Below are positions 1 to 64,000 of a DNA stretch of 64,000 bases, piece by piece. The notes beneath the pieces were generated by a model, which was not told the origin of the DNA, searched no databases, and worked only from the letters and a program-made list of their open reading frames with translations. The DNA is from Thermoplasmatota archaeon (GTDB taxonomy: Archaea; Thermoplasmatota; Penumbrarchaeia; Penumbrarchaeales; Penumbrarchaeaceae): positions 1 to 64,000 of the forward strand of contig JARVGK010000008.1 in assembly GCA_029762535.1 (NCBI GenBank), read 5' to 3'. The translations under genes were made by a program, and so were the position numbers. Position 1 is the first letter of the stretch; each line of letters begins with the position of its first letter.

Positions 1-152
1 AATCCAGATGAGAGTGATCCAATCGTATGGGCGATCCCCCCATCCAATGGATATGGCATACCTTCGGCATTCTCCCTTTCCGGATCCATATTCACATTGA
101 CCATAAGTAACATAATGATGATAGGGAGGATCAGCGATCTGTAATTCATCAT
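1..152 (-). CDS. 5' part of a putative secreted protein (runs off the window edge)
   Basis: Manual translation MMNYRSLILPIIIMLLMVNVNMDPERENAEGMPYPLDGG... has a signal-peptide-like N-terminus and is open to base 1; an AT-rich promoter-like stretch lies at ~175-190. Confidence 0.55.
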   Translation of the reverse strand, partial: MMNYRSLILPIIIMLLMVNVNMDPERENAEGMPYPLDGGIAHTIGSLSSG

Positions 153-321
153 TGAGTACTCAATCGAAAGACCGAGATATAAAGGTTTCACACTCATGTG
201 ATATGTTACGACAATTTAATAATAAAAAAACCGAAAGGATCATGATACAGTAAGGCTAAGCGGTTTTGGCATCGATGAGGTGAATCCATTTTCATTTGAA
301 CCTCTGCAAGATCAGTGAAAA

Positions 322-369
322 TACTCCCTGACCGATCAGGGGCGGATGATGCTTCAGATCTTCGGGTGA
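322..369 (+). repeat. Orphan copy of a gene 3' end (YSLTDQGRMMLQIFG*), direct repeat of 7803-7850
   Basis: 40/48 nt identical to 7803-7850, same reading frame ending at the stop codon. Confidence 0.85.
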
Positions 370-400
370 GGAGGGGATCGATCATCCGTTCGCACCATCA

Positions 401-478
401 CATGTAGGGAGAATTATCCTCATCATAGCGACCCTGATCATCGCATTCTTGTGGAAGAGGGCCAGGAAACGGAAATGA
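401..478 (+). pseudogene. Orphan C-terminal membrane anchor remnant (HVGRIILIIATLIIAFLWKRARKRK*)
   Basis: Hydrophobic helix plus basic tail typical of surface-protein C-termini; no in-frame start after the upstream stop at 347. Confidence 0.5.
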
Positions 479-533
479 TCCGGATCCGGGCTTGATCCAT
501 TCTTTGATCGGACCATAAGGCAAATATGGCCCT

Positions 534-1001
534 TCAAGGCATATCAAGGGCAGAGGCTTGGATGAGCAGTGTTGATCCCAGCAGTCTCTTTATGAGGTCC
601 TCATAAGATTCTTCTGGCTTCTTCTGACGGGAGAGAGCCGATATGGACCCCTCATCCAAATGAAGAATTATGCTGAGAGGCTCGTTGAGGGGGATCCCCT
701 CATCGGCTCTGATCTCCTTTTCAATGTGGCCTATGGTCAACAGGCTCTCTAAATATCCGAGATTGCGCGATCTGACATCGTTCGGATTGAGGAGGTAATG
801 ATCGCATTTCCCGACCCTTCTACCTTTTACCAGGATTCCCTCAGACAGTAACGCCTCCAGTATTAGGTAGACATTCCTGCGGGAGATCCCGGTCATCTCC
901 ATGATCTGGGGTGCCGATAGGTGGTCCTCCGGGTTCTCAGAGAATACCTCCAGTATCCTTACCCTTGCGGATCCTCCGAAGGTCCTCGTGAACGATCCCA
1001 T
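534..1001 (-). CDS. Winged-helix transcriptional regulator with C-terminal RHH/antitoxin-like segment
   Basis: ARVRILEVF...LSAPQIMEMTGISRRNVYLILEALLSEGIL wHTH; C-terminal KPEESYEDLIKRLL. Confidence 0.7.
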   Translation of the reverse strand: MGSFTRTFGGSARVRILEVFSENPEDHLSAPQIMEMTGISRRNVYLILEALLSEGILVKGRRVGKCDHYLLNPNDVRSRNLGYLESLLTIGHIEKEIRADEGIPLNEPLSIILHLDEGSISALSRQKKPEESYEDLIKRLLGSTLLIQASALDMP

Positions 1002-1202
1002 GGTATCATATGATGCATACCTTTCTAAGTATAAAAAATTATACTTTCAAACCTTTAACACTTTCGGCACTCCCCCCTCATGGGAGATTGAATCTACATT
1101 ATCCAGATATGATTATGATGATTAATTCATAAAAACCCTCAGCATTCTTTAATGTCAATATCCCACGGAACGCTTAATTAATGACCGTCACATTGTCCAT
1201 CG

Positions 1203-2519
1203 ATGGGGCATACCACCTCGAGATCCTATCTCCGGCTCCAGGAGAGACTGGATCGCAATCCCCAGGGAGCACCTCCTTCTGAGGCCCTATTCCAGATCCT
1301 CCAGGTATTGTTCACCGAGAGGGAGGCCGAACTGGTCTCGAAACTGCCCTTGAGGCCATTCACCACAGAGGATGCCGCAAGGATCTGGAAATGCTCCAAG
1401 GAGGAGGCGTTCCCTATCCTCGACGAGCTTGCCGACAAGGGGATCCTCTTCGATTCCGAGCACAGGGACACAAGGGTGTACTACCTCGCTCCCACCATGG
1501 CAGGTTTCTTCGAGTTCTCTCTGATGAGGACCGACGGGAGGTTCGACAGGAAGGTCCTCTCGGAGCTTTACTATCAGTACATCAACGTGGAGGATAGGTT
1601 CGCAAAGAACATACTCGGGATCACCCCACCCATCGACAGGGTCTTCGTCCACGAGGACATGATCCCCGACGATCCCGAACTAGTCATTCTCGACTACGAG
1701 AGGGCCTCCAAGGTCATAGAGACGGCTACCTGCATCACCGTCGGGACCTGCTACTGCAGGCACAAGATGGAGCATCTGGGAAAGGCCTGCGACAATCCCC
1801 AGGAGGTCTGCCTCACCTTCAATGGGGCCGCGAAGACCCTATCCAAGCACGGCATAGCAAGGGAGATCTCCAAGGAGGAGGCGTTCGAGATCCTCCATAT
1901 GGTAATGGAACTGGGCCTTGTCCAGATCGGGGACAACGTCCAGGAAGGAGTGAACTGGATCTGCAACTGCTGCTCCTGCTGCTGCGAGGCGATCAACGCC
2001 TACACCCGTTTCGGGCATGCCCCCAAGATCAACTCCAACTTCCTGGCGAAGGTGGAGAAAGGATGCAACGCATGCGGGATCTGCGCGAAGAGATGCCCGG
2101 TGAACGCGATCACCATCGAGGGATCGAAGCCAAAGGGCAAGGCCGTGGTCGATCCTGACATATGCATCGGATGCGGGGTATGCGCCAGGTTCTGCCCGAC
2201 AGGAGCATCGGTCATGGAGAGGAGGGAGAGCACCATGTTCGTCCCAAAGGACTCCTTCGAGAGGATCGTCCTCTCGGCGATAGGCACAGGCAAGCTGCAG
2301 AACTTCCTCTTCGACAACAGGGACCTCTGGACCCACAGGACCCTGAATCGTTTCGTCGGGTTCTTCCTGAAGCTCGAACCGACCAAGAGGATCCTGGTAC
2401 AGGAACAGATCCGATCCTCGTTCCTCAACGCCGCCGCGGGGATCCAGTACAGGCGCGATCCCGCCCTCTTCGGGGGGAAGAGGCCGGATTACTCCCATCC
2501 TGAGATGAAAAGCTTATGA
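1203..2519 (+). CDS. 4Fe-4S dicluster protein (N-terminal wHTH-like, CxC/CNCCxCCC, 2x[4Fe-4S])
   Basis: CYCRH, ICNCCSCCC, CNACGICAKRCP, CIGCGVCARFCP motifs. Confidence 0.85.
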   Translation: MGHTTSRSYLRLQERLDRNPQGAPPSEALFQILQVLFTEREAELVSKLPLRPFTTEDAARIWKCSKEEAFPILDELADKGILFDSEHRDTRVYYLAPTMAGFFEFSLMRTDGRFDRKVLSELYYQYINVEDRFAKNILGITPPIDRVFVHEDMIPDDPELVILDYERASKVIETATCITVGTCYCRHKMEHLGKACDNPQEVCLTFNGAAKTLSKHGIAREISKEEAFEILHMVMELGLVQIGDNVQEGVNWICNCCSCCCEAINAYTRFGHAPKINSNFLAKVEKGCNACGICAKRCPVNAITIEGSKPKGKAVVDPDICIGCGVCARFCPTGASVMERRESTMFVPKDSFERIVLSAIGTGKLQNFLFDNRDLWTHRTLNRFVGFFLKLEPTKRILVQEQIRSSFLNAAAGIQYRRDPALFGGKRPDYSHPEMKSL

Positions 2520-3170
2520 CCCCTTTCGGACCCGATAGACCGACTGGATCACCCCTCCGGGGTGGGTCATCGTCCTTTCCAGATCAAGCTTTATAATATC
2601 CGGGATCCCCAGGCTGCGGAAAAGGGTCGGACCCTCCCCGCCCACGATGACCGGGACCGTCAACAGGCTGATCATATCGACCAGTCCCTTCTCCAGCAAG
2701 ATGGAATTGAGTATATCCCCGCTGTCGGTCCTCACCCTTTTTATTCCGTATTTTTCGTGTAAGATCCCCAATGCCTCCTCGAGATCGACCTTGTCCACCC
2801 CGGAGATGACATATTCGTATTCCCTCTCCCTCAACCATTCCAGATATTCCTTCGTAGTGGATCGGGAAACGAGGACGATGATCTCCCTTATGTAGGGCTG
2901 CTGTCTGAAGACATGTTGGGACCTCACCCTTCCTCCGGAATCCACGAGGACCAGATAGGGAGCCTCCGGGCTTCCTGTCTTCTTCACCTTGTCCTTCTCC
3001 TCCTCCGGAGGGATCTCCGGGATCGCTGAAAGGACGGTATTGGATCCCACGAGGGCCGCATCGTAACCGAGTTCCGCTGCTGTCCCGTAATAGAGGTCCA
3101 TATCGACATCGAACCCCGTCAATCTGTTATCGAGGCTTATCATGCTGTGGATGATGACTTGAGGTCTCAT
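2514..3170 (-). CDS. RibD C-terminal / dihydrofolate reductase family protein
   Basis: MRPQVIIHSMISLDNR, ALVGSNT, VDSGGR, GLVDMISLL.VPVIVG motifs. Confidence 0.85.
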   Translation of the reverse strand: MRPQVIIHSMISLDNRLTGFDVDMDLYYGTAAELGYDAALVGSNTVLSAIPEIPPEEEKDKVKKTGSPEAPYLVLVDSGGRVRSQHVFRQQPYIREIIVLVSRSTTKEYLEWLREREYEYVISGVDKVDLEEALGILHEKYGIKRVRTDSGDILNSILLEKGLVDMISLLTVPVIVGGEGPTLFRSLGIPDIIKLDLERTMTHPGGVIQSVYRVRKGS

Positions 3171-3290
3171 TTGGATCCCCCAGGGAGGGATACGATCCCG
3201 GGATAAAGTATTGATGGGGAGGGATGACCGGATCCATTTTATTAAGCTGTTCCTTCATTCATCGAAAAGCGTGTCGATCCGAAGGTTAAC

Positions 3291-3332
3291 TATAAATATT
3301 TACATCACTTTGTCAACTTTAAAAGGTTGACA
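3291..3332 (+). promoter_or_regulatory. TATA box (TATAAATA 3291-3298) and palindromic operator TGTCAAC-N8-GTTGACA (3311-3332)
   Basis: Perfect 7-bp inverted repeat between the TATA box and the ATG at 3336 of an HTH gene. Confidence 0.65.
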
Positions 3333-3335
3333 TGT

Positions 3336-3782
3336 ATGGGGCGGAGATCGGAGTCGCAGTTCCATTACTGGGACCTGAGGCGGAGAGGGTCCTCCCAATC
3401 CGAAATATCGAAGGTTTATTCCGTATCCAGGCAGGCTGTCTCTAAATCCATACAGGCCCAGGAGAACAATGTGGAATACAGGCTTCTGGAGTTCGCCGAA
3501 TCCAGCGGGATCCTGGTGGAATGGTATGATCGATCCCGAGGGATACTCATAGGGATCATCCCTCCTCTTGACGATATGCTTTGTATCATCATGATCGACA
3601 GGAAGAACCGGATTCGCGTCCATTACGATCCGGAATCGATCAAAGGGAGATCGAAGCGAGAGAAGGCCTGGGACAGATTAAGATCCGATCTAAGGTCCTT
3701 TCTCGGCAGTGATCTGGACTTAAAAAGGGATACAAGATCGATAGTGGATATGATCATATCTCTGGGAGGGATCCGTAAATGA
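3336..3782 (+). CDS. HTH transcriptional regulator (sigma70 region 4-like HTH)
   Basis: SQSEISKVYSVSRQAVSKSIQ HTH; ATGA overlap with the next gene. Confidence 0.75.
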   Translation: MGRRSESQFHYWDLRRRGSSQSEISKVYSVSRQAVSKSIQAQENNVEYRLLEFAESSGILVEWYDRSRGILIGIIPPLDDMLCIIMIDRKNRIRVHYDPESIKGRSKREKAWDRLRSDLRSFLGSDLDLKRDTRSIVDMIISLGGIRK

Positions 3783-5236
3783 AGCTGAGTTTTTCGAACA
3801 AATTATTGATCTTGATATTATTGATGACGATCATTTCGAACACTGGATCTTCCTATCAATCGCCAGATCTTTTTTCCAAATGGGGAGAGGAGGATTCCTT
3901 TAATTCGAATTATCATATCGATAGAGATCTTGTAGAGGCAAATATTTCCAATGCCATTCATGCAAGCGAGGGAACCTACAACGGTTCCGTGAAGTATGGC
4001 GATATTGATATCTCCATCGATATCTATCGGTTGGACATCCCCGAGAAAAGATTCCTGCAAGACCAATTCATACTTTTGATTTTGAACAGGACGTCAAATG
4101 ATGATGATATCATAAACATGTTGGTATTATTCCCAGATTATTCCAGTTCTGATGATATCGATCATCTCTCGATAATAGATGAGGGACAGATCGAAATCAA
4201 TACAGCTGATAAAAAAACTGATCATATGAATATTGTCATATATGGAAATGGCAATTATACGATCGACATCATTTTTTTCGCCAACAACGATGATATCAGA
4301 ACGATCTATGGTCTGATGTTCATGATCGCTTTACTTATACTGTCATTATCAGTGCTACTTACTGCATCCACATGGATCATATTCTTATTAATCGAATATA
4401 TCAAGAGGACGAATAAGAATAAGGATACCTCCTATGGAAGAAGGATCCACGATGATGAGATCGAGAATTATTTAATCAAAAACAGGAAGAAGAAGAAGAT
4501 TATGATTGTATTAAAGCTTGTATTATTGACATTTCTGTATGCATTCTATTTTTTATATATGATTTTTTATTCTCTCTCAACAACTGATCTAGTGGGATAT
4601 TACAAATTATTTCAACCTTTTATATTTATTATTTTGGCAATTATCTCATTTCCGGCATTTATGTTCTTTTTATATATGATATATGAAGAAAAGAGGGCTT
4701 ATGATATTATGTCCCGCAAGCCCTTTGTACATAAAAAACCTTCTTCATATGTCAATGATTTCAAGGAAAGGATATTTCTCTTGGGCGATCTGCCATGGTA
4801 TATCGCCCCATATACCTCTGTTATTTTCCTTGCAGCTCTCACAACAATTATTATGATGAAAATATCGACAGTTTGCATTATTATTAACTTATTATATTAT
4901 GTAATTATAATTTTTATAATGATTTTACTATGTCATCGATTGAATCCGATTATTATTTGCAATAGGGATTCCTTTACCTATTCTACAGGGCCTAAATGGA
5001 TCCCATATAGTATGAAAATTCATAAAAGAAGTGATATATTCACTATAAGACCTATGACTAAATCAGGTAACCTATTCGTAAATCCGGGAATGATAAAGGT
5101 TAACGGAAAATGGCAATTGGTCCGAACATGTGTGGCAATAGTTCTAAATGATGGGACTGTAAATACCTATCTAACATCACGTCCAATGGATGTGATCGCA
5201 CTTTTAGGAGAGGACAGGGGGGATATCAATGAATGA
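3779..5236 (+). CDS. Membrane protein paralog 1 (signal peptide, PPC-like ectodomain, ~5 TM, C-terminal PH-like domain)
   Basis: 485-aa ORF, AT-rich; ends YLTSRPMDVIALL, a motif shared with the two downstream paralogs. Confidence 0.8.
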   Translation: MKLSFSNKLLILILLMTIISNTGSSYQSPDLFSKWGEEDSFNSNYHIDRDLVEANISNAIHASEGTYNGSVKYGDIDISIDIYRLDIPEKRFLQDQFILLILNRTSNDDDIINMLVLFPDYSSSDDIDHLSIIDEGQIEINTADKKTDHMNIVIYGNGNYTIDIIFFANNDDIRTIYGLMFMIALLILSLSVLLTASTWIIFLLIEYIKRTNKNKDTSYGRRIHDDEIENYLIKNRKKKKIMIVLKLVLLTFLYAFYFLYMIFYSLSTTDLVGYYKLFQPFIFIILAIISFPAFMFFLYMIYEEKRAYDIMSRKPFVHKKPSSYVNDFKERIFLLGDLPWYIAPYTSVIFLAALTTIIMMKISTVCIIINLLYYVIIIFIMILLCHRLNPIIICNRDSFTYSTGPKWIPYSMKIHKRSDIFTIRPMTKSGNLFVNPGMIKVNGKWQLVRTCVAIVLNDGTVNTYLTSRPMDVIALLGEDRGDINE

Positions 5237-6644
5237 CTTGAGAAAGTTATTGTTATTATGCATGATCATATGCCTAATTATCCCTTTCGAAGCTGATGGA
5301 TCCCGCGCTGATGATATGCGGTGGGAATTGGATATATCCATTGTAGAGATGAATTTGAAGAACGCCACAGACCTTTCCTACGGTCGAAGGGTGAACGGGT
5401 CAGTAGTGATGAACGAAAGTGATACTACATTAAGAATATTCAAGGTCCATATTCCGCATAAAGGACTTGATCGTTATACGGAATTGTACATCAATCTCGA
5501 GATGATCTCAATTTCAGGAGAGATATACCTTGTAAATTACTATCCCGATCTTACAAAAGCGGACAATAACCTATATTCTCATCTGAAAGATAATGATCAA
5601 AAATCTTTTTGGATAGATTATGAAGATGTCCGAACTGATCATCTATACCTTGTGATCTATGGAAATGGTGATTTTGAACTCTCCGTGCACCAGGTGACAA
5701 GACCTTCATTCTCAGGTACTTTCCTACTCATAAGCATCTTTATCGGATCCTTTATCTTCCTGTTATTGATGATGATCCTATTGATTTATTATAATTACTA
5801 CAAGCCCAAGATATTGAAGAAGGAGGCGGGTCATATTGAAAAACACCTTGATGAGGGAAAGGAACGATCCGGGATATCAGATTATTCTTCGAAACAAAAG
5901 GCCAAAAATTTGTTCGATAAGATCATAAAATATTTTTACAATATATTTTCTTTTTTCAGTATTCCAATTATCATTCTTTTTTTCTTTATTACAAATGAGA
6001 TGACAATAACTAAACCATGGGAGACCATACTATTAGGATCATTCATTATGATCGGTATATCATATTTTGGCGTATTTATCTTCCTTCTTTCTTTTTGGTA
6101 TGACAGGAAATATGAATTGGAAGAATATTTGAAAAATAAAAAGACCTTAAAGACGCCCATCCCAAATTTTCAAATGTTCAAAGAAAAGATAATTCTAACA
6201 GGAAGATTGAGATTATCCATACCGATCATCTTAATTAATATCTATGCAATTTACCACATTATCCATTTTTATATAATAGAACCATATTCCATTGATAGCA
6301 TATTTGAGGTTTTTATTTTTTATATTCTCTTTGGATTTATGGTAATCATTTTTTGTCTACTTGTATTACTTTTCCACACTTCAATATACAAGGTCGAATG
6401 TAAAAAGGGAGTTCTGATATGTTCCAATGGAATATTTTCAAGGACCATTTACCGTTCGAAGGATATAGTTCGGATCCATCCAGTTACCACCTCGATATGG
6501 TTCGACCTCTTCCCTGGAAGATGCAAGGTCGATGGAACATGGGTCCGGGTCAAGACAGCTGTGGTGTTTGTGATGAAGAATGGCAAGATAGAGACCGTTC
6601 TAACATCTAGACCAATGAATGTTATAGCTCTCATGGAGAGGTGA
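5229..6644 (+). CDS. Membrane protein paralog 2 (same architecture)
   Basis: 471-aa ORF; NGSV, TDH.Y.VIYGNG, FKEKI.L.G and VLTSRPMNVIALM match paralog 1. Confidence 0.8.
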   Translation: MNDLRKLLLLCMIICLIIPFEADGSRADDMRWELDISIVEMNLKNATDLSYGRRVNGSVVMNESDTTLRIFKVHIPHKGLDRYTELYINLEMISISGEIYLVNYYPDLTKADNNLYSHLKDNDQKSFWIDYEDVRTDHLYLVIYGNGDFELSVHQVTRPSFSGTFLLISIFIGSFIFLLLMMILLIYYNYYKPKILKKEAGHIEKHLDEGKERSGISDYSSKQKAKNLFDKIIKYFYNIFSFFSIPIIILFFFITNEMTITKPWETILLGSFIMIGISYFGVFIFLLSFWYDRKYELEEYLKNKKTLKTPIPNFQMFKEKIILTGRLRLSIPIILINIYAIYHIIHFYIIEPYSIDSIFEVFIFYILFGFMVIIFCLLVLLFHTSIYKVECKKGVLICSNGIFSRTIYRSKDIVRIHPVTTSIWFDLFPGRCKVDGTWVRVKTAVVFVMKNGKIETVLTSRPMNVIALMER

Positions 6645-6648
6645 ATAT

Positions 6649-7434
6649 ATGGAAGAACATGTTATAAGTGTGAGATCAAAGAGAAAGACTATCAATTTTC
6701 TCTATCTTGGTTTGTTGTCGCTGTTCTTCATATTAACGATCATAATGGCCATTTCACTAATTAGTTTGATAATAATCGATCGGCTTTCTTTAGATAAGTT
6801 GACCGAAGGTATTGTATTGGGGATCCTCGGAATTATACTTTTGATATGTTTAGTAACGATATTATTCATGTTAATAATAGCAATTATATTGATTCTAAAA
6901 ATACCCAACATGCCCGAAGGGATTTTTAACAAAAAGAAGATAATAACCAAGGGAAAATTTAAGCCATTCGAAGAACGGTTTTATTCTCTCTCATCATTAC
7001 TTTATTTTCCCGGTGGGATCTTTATATCACTCATATTTATATCATTTATTATTCAATTATCTGATGTTATATTGTCGGATTATATTAACATATGTTTCAT
7101 CATCCCCGTCATTTACATGGTCGTTCATATATATTTACATTTATACTTGTTCAGTGTTCAAGTGAAATGTAATAGAGAGGAATTATTCTTTGTGGATAGG
7201 CCCCGGTTTATTTATAAGATTTTATATAAAAAACATACTTTTAAACCTGGGGAAATTCGATCGATACGGCCGATCACAGCCTCTATATTCAATGGGTTAT
7301 TCCCAGGATTCAATTTCGAAAATGGAAGGATAAATTTGATCAGGACAGGTGTCAGAATAGTCGACAATGAGAATAATCAATACAATATCATAACATCACG
7401 TCCAATGGATGTGATTAGACTTCTGGGAAAATGA
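6649..7434 (+). CDS. Membrane protein paralog 3 (lacks the ectodomain; 4 TM plus C-terminal domain)
   Basis: 261-aa ORF; CNR, IRPIT.S...FPG, IITSRPMDVIRLL. Confidence 0.8.
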   Translation: MEEHVISVRSKRKTINFLYLGLLSLFFILTIIMAISLISLIIIDRLSLDKLTEGIVLGILGIILLICLVTILFMLIIAIILILKIPNMPEGIFNKKKIITKGKFKPFEERFYSLSSLLYFPGGIFISLIFISFIIQLSDVILSDYINICFIIPVIYMVVHIYLHLYLFSVQVKCNREELFFVDRPRFIYKILYKKHTFKPGEIRSIRPITASIFNGLFPGFNFENGRINLIRTGVRIVDNENNQYNIITSRPMDVIRLLGK

Positions 7435-7850
7435 ACTACCGTCTATTGAGATCCTCCCTCATCCTCTCCGGATCCCCCGCCGGAACGGAGCAACTTCCCC
7501 CGCTGCACAGGTATGCCGGGGTGATCCCTTCCAGGGAAACCTTCTCCTCGATATCCTTGATGACCCCTCCGGACCAGGAAACGATCAGGAACCTGAGGAT
7601 CTGGATCGAGTCGACGGGAAAGGCTGGGACACGGTACACCCGGGAGGTCATGTCATCCCTGGAGACCTCCGGCCTCCTGGATGGCTTATACATGGACGAC
7701 CCCAGGACGAGGATCTCCCAGGGTGCTTTGATGAGGTTCCGAAGGAACTTACTTGAGAAATGGGAGGATCAGGGCCTAGTCGAGAGGGGGTCAAAGGGGA
7801 GGTATTCCCTGACCGATCAGGGATATATGATGCTTCAGATCTTCGGTTAG
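7431..7850 (+). pseudogene. C-terminal half of a wHTH protein (HFX_2341/DUF6293-like), 5' part replaced by antisense yyaL sequence
   Basis: RFRRNLLEKWEDQGLVERGSKGRYSLTDQG is a wHTH wing; the first ~33 codons lie on the yyaL remnant. Confidence 0.55.
7436..7531 (-). pseudogene. Orphan 3' end of a yyaL-like gene; direct repeat of 14447-14507
   Basis: 7471-7531 vs 14447-14507: 56/61 nt identical with a 39-nt perfect core; encodes [13 protein letters not shown] then a stop. Confidence 0.85.
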
Positions 7851-7891
7851 AATACTATAAGTTTATCTATAATACGATCCGATCGTGTTCC

Positions 7892-8638
7892 ATGGGATCG
7901 CCTGAGAGAAAAAGGGGGAAGGTGAACTCTTTCTTCGACAGGATCGCCCTAAGGAACTCCGCTCGGTTCGTCCGGATCGTCCGGTGGCTGAACAGGAAGT
8001 TCCCTGAGAGGAACATCAAAACGGCGGTGGGGATCGCCGTCTCTCTGATCCTCACTCCTCCCCTTTTTCTCCTGGTGACCTTGCTTTTACTGCCCTTTTT
8101 GATCTGGGACATCTTCGATCCCTTCGGGCTCGACGTACCATGGCTGGTATATCTGCTGTTCTTGTTCCTCTATGCATGCGTGGGTTATCTCGTGTACATG
8201 TTCGTGGAGGACGCCCTGCACATACTGGACGTGATCTATCATCCGATAAAGTATCTGAGGGGGAAACCGGCATCGGTCCTCACCAGGCCTTTGAGGAGGA
8301 TCCTCCGCAAAGGAGGGATCTATCTAGGCATCGTGCTCGTGGCGATCGAGTTGATCCTCGCGATAGCCATGGTCGTATTCGGTCCGACCGCGATCCTGGT
8401 CTTCCTGATGGTGATCATCGCTTTATTGTTCGTGACGATGATCCTTATCGGAAAGTTCGTGATGTGGCTGACCAAAGCCATCGTCAACTTCCTGGGCAAT
8501 ACCATACTCAGAAGCGTGGACAGCAGACTGAGGATCAAGGAGAGGCTCGAAAGATATGGATCCAGGGTCGATGACGAGATAAAGAGGAACCGCCTCGAGA
8601 AGAAGAGGAAGGAGTCCCACCATCCCCCTAAGCCATGA
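7892..8638 (+). CDS. Hypothetical membrane protein (~4 TM)
   Basis: Long ORF with hydrophobic helices; TATA-like sequence at ~7857-7872. Confidence 0.7.
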   Translation: MGSPERKRGKVNSFFDRIALRNSARFVRIVRWLNRKFPERNIKTAVGIAVSLILTPPLFLLVTLLLLPFLIWDIFDPFGLDVPWLVYLLFLFLYACVGYLVYMFVEDALHILDVIYHPIKYLRGKPASVLTRPLRRILRKGGIYLGIVLVAIELILAIAMVVFGPTAILVFLMVIIALLFVTMILIGKFVMWLTKAIVNFLGNTILRSVDSRLRIKERLERYGSRVDDEIKRNRLEKKRKESHHPPKP

Positions 8639-8972
8639 CCCTGTATCGAAGATGGACCACCCCTCCGGGGTGTATCCTCTGCTCCATCAGGTCCAATTTG
8701 AGAGGCTTTTCCAGTTTCAGGCTCTCGAAGAGCGTGGGGTGGGGATCCCCCACGAGAACGGGAAGGACTATGATGCTCATCTCGTCTACCAGCCCTTGAC
8801 GGATCGTTTCTGATATCAGGATGTCCCCGGTATCTGTCAACGCCGATCCAACAAAGGCTGCGTCGTATCCGTTCTCCACGGCAGTGCCTTAGTAGAGCCC
8901 GAGATCCGCCTCGAACCCCGTTATCCTCCCATCGAGCGAGGTCATTATATGGACCCATACCTCCGGTCGCAT
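8628..8972 (-). pseudogene. RibD-C/DHFR-family pseudogene (paralog of 2514-3170)
   Basis: MRPEVWVHIMTSLDGRITGFEADLGLY*GTAVENGYDAAFVGS aligns with the intact copy; in-frame TAA at a Tyr position and an internal deletion of ~100 codons. Confidence 0.85.
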
Positions 8973-9011
8973 GAGCGACCGGAGGCGATCTGGATCGAGA
9001 CATGGGATCAT

Positions 9012-9038
9012 GTATGTAAAGTATGAAAAGTATGATAT
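9012..9038 (+). promoter_or_regulatory. Three tandem 9-bp repeats GTATGWWAW upstream of the AbrB-family gene (putative operator)
   Basis: gtatgtaaa-gtatgaaaa-gtatgatat. Confidence 0.45.
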
Positions 9039-9072
9039 ATCATATCGACATGGAGAGGATCGAGGCGATCCC

Positions 9073-9315
9073 ATGGAAGATCATGTCATAGGCAGCGCGA
9101 AGGTCGGGGCAAGAGGACAGATAGTCCTCCCCGTGGAGATCCGGAAGAAATGCGGGTTCGATCCCGGGGACACGGTCATAATGATGTCAAGACCGGGTCC
9201 CGGAGGACAATCCGTAGTCCTGATGAAGGCATCCTCCATGGCCGATTTTCTCGATCACATGGAAGGGGCGACAAGCAGGATCCGAAACATAATCTCCAAG
9301 GGGAAGGAAGAATGA
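9073..9315 (+). CDS. AbrB/MazE/SpoVT family DNA-binding protein
   Basis: GSAKVGARGQIVLPVEIRKKCGFDPGD. Confidence 0.85.
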   Translation: MEDHVIGSAKVGARGQIVLPVEIRKKCGFDPGDTVIMMSRPGPGGQSVVLMKASSMADFLDHMEGATSRIRNIISKGKEE

Positions 9316-10322
9316 GGATCATCCAGACGGATAAACTGACCAAGAAATTCAATTCCTTCACTGCCGTAGACAAGGTAACGATGGACGTGGAGGAAGGAGA
9401 GGTCTACGGCCTTCTCGGCCCCAACGGGGCCGGGAAATCGACATTGATCAGGATGCTGACCACCCTCTCGGTCCCTTCGGAAGGGACGGCGAAGGTCGCT
9501 GGATACGATATAAGGAGGGATCCCGACAAGGTCAGGCAGGCGGTGGGGATGGTATCCGAGAAGATGATAATGTACGAGAGGCTCACAGCCTATGAGAACC
9601 TCAGACTGTTCTCAAAACTCTACAATGTTCCCAAGAGAGATATGGAAGAAAGGATAGCGGACCTGTTGAAGATTGTCAATATGACGAAATGGGCCGATAC
9701 TCAGATAGGCAAGTTCTCAACTGGAATGAAGCAGAGGATAAACGTCATCAGGGCCTTGGTGAGCATGCCCAGGATAGTTTTCATGGACGAGCCCACGCTG
9801 GGTCTGGATCCCCAGAGCACGACGGAGATCAGAAAGTTGATCAAAAAGCTCAACGACGAGCAGGGGCTCACGATCGTGCTCACGACCCACATCATGAACG
9901 AGGCGGACGTCCTCTGCGACAGGATCGGGCTCATAGACAAGGGGAATATAGCAGCGGTCGGATCCCCCAACGACCTTAAGTCGATGATCACCGAGAGGGG
10001 AAATACCATCGTGGACCTGGACCTCATCGATCCTCCGGCAAATGCGTGGGAGATGTTCAGGGACCTCAAAATCGTTAAAAGCGCATCCCAGACGGAGAAC
10101 ATGGTCAAAGTCATTGTCTCCAGGGAGGATGCGTTCCAGGAGATCGTAACAGCATCGACAGGTCTTGGTCTGAGGTTGAGGAACGCCAATATCAACCAGC
10201 CTTCTCTGGAGGACGTGTTCCTTCATTTCACCGGCAGGGCTATGGTCGATGAGGTCAAAGGTAAGGTCTCATCCGGCATGAAGCATGGCCCGTTCAGAAG
10301 GTCCGCCGGAAGGGGGAGATGA
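9312..10322 (+). CDS. ABC transporter ATP-binding protein (DrrA-like)
   Basis: Walker A GPNGAGKS, FSTGMKQR, MDEPT, H-loop. Confidence 0.92.
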   Translation: MRIIQTDKLTKKFNSFTAVDKVTMDVEEGEVYGLLGPNGAGKSTLIRMLTTLSVPSEGTAKVAGYDIRRDPDKVRQAVGMVSEKMIMYERLTAYENLRLFSKLYNVPKRDMEERIADLLKIVNMTKWADTQIGKFSTGMKQRINVIRALVSMPRIVFMDEPTLGLDPQSTTEIRKLIKKLNDEQGLTIVLTTHIMNEADVLCDRIGLIDKGNIAAVGSPNDLKSMITERGNTIVDLDLIDPPANAWEMFRDLKIVKSASQTENMVKVIVSREDAFQEIVTASTGLGLRLRNANINQPSLEDVFLHFTGRAMVDEVKGKVSSGMKHGPFRRSAGRGR

Positions 10323-10323
10323 C

Positions 10324-11517
10324 ATGAGCTTTTCCACTGCCATCAGGCATTCCCTGTGGATCGCTCACAAGGATCTTCTGGAGTTCTCCCGTAACCGGAT
10401 CCTCCTCGTGATGCTGTTCGTGTTCCCTCTATTCATGATGGCCATGTTCGGGTACATCTTCCCGTCCGGGAATTCCATAAAGGACATGCCAGTCGCCATC
10501 GTCAATCTTGATGTGGATGACGGATCTCCCGGGAACGAGAGCCTGTTGTTCATCAAGGATTTCGAGGCCATTAACGATCGGGGGGGGTATTTCAAGATAA
10601 GACATGCCGGAACCGAAAAAGAAGCTATGGATGAGATAACAAGGGGCGACCGAAGCGGCGCTGTCATAATTGGGAGGAATTTCACCAGCAAAATCGCATC
10701 TGGCCAACAAGGTGAGGTCACCGTCATGTACGACCAATCCAAACCACAGATCTCCTCTCAGATGATGGCCCTCCTCGACTCCGTGATCGCCAGGATGGGA
10801 ACGGTGAAGGCTGTTTCCACTGTCAATTCAACGACCGGGCTCGACATGAACACATCCGCCGCGATCGTCACACCATACCTCATTCAGAACAAAGGTACGG
10901 TGTCCGGGGATCCCAGCTATTTCCAGTTCCTTGCCCCGGGAATGATGATGATGGTGGTGATGTTCTCCGTTATGCTCGGCCTTCCCCGGGCGATCTCCCA
11001 CGAGAAGGAGGCTGGGACCTTCGACGGGATACTCGCCGCCCCTACCTCAAGGTTCTCGATAATAATGGGAAAGACCATGGCTCAAAGCGTGAGAGGCATC
11101 GTTCAGGGATCCGTCGTTCTCATCTTGGCGATCATCCTCTTCGGTGTGGTGATACACGGGTCGATCCTTCTGGTGTTTGCCCTCTTGCTGTTGGGGATAT
11201 TCTCCTTCATTGGGATCGGTATTGCGATAACGGCCGGGGCCAAGGACGAAGAGACGGCCCAGACCTTCATGATGATCCTGCAGTTCCCGATGATGTTCCT
11301 GTCAGGGATATTCTTCCCGGTGGAGCAGATGCCAGTATTCCTGCAGTATGCCTCGAAAGTCCTGCCGCTGACCTACGCGGCCCAGGCGATGAGAAAGGTC
11401 GTAGTTCTAGGAGCGGGAGTGGATGACATTCTCTTAGAGATCGGGGTCATGACGATCTTCGGGATCGTCATGCTCGCAGTGGCGATCCCGCTGTTCAAGC
11501 GGGCGATGACACGATGA
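10324..11517 (+). CDS. ABC-2 type transporter permease
   Basis: EKEAGTFDGILAAP, FLSGIFFP, PLTYA motifs; multiple TM. Confidence 0.9.
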   Translation: MSFSTAIRHSLWIAHKDLLEFSRNRILLVMLFVFPLFMMAMFGYIFPSGNSIKDMPVAIVNLDVDDGSPGNESLLFIKDFEAINDRGGYFKIRHAGTEKEAMDEITRGDRSGAVIIGRNFTSKIASGQQGEVTVMYDQSKPQISSQMMALLDSVIARMGTVKAVSTVNSTTGLDMNTSAAIVTPYLIQNKGTVSGDPSYFQFLAPGMMMMVVMFSVMLGLPRAISHEKEAGTFDGILAAPTSRFSIIMGKTMAQSVRGIVQGSVVLILAIILFGVVIHGSILLVFALLLLGIFSFIGIGIAITAGAKDEETAQTFMMILQFPMMFLSGIFFPVEQMPVFLQYASKVLPLTYAAQAMRKVVVLGAGVDDILLEIGVMTIFGIVMLAVAIPLFKRAMTR

Positions 11518-11583
11518 TCAGCCATCACAAAGAGTAAAAGGTTTTTTATCATTGAATAGATTTATTGGACATGGTGGACTATT

Positions 11584-14394
11584 ATGAAGTCGCTTATTGG
11601 GATTGTAGGGGTTATTTCATTAATCATTTTTGGTATTATTTGGACATACCCGAATACGGTTCTCCGTTCAGCTGAAGGGGATCATTACTATCGAACCGAG
11701 TCCATCGTTGTTCATTACATATTCAATGATGTAACCGGAGATGTGATCAGAGATATGTCATCGAATTGCAACAACGCAACTATAGTTGACGCGGAATGGG
11801 CAGAAGGGATCCAGGGGTACGGGTTGAAATTCAACGGCAATGGCGCTCATATCAAAGCTCCTGATGCTGCATCTCTTGATATCAGTTCCCAGATAACGAT
11901 CAGTCTCTGGGTAAATGCGTCCTCTTTTTCCGGAAACGGTGCTCAATCCGGCAACTCATTGGTGAGAAAATGGTATTCATCTCCCAATGGCCAATATGCG
12001 ATCGCATCCTATTCGGACGGCGGATTGAAATTCTGGCTGAGTGACGGCAATGTCGTCAATTATCTGGATGTCGGACCGGTATTGACAACCGGAATATGGC
12101 ACCAAATTTCGGGAACCTGGAACGGTTCGACAATGGCCCTCTATGTCGATGGCAGGGAGGTAGGAAGTCGGGATACTACCATCGGATCATTGAAAGCGGA
12201 CGAATATTCTAACGATGACCTGTACGTGGGAGGTGACGGAGTTGTCGGCAGCCCGTGGGATTTTTCCGGGGTCATCGATGAAGTCATGATCAGAGATGTA
12301 TGCTTTTCCCCGGAGGAGATAAACAGCAGTTATCATGAAGTTTGGCCAATAAGACTATCACGTCTAAACGATACATATGAAATTGATCAGGGATCATCCT
12401 TTAAACTCGCCCTGGTGAACCTGGGCTCTTCATCGGAACCGATCTGGACCGTTAATACCACGAGGAAATGGCTCGATTTCGATGTTGGAACAACAACACT
12501 ATCGGGAACACCGGATAATGGGGATGTCGGTTTCACGAGGGTAACTGTAAAGGTCAGTGACGGCAACATCTATTCAGAAAGATGCTCATTCACGATCATC
12601 GTGAACAACCTCCCGCCAAAGATCATCACCGAGGATGTGAAGACGGTCTTTCAGGATGAATACTATCACGTGGATTATGACTCTGACGAAGAAGGAGAGC
12701 CGAAATTCACCTGGATATTCACTTCCGATGCCCGGTGGTTGAGTTTCAATTATACTTCAGGGGTTCTCAATGGGACTCCCACAAATGACGACGTTGGAAC
12801 TTACGATATCTTGATAAAATGTGATGATAGGAACGGAGGTACGGATTCCCGTTCCTTCGAACTTCAAGTGATCAACGTCAACGATCCCCCAAAGATCATC
12901 ACCGAGGATCTGACGATGATATACCAGGATGTGAATTATAAAAGGACATATCAGGCGGTCGATCCGGACCCTGGCGACACACTGCGTTGGAGTATGACCA
13001 CCAACGCATCATGGTTGAAACTCTCAGGAAGCACGATCGAAGGCCGACCTTCAAAATTCGATATCGGAATATACTCGGTCAATATATCCGTGATGGACCA
13101 ATGGAATCTATCTGATCATCGTCTATTCGATCTCGTTGTCGTTAACGTGAACGACCCACCGGAATTCATCTCTGTTCCGGCAGACGTCGTTTTGAATTCC
13201 GGGGATTCGTATACTTTTGACGTGGTCGCACATGATTTTGATCCGGATGATACGGTGACGTACAGTATCCGCTCAAATCCCTCGTCGGATATCAGAATAG
13301 ATGACCGAACAGGAACCATCACATGGACAGCAAATACGAATTTTTTTCAAAGTAAACCTTACATCATGATGATCGTGGTTTCCGCTTCCGATGGAGAGGA
13401 ATCCACGAATCATCAATTCAAGATAACAGTGAATGATACTTTAACCAAAGATAATACGGTCGATCTTATCTCACCTCGGAATGATAGGGTCATTCCATCC
13501 CGCAAATCCATACTGGCGTGGTCCTTCCATGGCGGAGAGGATCACAATATCTCATATGACATCTACATGCACCAGACCCTGGTCTATCTATTATCCTTGA
13601 ACGAGGAGGCACTGTATCTCTCAGGATACAACGGCACCTCTCTCGAGATAACGAATATGGAATTGGGAAAGAAGTACTTCTGGACCATCATACCGCTGGA
13701 CGGTAAGCATGAAGGGATATGTAATGATGGTGTATGGTGTTTCACCATCAACAATCCGCCTACCTTCGTCGATATCGATATTGAACCGGCCTATACAGGG
13801 AAAAAAATGCAGATGAGGATGCAGGCCAGGGATAAGGATCCGAATGACGTTTCAAAATTATTCTATACTTTGGAAAAAGCACCGCAAGGTATGACTTTAG
13901 GTAACCGGACGGGATCCCTGAGTTGGACTCCAACGAAGGATCAAGTAGGAATACATGATGTTGGGGTGAACGTCAGTGATGGTGTAGAGGAGTCCAGTTA
14001 TTATTTCATTATCGAGGTGCTCTCCTCCCAGGAGAGCGGAACTAACGACCCCCTTATACTGGCCATAGTTGTCGGTATTATCGTATTCATCATTGTTGCT
14101 ATGGCGATGGGATTCATTATGCTGAGAAAAAGAGGTCCGAAGGACGATGTCATGGAGGAGGAGACGATCATAGGCTCCTCCGGGGAAGAAGAGGAATCAA
14201 CCAAGGTAGATTGCGCGGTCGCGACCACTCTTGGCGAAGCTCATGCCAACCTCGGGGAACAAAAGGTGAGGTCATATTCGGATCTTTACGGGGAACCGTC
14301 ACCAGAAGAGGAGGAAGTATCGACATTGAGCGAATTGAAGGATTTTATCAATGAAGGAATAAAAGAGATCGAGGAAGGAAAATCTGAAATTTGA
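11584..14394 (+). CDS. Surface protein: LamG-like domain + cadherin/He_PIG Ig-like repeats + C-terminal TM and acidic tail
   Basis: WHQISGTWNGSTMALYVDG, FSGVIDEV; repeated SGTPxNxDVG / NVNDPP motifs. Confidence 0.85.
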   Translation: MKSLIGIVGVISLIIFGIIWTYPNTVLRSAEGDHYYRTESIVVHYIFNDVTGDVIRDMSSNCNNATIVDAEWAEGIQGYGLKFNGNGAHIKAPDAASLDISSQITISLWVNASSFSGNGAQSGNSLVRKWYSSPNGQYAIASYSDGGLKFWLSDGNVVNYLDVGPVLTTGIWHQISGTWNGSTMALYVDGREVGSRDTTIGSLKADEYSNDDLYVGGDGVVGSPWDFSGVIDEVMIRDVCFSPEEINSSYHEVWPIRLSRLNDTYEIDQGSSFKLALVNLGSSSEPIWTVNTTRKWLDFDVGTTTLSGTPDNGDVGFTRVTVKVSDGNIYSERCSFTIIVNNLPPKIITEDVKTVFQDEYYHVDYDSDEEGEPKFTWIFTSDARWLSFNYTSGVLNGTPTNDDVGTYDILIKCDDRNGGTDSRSFELQVINVNDPPKIITEDLTMIYQDVNYKRTYQAVDPDPGDTLRWSMTTNASWLKLSGSTIEGRPSKFDIGIYSVNISVMDQWNLSDHRLFDLVVVNVNDPPEFISVPADVVLNSGDSYTFDVVAHDFDPDDTVTYSIRSNPSSDIRIDDRTGTITWTANTNFFQSKPYIMMIVVSASDGEESTNHQFKITVNDTLTKDNTVDLISPRNDRVIPSRKSILAWSFHGGEDHNISYDIYMHQTLVYLLSLNEEALYLSGYNGTSLEITNMELGKKYFWTIIPLDGKHEGICNDGVWCFTINNPPTFVDIDIEPAYTGKKMQMRMQARDKDPNDVSKLFYTLEKAPQGMTLGNRTGSLSWTPTKDQVGIHDVGVNVSDGVEESSYYFIIEVLSSQESGTNDPLILAIVVGIIVFIIVAMAMGFIMLRKRGPKDDVMEEETIIGSSGEEEESTKVDCAVATTLGEAHANLGEQKVRSYSDLYGEPSPEEEEVSTLSELKDFINEGIKEIEEGKSEI

Positions 14395-14405
14395 ACAAAA
14401 AACCT

Positions 14406-16487
14406 CTATCCTCCAGAGCCTCTTAATACCATCTTGAATGATTCCAGATCCCTCGCCGGAACGGAGCAACTTCCCCCGCTGCACAGGTATGCGGTGGGGA
14501 TCCCATCAATTGGGACATTGTCCCTGAGATCCCTGACGATCCCGTCGAGAAGCGATCCATCATTGAGGATCAGAGAGTGGTTCGGGAAATAGATGGAGTT
14601 CACCATCTCCACCATGGCCCGGGTCTTGGGATCCTCCCTCGATCCCGCGATCACGATCTCCTTTGACGGGCCTACGGCCATGTCGAGGGCGCAGAGCAGA
14701 TATGCGAAGGACGAAGGCGATCTCCCGATCTCCTCGGAGAATGCCCTCCCCGTCATCCTAGCGATCCCCTCGAGGGAGTGGTCCCCAGTCATCCTAGCGA
14801 TCCTGACCAGGTTCAGCATCTGCACGGAATTTCCGGAAGGGATAGCCCCATCGTAAGCCTCCTTGTTCCTCATCATCAGGGCCTCATGGCCCGGAGATAT
14901 CTGAAAGAAACCGCCCCTATCTTCGTCCTGGAACCTCTCGATCGTTAACCGGTTCAGGGATAGTGCCTCTTTCAGATGTTCCTCCTTCAACGTCGCCTCG
15001 TATAGGTCCAGTAGGGCCTGGACCATGAACGAGTGGTCCTCGAGGAAGCCGTCGATCGTCGATTCAACATCTCTGTATCTATGGAACAGGGTTCCGTCAT
15101 CCTTCCTCATCCTGCCAAGTATGAAGGATGCGGCCCTCTCGGCCCTCTCGGCATACGACGGCTCCTTCAATGACCTGGAGGCCCTGGCAAGGGCCGATAT
15201 CATAAGCGCGTTCCAATCGGTCAGGACCTTGTCGTCCTTCTGGGGGCGGATCCTTCGATCTCTGACCTTTCTCAACTTAATTAGGACATCCTCGATCAAA
15301 GGGGGATCCCCCCCGCCTGAAAGCGAATCGGCTGGGATCCCTCTCTTAAGGAAAAGGATGTTGCCCCCGGTCCTGACACCCGTAGCCTCATCCTTGAAAT
15401 TTCCTTCGGAGCGAAGGTCGTATGTCCGATCGAGCGTTCTGAACTCATCCTTGTCAAGGACCGATCCCAATTCATCATAAGACCAGACGTAGAACTTACC
15501 CTCCTCGCCCTCGGAATCGGCATCCTCGGCAGAATGAAAACCGCCTTCAGGATCGGATAGATCCCTCATGACGTATTCCAGCGTTGACCTCAACGTTCTG
15601 GAATATCGTGCCTCGTTCGTCGCCAGATACGCCTCCGACAGCAGTATGGACATCATGGCCTGATCGTAGAGCATCTTCTCGAAGTGCGGCACCCTCCATC
15701 CTCTATCGGTGGAATACCTGTGGAACCCGCCTCCGATGTGATCGTGTATGCCTCCGGATATCATGGCATCCAGAGTGCCCTTGACCATGTCGAGGGCCTC
15801 CGCATCGCCTGTCCTCTTCCAGTAACGGAGCATCAACATGCCCTGATGAGGGGAAGGGAACTTCGGGGAATTACCAAAGCCTCCATTATCTCTGTCATAT
15901 GCCATCTTTAGCCTGGTTACTGCCTTCCCGATATGGGACCTGTGCAGGTCCTCCCCCTCCCCCTCTTGGCTGAAGGAGGACAATGTCCTTCCGATCTCGG
16001 ATGCCGCGGAAAAGGCGTCATCCCTGCGATCCCTCCAGAGTTCGCTCACCTCTCGTATCAGGTCCAGAAGGCCCATCATCCCCCATCTACTGGACTTGGG
16101 TATATATGTCCCCAAAAAGAAAGGCTCCTTCTCGGGGGTCATGATGACGGTCAGCGGCCATCCTCCCTTCCCCGTCGCCAGCTGACATGCCTTCATGTAG
16201 ACCGCATCAATATCCGGTCTCTCCTCCCTGTCGACCTTGATCGAGACGAAGGACCGGTTCATGGCCTCCGCGACCTCCGGGTCCTCAAAGGATTCTCTCT
16301 CCATAACGTGGCACCAATGGCAGGTGGAATACCCTATGGACAGGAATATCGGCCTGTCCATCTCCCTGGCCCTTTCGAAGGCCTCTTCGGACCATGGATA
16401 CCAATCCACGGGGTTCCTTGAATGCTGGAGTAGATACGGGCTCTTCTCATTAACGAGCCTGTTGACATATTCTCTATTATCTTTCAT
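14406..16487 (-). CDS. yyaL: Thioredoxin-domain protein YyaL/SPATA20 family (DUF255)
   Basis: NRLxxExSPYLLQH, [26 protein letters not shown]. Confidence 0.92.
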
Positions 16488-16552
16488 GACACCATTGATT
16501 TTGATATTATATCCTATAATACAATTGACCCCTAAATGGTTCCATTTCGATC

Positions 16553-17287
16553 CTAAAGGACGTTGTGCCCCCTCTGTATTATGCGCTCGTTGATACGCCG
16601 TCCGCTGACGAAAACGGCCTCGGAACCATCGATCGCCTCCAACGTATAATCGGCATTGTCCGCCAGTATGACGCCTTTTCCACCTTCCACATCAAGACCA
16701 GAAAGGTCCAGATGTCCGTCGGAGAGGTAGACGAAGGAGTTGAAGCCCTCCTCGATGGAGATCTCGAATCCCGATCCCTTCGTCATCGTCAAGTGCTGCA
16801 TCCTTACAGGGGTGATGGAAGGGAGCGCGGTTCCCTCTCCGAGAACGGTCGATATCATTACGCCATCCTTGAAACTCCTCTCTATCCTCTCAGGGGACGC
16901 CTGCTGATAGTTCGGCGCCATACCCTTGTTGGCCCTGGGCAGGTTGATCCAGAGCAGATAACCTCTGGTCATCGCCTCCGACCTTGGCTCCTCGAGATGC
17001 TCGAAACCCAGACCCGTCAGGAACCTTCTTGCCCCTCCCGCGACGATGGTGCCCTCGTTCCCCAGGCTGTCCCTGTAGTAGGTGGATCCCTCGATTAGGT
17101 ACTGGATGCCCTCGAACCCGGTATGGGGGTGCATGGGGAACCTGGCCCCGGGCTCGATCATATACTCATCGAAAAGGACGAACGGGTCCAGATGTCCAAT
17201 GCCCTCCCCGGGAAAGAGCCTCCTCGCGACCGCTCCTATTCCTTCCTCCACTGTCGACGGCTCTATCACTTTGACCAGACGGCTCAT
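16553..17287 (-). CDS. Pirin family protein
   Basis: [29 protein letters not shown]. Confidence 0.9.
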
Positions 17288-17337
17288 GATTACCCGAAGT
17301 TACACCCTCCCTATAACGATGATGATTGGATCTCCGT

Positions 17338-18747
17338 CTAGAACTTCTTCCTGACCATCGTTCCCCAGGACCTCTTCCTCTTCATCAGGTCGATCAGGCC
17401 CCTCAGCCTCCAGTAGGTTATGAGCTGCCTGAATCCAAGGTTCTCCACCACCGCAAGGGCTATCATCCGCGTGATGTCGTTCTCGTCGATGTACTTCTTC
17501 ACACTGATCTCCTCGAGTATCAGGGCGAACATGGACAGTATTATCCCCAATACCACAGCGAGGAACAGGAACACCAGAAAGAAACCTATGTTTATCCATC
17601 CCATCAGGACCGATACTATTACCATGAAGTATCCGAAGACCTCAAAGAGCGGCCCGATCCCCTCGAAAATGAGGAAGAACGGATAGGAGAGCATGCCAGC
17701 GGCGCCGTATCGAGGGTTAAAGGCCATCTCCCTGTTCATGAGCAGGCTCTCGATGAGCCCCCTCTGCCACCTGTTACGCTGCCTGCTGAGGATCTTGAGC
17801 TCGTCCGGCGCCTGCGTCCAGCAAACAGGGTCCGGGACGAAAATGATCTTGTACGGCCGCTTCTTCTTTCTCATGTAGCGGTGCATCCTGACCACTAGCT
17901 CCATGTCCTCGCCCACGGTCTTGTGATTGTAACCACCGGCCTCGATCACTATTCTGCGGTCGAAGAGGCCGAACGCTCCGGATATTATCAACAGGGCGTT
18001 GATGAGGTTGAACCCCGACCTGCCACAGAGAAATGCCCGTATATACTCCACCACCTGGAGCGCAGGCAGCATCTTCCTGGGCATCCTTATCTCCGTTACC
18101 TCCCCGTCCTTTATCGTGCAGCCGTTCGCTATCCTTATCATGCCGCCGAGGGCGATGACCTCCTTACCCTCGGTCAGATATTCCTCCACCATCCTCTGCA
18201 ATGCGTTCTTCTCGAGGAGCGAATCAGCGTCTATAGCACATACCAACTTTGATCGTGAGAAGTTGATGCCCACGTTCAAGGCGTCGGCCTTTCCACCGTT
18301 CTCCTTGTCAACGACCAGAAGGTTCGTATGGGTCCTGGAGCGATAGACGTCCCTGATCTCCTTTGTCTCCAGGCGCCCGGAGGGCTTCCGCTTCGCCAGT
18401 TTGAGCTTGAATCCCTTTTTCAGGGCGTCGAGGGTCCCGTCCTTGGACCCGTCGTTTATCACGATTATCTCGAGCTTCGGATAGTCGACCTTCAACAGGG
18501 AATTCACGCTCTCGACTATGGTCACCTCCTCGTTGTATGCCGGGGAGAGTATGGACACGCTCGGCAGGATGGGGGATCCCTTGACGTTCCTGTGCCGGCT
18601 CATGCGCCTCTTCCTGAAGTTGATGAGCTGTATGGTCGAAAGCGCCGACAGGAAAATATAATACAGGTTCAGGCACAGGAAATAGAATAGTATCATCAGG
18701 TTGAAGACGAAGAGAACAAGTTCCAGGTAGTGCCAGAAGCTTGCCAT
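17338..18747 (-). CDS. GT2 processive glycosyltransferase (PgaC/IcaA-like)
   Basis: PAYNEE, NDGSKD, GGKADALN, IDADS, GEDME, QRNRW; flanking TM helices. Confidence 0.9.
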   Translation of the reverse strand: MASFWHYLELVLFVFNLMILFYFLCLNLYYIFLSALSTIQLINFRKRRMSRHRNVKGSPILPSVSILSPAYNEEVTIVESVNSLLKVDYPKLEIIVINDGSKDGTLDALKKGFKLKLAKRKPSGRLETKEIRDVYRSRTHTNLLVVDKENGGKADALNVGINFSRSKLVCAIDADSLLEKNALQRMVEEYLTEGKEVIALGGMIRIANGCTIKDGEVTEIRMPRKMLPALQVVEYIRAFLCGRSGFNLINALLIISGAFGLFDRRIVIEAGGYNHKTVGEDMELVVRMHRYMRKKKRPYKIIFVPDPVCWTQAPDELKILSRQRNRWQRGLIESLLMNREMAFNPRYGAAGMLSYPFFLIFEGIGPLFEVFGYFMVIVSVLMGWINIGFFLVFLFLAVVLGIILSMFALILEEISVKKYIDENDITRMIALAVVENLGFRQLITYWRLRGLIDLMKRKRSWGTMVRKKF

Positions 18748-18768
18748 CCGCACTACCCCTTCATGAGA

Positions 18769-19803
18769 TCAACCCATTATACTATCGCTGTCCCAGCATT
18801 CGGGCCCCATCGTGTTGCCTAATGAGATATCATCGACGATCGATGGCGACTCCAGAGGCTGGTCCCATATCGAAGAACGATGCTTTCGGACCGGTACGTT
18901 CTCCATTGACTCCTCGACGGCGTCCCCGACGATCTCGTCCGTATCCCATACCATATCCTCCAGCACCTTCGCCGCGGACGGAGTGCCTATCCTCGAAAGT
19001 GACTTGGCCGCATGCGCCCTTACATTAGCATCAGGATCCCTTGAAAGCGGCCTGAGCAACCGGGCACCCCTGTTTAGCCCTTTCCTCCCTACAAGGATCG
19101 CGGCTGCCATCCTGCAACGGGCATCGGCCGACCCGGCCAGCTCCTGGATGTGCTTCATATCGATATCCGATCCGAGCAGCTCGTACATCAGCTCCCTGAA
19201 ATGAGAATCCGTGCAGGACGATATCAACTCTGGGAGCCTGGTGGAGAGGAACCTGCTGTGGATGGAGGTCAGATATGATATGCAGGATATCACGAGATCG
19301 TTATTGTCGTCATCCAGCAGATCGACGGCATGGTCCTCGGCATCGTTTAGCTCTAGCCTCGACAGCCTTCCGAGGGCAATGGCCTTCTCCCATGCGCTGC
19401 CGTTCTCGATTATAGCCATGTCATCGATGACATACCCGATCTCCCTGTAGAGGAGCCTCAGCCTTCTCCTGTCCGATTCGCTCAGGCTCTTCTCTATGAC
19501 GATCTCCGGGTTCGAAGGGTCCTGGGAGGATCCGCTGTATAGAGCGATAAGGAGGTCCCTGAAAAGGGTCCTCTCCCGATCGTCCAGCTCGATGATGCCG
19601 GCCCTCTTTCCTCTGCGCAGGTAGGAATCTATGTAACGGGACCATGAAGGCATAGCCTTTTTCAGGCTCCTCGACCTCTTGTATTTGCTCACGGTGATCG
19701 TGGAATATATCAGAAGCTGCAGGAACAGGAACACGACAGCGCCGGCTATCAGGTATGCTACCAGCTGATAGAGCATCTGCTCGAAACCGTGTCCTACCTG
19801 CAC
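18769..19803 (-). CDS. Membrane-anchored HEAT-repeat protein
   Basis: N-terminal TM; D.DA.VRAHAAKSL.RIG-type repeats; directly upstream of the GT2. Confidence 0.75.
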   Translation of the reverse strand: MQVGHGFEQMLYQLVAYLIAGAVVFLFLQLLIYSTITVSKYKRSRSLKKAMPSWSRYIDSYLRRGKRAGIIELDDRERTLFRDLLIALYSGSSQDPSNPEIVIEKSLSESDRRRLRLLYREIGYVIDDMAIIENGSAWEKAIALGRLSRLELNDAEDHAVDLLDDDNNDLVISCISYLTSIHSRFLSTRLPELISSCTDSHFRELMYELLGSDIDMKHIQELAGSADARCRMAAAILVGRKGLNRGARLLRPLSRDPDANVRAHAAKSLSRIGTPSAAKVLEDMVWDTDEIVGDAVEESMENVPVRKHRSSIWDQPLESPSIVDDISLGNTMGPECWDSDSIMG

Positions 19804-19913
19804 GAAGGCCTCAAGGCCGATGATTTCGTATTTAATGTTTCCTTATTATTCTCCCTGCCAGAGAATCATATTCGGTGACGATGAACCGATTAGTATCGAT
19901 ACCGTCTATAAGA

Positions 19914-20747
19914 TCAGGAGCACTCGTCCTCGGGACGCTTTTCCAGGCAGTCCACATGCTTTCTGCGCATTATATACCTGGTCCATAGCGATCCGGCGAC
20001 CCTGACGAGCATTTTCCTCGTCAATATCCTAGACGATCCAGCGATCGCTCTGAAGAACGATCCCGGGACGAACGAGGGCGTCCTTCCCAGCTTCCTGAGC
20101 GCCTTTGAAACCACCTTCTCCGGTTCCATCAGCCCGAAACCGCTGCCCACCTCAGCCACCTTCCCGAACTCGGTCTTGACCGCCCCCGGCGCCAGGGAAA
20201 GTACGTCCACCCCCCTACCCTTCAATTCGTACCATAGGGCCTCACCCAGCATGAGATCGTATGCCTTGGTCGCGGCGTAGTTCGCCATGTAAGGCAGGCT
20301 TATCATGCCCGCCATCGAGGCCAGGAAAATGATCCCGCCCCTGCCCCTCCCAACCATCGCAGGGGCAAGGGCCTTTGTCAGGACGAGCGGAGCTCTGGCG
20401 TTCACGTGCAGCATCTCGAGCTCCTTCTCCGCATCCGTCTCCAGGAATGGTCCGGACGTAGCGAATCCCGCGTTGTTCACGAGAAGTCCGATCTCGAGGT
20501 CATTTATCACAGGATCCAGCTCGAGCATGAAATCCTCGAGCGAGAGATCGACCGGGGCGACCCTGACATCCACATGGTATCTCGTTCGCAGTTCCTTTGC
20601 GATCCTATCGAGCCGGCCTTTTCTCCTGGCAACCAGGACCAGGTCAAGGCCCTCTGCCGCAAGTTGACGGGCGAACTCCTCTCCGATCCCAGAGGATGCG
20701 CCAGTGATCAGAGCATATCTACCGTATCTCCCCTTCATGTCCTTCAT
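19914..20747 (-). CDS. Short-chain dehydrogenase/reductase
   Basis: TGASSGIG, NNAG, YAATK. Confidence 0.92.
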   Translation of the reverse strand: MKDMKGRYGRYALITGASSGIGEEFARQLAAEGLDLVLVARRKGRLDRIAKELRTRYHVDVRVAPVDLSLEDFMLELDPVINDLEIGLLVNNAGFATSGPFLETDAEKELEMLHVNARAPLVLTKALAPAMVGRGRGGIIFLASMAGMISLPYMANYAATKAYDLMLGEALWYELKGRGVDVLSLAPGAVKTEFGKVAEVGSGFGLMEPEKVVSKALRKLGRTPSFVPGSFFRAIAGSSRILTRKMLVRVAGSLWTRYIMRRKHVDCLEKRPEDECS

Positions 20748-20833
20748 CGATTAGACCTCGAATGTTCTACCTTATCATTGTCAATTCCATACTATAACTA
20801 TTCCCTAACAGTTCACGGCCTTACCCGACTTCA

Positions 20834-21484
20834 TCACATCAGCGGTATGACGAAGAAGAATATCCCGAAGAATTGAAGGACCGTCCCGCCCAGAACGAAG
20901 ACGTGCCAGATGCTGTGGAAATATTCCCGGTCGTGCATGGCGTAGAAAGGCACGCCCAGAGTGTACACGATCCCGCCCTGGGCGATGAGGACCAGTGCGC
21001 CAAGTGGGACTTTGGAGATCACCCAGGGGAGGGCTATGATGATACACCATCCCATGGCAACGTAAAGGACCAGAGAGAGCACCTTGAAGCGGTCCACCCA
21101 TATCGATTTCACAACGGTCCCCACGATCACGCAGAGCCATACGAAACCGAACAGAGGCCAGCCCCAGCCCTCCCTGAGGAACACGAGCGTTATGGGGGTG
21201 TAGCTGCCGGCTATCAGGAAGTATATGGATGAGTGGTCCAGGACCTTGAACAATCTCTTCGCTGTCTTGTTGGTCAGGGAATGGTACATGGTGGAGGAGG
21301 CGTAGAGAAGGATGATGGTCGCACCGTATATCGAGCATGATACTATGTGCCATGCGTTCCCATACAGGCTCGCGAACACGACGAGAAGGGAAAGGCAGGC
21401 GATACCCATGACCCAGCCGATCCCGTGTATCACGGAGTTGGCGATCTCCTCGCCGACACCGTACTTGCGAGTTCCCTTGATCAT
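20834..21484 (-). CDS. Hemolysin III / PAQR family membrane protein
   Basis: EEIANSVIH, STMYH, DHSSIYFLIAGSYTP, HSIWHVFV. Confidence 0.92.
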   Translation of the reverse strand: MIKGTRKYGVGEEIANSVIHGIGWVMGIACLSLLVVFASLYGNAWHIVSCSIYGATIILLYASSTMYHSLTNKTAKRLFKVLDHSSIYFLIAGSYTPITLVFLREGWGWPLFGFVWLCVIVGTVVKSIWVDRFKVLSLVLYVAMGWCIIIALPWVISKVPLGALVLIAQGGIVYTLGVPFYAMHDREYFHSIWHVFVLGGTVLQFFGIFFFVIPLM

Positions 21485-21526
21485 CGGCAGGGGAGATGCA
21501 CGAGGGCCTTTTTAAGTTTCCACGGC

Positions 21527-22351
21527 TCATATCCGGTCCTTGAGCCATTTCCACAGTGAATCCTGCAGCTCGATCCTCTTTCCTATGAAAGAATGGTCCG
21601 CATCTATCCTGACCTCCTCCACATTCCGGGCTCCGGCCTCACGAAGGGCGGTGAGGATCAGATCGTGATGGAAAGCGGGGTGCGATGTCTCGTCCAGGTT
21701 TCCGCAGATCATAAGAATGGACCTGTAGGCCAATACCGATGCGATGTTGAGGAGATCGAACCTTTTGGAATTCTCCCTGATCTCCCTCATGAGCCCCTCG
21801 GGCGAACAACCGGAGAGAGGGGGCATGGAGGATGATAATGTCTCCAGCATCCTGTTCTCGTTCTCCTCGGAAAGGGAAACATACCGATCGGTGAGGCCCA
21901 GATTGAATCCAGCTATGAAGGCGATATTCCTGATCGCCGGGTCATCTGATGCCGCCATCATCGCGGCCCATCCTCCCATCGAATAGCCCACGAGGGAGAT
22001 CCTATCGGGATCGATCCCGTATTCGGCATGTTCCTTCCTGAGATGGGATATGACATCCCTCACGCTCTCGACCATTCCCGAGAAGGAAAAACGGCCTCCG
22101 GAGCCCCAGGATCCCTTGTAGTGGAACACGGCAGAGGCCATGCCGCCCCTTGTCAGCATATGGGCGATGTCCATATTGTCATCGTGCCCGGGAAAGCCAT
22201 GGCACAGGACGACCGCGGGGCAGGGAGCATCACCCCCTGGGATCAAAAGCGTTCCGAGGATCGGCCCATCCACTATCGATAGGTGTTCCAGCCGTCCGGG
22301 ATCGGACCCCTCCCCGACGACCGGGTCCATCGCGACCGGATCATGTTCCAT
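21527..22351 (-). CDS. Alpha/beta hydrolase
   Basis: CHGFPG, GYSMGG nucleophile elbow, ADHSF. Confidence 0.85.
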   Translation of the reverse strand: MEHDPVAMDPVVGEGSDPGRLEHLSIVDGPILGTLLIPGGDAPCPAVVLCHGFPGHDDNMDIAHMLTRGGMASAVFHYKGSWGSGGRFSFSGMVESVRDVISHLRKEHAEYGIDPDRISLVGYSMGGWAAMMAASDDPAIRNIAFIAGFNLGLTDRYVSLSEENENRMLETLSSSMPPLSGCSPEGLMREIRENSKRFDLLNIASVLAYRSILMICGNLDETSHPAFHHDLILTALREAGARNVEEVRIDADHSFIGKRIELQDSLWKWLKDRI

Positions 22352-22380
22352 CGCACGTCTCCTTGTTCGTGATCATGTTC

Positions 22381-23142
22381 TCATTCATCGTCCGGATCCA
22401 GTATTCCTGATGCGTAAAGTAGCTCGAGGGCGCCCTTCCAGTGGTCCCGCTTCGCTACGATGTCGGCTATCTCCTTGAGCTCAGGGGTCGCGTTCCCTAC
22501 GACGCAAACCATCCCCCCATTGTTCTTTACTGCCCGGGCACCGGGGACATCGTTTCGGGAATCACAAAAGAACATTATATCCTCCAACCCGATATCGGAG
22601 AGCTCGCAGTACCTGCTGACCCCCGTTCCCTTGTCAACGCCTAATGGGACCACCTCTACCGATGCCGATGTGAGAATGATCTGACATTCCATCTCCCGGA
22701 CCGAGGCGGTGACGGCATCGTAGAGGGCCGCGAGCTGTTCGACGGTATAGGGCTTCCCCTCCATGTAACCCGGGACGTAGATGGATAGAATGTATCTCTT
22801 GGCCGGGTCCATTTCAGCGTTCTCGAAGACCCCGTCGTCCTTTAGCCGATCTATGATGCCCTGTCTGTCCATCAGGCATGCGTTCGGGTCCACCTCGGCC
22901 CCTGATGGTCCGACGGGGAAGGGAATGACCACAGAACCGTTCTCGGCGATCCCTCCTCTCATGGGTCCGAGCCCCCATCTCTTCCTGAACTCGTTCATGT
23001 AGTCGATATCCCTTCCCGAGCAGAGTATCACTGGTGTGCCCTCGCCCTGGACCCTACGCAGGGCCACCTGCAGGGGATAGCCCATATCCCTGCCCGAGGC
23101 ATCGGTTATCGTACCTTCGATATCGAGAAGCAGATGCATCAT
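22381..23142 (-). CDS. HAD-IIB hydrolase (phosphoglycolate phosphatase-like)
   Basis: DIEGT, CSGR, AENG, VDKG, DSRND. Confidence 0.8.
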   Translation of the reverse strand: MMHLLLDIEGTITDASGRDMGYPLQVALRRVQGEGTPVILCSGRDIDYMNEFRKRWGLGPMRGGIAENGSVVIPFPVGPSGAEVDPNACLMDRQGIIDRLKDDGVFENAEMDPAKRYILSIYVPGYMEGKPYTVEQLAALYDAVTASVREMECQIILTSASVEVVPLGVDKGTGVSRYCELSDIGLEDIMFFCDSRNDVPGARAVKNNGGMVCVVGNATPELKEIADIVAKRDHWKGALELLYASGILDPDDE

Positions 23143-23213
23143 CTGGTAATGGCCCTACTGATATATGTGCTTCCCCATAATTGATATATAACACGGTCCT
23201 TTCCAGAAGCAGT

Positions 23214-24281
23214 ATGATAGAATCCGATAGGCCCATGGTCCACATCGAAAGGGCGAAGGAGGAACGTGGTCTTCCCGCCCTGCGCAGCACGATGGAAGCA
23301 CTGGATTGGACGCGGAATATCAGGGCCAATAGCAGGGTCGCGATCAAACCCAACGGATGCCATATCCGCTATCTCCCCGGCCTGATAACCACGCCTCACC
23401 TTCTGGGCGAGCTGGTCCGCATCGTTAAGACCCGGGCCTCGGAGGTCATCGTTGTTGAATCCGATCTCCAGCGGTTCAACGCGATGGATGTCTTCGAGGG
23501 CACAGGTTACCTGGAGGAGGTGGAAAAGGCAGATGGGAGATGCTCCAATCTGACCGAGGAGGAGCAGATAAAGGTAAAGGTCCCCGGCGGTCAGATGTGG
23601 AAGGAACGCACCATGCCCAGATCGCTCGTGGAATGCGACCACTTCATCTCCATGCCGGTGATGAAGACGCACAAGCTATGGCTCGTCTCTTTGGGGATCA
23701 AGAACCAGTTCGGGAACGTCCCGGAATCGGACCGGGTGAAGTATCAGAAATACCTCCCTCAGGTGGTCGGAGACTTCAACGCCTACAGGCCAGCGGATCT
23801 GGTCATTGCCGATGGGTTGATCGGCCTCGAGGCCGATGGACCGATAGCGGGGATCCCGAAAAGATTGGACCTGATCGTCGGCGGGACCAACCTCGTCGCG
23901 ACCGATGCCGTGATGTGCAATATCATGGGCTTCGACCCTCTTGCAAGCGGATTGATCAAGAACATGTACGAGAGAAGGCTTGGCCCTATCGAACTCGATA
24001 GGATCGATCTCTCAGGTCTGCCTCTTGATAAGGCCAGGAGCAAGTTCAGGGGACCATCGCAGGACATCATCTCGAAGATGGAGCGACAGGTCAGGCGCCA
24101 CCCCAAGCTGTCCAATTTCATCTACCGGTCCTGGTTCTTCACCTTCGCCAAGAGGACGGCCTGGGCCGTCAGATCGATCTCTGGATACAAGGGAGGATAC
24201 GAGTCGGAGGTGGAGAGGACGGGTCTCTGGAAGGACTACGACTGGAAGAGCCTGATGGAAGTGTATACCCCCATTGCTTGA
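23214..24281 (+). CDS. DUF362 domain protein
   Basis: VAIKPN, TTP, PVMKTH, LGIKNQFG, DGLIGLE.DGP, VATDA. Confidence 0.8.
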   Translation: MIESDRPMVHIERAKEERGLPALRSTMEALDWTRNIRANSRVAIKPNGCHIRYLPGLITTPHLLGELVRIVKTRASEVIVVESDLQRFNAMDVFEGTGYLEEVEKADGRCSNLTEEEQIKVKVPGGQMWKERTMPRSLVECDHFISMPVMKTHKLWLVSLGIKNQFGNVPESDRVKYQKYLPQVVGDFNAYRPADLVIADGLIGLEADGPIAGIPKRLDLIVGGTNLVATDAVMCNIMGFDPLASGLIKNMYERRLGPIELDRIDLSGLPLDKARSKFRGPSQDIISKMERQVRRHPKLSNFIYRSWFFTFAKRTAWAVRSISGYKGGYESEVERTGLWKDYDWKSLMEVYTPIA

Positions 24282-24285
24282 TGGT

Positions 24286-25548
24286 TCATTGAAGGAGGTA
24301 TCTCCAAAGAGGTATGATATCGATCCCTTCCGGAACGGATTCTTCCCCGGTCCAGGTTATCAAGGTCCTTCTACAATCATCATCTATCGACCTCGCAAAG
24401 CTCTTGAATCCTTTTATCTCGCGAGCGATGCTGTTATCATCCAAAGCGTAGGATACCTGGACCAGATCGGTGATCCTATCTCCCTTGACGATCACGAAAT
24501 CTACCTCTCTGTCATGGTCCTTCCAGTAGAACAATCTGATCCCTCCATAGAAGGATTGTTCCCTTAAAAGATGGAGGAATACGGCGTTCTCCATCGACCT
24601 TCCGATCTGCTTCCCTCCGATCGTACTTCCCATAGCCGGGTCTGGCAAATAGACCTTCGGGGTTGACAGATCGGATGACCGGTCGGAAGGATGGTACCTA
24701 TACAATGGTAATGCGAACATCGCTTCCTCGAGATGACCGAAATATTCGTAGAAGGTCTTCTTGCTAGCCTCGAACCTCATCGATCGCCAGGTGTTGAAGA
24801 GTCTATTTATGGAGAATTCCTTCGATCTCGAGCCGATAACGGCCTTTTGAATGAACCGCAGGATCCCTGTGTTGCTTATGCCATGCCTCTCGACCAGATC
24901 TCGGTAGAGGACGAGGTCCATGTACTCCTCATAGAACTTTGAAAGCGGACCTGGATATGTTAAAATGCCTGGAAAGGACCCATTGTAAAGATAGTCCTCC
25001 AGATGGGATCTCAATTCAGCCTTCTGGCGGGTGGATGAGGGATCCTCATAGGTCACACCTATGAAATCAAGGTATTCTTTGAAGGAAAGTGGGAGCACGA
25101 GATGGTTGATGGTCCTTCCTCTGAGGGTTGTTGCTATCTCCCGGGCTAGCATTTTTGATGAGGACCCGGTGATCATGATCCTGTAGCGTTTCCTTTCGTA
25201 AAGTGTGATGACCGCCTTCTCCCAACCATTGACCCTTTGCACCTCATCCAGCAGGACCATTTCCGGTTCCTTACGATAAATCTCTTGGTATATGGTCACG
25301 GATCTGACGATATCCTGGGGCGTCCATCCGTCCAATTGAATATCGTCGAAGTTAAGGTACAGGATGTTGTTATTGTTCATGAGCATTGAGTAGAAAAGAA
25401 AGGATTTGCCAGACCTCCTCGGACCATAGATCGAAGTGATGAAATCGAGGCTCCCTTCCAAATGGATGCGCCTCTGTCTGACATCGATCCTTTCCATGTC
25501 CTCTCGCTTATCGGACATGTAAGTTCGAAGTGTTTCGATATCTACCAT
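24286..25548 (-). CDS. AAA+ ATPase (AAA_14 + DUF4143)
   Basis: GPRRSGKS, LLDEVQ, TGSSS, KVYLPD, MENAV, EVDF. Confidence 0.88.
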   Translation of the reverse strand: MVDIETLRTYMSDKREDMERIDVRQRRIHLEGSLDFITSIYGPRRSGKSFLFYSMLMNNNNILYLNFDDIQLDGWTPQDIVRSVTIYQEIYRKEPEMVLLDEVQRVNGWEKAVITLYERKRYRIMITGSSSKMLAREIATTLRGRTINHLVLPLSFKEYLDFIGVTYEDPSSTRQKAELRSHLEDYLYNGSFPGILTYPGPLSKFYEEYMDLVLYRDLVERHGISNTGILRFIQKAVIGSRSKEFSINRLFNTWRSMRFEASKKTFYEYFGHLEEAMFALPLYRYHPSDRSSDLSTPKVYLPDPAMGSTIGGKQIGRSMENAVFLHLLREQSFYGGIRLFYWKDHDREVDFVIVKGDRITDLVQVSYALDDNSIAREIKGFKSFARSIDDDCRRTLITWTGEESVPEGIDIIPLWRYLLQ

Positions 25549-25813
25549 ATTATCCCATTAATAACACCATAATATATAAAAAGTTTCCTCGTTGAGGGGG
25601 AAATATGGTTATTATGCTATTACATGCCGCCCTACCGTTATTCGGGTAAACGAGGTGCCACGAGTTTGAATTGGAGACTATGGACCTCTATAGGGACCAC
25701 GACCAGGGTGGCCTAAAGAAAGTCAATATTCCGATCGCGAAAAAATTGCTAGGAATCGCGCAAACTTTAAACAATGTATGAAAAACACCGGGAATCCCGG
25801 AAAGACCGCTACT

Positions 25814-27280
25814 TCAAACCCGTTTCAATACCTTGACCTCCAGGTCGGAATATACCAGTTCCAGACCGGGGATCCCCTCCCCCTTCCAGATCCTGTGGAT
25901 TACAGTACTCTTTCCAAGATCCGTCAAAGTATTCGTTTCCCAGTTGATGTATTCACTTGGGTCCTTTCCGGCACCAAGAATGAGAGCATACAGAATCGAG
26001 TATTGTTGTCTAGCGGTCGTGAGGAGATAGGTTGCATTATTCTGGCCCATCAAGTTCAAGGTAACCGAAGGATCTGTTGTGATCAATCCCAGAGAAACAT
26101 CCCTTAATCTGATCTCATCTTCTTCCCATTCCTCGACTGAAGAGGGATCCCATAAAGTTTGTTCGATATACCTTGAAGGTTTATCGATCACAACATCCAA
26201 TCCAGTATAGCCTTCAATGCTATAACCAAGGTCCCACCACGCGAATACAACCTCGCCTGGGTTTGAATTATTCAGCAACCATTGAGCAGCACCTTGTATA
26301 CTCGGATTAAAGAAGTGTGTTACCTCCTCACCATTCTCTTTGTAGATGATCTTGTAAGCTGTATCCATGTAAGGTCCGTGACCATTCCAGACTTCTATCC
26401 TGACTCCTGGCCTTACATGGATCGTCTCAAGTAGTTCGTTCTGTTCGAAGGTCCTATCCTCCCTGTTCATGTCATGATCGAAGAGTCCTATTGAAAGAAG
26501 TCCAATTAGGATAAGGAACACGATGCCTGTACTCAAAGCGAGCGTTTGCCCTCTCTTTCGGTACCTGATAATCCTACCCGGGTCTTCCTCCTTTACCTCA
26601 AGTATCCTCCTGAACCTGTCGAAGAGGGGGGGGAAAACTAAGAAGGCCAAGATCGGGACGATGGAGATCGCCCCTACCACAAGGTTGTTCGGGTATGACC
26701 AGAGATCGTAGCCGAGTTCCCATTCTATAACCTGCTGGAGGATCCCTCCCAATATAGCTGCCACGATTGAGAAAACAGATATTATTAACGTCAAGTGACC
26801 GAGGTATGATATTTTTGTCGTACTGCGAAGTTGCATGATCGAGAGCGTGCCCAATGTTATTCCTAACACGCCGTAAACCGCGCCTATTGAGAGTGCTCCC
26901 CAGAAATAACCATGATCGGTGTATTGCCAAATTGCCTCCCAGTAAGCATCCCTGAAGTAGAATGCCATTATGAGAATATCGAGTACGGCTATGAAGATAC
27001 AGTATGAGAGAATGGCTTTGATTGTTAAAGGGGTCTTGATCTTCATATCCTTCCGGTACTCACCAGCCACTTCGAAGGGATTTCCGAAGTCTTTCAGGGC
27101 CTCCCGGACCGTCCTCTCGTCGGGTCTGTCCAGACCCCGATCCTTCGCAGCATCCATGGTTCTATCCTTGATATGGGCGCGGATCTCGTCAAGGGCAGTT
27201 TTTCTCGCTTTGGGATCCAGCCCGAACAGCTCCGAGTCGATCCTCTTCAGATAATCATCTACGATATTTTCTATTCTCAT
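25814..27280 (-). CDS. HAAS/DUF1700-like N-terminal domain + ~5 TM + AglB/STT3-core-like C-terminal domain (WWDLG)
   Basis: YLKRI...EIRAHI...ALKDFGNPFEVA (HAAS-like); WLLNNS.PGEVVFAWWDLGYSI (OST core-like). Confidence 0.7.
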   Translation of the reverse strand: MRIENIVDDYLKRIDSELFGLDPKARKTALDEIRAHIKDRTMDAAKDRGLDRPDERTVREALKDFGNPFEVAGEYRKDMKIKTPLTIKAILSYCIFIAVLDILIMAFYFRDAYWEAIWQYTDHGYFWGALSIGAVYGVLGITLGTLSIMQLRSTTKISYLGHLTLIISVFSIVAAILGGILQQVIEWELGYDLWSYPNNLVVGAISIVPILAFLVFPPLFDRFRRILEVKEEDPGRIIRYRKRGQTLALSTGIVFLILIGLLSIGLFDHDMNREDRTFEQNELLETIHVRPGVRIEVWNGHGPYMDTAYKIIYKENGEEVTHFFNPSIQGAAQWLLNNSNPGEVVFAWWDLGYSIEGYTGLDVVIDKPSRYIEQTLWDPSSVEEWEEDEIRLRDVSLGLITTDPSVTLNLMGQNNATYLLTTARQQYSILYALILGAGKDPSEYINWETNTLTDLGKSTVIHRIWKGEGIPGLELVYSDLEVKVLKRV

Positions 27281-27651
27281 AATTCAACCCCCGCATTCTT
27301 CAACATATCTGATACCAGTTCGTTTATGAATTTCCACTCCTTAAGACAGATCTCAAAGGCTTTCCTGCCCTGGGGAGTGATCTCGTAATATTTCCTTCTG
27401 GGACCGGTCTTCGAGTCTCCCCAATAGGTTTTCAGAAACCCTCTTTCTGAGAGCTGGTTCAAGATAGGATAGACCGTTCCCTCGGGAAGGGAATATCTTC
27501 CCCCGCTGTAGGACGCCAGATTATTGATGATCCTGTAGCCGTAGGTTGGATCTTTCTCTGAGCCGATGGTTGCGAGAAGGAGAAATGAGAGCAGTCCCGA
27601 CTTCATCTCCTTCTCGAACTTGTTCTTGAAGACTTCAAGGTCTCGATCCAT
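27277..27651 (-). CDS. PadR family transcriptional regulator
   Basis: YGYRI, EGTVYPILNQL...G, GPRRKYYEITPQG. Confidence 0.92.
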   Translation of the reverse strand: MDRDLEVFKNKFEKEMKSGLLSFLLLATIGSEKDPTYGYRIINNLASYSGGRYSLPEGTVYPILNQLSERGFLKTYWGDSKTGPRRKYYEITPQGRKAFEICLKEWKFINELVSDMLKNAGVEL

Positions 27652-27656
27652 ATAAT

Positions 27657-27692
27657 TACCTCGATGAACAAGGTATGTAGAGGTTCGAGGTA
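27657..27692. promoter_or_regulatory. Putative PadR operator (TACCTCGA...TCGAGGTA; tandem TACCT-N9-AGGTA sites)
   Basis: 8-bp inverted repeat between the minus-strand TATA (~27694-27701) and the padR ATG. Confidence 0.6.
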
Positions 27693-27882
27693 GTATTTTT
27701 AGGTTTCTCTCTCGTGTAATTGAAACAATACAATGACACCAAGAAGCATGGTGAAGGGATCACCTCGCACCCGATCAAGGCTATGGCCCCCGTCCATTAT
27801 CAGAGAAAAACTGTCCTAAAAGACACATCAAACGTGAATTGGAGGAGAAAAGAATATTAACTATATTTTATTATAGTTGGCT

Positions 27883-28113
27883 ATGGTAGTGCCTTTGACC
27901 ACGACGATCCAGATCTCCGAAGAACTGCAACAGGAGCTTGTCAATAAGAAACTCTATCAGAAAGAGACCTACGAAGAGGTCATATGGAGCCTTCTGGAGG
28001 ACACCAGGGAGCTGTCCGAAGAGACAAAAAGAGAGATAGCAGAGGCCAGAGAGGAGATCAGAAAGGGTAAGTTCCACACGCTCTCCGACGTCAAGAAAGA
28101 GCTGGGACTATGA
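27883..28113 (+). CDS. RHH-type antitoxin
   Basis: TTTIQISEEL...ETYEEVIWSLLE...GKFHTLSDVKKELGL; ATGA overlap with relE. Confidence 0.8.
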   Translation: MVVPLTTTIQISEELQQELVNKKLYQKETYEEVIWSLLEDTRELSEETKREIAEAREEIRKGKFHTLSDVKKELGL

Positions 28114-28364
28114 CATATCAGATCATTTTCTCCGATCGAGCCTTCAAACAGTTGAAGAAGTTGGACCGAAACACCCAAGAGAGGATCATATCCTCTCTGG
28201 AGCGCATCAGGATCCGTCCTGAGCATTTCATCACCAAACTGGTTGGGGATCCAGGTTATAAATTGAGGGTCGGGGACCACAGGATAATTCTCGATCTGGA
28301 TAACCATATGTTGCTGATATTGATCATCAAGGTGGGGCATCGAAAGAACATCTACGATAGATAG
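28110..28364 (+). CDS. relE: RelE/StbE family toxin
   Basis: YQIIFSDRAFKQLKKL...YKLRVGDHRII...GHRKNIY. Confidence 0.9.
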   Translation: MTYQIIFSDRAFKQLKKLDRNTQERIISSLERIRIRPEHFITKLVGDPGYKLRVGDHRIILDLDNHMLLILIIKVGHRKNIYDR

Positions 28365-28401
28365 ATATTTACTATTCGATCCCTCACTAGAAAGGATCCA
28401 C

Positions 28402-28815
28402 CTAGTGCTCTTCGCTCTCGCAGTGGGCCTTGTATGGATCCACGTCCATGAGCTTTGAGGTCTCCGAGGGGTCTCCTATCTTCATCTTGTATATCCAGTT
28501 CTCGTAAGGGTCCTCGTTCAGCTTTTCCGGCGCGTTGATGACGTCCTCGTTGACCTCGAGGATCTCCCCGGAGAGGGGGGAATATATCGGAGTGGATGCC
28601 TTCACGGACTCCACTGCCCCCTCGGGCGACAGCTCCTTGAACTGTTCGCAGTTCTCCCCGACGATGGGGGATTCGACGTACACGATATCGGTGAGATGAT
28701 GCGTCGCATAGGCTGTGATCCCCACGACGGCGATATCGCCCTCTATCCTGGCCCACTCGTGGGTGGGTGTATACTTCAGACCCTCTATGAATTTTAGATC
28801 GCTTATCTCCGACAT
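28402..28815 (-). CDS. gcvH: Glycine cleavage system H protein
   Basis: YTPTHEW, VGIT, VESVKA lipoyl motif, NEDPYENW. Confidence 0.9.
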   Translation of the reverse strand: MSEISDLKFIEGLKYTPTHEWARIEGDIAVVGITAYATHHLTDIVYVESPIVGENCEQFKELSPEGAVESVKASTPIYSPLSGEILEVNEDVINAPEKLNEDPYENWIYKMKIGDPSETSKLMDVDPYKAHCESEEH

Positions 28816-28870
28816 GTCCTTGCCTCCTTTGTTCCTTATCTTGTACCTCTATTTTAATCTTCATGGGGGT

Positions 28871-29947
28871 TCAGGCCCTGGGGTTCACTACCTCTATGGG
28901 GACCATCCTTTCCTTTATCCTGACATCGAGCTTTGTTCCGAACTCGTGCAGATCGTATTTGACGTAACCCAATCCGAAACCGATCTTCCTTGCGGGTATC
29001 ATCGTACCCGATGTGACGTCCCCGACCTTCTCATTGTCCTTGAAGATCTCCATGCCGGTTCGAGGGATCCCGCGGTCCTTAAGCTGGAAAGCGACGAACT
29101 TCTGGGGGATGCCGTTCCTCTGCTGCTCTTCGAGCACGCTCTTCCCGACGAAATCATGGTCCATCTTGACGCACCATGCGACGTTGGTCTCGAGAGATGT
29201 ATGGTTGAAATCGAAATCCTGGCCGGACAGAAGCAGGGCCTTCTCCATCCTCAACGTGTCCCTTGCTCCCAGTCCTATAGGTTTGATGCCGAACTCCTCC
29301 CCGTGCTTGAAGATCGACTTCCAGACTGCAACAGCGTCCTCGTTGGGGATCATAAGCTCGAAACCGTCCTCACCGGTGTATCCGGACCTCCATACCAGAT
29401 AGGTCCGGTCGAGGTCCTTGAAATGCATATAGTCGCAGTTGAAGAACTTCATCTCGCAGGGATGGGTGGTCGCCTTCCTCATCACTTCCACCGCTTTCGG
29501 ACCCTGGACTGCCAGTATCGCGTAGTCATCGGAGATGTTCTCCATGACGGTCCCGGGCTTCCTGTACTTGTTGAAATGGTCCCAATCCAGCTTGATCTTT
29601 GCGGCGTTGGGGACGGAGAAGTAATGATCCTCGGACAATCTCGCGATTATCATATCATCGACGATCATCCCTTCCTCGTTGAGGAAGTGGGTGTACTTCA
29701 ACTGCTTCATCCTCATGCCGCGTATGTCCTGGGTGAGGATATTGTCCATCGTATCTGTTGCCGTGTCGCCGTATATCCTGAAATTGCCCATGTGCGACAC
29801 GTCGAATACACCCACACCGGTCCTTACCGTTACATGCTCATCCGTTATGTTCGTGTAATGGGTGGGAAGGTAGAAACCGAAGAAATCCACCATGTTCCCG
29901 CCCATCTGAACGTGGACCTCTGCAAGAGGAGTCTTTTTTAAGGTCAT
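28871..29947 (-). CDS. gcvT: Glycine cleavage system T protein
   Basis: KTPL, FDVSHMG, SGYTGEDGFE, GLGARDTLRME. Confidence 0.95.
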   Translation of the reverse strand: MTLKKTPLAEVHVQMGGNMVDFFGFYLPTHYTNITDEHVTVRTGVGVFDVSHMGNFRIYGDTATDTMDNILTQDIRGMRMKQLKYTHFLNEEGMIVDDMIIARLSEDHYFSVPNAAKIKLDWDHFNKYRKPGTVMENISDDYAILAVQGPKAVEVMRKATTHPCEMKFFNCDYMHFKDLDRTYLVWRSGYTGEDGFELMIPNEDAVAVWKSIFKHGEEFGIKPIGLGARDTLRMEKALLLSGQDFDFNHTSLETNVAWCVKMDHDFVGKSVLEEQQRNGIPQKFVAFQLKDRGIPRTGMEIFKDNEKVGDVTSGTMIPARKIGFGLGYVKYDLHEFGTKLDVRIKERMVPIEVVNPRA

Positions 29948-30151
29948 TTTATCATCCCAGCGTCCCCCGGGGGACGGATGTGCATAAGGGAAATGTGTAT
30001 TTTAATATTGGGTCACAAGCCGTATTCGAAAGAGACGTAAAGGGGTCTTTTCACCCCACGTTGGGGACATACCCTAACCATTCCATGGAAAAGAATTAAG
30101 AAAAGGACCATGATTACCCACGGCCCCAAGGGCGAAGGACGGTCGGTCGTA

Positions 30152-31501
30152 TTGCATTACCTGCCTAATCACAACAACGAGAAAGAGATGCTTGAAAGGA
30201 TAGGGATCAAGGCCATTGGAGACCTGTTCTCGGACGTCCCCGAACACCTGAGGTCCAAGGAACTGGGACTCCCTCCGGCAGTGTCGGAGGTCGAACTCCT
30301 GAGAGAGACCGATGAACTGATGGGAAGGTCAAGGAGCGGGAACGACATGCTGATGTTCCTGGGAGGCGGCTTCTATGATCATTTCATACCAACGGTCGTG
30401 GACAACGTCACGTCCAGATCCGAGCTGTACACATCATACACCCCCTACCAGCCCGAGATGTCCCAGGGCATACTGCAGGCGCTCTTCGAATACCAATCCC
30501 TCATGTCCGACCTCCTGGGCATTGACGTCGTCAACACATCGATGTACGACCAGCAGACCGCGATAGGCGAGGCCATACTGATGGCGAACCGAATAAACCA
30601 TAGGAACACCTTCCTCATCCCCGAACACATATCCCGGGACAAGGAATGCGTCATCGCCAACTATATCCTTGGGTCCGGGATAGAGCTCGTGAAGGTTCCC
30701 TTTCAAAACGGGGTCATGGACCTGGGGGCGCTCGAAGGCCTGCTCGGCCCGGAGGTGTCCGGCCTCTACGTCGAGAACCCCAACATCCTCGGCATGTTCG
30801 ATCCAGGGGCACTGAAGGTCCGATCGATCCTGGACCCGAAAATGGTCCTCGTCGTCGGGATCAACCCGATGACGCTCGGCATAGCCGCACCTCCCGGCTC
30901 CTACGGTGCCGACATAGTCGTAGGGGACGTTCAGCCCTTGGGGGTCCCTATGAGCTACGGAGGACCATCGGCCGGAATATTCGGAACAACGATGCAGCAT
31001 GTCAGAAAGATGCCCGGAAGGCTCATAGGAGCCACCAAGGACGATATGGGCAGGCGCGCCTTCTGCATGACCCTCTCCACAAGAGAGCAGCACATAAGGA
31101 GGGATAGGGCGACTTCGAACATATGCACCAACGAGGCCCTAACTTCGATCCGCGCCGCCGCTTATCTCGCATCCCTGGGCAAGGAGGGATTCAGGTCGCT
31201 CGGGATCCAGCTCGCCTCCAGGGGAAAACACCTCTCCGAGAGGATCGACTCCCTCGAGGGTTTCACTGCCCCGGCCTTCCCGGGTCATTTCTTCAACGAG
31301 TTCCCGGTAAGATCCGACGTTGACGCTTGCGCCCTACTCGATGAGTGTGAGAGCCGTGGGGTCCTGGCAGGAATCAACATCAACAACGACATCCCGTCGC
31401 TTGAGAACATCTTCACGGTGGCCACCACGGAGATGCACACCTCGAAGGATTACGACAAACTGCTAAGAGTCCTCAAAGCCTCCAGGGAGGCGATCCTATG
31501 A
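30152..31501 (+). CDS. gcvPA: Glycine dehydrogenase subunit 1
   Basis: YTSYTPYQPEMSQG, REQHIRRDRATSNICTN; TTG start likely. Confidence 0.95.
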   Translation: MHYLPNHNNEKEMLERIGIKAIGDLFSDVPEHLRSKELGLPPAVSEVELLRETDELMGRSRSGNDMLMFLGGGFYDHFIPTVVDNVTSRSELYTSYTPYQPEMSQGILQALFEYQSLMSDLLGIDVVNTSMYDQQTAIGEAILMANRINHRNTFLIPEHISRDKECVIANYILGSGIELVKVPFQNGVMDLGALEGLLGPEVSGLYVENPNILGMFDPGALKVRSILDPKMVLVVGINPMTLGIAAPPGSYGADIVVGDVQPLGVPMSYGGPSAGIFGTTMQHVRKMPGRLIGATKDDMGRRAFCMTLSTREQHIRRDRATSNICTNEALTSIRAAAYLASLGKEGFRSLGIQLASRGKHLSERIDSLEGFTAPAFPGHFFNEFPVRSDVDACALLDECESRGVLAGININNDIPSLENIFTVATTEMHTSKDYDKLLRVLKASREAIL

Positions 31502-32967
31502 GGTTCGAATTCCAGCAGGCCAGATGGGATGAGCCTCTTCTGAACGAAAAGAGCAGAAAGGGGCGTGTGGGCGCATCGATCCCGCCTTGGGACGACGTGA
31601 GGGAGGTCTCAACACTGCTCCCCGAGGGAATGCTGCGCGAGGAACTCAATCTGCCCGAGCTATCGGAGCCAGAGGTGGTAAGGCACTATGTCAGGCTCTC
31701 GCAGATGAACTTCGGAACCGATTCGGGCATATACCCCTTGGGGTCCTGCACCATGAAGTACAATCCAAAGATCAACGATCGGATCGCTTCACACTCCACC
31801 CTGACCAGAATGCACCCACTTCAGCCAGAGGACACCATACAGGGTGTCCTCGCCATGATGTACGAGCTTCAAGAGGCACTCTGCGAGATAGGCGGCATGT
31901 GCGCTTGCACGCTTCAGCCTGCCGCCGGTGCCGCCGGAGAGTTCACCGGACTCCTTATTGCCAGAAAATACCACGGATCCAGAGGTGATCATCGAGATGA
32001 GATCATCATCCCCGACTCGGCCCACGGAACCAACCCGGCTTCGGCAGTGATGGCCGGGTTCAAGGTCATCGAGATCAAGTCCGCCCCCGACGGTTCGGTG
32101 GACCTGGACGCATTGAAAGGCGCCCTCTCCGAGAGGACTGCTGCGTTCATGATAACCAACCCCTCTACCCTGGGCATATTCGAGAAGAACATATGTGAGA
32201 TACAGCAGGCATGCCACGATGCGGGAGCGCTTCTGTATTACGACGGGGCGAACTTAAACGCGTTGATGGGGATCTCAAGGCCGGGGGACATGGGCTTTGA
32301 CATCATGCACTACAACCTGCACAAGACCTTCTCAACCCCACACGGCGGCGGTGGGCCAGGGGCCGGACCCGTCGCGGTAACGGCCGAACTGGCAAAATTC
32401 CTACCCGTCCCGGTGGTGGTGAAGGAGGGCAACACCTACAAGCTAGATCACGACAGGCCTGATTCGATCGGCAAGGTCAAGGGCTTCTACGGGAACGTGG
32501 GGGTCCTTATCAGGGCATGGGCCTACATCAAGACCCTTGGGGCGGAGGGGTTGAAAAGGACCTCGGAACTGGCGGTCCTCAATGCATCCTACATAAGATC
32601 GAGAATAGAGTCCGTATATCCCGTGCCGTTCAACGCACCGTCGAAGCACGAGTTCGTTGCCTCCGCGGATTTCCTCAAGGAGAATGGGGGTTCCGCCAAG
32701 GATGTCGCAAAGATGCTGGCAGAGAGAGGCCTGCATCCGCCTACGAACTACTTCCCCCTTATCGTAAGCGAGGCGCTGATGATCGAACCGACCGAGAGCG
32801 AGACGATGGAGGAACTGGACAGGTTCTGCGATGCTCTTCTCGATATAGCCAAGTCGGATCCGGAAGAGTGGAAGAAGGCCCCGCGAACCACGACCGTCTC
32901 AAGGGTCGATGACATAACCGCCGCCAAGAACCTGATCCTCAACTGGAACCAGTTACCCAGGGAATGA
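31498..32967 (+). CDS. gcvPB: Glycine dehydrogenase subunit 2
   Basis: PLGSCTMKYNP, NLHKTFSTPHGGGGPG, MIEPTESE. Confidence 0.95.
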   Translation: MRFEFQQARWDEPLLNEKSRKGRVGASIPPWDDVREVSTLLPEGMLREELNLPELSEPEVVRHYVRLSQMNFGTDSGIYPLGSCTMKYNPKINDRIASHSTLTRMHPLQPEDTIQGVLAMMYELQEALCEIGGMCACTLQPAAGAAGEFTGLLIARKYHGSRGDHRDEIIIPDSAHGTNPASAVMAGFKVIEIKSAPDGSVDLDALKGALSERTAAFMITNPSTLGIFEKNICEIQQACHDAGALLYYDGANLNALMGISRPGDMGFDIMHYNLHKTFSTPHGGGGPGAGPVAVTAELAKFLPVPVVVKEGNTYKLDHDRPDSIGKVKGFYGNVGVLIRAWAYIKTLGAEGLKRTSELAVLNASYIRSRIESVYPVPFNAPSKHEFVASADFLKENGGSAKDVAKMLAERGLHPPTNYFPLIVSEALMIEPTESETMEELDRFCDALLDIAKSDPEEWKKAPRTTTVSRVDDITAAKNLILNWNQLPRE

Positions 32968-32979
32968 AAATTGAATAGC

Positions 32980-34212
32980 TCAAAAATCACCCATCATGAA
33001 CAGGGTCGCTATGACCTTGCAGTCGCTTATCATATTATCCACGAGGATGTGCTCGTTCGGCGCATGGGCCTGGTTCAAAACCGTCTCCCAGACAGCCACC
33101 TCGAACCCGGCGTTCCGGAGCATTGCAGCGCAGGTGCCACCTCCTATCCCCCCTGTATAGGCCTTCTTCCCGGTCGCCATCTCGATAGCGCGTGAGAGAT
33201 TTCTTACGATCATGGCATCCGGCCCGGTGGGATGGATGGTTCTCTCGTTGAGGACCACCTCGAGATCGATCCTTACTCCAGTCCTTGATTCTATATCATC
33301 CGCGACCCCTCTCATCACCGATAGGACATCCTCAGCATCATACAGAGGTAAAAGCCGGCAGTCCATGTAAAAGACATCCTCACCAGGCAGCACGTTGATC
33401 CCCGACACACCTGGTTCCCTTTTGGTAGGTTCGAAACTGGAAAGAGGGTGATCGAACGAATCGTCCCTCTGGTCAAAGCGCTCATGGAGCGCCCGATCCG
33501 CTTCGGATCCGAACATCATGGACGCCCTGAAGGCGTTGTTGCCCAGGTGGGGCATGCTTGCGTGACATTGCTTTCCCTTGACCTTTACCCTGACCCAGAG
33601 AAGGGATTTCTCACCGATCTCGATCATTCTCCCTTCAGGCTCTCCGTGATCGGGGACGAGGATGAGGTCGCTATCTCGAAAAACGCCCTCTTTGAGAAGA
33701 TGGCCGATACCTTTCTCGTTCGTCTCCTCCTCGTCGGAGACGAAGAACAGGGCAATATCAAAGGCTGGTTCCGCTCCGGTATCGAGAAGCGCCCTGGCCG
33801 CGAATATGGAGGCGGTAAGGGCCTGTCCGTTGTCCTCGGCGCCCCTGCCCGTGACCTGGCCATCCCGGACCTGAGCGTCGAAGGGATCGGACTCCCATGC
33901 GCCCGGATCGCCGGGCGGGACGACGTCCATGTGGGTGATCACGACGATCCTCCTATCGGAACTCCGACCCTTTATATCGACCATGATATTGGGCCTGAAA
34001 CCGGAACTCATATCACTGTCGGGAGCATCGAACCGCAGTATTTTCCCGAATCCGCGGTCCCGAAGGTATTTCTGGATGAACGCGGCCTTGTGCTCCTCTC
34101 CGCTGCCTCCCGATCCAGGACCTACGGCGGGTATCGAGATGATGTCGGTAAGGAAGCGAACCATCTCATCCTTATGTCCATCTATATGTTCAAACCACTC
34201 TTTATCGGCCAT
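32980..34212 (-). CDS. M20 family metallo-hydrolase (ArgE/DapE-like)
   Basis: HMDVVPPG, GRGAEDNG, DEEE, GKQCHAS, AHAPNE; starts 1 bp after the cphA stop. Confidence 0.88.
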   Translation of the reverse strand: MADKEWFEHIDGHKDEMVRFLTDIISIPAVGPGSGGSGEEHKAAFIQKYLRDRGFGKILRFDAPDSDMSSGFRPNIMVDIKGRSSDRRIVVITHMDVVPPGDPGAWESDPFDAQVRDGQVTGRGAEDNGQALTASIFAARALLDTGAEPAFDIALFFVSDEEETNEKGIGHLLKEGVFRDSDLILVPDHGEPEGRMIEIGEKSLLWVRVKVKGKQCHASMPHLGNNAFRASMMFGSEADRALHERFDQRDDSFDHPLSSFEPTKREPGVSGINVLPGEDVFYMDCRLLPLYDAEDVLSVMRGVADDIESRTGVRIDLEVVLNERTIHPTGPDAMIVRNLSRAIEMATGKKAYTGGIGGGTCAAMLRNAGFEVAVWETVLNQAHAPNEHILVDNMISDCKVIATLFMMGDF

Positions 34213-34213
34213 A

Positions 34214-36880
34214 TCAGTCCTCATTCGATGGGTCAATTGACTGCATTTCGCGTTTGCGGGACGTGTATTCCCTGAGAGAGTCCTCCTTGTAATCCAATAC
34301 GTCCTGTATGACCTGCTGGACATTATCCGCCTGAAGGACCACCACATCGCCCTTACGTGCCATGTCAAGGGCATACCTTGTCGCTTCCCTGCCGTCGAAC
34401 ACCATCGATATGTCCTCTTCTTTCAAACCGCCTTCGACAAGGCCTTGCTTGACGAGGCCCGCCACCTCCCCCAGGGGGCGGCCCCGCGGGTCCGTATCGG
34501 CGATGACAACATGGTCGTAGTATCTGGAGAGGGTGAGGCCGTACTCCTTGATGTCCTCATCCCTGCGGTTTCCAGTTCCTGCCGCCATGCGGATCCTCCT
34601 GCCCGGTGCCAGATGGGGTAGCAGCTCTCCAGTTGCCTTGATCGCGCCCATGTTATGTCCGAAATCTATTATCGCCTTGAAATCCCGGACCTCGATTATG
34701 TTCATCCTGCCGGGAGATAGGCCCAATGACGGGCTGAAGCTGACCAGCCCCGCCCTTATCTGCTTCTCGTTCAGGCCCAGGGCGGATGCGGCTGCCGCCG
34801 CGGCCATTGCGTTAAGGATGTTGAAGGTCGCTTTGCCCCCAAGGGTTATCGGCACCTCGACCACCTTGGCGACATTGGATGTCCACCCACCTTTCTGAAT
34901 GATGATGGTCTCGTCTTTGACGGTAACGTTCATGCTGCCTTTGTTCAGATTCTCTTTAAGGGCAGGGTTCTCGGGGTCCAATGAGAATAATATCGGCATA
35001 CCGCCTGCCTTGTCCCTGAGTTTGAGAACGATCGGATCGTCCGCGTTCAGGACGGAGTATCCTGTCTCCTTAACGGTCTCCACCACGATACCCTTCAGGT
35101 TCGCCAGGTCCTCCAAGGTATCGATGCCCCCTTCCCCGAGGTGATCGGAGGTCACGTTCAAGAGGACACCAACATCGCTCTCGTAAAAACCAAGCCCCCT
35201 TCTGAGGATCCCGCCCCTGGCCACCTCAAGGACCGCATGGTCTATGGTGGAATCCATAAGTACTACCTTTGCCCCGCCCGGGCCGCTGTAATCACCGACC
35301 AGTATGGGATCGTTGTTAACGACCACCGCATCCGTGGAGGTCATACCCACCCTGGCGCCGTTAAGTTCCAGAATGTGGGAGATCAGGCGGACGGTGGTCG
35401 TCTTGCCGTTGGTCCCGGTAACGGCAATTATCGGCACCTTGAACTCCTTTCCCGGAGGGAAGAGCATGTCAAGCACTTTTGCCGAGACGTTCCTGGGCTT
35501 TCCCTCCGAAGGGCTCAGGTGCATCCTGAACCCCGGGGCTGCATTGACCTCGATAACGGCCCCGCAGCCTTCGCATATCGGTTGGCTGAGATCGTTGGCG
35601 ATCATATCGATCCCCATCACGTTGAGGCCCACGATCTTGGATATCCTCTCGGCCATGGCCCTGTTGACCGGGTGCACATCATCCGTGACGTCGATCGCCT
35701 TCCCTCCTGCGCTCAGATTGGCCGTCGATTTGATGTAGACCTTCTCGCCCTCCCTCAACACCGTTTCGAGCGTCATCTGTTTGAACTTGAGCAGCCTCTC
35801 CGTCATGTAGTCTATCTTGATCCTTGTCAGGTTCTTTTCGTGTCCGAAACCCCTCGCTGGGTCGCTGTTGATCGCTTCGATGAGCTCCCTGATCGTTGAG
35901 GTGCCATCTCCAACAACGTAGGCTGGCTCTCTTAATGCAGCCGCGGTGAACTTCCCGTCTATGACGAGTATCCTGAAATCGAAACCCGCGATGAATCTCT
36001 CGATGAGCACCGTTCGGTTGTACTTCCTGGCCACCTCGTAGGCGATCTCGAGTTCCTCTCGTGTCCTGATATCGGTGGTTATCCCCTTTCCATGGTTGCC
36101 GGAGAGAGGTTTCACCACAACGGGATAACCGATCCTGTCCGCAATTCGGCATGCCTCATCGAGCTCCCAGGCCGAATAACCCTTTGGTACCGGAATACCC
36201 ATACGATCGAGCATCTCTTTGGCCCTCTCCTTGTCATCGGCGATCTCCACGCCTATGGATGAGGTGTTGTCCATCATCGTCGCCTGTATCCTTCTCTGGT
36301 GGACGCCGTATCCCAGCTGGACATAGCTCTCGTCGTTGAGCCTTATGACCGGTATATCCCTCTTCTTGGCCTCATCGACGATGGACTGCGTCGAGGGGCC
36401 GTAGAGGTTCTTTTCCCTTATCTCCTTGAGTTCGTAGACGACCTTCCTGATGTCCACATCCTCTCCCTTGAAAAGGCTCTCAACGATACGTACGGCGGCC
36501 CTGCCCGCCTCGATCCCGACCTGCTCATCACGGTAGCGGAAGACCACATGATAGATGCCCTTCCTTTTTGTGTCGAAGGTCTTGCCGAAACCCACCTCGG
36601 TCCTCGCCAGACACTGCAGTTCTATTGAGACATGTTCGACCACGTGCCCGGCCCAGGTCCCGTCTTCGATCCTCTTGAAGAAACCTCCCTCCGTACCAAC
36701 TGAACAACGATGTTCTCTAAGCGAAGGGATCGCCTCTTCGATCCTCTTCCTGAACCCCGGGACCTTGTCCGTGGGCGTTTCCTCCAGATCGCCGATGTCC
36801 AGTTCCATGAACACTGTCGGATATCGGCTGTAGTAATTCGGACCTCTGAGAGCGCGTATCTCCAATATTTCCATATTCAT
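34214..36880 (-). CDS. cphA: Cyanophycin synthetase CphA1
   Basis: ALRGPNY, Cx19HxxEH N domain, QLGYG...Q.RI, ATP-grasp (VVKP..GNHGKG, NLSAGG, EVNAAPGFRMH), Mur-ligase domain (VTGTNGKTTT, E.ARGG, DHLG, D.GHN). Confidence 0.95.
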   Translation of the reverse strand: MNMEILEIRALRGPNYYSRYPTVFMELDIGDLEETPTDKVPGFRKRIEEAIPSLREHRCSVGTEGGFFKRIEDGTWAGHVVEHVSIELQCLARTEVGFGKTFDTKRKGIYHVVFRYRDEQVGIEAGRAAVRIVESLFKGEDVDIRKVVYELKEIREKNLYGPSTQSIVDEAKKRDIPVIRLNDESYVQLGYGVHQRRIQATMMDNTSSIGVEIADDKERAKEMLDRMGIPVPKGYSAWELDEACRIADRIGYPVVVKPLSGNHGKGITTDIRTREELEIAYEVARKYNRTVLIERFIAGFDFRILVIDGKFTAAALREPAYVVGDGTSTIRELIEAINSDPARGFGHEKNLTRIKIDYMTERLLKFKQMTLETVLREGEKVYIKSTANLSAGGKAIDVTDDVHPVNRAMAERISKIVGLNVMGIDMIANDLSQPICEGCGAVIEVNAAPGFRMHLSPSEGKPRNVSAKVLDMLFPPGKEFKVPIIAVTGTNGKTTTVRLISHILELNGARVGMTSTDAVVVNNDPILVGDYSGPGGAKVVLMDSTIDHAVLEVARGGILRRGLGFYESDVGVLLNVTSDHLGEGGIDTLEDLANLKGIVVETVKETGYSVLNADDPIVLKLRDKAGGMPILFSLDPENPALKENLNKGSMNVTVKDETIIIQKGGWTSNVAKVVEVPITLGGKATFNILNAMAAAAAASALGLNEKQIRAGLVSFSPSLGLSPGRMNIIEVRDFKAIIDFGHNMGAIKATGELLPHLAPGRRIRMAAGTGNRRDEDIKEYGLTLSRYYDHVVIADTDPRGRPLGEVAGLVKQGLVEGGLKEEDISMVFDGREATRYALDMARKGDVVVLQADNVQQVIQDVLDYKEDSLREYTSRKREMQSIDPSNED

Positions 36881-36888
36881 ACCCCCCG

Positions 36889-37761
36889 TCATCTGCAAAC
36901 CAGTTCCAAGCATTCCATGTCCTCTGGCTTGAGGTACTTCATTTCCTTTAAATTATAACCATAACCCCGGACCAGAGTATGAAGATGTACGTTCTCCACA
37001 GCGATCGCATCACCTTGTTTGATAGTTGTGATGTTCGAATACCTGATGTGGCGCCCGTCGAATATCACAACAAGACCCGATCCTATGGCCTTTATTATAT
37101 GCCCCCTCTCTATGACGACACCGGTGTTCTCCCCGAGGCCCAAGCCTATATGTCCTGGGTTGGTGCTCGCTATCTGCATCAAGCGGCTGAACCTTCCCCT
37201 TTTTATGAAATGACTGTCGATAATCACGTTGTTTATGAGTCCGATCCCGGCGGTCACATTGACGGTTCCTTTAAGGATCGCTTCCGAGGCCTCCCCGCCG
37301 TAGATCATGGTCTCCGACATCGCGCTCGCTCCCGCGCTAGTTCCGGCGATGATCGCTCCGTCGTTGAAATACCTGGACCTGACCTCTTTGAGGATCCCGG
37401 TCCCTCCGAGAATGCTTGTTATGCGGAGTTGGTCTCCGCCTGTGAAGAATATGATGTCCGCCTCATGGACCCTGGCTATTAACGACCCATCATTCCCCTT
37501 ATCACGACTATCAACATGCATCAGATCTATATCGTTCCCGCCTATCTTCCCGAAGGCTTTGAGATACTGTTTCCCAACCTCGTTTGGGATCTCGCTCGCG
37601 GTCGTGATGACCTCGATCCTGACGACATCCTTCCTCGCCAGGGATATGATCGTCCTCAGGATCGAAAGATCGTGCTTCTTGTCCTCGTTGCCTCCGACGG
37701 CGACCAGGATCCCTTTCGGTTCCTGAAAGGACGACGGCCCTCTTTCCGAGAAATGGGTCAT
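36889..37761 (-). CDS. cphB: Cyanophycinase
   Basis: GGNEDK, FFTGGDQLR, GTSAGA (Ser), DSHF..RGR..RL (His), GLGENT (Glu). Confidence 0.92.
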   Translation of the reverse strand: MTHFSERGPSSFQEPKGILVAVGGNEDKKHDLSILRTIISLARKDVVRIEVITTASEIPNEVGKQYLKAFGKIGGNDIDLMHVDSRDKGNDGSLIARVHEADIIFFTGGDQLRITSILGGTGILKEVRSRYFNDGAIIAGTSAGASAMSETMIYGGEASEAILKGTVNVTAGIGLINNVIIDSHFIKRGRFSRLMQIASTNPGHIGLGLGENTGVVIERGHIIKAIGSGLVVIFDGRHIRYSNITTIKQGDAIAVENVHLHTLVRGYGYNLKEMKYLKPEDMECLELVCR

Positions 37762-37923
37762 GGAAGCATGACTTGAGTTTCAGAAGATATTTAAACCCAC
37801 GCTCCAACCGGCCTATAACCGCTCACGGCGATGTATGTTCCAGAATACCGGGGTATATACATTAATAAAGCAAGAATCGATGCGGTATGGGCCGGATCAC
37901 TTAACGGTAAAGGATGTGCGGAT

Positions 37924-39345
37924 ATGACGGATAGCGACAACACGATGGAGATCATCGTCGTCGGACTGGGTGCGAGCGGCCTCTACGCGGCAAAGAGCGC
38001 ACTCAGCCAGAACAGACAGGGCCATGTGACCATCATCGAGAAAAGGGATTTCGACCAGTTCTCACCCTGTGGCCTACCGTTCGTCATAGAGGGTATCGTT
38101 CCTGACTTCGAACACCTCAAACACGTCGTCCCCGAGGTAAAAGGGAAGCTATCCAAGCTCCTGAGGCACGAGGTCCTCTCGGTGGATCATGATAACAGGA
38201 CCTTGAAGGTAAGGGACCTCTCCACGAATGAAGATAAGGATATCGGGTACGACGCATTGATACTTTCGAACGGGTCGATCCCAGTGAACCTTCCCATCCC
38301 GGGAGCGAAAGAACTGCTGGGAAAAGGGGTATTCTTCTGCTCGAGCATCGACGATTCATCGGACATACTTGAAACCGCACTCAACGCTCCAGGAAAAAGG
38401 GCCGTTGTGGTCGGAGGAGGTGCCATAGGCCTCGAGGTCGCAGTGGCCTTGAAGGAAAGAGGGTTGGACGTATGCGTGACGAAGAGAACCCCTCCCCCGT
38501 TCCCGAGGAACCTCGACCCCGAAATGGGGAAACTGATAACCGACCATCTCATAGAGCTGGGCATCGATGTGAGGTTCGGCAAGGGAATCGACGCCATAAA
38601 CGGGAGCGACATTGTGACCTCCGTCACCATTCAGGGGGAGGAGGTCCCCTGCGACCTCGTCGTGATGGCGGTAGGTACACGACCCAACACCTCACTGGCC
38701 GAAAGCACAGGCTGCTTGACGGTCAGGGACGGTATAGTGGTCGATAACAGGATGGAGACGACCGTCAAAGGGATCTTCGCCACGGGGGACTGCGTCAGGA
38801 CATATTCCCGCATCGACGGCACGTCGGCCACCATGCAGCTTGCCACATCCGCTTTCAGGCAGGGCATGGTAGCCGGGACCAATGCCGCAGGAGGCAATGT
38901 GGGATATGATGGTGTGCTCAACACGTTCCTCACCAAGATAGGGAGGTTGGAGATCGCATCCACCGGATACACGCTCGAGCAGGCGAAGGCCTTGGGATAT
39001 GATGCGATCGGGATATCGACCAGGAAGGAGATCAAGCCCCATTACATGCCCGACTGCCCCGATATCAACCTCAGGGTCGTATGCGAGAAGATTGACGGCA
39101 GGATACTAGGCTTCCAGGCCGTCGGCGAACAGGGCGCCGGGTGGAGGGCAAATATATTCGCCCTTGCGATACAGGCAAGGATGACCTTGCAGGATATCAT
39201 GGATGCTGAGCTGTCCTACAATCCTCCGGTATCCCAGATGTACGATCCGATCTACCAGCTTGTCGAGATAGCCCTCAAGAGGCTGAGGCTGGAATTCCCT
39301 TCCCCGAAGGAGGTCTTCATTCCGGATGAGCAGAAGAGGTGGTAG
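37924..39345 (+). CDS. NADH oxidase / CoA-disulfide reductase family flavoprotein
   Basis: GLGASG, FSPCGLP (single redox Cys), GGGAIGLE, ATGDC, YNPP. Confidence 0.88.
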   Translation: MTDSDNTMEIIVVGLGASGLYAAKSALSQNRQGHVTIIEKRDFDQFSPCGLPFVIEGIVPDFEHLKHVVPEVKGKLSKLLRHEVLSVDHDNRTLKVRDLSTNEDKDIGYDALILSNGSIPVNLPIPGAKELLGKGVFFCSSIDDSSDILETALNAPGKRAVVVGGGAIGLEVAVALKERGLDVCVTKRTPPPFPRNLDPEMGKLITDHLIELGIDVRFGKGIDAINGSDIVTSVTIQGEEVPCDLVVMAVGTRPNTSLAESTGCLTVRDGIVVDNRMETTVKGIFATGDCVRTYSRIDGTSATMQLATSAFRQGMVAGTNAAGGNVGYDGVLNTFLTKIGRLEIASTGYTLEQAKALGYDAIGISTRKEIKPHYMPDCPDINLRVVCEKIDGRILGFQAVGEQGAGWRANIFALAIQARMTLQDIMDAELSYNPPVSQMYDPIYQLVEIALKRLRLEFPSPKEVFIPDEQKRW

Positions 39346-40070
39346 TCACGCCAGAGGAAGTTATCGCATCGAAATGGCATCTGCTCAAGGATGGGACCTT
39401 CGAGATCGATGGCGGATTCCTGGTATACGGCGTCCAGAAATACTACGGGAAGAAATTGACCGCGCATCTCAAACCACTATATGTCGAATCGGGGGATGAA
39501 AGGATACTGATAGACACCGGGATCGGCGATCCCCCGGAGAGGTATTCCTCGACCTACAAGGTGAGGAAGGATGAGGACCTGATGGGATCTCTCAAAGGGA
39601 TCGGCCTCTCTCCCGAGGACATAACGATGGTGATCAACACCCACCTTCACTTCGACCATACGGGCTACAACACGTCTTTCACCAACGCGAGATTCCTCTC
39701 CCAGGTCGATGAGATAAGGTACAGCGCACAGCCAGACAGGTTCCAAAAAGGGGCTTATCTCAAGGACAATATCAAGGACATCGATTTCTTGGCGCTCGAT
39801 GGGGAATGCGAGGTGGCGCCAGGCGTGACCGTTATACCCACACCAGGTCATACGCCCGGACATCAATCGGTCATAGTCGAGCTTGAGCAAGAGGTCCTTA
39901 TCTATACGGGCGATGTCTCTCCCTTGAGGATCAACCTGGAAAAGGACCTGATCGTAGGGGTCCTCCACGACCCTGTGGCGGCGCAGAGGTCCCTATCGAT
40001 TTTATGCGCCCTCTCGGACTGGTTCCCTGAAAAGCTCAAGAGATACATATTCAGCCATGACATGGAGTGA
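39339..40070 (+). CDS. MBL-fold metallo-hydrolase (AHL-lactonase-like)
   Basis: LIDTG, THLHFDHTG, TPGHTPGHQS, GD, HD. Confidence 0.88.
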   Translation: MVVTPEEVIASKWHLLKDGTFEIDGGFLVYGVQKYYGKKLTAHLKPLYVESGDERILIDTGIGDPPERYSSTYKVRKDEDLMGSLKGIGLSPEDITMVINTHLHFDHTGYNTSFTNARFLSQVDEIRYSAQPDRFQKGAYLKDNIKDIDFLALDGECEVAPGVTVIPTPGHTPGHQSVIVELEQEVLIYTGDVSPLRINLEKDLIVGVLHDPVAAQRSLSILCALSDWFPEKLKRYIFSHDME

Positions 40071-42748
40071 TCCATACGCTTACCGAGAAGGAGATGAAAC
40101 AGAGGGTAAAGGAGGAGGCCTCGAGGGACCCTGACCGCTTCTTCCCCACCGGGAAGATGAAGGAAATGGGGCTGATGAGAAGGACATGCCCTAAATGCGG
40201 GACCTTCTTCTGGAGCGCTGATGCGGAACGGACCCTCTGCGGTGAACCAGCATGCCTTGGGGGCTACTCCTTCATAGGAAGGAAGAGCTGCAAGCATAGA
40301 ATGGATTTCATCGGCGTCTGGAAGAGGTTCTCCGAACTGTTCTCCAGTAGGGGTTACACCCCCATCAAGAGATATCCATCTATCTCACGATGGAACTCGA
40401 CATCGGAGTTCACCCTGGCCTCGATCACCGACTTTCAGCCCTACGTCGTCCGCGGAGCGGTCAAACCACCGGCCAACCCCCTGGTGGTACCTCAGACATG
40501 CCTGAGGTTCAACGATGTGGACAACGTTGGAATAACGGGCAGGCACAACACGGGTTTCATAATGATAGGGCAGCATGCCTTCGAGCCGGAGCGGAGTTTC
40601 GATCAGGACAGGTATTTCGAAGATATCCATGCCTGGCTGGTTGAGGGCATGGGGATCCCTCTCACGGAGATCGTCTATCATGAGGACGCATGGGCAGGGG
40701 GTGGGAACTTCGGATGCTCCCTGGAGTTCTTCTCCGGGGGGCTCGAGATCGGGAACCAGGTCTATACTATGTACGAGCGGGATGGAGATTCCCTTAAAGG
40801 ACTTGATATTCGGGTACTTGACATGGGAATGGGGCAGGAGAGGCCAGCATGGTTCTCGCACGGCACCCCTACGTCCTACGAGCCCAACTTCCCGACCGTT
40901 ATGGAGAGGCTGTTCAAGATCGCCGGGATCGGTCCTGAAGGTGAGGAGAAGGAGCTGATGATGAGATTCCTGCCCTATTCCGGCCTCCTGAACCTTGAGG
41001 AAGTGGATGACATCGACAAAGTATGGGCTGATATAGCCGAAAGGATAGGAGCCGAAGAGGGGCTGCTGCGGCGCAGCGTTATGATCAACGCGGCCCTCTA
41101 TTCGATAGCGGACCATGCCAGAGGGCTTCTGTTCGCCCTTACGGACGGGGGGCTGCCATCGAACTCCGGCGGAGGATACAATCTCAGGCTCATCTACCGC
41201 AGGGCCATGAACTTCATAGAGAAGTACGGCTGGAACCTGGACATGGGCGATGTCTGCCACTGGCATGCGGAATACCTTAAACCCCAGTTCCCAGAGATGC
41301 TGGATTCCTTATCCGAGGTGCGTGAGATCATTGACCATGAGAGGGGGAAATTCCTCCAGACCAGAGAGAAAGCCAGGTCTACCGTCATAAAGCTCAAGGA
41401 AAAGGAGATGCGCGGGCAGAGGGTCTCAGTGGATGATCTTATAATGCTCTACGATTCGCAGGGTATTACCCCTGATCTTATGCTGGACTCGGGCCTCGAC
41501 GTATCGGTCCCGCCGGACTTCTACGCCAGGGTCTCGGCCCTGCACGAAGCAACGGAGCCATCGGCACGAACCGGGAAGGAGTTCCAATACGAACTTTCCA
41601 CCATACCCGAGACGAAGATACTTTATTACGACGACTACCTCATGGTCGAGTTCGAGAGCGAGGTCATGGCTGTGATCGAAGATAACGTGATATTGAAGGC
41701 TACCGCCTTCTACCCGACCTCGGGGGGGCAGCTCCATGACATCGGTTCCCTCCATGGGCCATCCGATCTCCGGGTAACGGAGGTCTTCAAGCAGGACAGG
41801 GTCATCCTCCACAAGGTCAGCGGAGATCTCTCAAAATGGAGCGCTGGCACAAAGGCCAGAGGGCATATAGATGAGGAGCGCAGGAGACAGCTTGCCCAGC
41901 ACCACACATCGACCCACATCATAAACGGAGTGGCCAAATCCATACTGGGAGGCCATATCTGGCAGGCCGGCGCTGAGAAGACCGAGGAGAAGGGCAGGCT
42001 CGACATCACCCATTACGAGTCTCTGAGCCCATCTCAGCTCGAGTCGATAGAGGAGAGGGCCAACGAGATAATTTCCTCATCCCTGCCAGTCAGATCGATG
42101 GTACTTGCCAAGGACGAGGCCGAGAGAAGGTTCGGATTTCGGCTTTATCAGGGTGGTGCCGTCCCCGGCGAGACGCTGAGGATCATCGACATCGACGGGC
42201 TGGATACTGAGGCTTGCGGCGGAACACACCTGAAGAACACGTCCGAAGCGGTTCGCATAATACTTCTCGGTACCAAGAAGATCCAGGACGGCATCGTCAG
42301 GATAGAATACGTGGCGGGCAAAAGAGCGAGGGATATATACGAGTCCGATCTGGACCATCTCCTTCGGGCCATGGCCGTGCTTTCGATAGATGATCCGCAC
42401 GACCTCGTTAGTGCCTGCGAGCGCGTCTTCAACCTCTGGAAAACGGCCAGAAAGCTACGCGCTAGGATCAGGTCAGCAAATCCCGATAGTGCGAATGGGG
42501 AGAAGGAAGATGCCCTTGTAATTCTGAGAGGGGATCCTGCCTACCCTTATCTTGAGTCCTATCGGAAATTGGGCCGGCCTACGGACATCGGAGGGGTCGA
42601 TCCCAACTCGGTGAAGAAAATAATGAGGCCGCACGAGTATGTGACCAGGGCCGCACAATCCTTCAAAGTGCAGAAAGAGCATCTGGGAAAGACCATCTTA
42701 AGGTTTCTATCAGAGACAGATTCGTTCGAGGAGGACATACAGAGGTGA
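40067..42748 (+). CDS. alaS: Alanyl-tRNA synthetase (archaeal type)
   Basis: CPKCGTFFWS, ASITDFQP, PPANPL, FYPTSGGQ, editing HTSTH and ACGGTH. Confidence 0.95.
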   Translation: MIHTLTEKEMKQRVKEEASRDPDRFFPTGKMKEMGLMRRTCPKCGTFFWSADAERTLCGEPACLGGYSFIGRKSCKHRMDFIGVWKRFSELFSSRGYTPIKRYPSISRWNSTSEFTLASITDFQPYVVRGAVKPPANPLVVPQTCLRFNDVDNVGITGRHNTGFIMIGQHAFEPERSFDQDRYFEDIHAWLVEGMGIPLTEIVYHEDAWAGGGNFGCSLEFFSGGLEIGNQVYTMYERDGDSLKGLDIRVLDMGMGQERPAWFSHGTPTSYEPNFPTVMERLFKIAGIGPEGEEKELMMRFLPYSGLLNLEEVDDIDKVWADIAERIGAEEGLLRRSVMINAALYSIADHARGLLFALTDGGLPSNSGGGYNLRLIYRRAMNFIEKYGWNLDMGDVCHWHAEYLKPQFPEMLDSLSEVREIIDHERGKFLQTREKARSTVIKLKEKEMRGQRVSVDDLIMLYDSQGITPDLMLDSGLDVSVPPDFYARVSALHEATEPSARTGKEFQYELSTIPETKILYYDDYLMVEFESEVMAVIEDNVILKATAFYPTSGGQLHDIGSLHGPSDLRVTEVFKQDRVILHKVSGDLSKWSAGTKARGHIDEERRRQLAQHHTSTHIINGVAKSILGGHIWQAGAEKTEEKGRLDITHYESLSPSQLESIEERANEIISSSLPVRSMVLAKDEAERRFGFRLYQGGAVPGETLRIIDIDGLDTEACGGTHLKNTSEAVRIILLGTKKIQDGIVRIEYVAGKRARDIYESDLDHLLRAMAVLSIDDPHDLVSACERVFNLWKTARKLRARIRSANPDSANGEKEDALVILRGDPAYPYLESYRKLGRPTDIGGVDPNSVKKIMRPHEYVTRAAQSFKVQKEHLGKTILRFLSETDSFEEDIQR

Positions 42749-42905
42749 TGAAGGGCTCAGGTTCATGATTTTTTTTCATAATGGCGGAACAAACGTTATA
42801 TTGAGAAAACTCCAATTCCATTTGGATGGTAGGACCCCCTTCAGACAGCACATGCCATATTGATGATATCATCGACCGATCCAGTAAATTCTCGGAGATG
42901 GTATC

Positions 42906-43271
42906 CTGAAGGGCACGGTGATGATCGTGGATGACGAGGATTTCATCCACCAGCTGTACAATGACATTCTGGAAATGCACGGTTACAAGGTGATCGCGAG
43001 CGCGTTCGATGGGGATGATGCGGTGGACATGTTCTTGGCCATGGAAGATAGGCCTGACATCATAATCATGGACCACCGCATGCCTCGAAAGGACGGTGTG
43101 GACGCCATGGTCGATATCAGGCTTGTGGACAGGAAGACACGTATAATTTTCGCCTCAGCTGATGGGACGGTCCGGGACAAGGCAATGGGGGCGGGAGCGG
43201 ATGGTTTCCTACTCAAGCCTTTCAAGATATCGGAGCTTTTGGGATCGCTCGACCCCGATGCGGACCGATGA
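42906..43271 (+). CDS. Single-domain response regulator (CheY-like receiver)
   Basis: IVDDE, PDIIIMD.RMP.KDG, SA, KPF; start is CTG 42906 or GTG 42918. Confidence 0.88.
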   Translation: MKGTVMIVDDEDFIHQLYNDILEMHGYKVIASAFDGDDAVDMFLAMEDRPDIIIMDHRMPRKDGVDAMVDIRLVDRKTRIIFASADGTVRDKAMGAGADGFLLKPFKISELLGSLDPDADR

Positions 43272-43316
43272 GTCCCACCATACGGTTTTATAGCAGGGCC
43301 CCCTCTACAGGTCTCC

Positions 43317-43640
43317 GGGCCGAGAGAAGGCGGATGGCCGACGGTGGCCCATGAGGCCGCTGGGGAAAGTCCTCCCTCGTCGGGATGCCCGGGCCGGGCG
43401 CAAGCCCGGGGCGCGAGAGCGTCGGCAATGGAGCAGAAACGACACCACCGCGTATAATGGGATGATGGGATATGTCCCGGACGTCTGCGCGGATAGGATG
43501 AAACGGCCAACCCCCCGGGGAGCAAGCCCAAATGTCCGATACGACCCCATCCCGGGATCGGAAGGTAGGGCGCTCAGATAGATGCCATCTACCCGCTTCC
43601 GCGGGAAAACAGAAGGAGGCTTATGTCCTTGACTCGACCC
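43317..43640 (+). ncRNA. rnpB: RNase P RNA (archaeal)
   Basis: GGGGAAAGTCCTCC (from 43362) pairs with AACAGAAGGAGGCTTA (P4); GAAACG elements; P1 ends pair; TATA TTTTATA at 43286-43292. Confidence 0.93.
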
Positions 43641-43734
43641 GCACTATCCCATCAGCGAACAGTTTAATTACATGCATCCTTTTCCAATGAAAAAACCCGA
43701 CAATGGGATCGGATCTTCGAAGTGGTGCTGTATC

Positions 43735-44196
43735 ATGGAACAGGACGATATCAATAAGGTCGCCCGGCAGATAGAGATGGGATTGGCCAGGATGGATTCC
43801 CTCAGGGGACAGATGGACTCATTGAAGGGACAGATGGAGGCTTTGAGAGCGGTCATAATCGACCATGGGTCATCGATGGACTCCCTGAAAGAGCTAAAGA
43901 CCGGGTCCTCTGACAGGTCCCTGATCGGGCTGGGATCCCAGGTCTTCATCAATGTCAGGATAGAGGATACGGACCATTGCATCCTGAGCGAAGGAGCTGG
44001 AATATACATCAAAAGGGATATCGACACCGCTATCTCTGCCATCGAGGATAGGAAGAAGGTCCTCGAGGACGTGATAGAGAGGCTAGGATCCCAGCTCAAC
44101 GAAATGGCCGAGGCCTACAACTCCCTCGCTGCACAGACACAGGAGCTTTACGGTCAGCAGATGCTGATGGCGCAAGGTACGCAAGGTAATTTCTGA
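43735..44196 (+). CDS. pfdA: Prefoldin alpha subunit
   Basis: Coiled coil-beta hairpins-coiled coil; LIGLGSQVF...GAGIYI; upstream of ftsY. Confidence 0.85.
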   Translation: MEQDDINKVARQIEMGLARMDSLRGQMDSLKGQMEALRAVIIDHGSSMDSLKELKTGSSDRSLIGLGSQVFINVRIEDTDHCILSEGAGIYIKRDIDTAISAIEDRKKVLEDVIERLGSQLNEMAEAYNSLAAQTQELYGQQMLMAQGTQGNF

Positions 44197-44211
44197 TCAT
44201 GGGGTGTGGAG

Positions 44212-45339
44212 ATGTTCTCGGCTCTCAAGGAGAAGCTCAGGTCCTTCAAGAAGAAGGCGAAGGACGACCTTGAACAGGAGAGGGCCGCAGGACCTGTTAA
44301 AGTTAATGAGCAGGATACCAGGGCCAGAAAGGAATCTAAGTTCCTGGGAAAGATCTTCTCAAAGAAAACCAAGAAGGATGGAATCGACCAGAACGCCGGT
44401 CCGGCCTCGGATGGACACATCGAGGTGAAGGAAGCAGGGGCCTTTGCCCTTCAAGGCCGTGATTCTCTCATAGAGGAAGGAGGGGGGATCTTCGCCAAGA
44501 AGATTACCCAGGACAAGCTTGAAGATATCATGTTCGATCTCGAGATGGCTCTGCTTGAATCCGATGTGGCCCAGGGTGTCGTCGAGAGGATCAAGAACTA
44601 CATCATAAAGGAGCTTGAGGGCGCTAAAGTGAAAAGGAGCAGCGAATTGGAAGATGTCATAGAGGGCGCCTTGAAAAAAGCGATCAGACAGGTTCTTGAC
44701 ATAAAGAGCATCGATCTCATCGACAGTATACGGGCCAGCGAGAAACCCTACGTTGTGATGTTCGTAGGTGTGAACGGAACGGGTAAGACCACCGCTATAG
44801 GCAGGATCGCTCATCGGCTGCAGAGAGAAGGCATCTCATGCGTTCTCGCTGCAGGGGATACGTTCAGGGCCGGGGCCATAGAACAGCTCACAAAGCATGC
44901 CGAGAACCTGGGGTTAAAGATCATAAAGCACTCGGCAGGCGCGGACCCGGCTGCCGTCGCATACGATGCGATAGAACATGCCAAGGCAAGGAAGAAGGAC
45001 GTGGTGCTTCTGGATACGGCCGGTAGGATGCAGACCAACATAAATCTCATGGACGAGATGAAGAAGATCAGAAGGATCGCAAGACCAAATCTCATCGTGT
45101 TCGTAGGCGACGCGCTTGCCGGCAACGACGCCGTGATCCAGGCCAGCGAGTTCGACAAGGCCGTCGGCGTCGACGGGGCCATTCTTACGAAGATCGACGC
45201 TGACGCCAAGGGCGGCGCAGCGCTGTCCATTGCTTACACGATCGGCAAGCCCATCCTGTACGTAGGGACCGGGCAGGGATACGAGGACCTCGAACCGTTC
45301 GATGCGAACTGGATGATCGAGAGGCTCTTCGAGGAGTAG
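44212..45339 (+). CDS. ftsY: SRP receptor FtsY
   Basis: GVNGTGKTT, DTFRAGA, DTAGR, TKIDADAKGG. Confidence 0.96.
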   Translation: MFSALKEKLRSFKKKAKDDLEQERAAGPVKVNEQDTRARKESKFLGKIFSKKTKKDGIDQNAGPASDGHIEVKEAGAFALQGRDSLIEEGGGIFAKKITQDKLEDIMFDLEMALLESDVAQGVVERIKNYIIKELEGAKVKRSSELEDVIEGALKKAIRQVLDIKSIDLIDSIRASEKPYVVMFVGVNGTGKTTAIGRIAHRLQREGISCVLAAGDTFRAGAIEQLTKHAENLGLKIIKHSAGADPAAVAYDAIEHAKARKKDVVLLDTAGRMQTNINLMDEMKKIRRIARPNLIVFVGDALAGNDAVIQASEFDKAVGVDGAILTKIDADAKGGAALSIAYTIGKPILYVGTGQGYEDLEPFDANWMIERLFEE

Positions 45340-45343
45340 CTGT

Positions 45344-45922
45344 ATGGTCTCCATTGCCGAAGGGCTCATGTCGGCCCTTGAGAACCTCCCATGGTGGGGG
45401 AAATACATCTCCACCATTCTCATATCCATGCTGCCTATCATCGAACTTCGCGGGGCCCTGCCCGCCGCAGTGAAGGTCTTCGGCCTTTCGTGGGGGGTCT
45501 CATACGTCCTTTCGGTCTTCGGGAACATGATCCCTGTCCCATTCCTTTTGAGGTTCTATCCACAGGTCGAAAGGTTCCTAAAGAGGTTCGGCTTCATGAG
45601 GACCTTCTTCGAATGGCTCAATGCGAGGACGATCCGTAAAGGAAAGCGAAAGGTCCAGCTCTGGGGGGAGATGGGGCTCATACTCTTCGTAGCGATCCCC
45701 CTCCCTGTGACAGGAGCATGGACCGGCACCCTTGCCGCATATCTTTTCGATCTAAACCGCCCGAAGGCCTTCATGGCGATCCTGGCGGGGGTCCTGATAG
45801 CCGGATTGATCATGATGGCCGTGACCTTTTTTCATATTGTGGTCGGGATCATCATAATCCTGTTCCTCGCCCTTGTATTGGTCCTCATCGGCTGGATGGA
45901 GAACAGGAACCCGGCGGAATAG
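45344..45922 (+). CDS. Small multidrug export-like membrane protein (COG2426)
   Basis: PIIELRGA, GNMIPVP, FVAIPLPVTGAWTG. Confidence 0.88.
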   Translation: MVSIAEGLMSALENLPWWGKYISTILISMLPIIELRGALPAAVKVFGLSWGVSYVLSVFGNMIPVPFLLRFYPQVERFLKRFGFMRTFFEWLNARTIRKGKRKVQLWGEMGLILFVAIPLPVTGAWTGTLAAYLFDLNRPKAFMAILAGVLIAGLIMMAVTFFHIVVGIIIILFLALVLVLIGWMENRNPAE

Positions 45923-46081
45923 TTTCGGAATGGACCACACCGAAGGTGTGGGATACAACGTCATAGCGGTTTCTGACGGCCACCCCTTCGGATATCCTTC
46001 TAATAATACCACTTTAATGGCGGTTATGCCCTTCATCCGTTTGGGAGGGCAACGAAAAAAAAATGAAACGGAGGAAAAGAG

Positions 46082-46705
46082 ATGTCGATAATGGCAGTTG
46101 GCGACGAAGAGTTGCTGGATTATGTGATAGAGAAGGACATGGAAGACGCGGTGTCGAGGATCATACTCGGATGCCTGAAATGCTTCGAAAGGGGGACCGG
46201 AAGGAAGCGTCTGAGCAGGGTCCTGAGAGGAAAGGACCCCGGATATCTGATAGACGGAAGGGAGGAGGTCACGCCCTTCTTCGGAAGGCTGTCCCAGCTG
46301 GACGAGGACCAGGTTCTCGACTTCATCGAATCCCTGACCAGACTGGGCCTCGTCCAGAGCACGCCCGGGGACCTACCCATGATAGAGATATCCGAAAGAG
46401 GGAGAAAAGCTCTCTTAATGAGGGATGCCATCCCGGCGATGATCCCATGGCCCCTCCCCGCAAGAACGATACCCCTCCCGCGTGATCAGGGAATATACAA
46501 ACAGCTCAAAGAAGTGAGGAACCGCATTGCAAGGGATCATGATCTGCCCCCTTATTGTGTGGCGAACAACGTCACTCTCGTTGAGATCGTGAACAGCGGT
46601 GCGAGGGATATCTCCGACCTCGAAGGGATCAAAGGGTTAGGGACGATGAGGTTGGAGCGGTTCGGCGATCGATTTATCGAGGCGATCTCATCGCTCAAGG
46701 AATGA
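46082..46705 (+). CDS. Stand-alone RQC + HRDC domain protein
   Basis: G...L..VLRG...FG.LS (RQC); LKEVRNRIA....PPYCV.NN.TL...IKGLG (HRDC). Confidence 0.82.
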   Translation: MSIMAVGDEELLDYVIEKDMEDAVSRIILGCLKCFERGTGRKRLSRVLRGKDPGYLIDGREEVTPFFGRLSQLDEDQVLDFIESLTRLGLVQSTPGDLPMIEISERGRKALLMRDAIPAMIPWPLPARTIPLPRDQGIYKQLKEVRNRIARDHDLPPYCVANNVTLVEIVNSGARDISDLEGIKGLGTMRLERFGDRFIEAISSLKE

Positions 46706-46878
46706 CCGCTGTTATCCCGCTGGAGGGTTGAGATTTCACATGTGTAAAAACCTATTATATACTGTGAAAAAACATATCAGCGAACGTTGGTTCCATCCAT
46801 AGAGTGGCGACGCTCATCTCATAGGGTTTCAGGTTGTTGCCACCGGGGGCGCAAGACATTGCGCCCCGAATTTCCTTT

Positions 46879-48063
46879 TCATGTTCCCAGCATGAGCCGG
46901 ATCAGATCCCTCATACCAGGTCCGAATCCGAGAACCAGTATCGCCAATTTGACGAGCGTTATCAGATAACGGTTGGATCTGGCGTCCTCCTCCATCGAAA
47001 CATCGATGAGATAGAGGGCTGGCAGTAGGAACACGAGCTTTAGTGGGAACATCACCAGGGCGGTCCCGGTCGCCTCCATGAGTATCGCTGGCAGGCGATG
47101 CTTCTCTACATATCCGAGATAGTCGACCCCAATGAAGGTGGCGGAGGCGTCGAGCATATGACCCACAACTATTGCCATGTTCACCGGTGAGACCATCATG
47201 CCTAGTTTGGGCCATTTTTTTGATGATAGCCGAAGGGAAACATACACAAGGAATGCGGCCAGCGCGACCAGTGCGACCGCGCCAAGGCCGTGGAGGAGAT
47301 AACCGGAGGAGGGCGACGAACCGGTGATCGCCGTATAATTGGACCTCCAGGTATCGTCCGTGAACCATAGCGTGTACGAGTAAATGACATGAAGAAGTGA
47401 AGTCCCCCAGGTCCACCCGAGAAGGGCCAGATAACCGCCCTTCCGGAATATAACGGGATACATCAGGGACATGGCCAAGGATATGCCAAGTATCGCGACT
47501 ATGGACACGTTAGCGTTCAAGGCTTCGGGGAAGGCCTTGACGACCAATGCCGTAATGAGGCCGGGGATCAGGACCAAAAGGGATGATGATGTCCTCCTTT
47601 CCCTGTCCTTAAGGTAGCTTATTCTGATGGATGTGTAGAGAAGACCAAAGGTGCTCAAACCCAGGAATATGTATATCAGAGGGGAAATAAAGACATATTG
47701 CAGAGGGGTGTTGAAGAGGTACATGTCCTCCAATACCCTCAGTGAAGGCCCGATCAAGATCGCTGGAGCCAGGGCGAAGAAGAAGGGATCGACGTTCACA
47801 TCCCATCTTTTCATGGCGCGTTGGATGAGGAAAACGGCCCATGCCAGTATCAATCCGTAGGATATCGTGTCAATCCAGTTGTAATCGGATGTGATCCCTC
47901 CCGCATCCCCTCCAGCATCGGCGACGATCGGACCCCAAAAATACTTCCAGATGAACTCTTCATAAAATATATGAGGTAACAGGATCGATAGCAATACTAT
48001 GATGGATATCAGAAGTACGGGTAACAACAATAGCGTTCTTTCCACTATCGGCCTTAACTGCAC
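46879..48063 (-). CDS. DUF63 family membrane protein
   Basis: FIWKYFWGP, YNW.DT..Y, HMLDASAT..G...GYVEKH, LG.GPG.RD. Confidence 0.82.
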   Translation of the reverse strand: MQLRPIVERTLLLLPVLLISIIVLLSILLPHIFYEEFIWKYFWGPIVADAGGDAGGITSDYNWIDTISYGLILAWAVFLIQRAMKRWDVNVDPFFFALAPAILIGPSLRVLEDMYLFNTPLQYVFISPLIYIFLGLSTFGLLYTSIRISYLKDRERRTSSSLLVLIPGLITALVVKAFPEALNANVSIVAILGISLAMSLMYPVIFRKGGYLALLGWTWGTSLLHVIYSYTLWFTDDTWRSNYTAITGSSPSSGYLLHGLGAVALVALAAFLVYVSLRLSSKKWPKLGMMVSPVNMAIVVGHMLDASATFIGVDYLGYVEKHRLPAILMEATGTALVMFPLKLVFLLPALYLIDVSMEEDARSNRYLITLVKLAILVLGFGPGMRDLIRLMLGT

Positions 48064-48212
48064 GTCGGGGGATGTTCATCATCGATATAACTATATACGT
48101 ATCCTCACGAGTTTTTCCCCGATACTAAACGCGATAGCTATATCTATTAGTTGTATCATTTTCGAATCGGTCCTGAACTGGACTCGATCACATGGTTTCG
48201 GCGGGTGTTGAT

Positions 48213-48929
48213 ATGTTCCAGAATACCATCAAGGGTATAGACAAGATTTTCCGAACGAACAACTATCAGAACATGATCATCATGGTCTCGGGCTATACCG
48301 GCACGCTGAAATCGACCTTCACGTATTCGCTCATATCCAAATATATCGAGAAGAACCCGGATGCGATAGGACTATATGCCACGATTGAGGAGCCAAAGGA
48401 ATCGCTCTTGAGGAACCTCAGATCGGTGGGTATCGACATCAATGAGAGGATATTCATCGCCGATTACAACAGGACCAGGGAGATGTACCGGGAGGAGGCG
48501 GAGAACACGGACTTCCTCGAGCTCACCGAGAAGCTTATCCTTTCGACGAAGGAGGAGAAAGGGGACGCGTTCTGCGTTTTCGCTCTCGACTCCCTCAACG
48601 CCCTCTACACCCTGACGAAGATGGACAACGAGCACCTCATAAGAAAGAGGATATACTACTTCTTCAAGCTGCTGAGGGACTCCAATCTGACCTCCTTCAT
48701 CCTTCACGAGCTGCCAAGGAACCAGCAGTTCAACTCAAGGGATAACGAGAACTTCCTCGCCGATGGCGTGATCGAGCTTGGTGTTAGAAGGACCCTCGAA
48801 GGTAAGAAACGCTACATCGAGGTCATCAAGATGAGACAGAACAACCATTCCATGAAACAGTACGTAATAGACCTCGATCATGAAGGGCTCTCCATACTGG
48901 GGCCCTCTGTCGATGATATGGGACTCTGA
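48213..48929 (+). CDS. KaiC/RAD55-like RecA-superfamily ATPase
   Basis: G.DK, SGYTGTLKS Walker A, EE, LDSLN, FLADGVIEL, KMR...H. Confidence 0.85.
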   Translation: MFQNTIKGIDKIFRTNNYQNMIIMVSGYTGTLKSTFTYSLISKYIEKNPDAIGLYATIEEPKESLLRNLRSVGIDINERIFIADYNRTREMYREEAENTDFLELTEKLILSTKEEKGDAFCVFALDSLNALYTLTKMDNEHLIRKRIYYFFKLLRDSNLTSFILHELPRNQQFNSRDNENFLADGVIELGVRRTLEGKKRYIEVIKMRQNNHSMKQYVIDLDHEGLSILGPSVDDMGL

Positions 48930-48976
48930 GGCCTTTTTCATCCCCATATGTTGGCTTAGGATGAGGGAAATTATTC

Positions 48977-51900
48977 TCAATCCCCGGACATCTCATTCAG
49001 GAGGTCCTGAAGCGATTTTTCCCTGTCGGTGGAGACGGTCCTGTCCGAATCTATTGTATCTGACGTGCTTACCTCCTGAATGGTCTCGGAGGCCACAAGG
49101 TTCATCCATGCATCCTCCGATGTCTCATCGACGAGCGTCGGGGCCTCCTGTTGGGCCTTTTCTGCCGGCTCGGTCTCCGAAGGCTGTCCAGATGCAGCGA
49201 TACCGGCCGATGGGACCGATCTTCCCAGTCCCTTCGGCTGAGGCGCCGTCCTCGCCCCGTTCGAACTCGCCATCCCGTACTCGGACTCGAGCTCCGAGAG
49301 CTCGGATTCGATATCGCGATGTTTCTCTTCGGTCTTTCTCTTCACCAGGAAGTAATATAGGCCTCCCAGGACCATCATGATCAGGACGATGACTATGATC
49401 CCGATGATGATATACAAGCCAATGGGGTCCTCCTCAGGCGGGGCGACCTGAACCGGTCTCTGCGTTATCTCAAGAGGGACCGAGACGTTCCTGATTATGC
49501 CCCAGTTCGACTCGAAAGTGAAGTTCAGGGTATAATTGCCTACCGTTGCGTTGGGAAGGATCTCGACATCGAGGTTGATCACCAGCTCCTGCTGGATATC
49601 CAGGCGGTAAATGCCGTTCCTGATCAGGAGCCACTCGTATCTGATGAGGGAACCCATCGGTCCGTCGTGGCCTTCTAGATCAATGATCGGAGTGATGTTC
49701 ATGGGCTTCTGCCCGATGTTCGCGATGTCGAAGGATAGGATCGAAGTTGGGGTCCCCTGCTGCAGTTTAATCCTCTCGACATGGGAGGATACCGTAAAGG
49801 CATAGTTCTCCTCGTTGGAGACGGAGAACGAGAAGACACCGTTCGTGCAGTTTCCGACGAACTTGTTCTGGGCCACGGGGACAACGGTCCAGTAATAGGT
49901 TCCGAAATCCAGACCGATCGGGTCGTATGTAGTCCCCTTGAAGACCTCCGTCCAGAGTGATGAGGACTTGAGCTCGAGGACGTCGAGCTTCCTGTTCGAC
50001 ATGTATATCTTATAGGATACGTCCTCTGGATCGAAGAACGTCACGTTCCATTCCAGTTTAACGTCGTCCGGATCCGCGAAATCCGTTCCGTCAGGCGGCC
50101 ATACCAGGGTCGCGATGGGATATCTCAGCGAGGTGTCGACCAGAATATTATAGACTGTGGATGTGAAGACCGTGCCCGCTCCATCCTGGCATTTGAACTG
50201 AATGAAATTATCATATGTGTCGCTGAGGCCCTTGAGCTCCAGGACGAATTGATAATTGTCCTGGTGGAAGGATGTCCATATGTCCTGAACGTATTTCCAC
50301 GAGGCGATCCCCAGCCATTGAACGGGATCATTTAGCCCATTGTTGCTGAAACGATACATCACCGACTGGGATATTATCGTGGATCCGCCCAGGTCCGTCA
50401 TGTTTATCTCGAAATCGATGGCGGTATAGGGGACGATCTCATCCAGGTCCGGTCTTATCACCGTGAAGGTGGTCGGGTCCATGTCGATCATTATCCGAGC
50501 GCTCTCCGCTGGACCTATGTTGCCGACGAGGTCCTCCGCCCATACGTATATCGTATGCGCTCCCTTGCCTGGAAGCTCAACGACCGCGTCGAGGCCCGAT
50601 TCCACCCGAGTTCCGTTCCTCGTTCCTCCGTTATCTTCGAATGACCAATAGTAGAACAGGACGCCTGAAGCGGTCTCCGGAGCGCTCTGCCAGCTCAGGA
50701 ACACCTCCGTATCGTTGTCGTACCTGGTCCTCTGGTCGTTAAGGTCATCCGCATGCAGTATCACCGTTGGGGGCTTTCCCGGCGGATCCGCATCCGTGGA
50801 AAGACGGAATGAAAGATCGGATGTGTCCGTATCGGGAGGGACCCCGGAAATGTTGATCCTGTACCTGTATTCCGTTTTCGTGGTGTTCGGTGAGACCAGG
50901 GTGATATTGAGGGGCTCCCCGGGCATATGGGAGCTTGTGAACATCTCATCATCCTCGTCCCACAGCGTCAGCATGTAGCTGTCCAATGGCGGATACAGGT
51001 CCGCTCCGACGTAGGCCACAACGGGACCCAAGAAGTTCACCCATTCCCCTGCCCGGATCCAGCTCTGGTTCTGGATCGGCCCCTGGACCTCCGAGCTGAC
51101 AGAAAGAACGCCCCTCAGCTCCAGCTGATTACGAACTGTCAGGAAGTTCCTGACGATCAGCTCATCGGGGGCCACGTCATATCCCATGATCCTCACGGTC
51201 ACGCTGCGGTCGATTATGTTCGGCCTGTTGGTCCAGGTCCAGTTGAACTTGATCCACATGTCCAGGTTCAGGAAGACCCCATCGACGGATACGCTCCGAT
51301 CCACTAGGAAGCCCCTGTTTCCCGGATCATGCTCGACCCAAGTCCCCTGGGTGTGATTGTAAACGACCGAGAATGCACCGTCCCTGTGGTTGAATATGTA
51401 TCTTACCTCGCTGATCTCGGACACATCCTCGACCGCTTTGACCATGGATGTGAAATGGTATGGCTTGAGCATGGAATATGCAACGTTCGCACCTTCCGAA
51501 GGGTCGTCGAAGGAGACCCTCTGTATGGCCAGCCTGTATGGGATGCCGAACCTCCATATCCCATGCCTTCCCGAACCATATATCCAGAGGTCCCTCGTCT
51601 CGGGGATGAATATGGAAGCGTGATTGTCCAGGTCCCCCGGGTGCACCAGATAGTATTCCGGATACCATTTCCCCTCCAGTATCCTGTACTTCGACATGTC
51701 GTTGTTCTGGCTTCCCCCCGTCATGATTATCTCCCTGGTCAGGGGATCGTAGCTCATCTTGGAATACGCCCTGCTCGATGGTTTGAACTGCGCGTCGATC
51801 TCGGTCCAGGTCTGGGTGGAGAAATCGTAGGTCCAGAGGTCGTTCTCCTCCTGGGCGTTGGCCCCTCCTTCTTTAAGGTACCATCCCCCGAAGAGATACA

Positions 51901-53776
51901 GCAGATGGTCGTCCGGCTCGTACATTAGCGCGGCGCCGTAACGCATCCCTGGCGTGGTCCCTGCGGGGTTCAGCTTGCTGAAGGCCGTGCTCGCCGGGTC
52001 GAAGCTGTAGAAATCGTCGTATATTATCCGGTCGGAGGAGGTCGTTGGATGGTAGTAGCCTCCGTAGAAGTATATCTTGCCGTCCTTGGTGTTGAGGACC
52101 ATATCGAAGCCCTGCCTGGGACCGGGACCTGCCGGAGCCCAGACCACAGACCATTCGAACGTATCGAGATCTATCTTCCACATGTCGTCGCGGTTGTAGT
52201 AATACGTGGTCTGGCCCTGTCGCGTGGTGTACCCGCCGCCGTATATGAACACCTCGTTCCTGTCGGGAACGTAGCAGATCCCGGCATTGCTTCTCGATCC
52301 AGGATTGCTCGATCCGCTGTTATAAATCGGACCTTTCCAATCCCTGGTCATCAGGTCGAAATAATAGATATAGCCAGATCCGTTGCCTCCCCATCCCGAT
52401 ACCAGGTTCGGACCGATATAATACAGCCTCTGCTGCACCTCGTTGTGTGCGAAGATGCCCCCGTTCACCGAACTCACAGATGTGTTGAGCGGGAACCGGG
52501 TCCACTCCTTTGTCGTCATGGTCATGTAGTTCATATCCCTGTATCTGTACGGATATGAGTACGGCTCGGAGGAGTACCACCTGCCCTGAAAAACGAAGAA
52601 GAGATCGGCGGCGGATGAATAATGGGTCGTGTAGAACATCCTGCCGCTGGGGCTGTCCCCCGCAGAGAAATGCTTCCATGACCATGACTGCATATCGGCG
52701 TTATATGTCCACAGCGTCCTGTTCATCGTGGTCTGCTGCATGGTCTGGCGGCCGCCCCATATGTTTACAGTGAGATCGGTCCCCGTTCTCCTGAAGAACA
52801 TCTTCGAGCCGTGGAGGACCATGGACTGCATGCTGATGTCCGTTGAGAGCTGGGTCCACTGATCGGACGGGATGTTGTACACCCAGAAATCGTTGAGATA
52901 GACATTATTATCAGTCCCTATCCTGTGTCTCCCTCCGTAGAGGTAGATGTTCTTGTTGACGGTATCTATGCACATGTCGTGATCGTAACGCTCGATGAGG
53001 CCTGAACCGGAGCCGTCGTTCAATGATACCGGGGCCTGCATGGGCTTGCTGATATCGATCTTGTAAAAACCGGTCAGGTTGTCGTAGTCGTTCTGGGCCT
53101 TGCCCATGTGTATATAGAGCATGCCCATATCCCCGTCCATGGGATCGATGACCATGGGCGCCCCGGCCCTCCTTGTGGTGAACACAGAGGATGAGAGCCT
53201 TGTCCAGGCCTCGGTGTCCATGTCGAATACCCAGAGATCGTTGACCATGGACCCGTCCATGTATCCGCCGTAGATGTATATCTTCCCGCGTATCTCGTCC
53301 ACGGCGTAGGATGAAAGGTATCTGCCGCCAGGGCTCGTCGCTTTTTCGACAGATACCCATCTCTGGGTGTTGATGTCGAAGTAGAACATGTCGTTGATCG
53401 TGTTGTGTGTTATCTGACCCCCGAAACCCGTGCTCTGATAGCCGCCGCCGTATGTGTATACCCTTCCCGAGCTCGCGTTATATCCCATAACCCCGGACTC
53501 CCCGGACTGATGATAGCTGAACCTCTCCCACAGCCCCCATGGCTCGCTCCTTACCGCATCGGGAGGCAGCGGGATCCCCATCTCGAGGACCTCCTCTTCT
53601 TTGATAAGGTTGTCCGACATCTCCTCGATCTGAACAATGACATCCACATCGTCGGCCCCTGCGACATCCTGGCTCCCTTCGCTAAGGAGCGGGATCGGCA
53701 GTGCCATGATAAAGGTCAAAAACAGCGCAGCTAACATCTTCCACGAGGGATTGGATGGCCTGAACACGTGCATCAC
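48977..53776 (-). CDS. Large surface protein: Kelch beta-propellers + Ig/FN3-like domains + C-terminal TM and acidic tail
   Basis: Signal peptide; many IYxYGG...NDxW.Y......W repeats; C-terminal IIIGIIVIVLIMMVLGGLYYF anchor. Confidence 0.85.
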   Translation of the reverse strand: MMHVFRPSNPSWKMLAALFLTFIMALPIPLLSEGSQDVAGADDVDVIVQIEEMSDNLIKEEEVLEMGIPLPPDAVRSEPWGLWERFSYHQSGESGVMGYNASSGRVYTYGGGYQSTGFGGQITHNTINDMFYFDINTQRWVSVEKATSPGGRYLSSYAVDEIRGKIYIYGGYMDGSMVNDLWVFDMDTEAWTRLSSSVFTTRRAGAPMVIDPMDGDMGMLYIHMGKAQNDYDNLTGFYKIDISKPMQAPVSLNDGSGSGLIERYDHDMCIDTVNKNIYLYGGRHRIGTDNNVYLNDFWVYNIPSDQWTQLSTDISMQSMVLHGSKMFFRRTGTDLTVNIWGGRQTMQQTTMNRTLWTYNADMQSWSWKHFSAGDSPSGRMFYTTHYSSAADLFFVFQGRWYSSEPYSYPYRYRDMNYMTMTTKEWTRFPLNTSVSSVNGGIFAHNEVQQRLYYIGPNLVSGWGGNGSGYIYYFDLMTRDWKGPIYNSGSSNPGSRSNAGICYVPDRNEVFIYGGGYTTRQGQTTYYYNRDDMWKIDLDTFEWSVVWAPAGPGPRQGFDMVLNTKDGKIYFYGGYYHPTTSSDRIIYDDFYSFDPASTAFSKLNPAGTTPGMRYGAALMYEPDDHLLYLFGGWYLKEGGANAQEENDLWTYDFSTQTWTEIDAQFKPSSRAYSKMSYDPLTREIIMTGGSQNNDMSKYRILEGKWYPEYYLVHPGDLDNHASIFIPETRDLWIYGSGRHGIWRFGIPYRLAIQRVSFDDPSEGANVAYSMLKPYHFTSMVKAVEDVSEISEVRYIFNHRDGAFSVVYNHTQGTWVEHDPGNRGFLVDRSVSVDGVFLNLDMWIKFNWTWTNRPNIIDRSVTVRIMGYDVAPDELIVRNFLTVRNQLELRGVLSVSSEVQGPIQNQSWIRAGEWVNFLGPVVAYVGADLYPPLDSYMLTLWDEDDEMFTSSHMPGEPLNITLVSPNTTKTEYRYRINISGVPPDTDTSDLSFRLSTDADPPGKPPTVILHADDLNDQRTRYDNDTEVFLSWQSAPETASGVLFYYWSFEDNGGTRNGTRVESGLDAVVELPGKGAHTIYVWAEDLVGNIGPAESARIMIDMDPTTFTVIRPDLDEIVPYTAIDFEINMTDLGGSTIISQSVMYRFSNNGLNDPVQWLGIASWKYVQDIWTSFHQDNYQFVLELKGLSDTYDNFIQFKCQDGAGTVFTSTVYNILVDTSLRYPIATLVWPPDGTDFADPDDVKLEWNVTFFDPEDVSYKIYMSNRKLDVLELKSSSLWTEVFKGTTYDPIGLDFGTYYWTVVPVAQNKFVGNCTNGVFSFSVSNEENYAFTVSSHVERIKLQQGTPTSILSFDIANIGQKPMNITPIIDLEGHDGPMGSLIRYEWLLIRNGIYRLDIQQELVINLDVEILPNATVGNYTLNFTFESNWGIIRNVSVPLEITQRPVQVAPPEEDPIGLYIIIGIIVIVLIMMVLGGLYYFLVKRKTEEKHRDIESELSELESEYGMASSNGARTAPQPKGLGRSVPSAGIAASGQPSETEPAEKAQQEAPTLVDETSEDAWMNLVASETIQEVSTSDTIDSDRTVSTDREKSLQDLLNEMSGD

Positions 53777-53859
53777 CCCGTTACCGGGTCCGCGAATGCT
53801 ATCCTATCAAACATCCAGAGGTACCGGCCGGTCATAAGGATGATTCACATCTTCTAATA

Positions 53860-55689
53860 TCAAGGTTTTGATACGCTGTTTTCATGCCCGGTGGCCGGGC
53901 GGACCTTCGTTGAGATAATATGGGCCAGCATTCTTTCGGCCAGATCGGATGGCAGAGAACACCTCCTGGCGACCTCCGCGGGGCCCGCCTCCAATAGAGC
54001 ATCCAGGGAATCGAACTCCCTGGATATGGCAAGGTACCTCTTCTTTCCGATCCCTTGGACCTCCATCAATATGCTCTCATCGATCCTTCGTGTGCTGCGC
54101 TGATAGGTCACCGCGAACCTATGCGCCTCGTCCCTGATGCGCTGGAGCAGTTTCAAGGCGGGGTCGTCCCGCCTCAGGACCAAGGGCAGAGCCGATCCAC
54201 TCCTGTATATCGTTTCCTCCTTTTTCGCCAGCGCTGCGACCGGGATCGTATCCGCCACGCCCACATCGCTCAATGCGTCCAAGGCGGAACCAAGCTGTCC
54301 CTTCCCTCCATCTATCAGGATAAGGTCCGGAAGGGGGTCGCCATGGTCCAGAAGCCTCCGATAACGCCTTGTGACGGCCTCTTTCATGGAGAGATGATCG
54401 TCGTTGACCTCCCTCGATATCCTGAAGCGCCTGTAGCCCGACTTCGCGGGGCGGCCAGATCTGAACTGCGCCATGGCGGCGACGGTGTTCGTCCCTCCGA
54501 GATGCGATATGTCGAAGCACTCTATCACTTGAGGCAACACCTCGAGGTCCAAGGCCTCCTTCAGCCTGACGAGGGAATTGGGGCCCTCCAAAGCCCTGAC
54601 CACGGACCTTGCCTTCTCCTCGGCATTGCTACGAGAGACCGCGAGCAGATGCCTCTGGTCATCTCCTCGGGGCCTCCTTATCCTGACCGGTCTTCCCCTC
54701 TTGGCCGATAGGAACTGCTCCATGTCCTCCCTCCATGACCCCTCGAGGTCCGTTCGGTCCAATACGATCCTTTCCGGAAGCGACCCCGCTATAGAATAAT
54801 ACGATGTCAGAAAATCCTCGGAGGGTCCGCCGATGGGCTCGGACCCCTCCAAGGTGAACTTCACTGCGTCCATCATCCTTCCCCCTCTAACGATCAGAAC
54901 GGAGGCGGCCGTTCTATCTTTGGAGAAGGATATTAGATCGACGTCCGAGGAACCCTGAAGGACGGCCTTCTGTCCCTCTAGCATCCTCTCAAGCCCTTTT
55001 ATGATATCCCTCATCAGTGCAGCCCTCTCGTAGGCTCCCTCCGAGGAGGCTCTCCACATCAGATCGTTCAATTCCCCGAGCAATGACTCGCCCCTGCCGG
55101 AGAGGAACTCACGGATGCCCCTCACGGCCATCGTATAAGCATCTTTATCGACAATGCCCGCGCAGGGTGCGAGACAACGGCCAATGTGGTGCTCCAGGCA
55201 GGGCCTGGATCGCCTGGACATGTCCCTCGAACAGGAGCGTACCGGAAATACCTTCCTCAGCCATCTCATGGACCTCCTCACGGCTAGCGGGTCCCCGTGA
55301 GGTCCGAAATGGTCCCCTGAACCCGGATGCAGTCCCCGAACATGCCTTACAGAGGGGTATTCTTCCCTGGTCACGAGAATATACGGGTAGGACTTGTCGT
55401 CCTTCAACCTGATGTTGTACCTGGGCTGATGCTTCTTGATCAACGTGTCCTCCAGTACCAGCGCCTCCAGCTCGTTCGAGGTCAGTATCCAGTCCACAGT
55501 AAGGGCGTGCTCCCTGAGCATCGCCTCCTTGGGATCGTCCCTGTTCTGAAGATGGGACCTGATCCTCGATCTTATATCGATCGCCTTGCCGACGTAGAGC
55601 ACCGATCCTGAAGCGTCCTTGAACAGATAGACGCCGCATGCTGAGGGCAGAGTAGATGTATCGATGTCCATCCTTTCATCCATAGACAT
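53860..55689 (-). CDS. uvrC: Excinuclease ABC subunit C
   Basis: GVY...YVGKA GIY-YIG, DDKSYPY, ECFDISH, DGGKGQ, RDEAHRFA. Confidence 0.95.
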   Translation of the reverse strand: MSMDERMDIDTSTLPSACGVYLFKDASGSVLYVGKAIDIRSRIRSHLQNRDDPKEAMLREHALTVDWILTSNELEALVLEDTLIKKHQPRYNIRLKDDKSYPYILVTREEYPSVRHVRGLHPGSGDHFGPHGDPLAVRRSMRWLRKVFPVRSCSRDMSRRSRPCLEHHIGRCLAPCAGIVDKDAYTMAVRGIREFLSGRGESLLGELNDLMWRASSEGAYERAALMRDIIKGLERMLEGQKAVLQGSSDVDLISFSKDRTAASVLIVRGGRMMDAVKFTLEGSEPIGGPSEDFLTSYYSIAGSLPERIVLDRTDLEGSWREDMEQFLSAKRGRPVRIRRPRGDDQRHLLAVSRSNAEEKARSVVRALEGPNSLVRLKEALDLEVLPQVIECFDISHLGGTNTVAAMAQFRSGRPAKSGYRRFRISREVNDDHLSMKEAVTRRYRRLLDHGDPLPDLILIDGGKGQLGSALDALSDVGVADTIPVAALAKKEETIYRSGSALPLVLRRDDPALKLLQRIRDEAHRFAVTYQRSTRRIDESILMEVQGIGKKRYLAISREFDSLDALLEAGPAEVARRCSLPSDLAERMLAHIISTKVRPATGHENSVSKP

Positions 55690-55742
55690 ACCAATTATTT
55701 ATCGGATTTGATGGCTTGTATAGAGGAGCCGGGTCCGGGGTT

Positions 55743-58646
55743 TCAGCGTGATCCAGGGGCTGGATGTTTCCTAGGCCTGCCTGGCCCCTTCTTCGCTTTG
55801 ATGGGTTCGGGCGAGAGACCCGACACCTTTGCCAGGTATCTTCCAGTATGGCTTTGCGGATGATAGGCAACTTCCTCCGGGGTGCCCTCGCAGACGATCC
55901 CCCCACCTTCGTCCCCTCCCTCCGGACCCATGTCGATGACCCAGTCGCCGGTCTTTATCACATCCAGATTATGTTCTATGACAACGACCGAATTCCCTTT
56001 GCATCTGAGCCTCAAGAGAACGTCTATGAGCTTTCTCACATCGTCGAAATGCAGCCCGGTGGTGGGCTCGTCGAGGAGGTATATGGTCTTGCCGGTCGCC
56101 CGCTTGGACAGCTCGGTGGACAGTTTCACCCTCTGGGCCTCGCCTCCGGAGAGGGTCGTGGCGCTCTGACCGAGCTTTATATATCCCAATCCTACGTCCA
56201 TCAGGGTCTGGAGCTTGCTCCTTATCGAATTCACGTTGGTGAAGAACTCCAGTCCCTCCTCGACGGACATGTTCAGGACATCCGAGATCGTCCTTCCCTT
56301 GTATCTTATGTCGAGCGTCTCCCGGGTGTACCTCTTCCCCTTGCAGACCTCGCAGGGTATGTAGACGTCGGGGAGGAAGTGCATCTCGAGCTTGATTATG
56401 CCCCCGCCCTCGCAGTTCTCGCACCTTCCCCCCTTCACATTGAAGGAGAACTGTCCCGGTTTGTAACCCCTCGCCCTGGCCAAAGGTGTTCTGGCGAACA
56501 GGTCCCGTATGGGGGTGAAGGCCCCCGTGTATGTCGCAGGGTTGGATCTGGGGGTCCTGCCTATGGGGGACTGGTCTATGACTATGACCTTGTCGAGGTG
56601 TTCCAGTCCGTCTATGCCCTCATGCCTGCCGGGCGATTCCCTGGAGCCGTGCAGGCTGCGCATCAGGGCTTTGTGCAGAATATCAAAGACCAGCGTGGAC
56701 TTTCCCGAACCCGAGACCCCCGTTACACATGTGAGCACGCCGAGGGGGATCCTCACGTCGATCCCTTTGAGATTGTGCTCTGATGCTCCCTTAATAAGAA
56801 TATGCTCGCCATTCCCCTTCGGGCGCTTTGCGGGGACGGGGATGCTCCTGCGGCCGCAGAGGTAGTCCCCTGTAAGCGAGCGCTCCGACGCGCACATGTC
56901 CTCGACCGTTCCCTGAGCGACCACCTCTCCCCCGTGTATTCCGGCTCCCGGACCCAGATCGACCACATGGTCGGCGCTCCTTATCACCTGTTCGTCATGC
57001 TCGACGACTATGATCGTGTTCCCGAGGTCCCGTAGGCGGAAGAGGGTGTCTATTAGCCTCGAATTGTCCCTCTGATGCAGGCCGATGGAGGGCTCGTCAA
57101 GGACGTAGAGGACGCCCATGAGCGCGGACCCGATCTGGGTTGCGAGCTGTATCCTTTGGGCCTCACCGCCCGAGAGGGTCCCCATGGTGCGGTCGAGGGA
57201 TATGTAGTCAAGGCCCACGTCCCTCAGGAAGGCCATTCGGGACCGGACCTCCTTCAATACGTCCTTGGCTATCGAGATATCCTTCTCCGAAAGGGATGCT
57301 TCGAGCTGCTCCAGATAGGGTAGCGCATCCCTTATGGACATCTCCAGCAGCTCGTTGATGTTGAGTTCCCCTACCGTCACCGCCAGGGATGCGGGGTTCA
57401 ATCTCGCCCCGCCGCAGGCGGGGCATGGCTGGGCGCTCATGAACTGCCTGTAGAATTCCCTTGCACCCTCCGACTGGGTCTGCCTGTACCTTCTCTGTAT
57501 TGTGGGGATCACACCCTCGTATCTGCGGTCCATGCTCCACTCGTACTTCGGGGAGGTTATGTGGAGCTTGTAGCTCCTCTCGGTCCCGTAGAGTATGGCC
57601 TCCCTCACCCCCTCGGGAAGGGACTGCCAGGGTGTCGCGACCGAGAATCCCATTTGTTTTCCCAGCCCCTCGAGTATCCTTAGGTTGTAGGAACCGTCCG
57701 GATCGCTCCTGAACAACCCGATGGCTCCCTGCGATATGCTCTTCTTCGGGTCCGTGATGATAAGAGTGGGGTCCACCTCGAGCTTGAAGCCCAATCCAGA
57801 GCATTCCTTGCACGCCCCGAACGGGGAGTTGAAGGAGAACATCCTCGGCTCCAGGGCCGGGATCGAGATCTTGTGTATTGGACACGCCATCCTCTCCGAG
57901 TAGAACGAGTCCGCCCCCTTCCTCCTCCCGGATAGCTCCCTGACGATGAGCGATCCGTCCGAGAGCTGCATGGCCTGATGAACATCGTCCGCCAGCTGAT
58001 CGCGGTGCTCCTCGTCGCATACCAGCTCGTCCACGATGACCTGCACGTCGTGCTTGACGTTCCTGTCAAGTTCCGGAAATGATGAGACGTCGCATTCCTC
58101 ATCGTCGATGATGAGCCTCCTGTAACCGCCCCTTTTCAGCTCGGCGGCCCTGTCCTTGTGGGTTCCTTTCTTTCCGGAAACGATAGGGGACAGGACCGCG
58201 ATCCTCCTATTGCCTCCCTCGAACACGGAATCCAATATCTGATCGATGGACTGCTTCTCGATCTCCCGGCCGCAGACGGGGCAGTGGGGGATCCCTACTC
58301 TGGCATAGAGCAGCCTCAGATGATCGTGTATCTCGGTCGCCGTGGCCACCGTGGACCGGGGATTCCTCGTGGGAGAATGCTGCTCTATCGATATCGCGGG
58401 GGACAGCCCCTCTATCGAATCCACGTCCGGCTTGTCCATAACTCCGAGGAACTGCCTTGCATACGATGAAAGCGATTCTATGAACCTTCTCTGGCCCTCG
58501 GCGTATATGGTATCGAATGCGAGGGAGGATTTTCCCGATCCCGACAGCCCCGTGATGACCACAAGGCGGTCCCTGGGGATCGTGACGTCGATGTTGCGGA
58601 GGTTGTGCTGCCTGGCACCCTTAATTATCAGATCCGAGCTTGCCAT
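55743..58646 (-). CDS. uvrA: Excinuclease ABC subunit A
   Basis: GARQHNL, GLSGSGKSS, two LSGGEAQR, Zn fingers. Confidence 0.97.
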   Translation of the reverse strand: MASSDLIIKGARQHNLRNIDVTIPRDRLVVITGLSGSGKSSLAFDTIYAEGQRRFIESLSSYARQFLGVMDKPDVDSIEGLSPAISIEQHSPTRNPRSTVATATEIHDHLRLLYARVGIPHCPVCGREIEKQSIDQILDSVFEGGNRRIAVLSPIVSGKKGTHKDRAAELKRGGYRRLIIDDEECDVSSFPELDRNVKHDVQVIVDELVCDEEHRDQLADDVHQAMQLSDGSLIVRELSGRRKGADSFYSERMACPIHKISIPALEPRMFSFNSPFGACKECSGLGFKLEVDPTLIITDPKKSISQGAIGLFRSDPDGSYNLRILEGLGKQMGFSVATPWQSLPEGVREAILYGTERSYKLHITSPKYEWSMDRRYEGVIPTIQRRYRQTQSEGAREFYRQFMSAQPCPACGGARLNPASLAVTVGELNINELLEMSIRDALPYLEQLEASLSEKDISIAKDVLKEVRSRMAFLRDVGLDYISLDRTMGTLSGGEAQRIQLATQIGSALMGVLYVLDEPSIGLHQRDNSRLIDTLFRLRDLGNTIIVVEHDEQVIRSADHVVDLGPGAGIHGGEVVAQGTVEDMCASERSLTGDYLCGRRSIPVPAKRPKGNGEHILIKGASEHNLKGIDVRIPLGVLTCVTGVSGSGKSTLVFDILHKALMRSLHGSRESPGRHEGIDGLEHLDKVIVIDQSPIGRTPRSNPATYTGAFTPIRDLFARTPLARARGYKPGQFSFNVKGGRCENCEGGGIIKLEMHFLPDVYIPCEVCKGKRYTRETLDIRYKGRTISDVLNMSVEEGLEFFTNVNSIRSKLQTLMDVGLGYIKLGQSATTLSGGEAQRVKLSTELSKRATGKTIYLLDEPTTGLHFDDVRKLIDVLLRLRCKGNSVVVIEHNLDVIKTGDWVIDMGPEGGDEGGGIVCEGTPEEVAYHPQSHTGRYLAKVSGLSPEPIKAKKGPGRPRKHPAPGSR

Positions 58647-58821
58647 GAACGAATCCTCGCATGAGGAGGCCGTTTATAAATATATTGGGCGGGGCCGGAC
58701 ATATGTGAAAGTGAGAGGGTTCCCGTTTCGGACCACCTTGATCTTCCACGGGTTCGATACAACGATGGACCGAAATTTCTTTATATGCCCCTTGGTGGTT
58801 AACCGAACTTGAGGGATCGAA

Positions 58822-61800
58822 ATGAGGGGGAGCTCGATCGCTTTCATCACGCTGTTCATGCTAATGCTCTCCGCCGCGGTCCAGATCGGCATGGCAGAAG
58901 ACGATGCGCATGCTGGACCGACATCTACCCCATCTTGTGATCTCGATCATGTGAAGGCTGCCCCAACGAGGGATGTCCATGAGGCGATAATCGGATCGAG
59001 ACTTATAGGAGGGTCCGGGAAGGAGTTCATCTCCTCTTGCTGCGATGACGGTGGCGATCTGATCGTCGCCGGGTGGACGACCTCCGACGATCTCGATGCG
59101 GAGGGAGCTCCCCTCCACGGAAGCTACGCGGGGGATAAGGACATCTTCATCGCAAGGATGGGAATGAACCTCAGCATCTCATCCCTGGCCCTCATCGGCG
59201 GAAGCATGGCCGAGGAGCCTACGGGCATCGGCGTTCTCCCTGACGGCAGCGTTTACGTCGCGGGATGGACGGCATCCTCCGACCTGCCTGCCGGGGAACG
59301 ATCCCTCTTCAACGCTTCGGCCGGAGGCGAGGACGGTCTCCTGATGGTCCTGAGCTCCGACCTGTCCCGGATCGTCTTCTCCACATATTTCGGGGGATCG
59401 CAGAACGACAGGATCAACGCCGCAGATGCCGGTCCCGATGGAACGATATACATCACCGGCATCACGTTCTCGGGGGATCTGCCCACGACGGAGGGATCCT
59501 ACAGGAACGCATCCGAAGCTACCGTTCCATACGGACCTGACGCTTTCGTGGCCAGGATCGACACGGATGGTCGCGACATCGTCTATTCCACCTTCCTCGG
59601 GGGGATAAGAGCCGACTCGGGGACGGCCATCGCCATCGATGGGTCAGGAGCCGCATACGTTTCAGGTGAGACATCCTCCAAGGATTTTCCGATAACCCCT
59701 GGGGTTTATTCCAATGAAAACATCTATTACAATTACCCGGACATTTTCATCGCCCATCTATCGAGCAACGGTGGGACGCTGATATCCTCGACGGTAATCG
59801 GGGGCCTATACACGGACCAGGCCTTGAGCGTTCGGATCGGGAGCGACGGCCTCTTCGTGACCGGAAGGTCGATGTCATACGACTTTCCCTTAACGAATGA
59901 TGCTTTCGACAGCAGCAACCCCGTGGGCAACAGAAGGTCCTACGACGGATTGCTCTTGAAGATGCCCCTCGATCTGACGGAGCTCGATTTCTCATCATAC
60001 CTGGGATCTACGGAAAATGACTGGATATCTGGCCTTGACCTTGACGAAGTGGGCAACATCTACATCACGGGTCTTGTCTCGAACGCGAGGCAATTCGTCA
60101 CTTCCCATGCATCCAGCCCTTTATACAACGGCGGCGATGATGCCTTCCTCGCGATCACCGACCTGTCGAACAACCTACAGTACTTCACTTTCATCGGTGG
60201 AGGCGGCAGCGATCAGGGGACCCGGGTGCTGCATACCAGTCCCGGGAGATGTACGATCGTTGGACAGACATGCTCAGTGAATTTTCCCATAAGGCACGAT
60301 ACGGGTCAAGATCTCCGCGGTATCTCGGACGCATTCATCATGGTCCATGCCACTCCGACGCCCCCTTCAGCCCCAAAGATCGTAACATCCAGGGCAGGGG
60401 ACTCCCGTATTGAGATCGAGTGGGCGGCTCCAAAGGACGACGGCCTCTGCTCCATATCGGGCTACAACCTTCAGCGCATCTGCGTCGATGGGAATATCAC
60501 GATATCGCTTCCCATCCAATTCTCCTACATCGATACGGAGGTGAAGAACGGTATCGAACACGAGTACAGGGTCTCGGCGGTGAACCGCCTGGGCGAGGGC
60601 GAGCGTTCCGAACCGGTCATCGTTCGCCCGGGGACGATCCCATCTGAGCCCACGAACTTCAGCATTATGACCGGCAAAGGTTTCGCTTCGTTGGAGTGGG
60701 ATCCGCCGAGCCACGACGGCTGGGTCGGGATCGAGGGATACATCATCCAGAAGAAGGACAGCGGCAGCGATCCGATCGAGGTCCTGACCTCGAATGGGAG
60801 TTATGAGGATAGCGATGTGAAGGCTGGATCCTATTACAGCTACAACGTCAGGGCCTACAACGCGATGGGGATCGGGCCAAAATCCCCCACGATAGCGGTG
60901 AGGATACCGACGCTTCCTGACAGGGTCAGGGACCTCAAGGCGATCCCCCAGCCCGGCGCGGTCCTTCTGAGCTGGGTCCCGCCTACCGATGACGGCGGAG
61001 CCCCGATAGAAGAATACGTCATCCACCGAAGGACGGCAGGCTCGGGGAATGAGACCTCGATCCGATGGCCTGGACTCGAGTTCCTGGACGAGGGCCTAAC
61101 CCCCGGGGTGGAGATGGAGTACAGGGTTGCCGCGTCGAACCTGTTCGGAGAGGGCGAGCCTACATATTGGACCAGGGTCGAGCCTTACGGCCCTCCCGGA
61201 CCACCTACCCTCCTCAAGGCCGATGCGGGCGACGGTGTCATCGTCATCGAATGGGATCCTCCGTCCTGCGACGGGGGAAGATCGCTTTCGGGGTTCCGGA
61301 TATACAAAAGTGTGGATGGATCGGATTTCGAACTCGCCGCTGACCTCTCTTTATGTTCGATATTCTTCGATCGGGACGTCGTTAACGGTGTCCTGTACTC
61401 TTACAGGATCACCGCAAGGAGCAGGGCGGGTGAAAGCGAGCCCTCATCGGTCATGAACGCCAGGCCGGTCGGCCCGCCCTCCACTCCTTTGGGACTCACC
61501 GCCTCTAAGTTCGACGGATACGTCGAGCTGCGGTGGTCGGCGCCGATGCGCGATGGAGGATCCGAGCTTCTGGGATACCGTCTATTGCGATCGGCCCACG
61601 GAAACCCGTTGCGGCATTACAGGGATCTGCCCCCCTCCACCCGCTTCTCCGACAGCGATGTGATGAACGGGATAGAGTACTCGTACGCCTTGACCGCCTT
61701 CAACGAGGTCTACGAAGGGGATATGTCCGGGAAGGTCAGGGCCATGCCGATAGGTCTGCCCGAGGCACCCTTCGATGTCCGCATAGACGAGCTGGACCAG

Positions 61801-62535
61801 ACCCTGGTCCTGAGATGGTCCGTGCCAAAAGATGACGGCGGGTCCGCGATAACGACCTTCATCATCTTGAGAGGGGGAGGACCGGATGATCTGTCGTTCC
61901 TGGCAAGGATCCCCGCTGTGACGTATTACAGCGATCACAATCTCGACAACGGTAAAAGGTACTTCTACAGGATCTCATCCGAGACAAGATACGTCTCGGG
62001 AGAACCCTCCGATATCGTGAGCGGATCCCCATGCGGGCTGCCCTTCCCCCCCTCAGGTCTGCGGGGGAAGGTGGAACGCGGAAGGGTCGAGTTGAGCTGG
62101 GACCTGCCTTACAGCGACGGCGGAAGGTCCATTGTGGGCTACAACATCTACAGGATAGACCAAGAGGGGGTTGAGACCGTTCTTGCCAGGAACTCGAGCA
62201 TGAGATCGTTCGCAGATCATCCGTCCCAGGGTAGGTATCGTTACGCGGTTAGCGCAACCACGGAAGCGGGAGAAGGAGCCAGGACCGTATCCAGGCCCGT
62301 CACGCTCGATATTCGGAGGCAGATGATCGCGGGAACCGCCATCATTTCACTGGTACTGATCGCGATATGCGTTTTCGTCGGCATAAGGATATATTCCTTC
62401 CGTAGAGCGAGGGCGAGCGCCGATCGGGCCTGGAAGACGTTCGAGATGGACACGCTCAAGCTAGGACGCGCCCGATCGCTCCCGCCGCCGAATCGAGGAC
62501 GTCGGCTCCTACCACCAGGGGAGGGGCGAACCTGA
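58822..62535 (+). CDS. Surface protein: SBBP beta-propeller + ~7 FN3 repeats + C-terminal TM
   Basis: YSTFLGG...D....IAID..G..YV.G.T.S.DFP; W..P..DGG..I..Y repeats. Confidence 0.88.
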   Translation: MRGSSIAFITLFMLMLSAAVQIGMAEDDAHAGPTSTPSCDLDHVKAAPTRDVHEAIIGSRLIGGSGKEFISSCCDDGGDLIVAGWTTSDDLDAEGAPLHGSYAGDKDIFIARMGMNLSISSLALIGGSMAEEPTGIGVLPDGSVYVAGWTASSDLPAGERSLFNASAGGEDGLLMVLSSDLSRIVFSTYFGGSQNDRINAADAGPDGTIYITGITFSGDLPTTEGSYRNASEATVPYGPDAFVARIDTDGRDIVYSTFLGGIRADSGTAIAIDGSGAAYVSGETSSKDFPITPGVYSNENIYYNYPDIFIAHLSSNGGTLISSTVIGGLYTDQALSVRIGSDGLFVTGRSMSYDFPLTNDAFDSSNPVGNRRSYDGLLLKMPLDLTELDFSSYLGSTENDWISGLDLDEVGNIYITGLVSNARQFVTSHASSPLYNGGDDAFLAITDLSNNLQYFTFIGGGGSDQGTRVLHTSPGRCTIVGQTCSVNFPIRHDTGQDLRGISDAFIMVHATPTPPSAPKIVTSRAGDSRIEIEWAAPKDDGLCSISGYNLQRICVDGNITISLPIQFSYIDTEVKNGIEHEYRVSAVNRLGEGERSEPVIVRPGTIPSEPTNFSIMTGKGFASLEWDPPSHDGWVGIEGYIIQKKDSGSDPIEVLTSNGSYEDSDVKAGSYYSYNVRAYNAMGIGPKSPTIAVRIPTLPDRVRDLKAIPQPGAVLLSWVPPTDDGGAPIEEYVIHRRTAGSGNETSIRWPGLEFLDEGLTPGVEMEYRVAASNLFGEGEPTYWTRVEPYGPPGPPTLLKADAGDGVIVIEWDPPSCDGGRSLSGFRIYKSVDGSDFELAADLSLCSIFFDRDVVNGVLYSYRITARSRAGESEPSSVMNARPVGPPSTPLGLTASKFDGYVELRWSAPMRDGGSELLGYRLLRSAHGNPLRHYRDLPPSTRFSDSDVMNGIEYSYALTAFNEVYEGDMSGKVRAMPIGLPEAPFDVRIDELDQTLVLRWSVPKDDGGSAITTFIILRGGGPDDLSFLARIPAVTYYSDHNLDNGKRYFYRISSETRYVSGEPSDIVSGSPCGLPFPPSGLRGKVERGRVELSWDLPYSDGGRSIVGYNIYRIDQEGVETVLARNSSMRSFADHPSQGRYRYAVSATTEAGEGARTVSRPVTLDIRRQMIAGTAIISLVLIAICVFVGIRIYSFRRARASADRAWKTFEMDTLKLGRARSLPPPNRGRRLLPPGEGRT

Positions 62536-63655
62536 TGGTCTGAGCGTGAGTGTCCTTCGCAAGGATCCCCTCCTCTATCAACTTGTAACAGTAAGGCCTT
62601 GCGGGGCCGGCCTCCTCCTTCAGCTCGAGGGCCACCAGAAGGCCCTTGCCCCTGACCTCCTTGACCTTCGGTGAGCCTATCGCCCTCAGCGCATCCATGA
62701 AGCGTTCCCCCAGTCGTTCCGCCCTCTCGTCGAGGCGCTCATCCTCCAGCACCTGTATGGAGGCGAGGCCTACAGCGGATGCCATTGGATTGCCCCCGAA
62801 AGTGGACCCGTGGGATCCAGGGGTGAAAACGTCCATGATCTCCCGGTCGGCAAGGACGCCGGAGACGGGATAGAGGCCGCCGCCAAGGGCCTTGCCCACC
62901 ACAAGGACATCCGGTCGGGCGTCCTCATGCATCCATGCAAAGCGCTTTCCCGTCCTGCAGAATCCCGTCTGGACCTCATCGAACATGAGGAGGACGTTCT
63001 TCTCAGAGCAGACGCGCCTAACACAGGAGAGATATCCGGGATCAGGGACCTTGACCCCTGCCTCGCCCTGTATTGGCTCGACGAGGAAGGCGGCGGTGTT
63101 ATCCGTGATCGCTTCGTCGAGGGCCCTGGCATCGTTGAAGGGTACGATCTTGAAGCCGGGGGTGAAGGGGCCGAAATCCGAATATGCGTCGGGATCAGTG
63201 GACATACCCACGATCGTCGTCGTCCTGCCGTGGAAGTTCTCGCAGCATACGATGATCTCCGCCTTATCCTTGGGGACTCCCTTCTTGCGGTATGCCCATC
63301 TTCGGGCGAGCTTTATGGAGGTCTCCACGGCCTCCGCTCCTGTGTTCATGGGGAGCGCGGATCCGAATCCAGTGTATTCGCACAGCTTGTTGAGGAACTC
63401 TCCCATCCTGTCGTTGTGGAAGGCCCTGCTGGTGAGGTCCAGGACATCCAGCTGGTCCTTGAGCGCCTGGACGATCCTGGGATGCCTGTGGCCCTGGTTC
63501 ACGGCGGAGTACGCGCTGAGGCAGTCTAAATAGCGCTTCCCCTCCACGTCCCATACCCATGGGCCTTCGGCCCTGGAGAGAACTACCGGCAGCGGATGGT
63601 AGTTGTGGGCCCCGTATCTCTCGTCCAGCTCTATGATCTCCTTCGTCCTTGACAT
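62456..63655 (-). CDS. rocD: Ornithine aminotransferase
   Basis: AHNYHPLP, LSAYSAVNQGH, MNTGAEAVET, EPIQGEAG, DEVQTG, HGSTFGGNP. Confidence 0.93.
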   Translation of the reverse strand: MSRTKEIIELDERYGAHNYHPLPVVLSRAEGPWVWDVEGKRYLDCLSAYSAVNQGHRHPRIVQALKDQLDVLDLTSRAFHNDRMGEFLNKLCEYTGFGSALPMNTGAEAVETSIKLARRWAYRKKGVPKDKAEIIVCCENFHGRTTTIVGMSTDPDAYSDFGPFTPGFKIVPFNDARALDEAITDNTAAFLVEPIQGEAGVKVPDPGYLSCVRRVCSEKNVLLMFDEVQTGFCRTGKRFAWMHEDARPDVLVVGKALGGGLYPVSGVLADREIMDVFTPGSHGSTFGGNPMASAVGLASIQVLEDERLDERAERLGERFMDALRAIGSPKVKEVRGKGLLVALELKEEAGPARPYCYKLIEEGILAKDTHAQTIRFAPPLVVGADVLDSAAGAIGRVLA

Positions 63656-63867
63656 ACATCTTCCTCCTTTTCCGTTTCTCCGAGTATATCGCCTGGGGCC
63701 GTTATGAGCTGGTCCTAATTATTCTTTGTTGCGGGCAGGATCCCCTGTTTATTTGGATCCACCTGGCGATCATTTCCCTCCCTCTTTGGGTCCCCACCAT
63801 AGCGGAAAATGAACGAATGGTCTTGGCGATCCGAGTTATGATCGAAAGACCCCAGGGGGGATGAGGA

Positions 63868-64000
63868 TCATCTCATCCTGGCCTTCTTGAGCTCCGTGAT
63901 CCTGTCGCGGATCACCGCTGCCTCCTCGAAGCGCAATGAGGATGCCGCCAGATGCATCTCGTTCTCGAGATAGGCGATCAGCTCCTCGATATCCCCTTCC
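63868..64000 (-). CDS. uvrB: 3' end of probable excinuclease ABC subunit B (UVR domain)
   Basis: Manual translation EELIAYLENEMHLAASSLRFEEAAVIRDRITELKK*; uvrA and uvrC nearby. Confidence 0.8.
   Translation of the reverse strand, partial: EGDIEELIAYLENEMHLAASSLRFEEAAVIRDRITELKKARMR

Follow-up and report, generated by a model that had tools for sequence, protein, structure and literature searches.

A class EX4484-6 (Ca. Penumbrarchaeia) member of the Thermoplasmatota, an anaerobic, protein-degrading sediment archaeon, carries what is, judging from its sequence, probably a functional cyanophycin operon. Its three tightly coupled genes encode a cyanophycinase (cphB), a cyanophycin synthetase 1 (cphA1), and an M20 metallohydrolase, and lie at positions 37761–32980 on the minus strand of the window, by which we mean the whole 64,000-nucleotide stretch of DNA analyzed here. 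The cph genes already carry NCBI annotation, and the new point of our analysis is the M20 gene. An earlier note on this DNA had identified an adjacent, co-oriented cphB and full-length cphA1, which both gene calls and family scores support, but it read the interval as those two genes alone and so passed over the hydrolase, the most distinctive part of the cluster. The earlier observation is confirmed, and it is extended beyond cphBA to a third gene. We hold it very likely that the products of the cphBA pair make and degrade cyanophycin, and we put the chance that the linked M20 enzyme is the dipeptidase of cyanophycin degradation at about even.

The arrangement of the genes is that of a single transcription unit. 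The cphB gene (peptidase S51 family, 290 aa) occupies 36889..37761, cphA1 (886 aa) 34214..36874, and the gene for the M20 enzyme, a dinuclear metallohydrolase of the ArgE/DapE type (410 aa), 32980..34212, all on the minus strand. Only 14 nt separate cphB from cphA and 1 nt separates cphA from the M20 gene, and Shine-Dalgarno-like runs precede both downstream genes. The cphA ATG at 36874 follows the cphB stop codon by 14 nt and has a ribosome-binding-like GGGGGGT in front of it, and it is likely the true start (886 aa) rather than the long-ORF start at 36913; the database gene call, also 886 aa, is 100% identical to this product. The M20 ATG lies 1 nt past the cphA stop (TGAtATG), with GAGGA in front. 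By this layout, the trio would be co-transcribed. Between cphB and a divergent CoA-disulfide-reductase-like gene, direct reading of the sequence finds an archaeal-type TATA-box-like element, TTTAAATA (37788..37795, minus strand), which ends 27 nt upstream of the cphB start codon, a spacing that implies that the operon transcript may be leaderless or have a very short leader.

The synthetase is complete in every domain. It scores 1163 bits against the TIGR02068 equivalog model (cut-off 850), covering model positions 1–859 of 862, and its residues 36–861 comprise the Cyanophycin_syn N domain (PF18921), an ATP-grasp domain, Mur_ligase_M (PF08245), and Mur_ligase_C (PF02875), giving the N + G + M architecture of a CphA1 of about 870–900 aa. 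The ATP-grasp motifs VVVKP and IEVNAAPG and the Mur-ligase motifs GTNGKTT (the P-loop), TSDHLG, NADD, PGRMN, and DFGHN are all present, and these seven are unchanged across an alignment of 18 archaeal and bacterial sequences; the functions we give them are presumed from general knowledge of the two superfamilies. Also invariant in that alignment are the residues of the Cx19HxxEH metal site in the N domain (C57, H77, E80, and H81 in the 886-aa numbering), whose codons span 36632..36706 on the minus strand, which is where the string quoted in the earlier note is located (36706..36632) and which corresponds to residues 70–94 of the ORF. Its statement that the ATP-grasp, Mur-ligase, and N-domain sites are all intact agrees with our domain and motif checks. 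The Cx19HxxEH motif is the primer-generating site of the N domain (PMC9262961), and because 83% of CphA1s carry it (PMC9262961), its presence here is ordinary; the archaeal CphA1 is predicted to support primer-independent synthesis. Among solved structures, SuCphA1 of Synechocystis sp. UTEX2470 (PDB 7LG5/7LGJ/7TXU) aligns over its full length (798 bits for 7LG5), with the same order of N, G (ATP-grasp), and M (Mur-ligase) domains and with its Cx19HxxEH residues at C59/H79/E82/H83. The two differ in host, a cyanobacterium as opposed to an anaerobic heterotrophic archaeon, and in the operon, which in the archaeon continues downstream into the M20 gene. A CphA2 or a degenerate paralogue was ruled out, as the M domain is not truncated and alignments with CphA2 structures cover no more than about residues 145–584. 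The genome contains one strong cphA copy.

CphB likewise matches its family. It scores 244 bits against the TIGR02069 cyanophycinase model (cut-off 126.6), matches PF03575, and aligns with the cyanophycinase structures 7UQV and 3EN0. The S51-family Ser-His-Glu triad, which had been described as kept, is indeed so: S142/H184/E211 correspond to S132/H174/E201 of Synechocystis CphB (PDB 3EN0). Its N terminus, as judged by eye only, is made up of polar residues and lacks a hydrophobic signal sequence, which would fit an intracellular form rather than the secreted enzymes of the CphE type. In the pathway that we propose, CphA1 would use ATP to convert Asp and Arg to multi-L-arginyl-poly-L-aspartate, building its own primers at the N-domain Cx19HxxEH site; a cytoplasmic CphB would break the polymer down to β-Asp-Arg dipeptides; and the co-translated M20 enzyme would hydrolyze these to Asp and Arg, the role filled elsewhere by IaaA, IadA, or CphZ.

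The M20 protein consists of a catalytic and a dimerization domain (PF01546 and PF07687) and scores 499 bits against NF010589 and 253 bits against TIGR01910. The five metal ligands and the catalytic Glu of the family (H94, D127, E161/E162, D188, and H383) are invariant among 37 linked and housekeeping sequences, with D188 assigned by position, the local alignment to DapE being gapped there. DapE of Haemophilus influenzae (PDB 3IC1, 5VO3) is the best solved relative, at about 84 bits; it has the same two domains, and its H67, D100, E134/E135, and H349 have counterparts in the archaeal protein. It is a distant relative only; the archaeal enzyme falls in the uncharacterized NF010589/PRK13983 group, and the linked clade has substitutions of its own flanking the metal ligands (T133, N165, H189, E376, and N380). 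Genomes that bear cphA have two M20 paralogues and those that do not have one. All cph-linked copies form a single clade (support 100/99), whose sister group (95/92) is the housekeeping M20 from the same order; together they represent a monophyletic duplicate of an M20 housekeeping gene native to archaea. We propose that the native gene was duplicated and that one copy would then have been recruited into the operon. The neighbors of the housekeeping copy (NUDIX, nuclease/phosphatase, aminotransferase, and Nre genes) are uninformative as to function.

The linkage of this duplicate to cphA is exclusive. In every relative that bears the operon, the M20 gene immediately follows cphA, and in a sample of 401 genomes of the phylum, all 17 with a linked-type M20 (at least 54% identity) have a copy in that position, a count that overstates independence because the linked genomes are kin, from roughly four families. 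This association has persisted in at least four distinct lineages of CphA. About 50 bacterial-labeled cph loci have no downstream M20 gene; one contig labeled "uncultured bacterium" (L099) does carry cphA-M20, and its remaining ORFs match nothing in this genome. In the complete genome CP070629.1, an intact linked M20 sits beside a 157-aa cphA remnant, and the enzyme can therefore be useful without a synthetase.

What, then, would the linked M20 enzyme do? Its paralogy, its linkage to cphA only, its absence from bacterial clusters, the changes beside its ligands, its occupation of a slot used elsewhere by IaaA, and the lack of IadA, IaaA, and CphZ together make it a candidate for a new β-Asp-Arg dipeptidase. 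Genes of the IadA, IaaA (Asparaginase_2), and AstE/AspA types were searched for and not found in this 93%-complete genome, the best IadA score being 32 bits against a cut-off of 331, and the third gene itself falls outside the IadA amidohydrolase, Ntn Asparaginase_2, and M14 AstE/AspA families. In other archaeal clusters, an IaaA-type gene is found upstream of cphB (L106) or, in a Poseidoniia cluster (L070), downstream of cphA, the same slot that the M20 gene occupies here. The linked enzyme probably replaces the known last-step degradation enzymes. A dedicated dipeptidase is not obligatory, as many archaeal cph clusters (L080, L085, L087, L088, L094, and L095) are flanked by no hydrolase at all. 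Neither IadA nor IaaA is encoded in about a quarter of the genomes that carry CphA (PMC9974463). CphZ of Acinetobacter baylyi, an M14 enzyme of the succinylglutamate-desuccinylase/aspartoacylase family, offers a parallel: it too is encoded among the cph genes, and it was co-opted from a family of desuccinylases (PMC9974463). β-Asp-Arg can be viewed chemically as aminosuccinyl-arginine, which would place it close to the N-succinyl substrate of DapE. The proposed reaction, splitting of the β-Asp-Arg released by cyanophycinase, would be common to the M20 enzyme, CphZ, IaaA, and IadA, whereas the dinuclear, DapE/ArgE-type M20 fold and family are unrelated to those of the others. We speculate, with a little less confidence than in the activity itself, that the linked M20 represents a fourth, archaeal-born family of dedicated β-Asp-Arg hydrolases, derived from a housekeeping duplicate in or near EX4484-6 and retained on cphBA through synthetase swaps involving at least four lineages.

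A different and, in our estimation, unlikely role for the third gene is that of an ArgE/DapE-like deacylase aiding the supply of ornithine and arginine (or lysine), or of a general dipeptidase linked to the pair only by a common transcript, with cphB and cphA acting as proposed. The placement by the NCBIfam models named above among ArgE/DapE deacylases would fit such a role, as would its close likeness to the housekeeping paralogue, with which it has every metal ligand and most other parts of the active site in common, and the survival of the gene beside the decayed cphA of CP070629.1. However, every genome already has the housekeeping paralogue, and the linked clade has fixed its five characteristic residues next to the ligands. 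The gene also stands in a slot held by IaaA in other archaeal clusters, in a genome in which the search found no known β-Asp-Arg hydrolase, and it is downstream of, and translationally coupled to, a pair that includes the degrading enzyme, all of which favors a dipeptidase of cyanophycin breakdown.

Considerably less probable is that the operon is concerned with something other than canonical cyanophycin made by the archaeon, either a variant polyamide (e.g., one rich in Lys, ornithine, or citrulline) or the cyanophycin and β-dipeptides of neighboring bacteria. The hosts are peptide scavengers, CphZ-type dipeptidases occur in nonproducers that scavenge dipeptides (PMC9974463), and the one genome that keeps its M20 without an intact cphA could be read in the same way. 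Set against this are the full-length 798-bit match to SuCphA1 with three intact active sites, the lack of signal sequences, by eye, in both CphB and M20, and a synthetase gene free of stops in nearly all relatives. Synthesis of cyanophycin itself by the archaeon is the reading that we retain as the more probable.

The surroundings of the operon are archaeal, as the earlier note had described them: archaeal-type alaS (40067–42748; TIGR03683), the archaeal RNase P RNA (43322–43635; 182 bits), prefoldin alpha (43672–44196), and ftsY (44206–45339) were all located nearby. The GATC-rich style said to be common to the operon and its neighbors is likewise evident, the operon having 11.3 GATC sites per kb against 10.6 for the genome, and the GC3 and codon usage of the operon are typical of the genome. 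We judged contig continuity by conserved synteny among independent assemblies. The cphB-cphA-M20 trio is present in 10/10 loci from relatives, with the same or different flanks, and because these were assembled independently, the interval is not a chimera. An assembly or binning artefact, in which bacterial sequence was fused with archaeal DNA or placed in the same bin, might be suspected from the 102-contig, metagenome-type assembly and from the bacterial origin of the closest nonarchaeal CphAs (62–67% identity), but it is effectively refuted by the position of the operon in mid-contig (106.5 kb) with archaeal housekeeping genes on either side, by the order ftsY-pfdA-alaS-CoADR-cphB-cphA-M20-gcvPB-gcvPA-gcvT repeated on an independently assembled 258-kb contig from another genus, by a composition indistinguishable from that of the genome, and by the archaeal descent of the operon's own M20 gene.

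The system is not peculiar to this archaeon. CphA was found in 17 of the 24 species of the host family, including 8/8 of those at least 90% complete, in about 10% of the 401 sampled Thermoplasmatota genomes, and in about 6% of those outside class EX4484-6. Acquisition is old, because most of the family has inherited the genes and they are fully ameliorated, and to this extent the suggestion of an old transfer from bacteria holds; its bacterial source is not borne out by the CphA tree, in which several Thermoplasmatota and bacterial clades are interleaved and at least four between-domain switches are needed. The trees give no support to a single bacteria-to-archaea transfer. One Bacillota clade branches beside or inside the CphA sequences of the host family, and monophyly of the family's CphA including the genome G003 gave p = 0.02 in the AU test, a value to be read with the group having been named post hoc and the sampling being biased by a pattern scan. 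The nearest branch in the tree comes from anaerobic Bacillota (Tindallia, Anoxynatronum, and Halanaerobiales MAGs) and Acidobacteriota/Aminicenantes, whose operons likewise place cphB ahead of cphA, the two genes abutting or overlapping (CphA identity 62–67%, CphB 52–60%); the downstream M20 gene is found at none of these bacterial loci. We propose that the cphBA pair belongs to a set of genes that Thermoplasmatota and anaerobic bacteria have traded on several occasions, and archaea may have been the source, not the recipients, of some "bacterial" CphA diversity, namely the Bacillota clade next to one member of the family.

Published work presents cyanophycin as a bacterial polymer. Among the papers open to search, those on cyanophycin with archaea, methanogens, or Thermoplasmatota included no report of an archaeal synthetase, consistent with the earlier note's knowing of no characterized archaeal system. 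Archaeal cyanophycinases are the subject of a remark in one paper (PMC9723716), the main bioinformatic surveys are confined to bacteria (PMC10206079, PMC9974463), and the only genomic paper on class EX4484-6 does not mention cyanophycin (PMC12220078). With an operon conserved family-wide, archaea would join the organisms that produce this polymer, which is of biotechnological interest, and the M20 gene is a specific candidate, testable at low cost, for a cyanophycin dipeptidase of a new class. An organism of the same family is present in a high-abundance enrichment, which makes it feasible to detect the polymer directly in an archaeon. As regards the fate of released arginine, the genome encodes a carbamate kinase and a member of the arginase family, and an arginine deiminase was not found in it. 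Members of the class are rare, catabolic protein degraders (PMC12220078). We infer that the polymer is synthesized in vivo and serves as an amino-acid and nitrogen reserve suited to a feast-and-famine life, in which case the operon would give these rare, protein-fermenting sediment archaea an internal store of Asp and Arg.

The minus strand from 37761 to 32980 carries three ORFs head to tail, encoding a 290-aa cyanophycinase, CphB (TIGR02069, 244 bits against a cut-off of 126.6; Pfam Peptidase_S51), a cyanophycin synthetase, CphA (TIGR02068, 1163 bits against 850), with its N domain, ATP-grasp and both Mur-ligase domains, and a 410-aa M20 metallohydrolase of the ArgE/DapE type (PF01546 and PF07687; NF010589, 499 bits). 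ORF positions and family scores bear out the adjacency and shared orientation of cphB and cphA claimed in an earlier note, but the M20 gene, the distinctive element of the operon, was missing from that description of the interval. The cphB stop codon (TGA, 36891-36889) is followed by GGGGGGT and then by the cphA ATG at 36874, from which CphA is 886 aa long, as it is in a database gene call of 100% identity. One base separates the cphA stop from the M20 start (TGAtATG), with GAGGA upstream; a TTTAAATA element ends 27 nt upstream of the cphB ATG, and the convergent gcvPB lies 12 nt from the end of the M20 gene. By this layout, cphB-cphA-M20 is one translationally coupled operon, whose transcription we infer. 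CphA aligns over its full length with the solved enzyme of Synechocystis sp. UTEX2470 (7LG5; 798 bits), and the ATP-grasp and Mur-ligase sites described earlier as intact are all there (VVVKP, IEVNAAPG, GTNGKTT, TSDHLG, NADD, PGRMN and DFGHN) and do not vary among 18 aligned homologs from archaea and bacteria. The N-domain motif Cx19HxxEH was also found, at 36706..36632; Sharon et al. showed it to be primer generating, and it is carried by 83% of non-redundant CphA1s (PMC9262961), so its presence here is normal rather than special. The Ser-His-Glu triad of CphB is likewise kept, S142/H184/E211 aligning with S132/H174/E201 of 3EN0. On inspection, the N termini of CphB and the M20 protein have no hydrophobic stretch, which points to an intracellular pathway. 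CphA1 and CphB are ordinary family members that NCBI's pipeline already names, close homologs being labeled 'cyanophycin synthetase [Thermoplasmatota archaeon]'.

The surrounding chromosome is archaeal, as the earlier note had read it, with an archaeal-type alanyl-tRNA synthetase (TIGR03683), prefoldin alpha, FtsY and the glycine-cleavage genes gcvT/PA/PB in the flanks and the archaeal RNase P RNA at 43322-43635 (182 bits). The contig measures 106.5 kb, of which the window covers the first 64 kb, and it is one of 102 in a genome that is 93% complete. GC3 z-scores of the three operon genes are -0.17, +0.38 and -0.10, by codon-usage distance they are typical among long ORFs of this genome, and the operon shares the GATC-rich style of its neighbors (11.3 GATC per kb versus 10.6 genome-wide). 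The trio recurs in 10 of 10 relatives' loci examined; a 258-kb contig of another genus has a ten-gene order identical to the window's, and several of the ten loci have flanks wholly unlike it. Because of the archaeal flanks, the genome-typical composition and the trio in relatives, a chimeric join or recent import is excluded for practical purposes; the chimeric bacterial fragment contemplated earlier is effectively ruled out by synteny in independent relatives together with composition. GATC density is ~2.7 times the random-tetramer expectation of ~3.9 per kb, which hints at unusual methylation or restriction biology or at codon/dipeptide bias. Elsewhere in the window, positions 4001-8000 have a G+C of 0.34-0.39 versus ~0.53 for the genome and may be a foreign island, and an ORF of 1599 aa occupies 48977-53776 on the minus strand. 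Divergent from cphB, at 37831-40070, are genes for a CoA-disulfide-reductase-like flavoprotein, a conserved neighbor in three other genera (genomes G004, G011 and G023), and a lactonase-like protein of metallo-beta-lactamase fold, neither with an evident functional tie to cyanophycin.

Genomes that bear cphA have two M20 paralogs, one beside cphA and one elsewhere, and those without cphA have only the non-linked copy. Identity to the window's M20 is 54-68% for cphA-adjacent copies and 43-47% for those away from cphA, the latter lying at C7:8544-9761 in the window's own genome. In a careful mixture-model tree, 18 of 18 cph-linked M20s fall in one clade (100/99), sister (95/92) to the housekeeping M20s of the window's own order and nested among those of the class; this placement makes the linked M20, on phylogenetic grounds, an archaeal duplicate and not a bacterial passenger. 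It was present in none of ~50 bacterial-labeled cph loci, the nearest ones included. In a 401-genome sample, the linked-type M20 is directly downstream of cphA in all 17 genomes having one, a co-occurrence count that includes kin and so is not of independent cases. The linkage holds across four or more CphA clades (the family's own; that of loci L074/L081/L115; L080-like in genome G029; and Aminicenantes-like in locus L099), with metagenomic contigs L114 and L115 as further cases. The complete 3.58-Mb Thermoplasmata genome CP070629.1 has a decayed cluster (7498-9260 and 9925-10407) in which an intact linked-type M20 comes after a 157-aa Mur_ligase_C remnant, 59% identical to a CphA C terminus, with a Y1 (IS200-like) transposase alongside.

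No IadA, Asparaginase_2 (IaaA) or AstE/AspA-type gene was found in the 93%-complete genome. In M20-less archaeal clusters, the adjoining slot can be filled by a gene of the type of IaaA, an established beta-Asp-Arg hydrolase (PMC10206079): Asparaginase_2 (IaaA-type isoaspartyl peptidase) comes straight after cphA in a Poseidoniia MAG (L070, 3438-4370, plus strand) and immediately precedes cphB in another Thermoplasmatota MAG (L106, 2276-3169, plus strand). These two archaeal loci encode all three steps, as clusters of the bacterial kind do. The M20 metal ligands are invariant in linked and housekeeping copies alike. In the linked clade T133, N165, H189, E376 and N380 are fixed, against V/I, S, A/S/G, S/G/A and D/E, respectively, in housekeeping copies, and these five positions are a few residues from ligands D127, E161/E162, D188 and H383 or the invariant W375. 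The best solved relative is DapE, and we infer that beta-aspartyl-arginine, as an aminosuccinyl amide, would be chemically near DapE's N-succinyl substrate. A precedent is CphZ, a dedicated dipeptidase found in 2023 and recruited from a 'desuccinylase' family (PMC9974463), the linked M20 likewise stemming from a 'desuccinylase' lineage. The main rival is that the M20 enzyme has an ArgE-like supply role or is a general dipeptidase; many archaeal cph clusters have no adjoining hydrolase at all, and therefore a dedicated enzyme is not obligatory. We give the linked M20 about an even chance of being a beta-Asp-Arg hydrolase. With the M20 enzyme in that role, CphA1 would store Asp and Arg as cyanophycin, with no external primer, when amino acids are plentiful, CphB would then free beta-Asp-Arg, and the M20 enzyme would cleave it to Asp and Arg that return to amino-acid-fermenting metabolism. 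The cphBA part of this scheme is very probably correct. An arginase-family gene and a carbamate kinase are present in the genome, where arginine deiminase was not found.

Assignment to class EX4484-6 came through one same-family genome, the MAG 'Protein_d157_A_EX4484-6' (G008, locus L037). The organism of that MAG, from a protein-amended enrichment, is the basis for describing this class as Ca. Penumbrarchaeia, rare, catabolic degraders of protein and amino acids (PMC12220078), in a paper from which the word cyanophycin is absent. Among 37 species genomes of the class, CphA occurs in 17 of the 24 from the window's family (8/8 where completeness is 90% or more) and in a single genome from a different family. 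The search of archaeal genomes proposed earlier found that other Thermoplasmatota carry it too: an even sample of 401 genomes of the phylum has it in 40, of which 23 are among the 368 outside the class and belong to at least seven further families. Decay is occasional; in two genomes of the window's family, cphA in G007 (G007:C109:2448-5027) has one in-frame TAA, and M20 in G020 (G020:C2:40257-41325) is split into two pieces with TAA, which may be pseudogenes or sequencing errors, and of cphA CP070629.1 retains only a remnant.

Midpoint-rooted CphA trees of 72 (quick search) and 43 (careful) sequences drew on loci from a pattern scan of GTDB species genomes, a sample biased to sequences sharing two peptide words with the query. 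The window family's CphAs form one clade (95/89), whose sister (100/98) unites a further family member, G003, with a diverse Bacillota clade (100/100). The next branch outward holds Aminicenantes, Bacteroidota and one Poseidoniia archaeon, and three other Thermoplasmatota clades lie deeper. The tree requires at least four domain changes, and a tree constrained to unite all family CphAs is worse by 45 log-likelihood units (AU p = 0.02, for a group chosen post hoc). Because the sample is biased, the root midpoint and the constrained group post hoc, we conclude from these trees only that cphBA was acquired before the family's radiation and moved across the domain boundary repeatedly. The old transfer from bacteria suggested in the earlier note thus stands as to its age; a bacterial donor is plausible, but the tree interleaves the domains, and the Bacillota clade may conceivably have come from archaea. 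At or near the base of the Bacillota clade are L044 ('Bacillota bacterium BLK3-3.bin.26', a 9.3-kb contig with cphA and without cphB) and L055 (Thermoplasmatota BLK5-1.bin.203), labeled bacterial and archaeal, respectively, both with BLK-prefixed isolate names. The L044 contig may be mis-binned, in which case the apparent domain boundary would shift.

The literature searched gave no account of an archaeal cyanophycin synthetase, in line with the novelty first supposed, and the nearest published statement concerns archaeal cyanophycinases (PMC9723716). What is new is the M20-containing operon as a variant of the known cyanophycin system, and its M20 can be put forward, and tested, as a specific candidate for a new dipeptidase family; an enrichment culture exists for the lineage.
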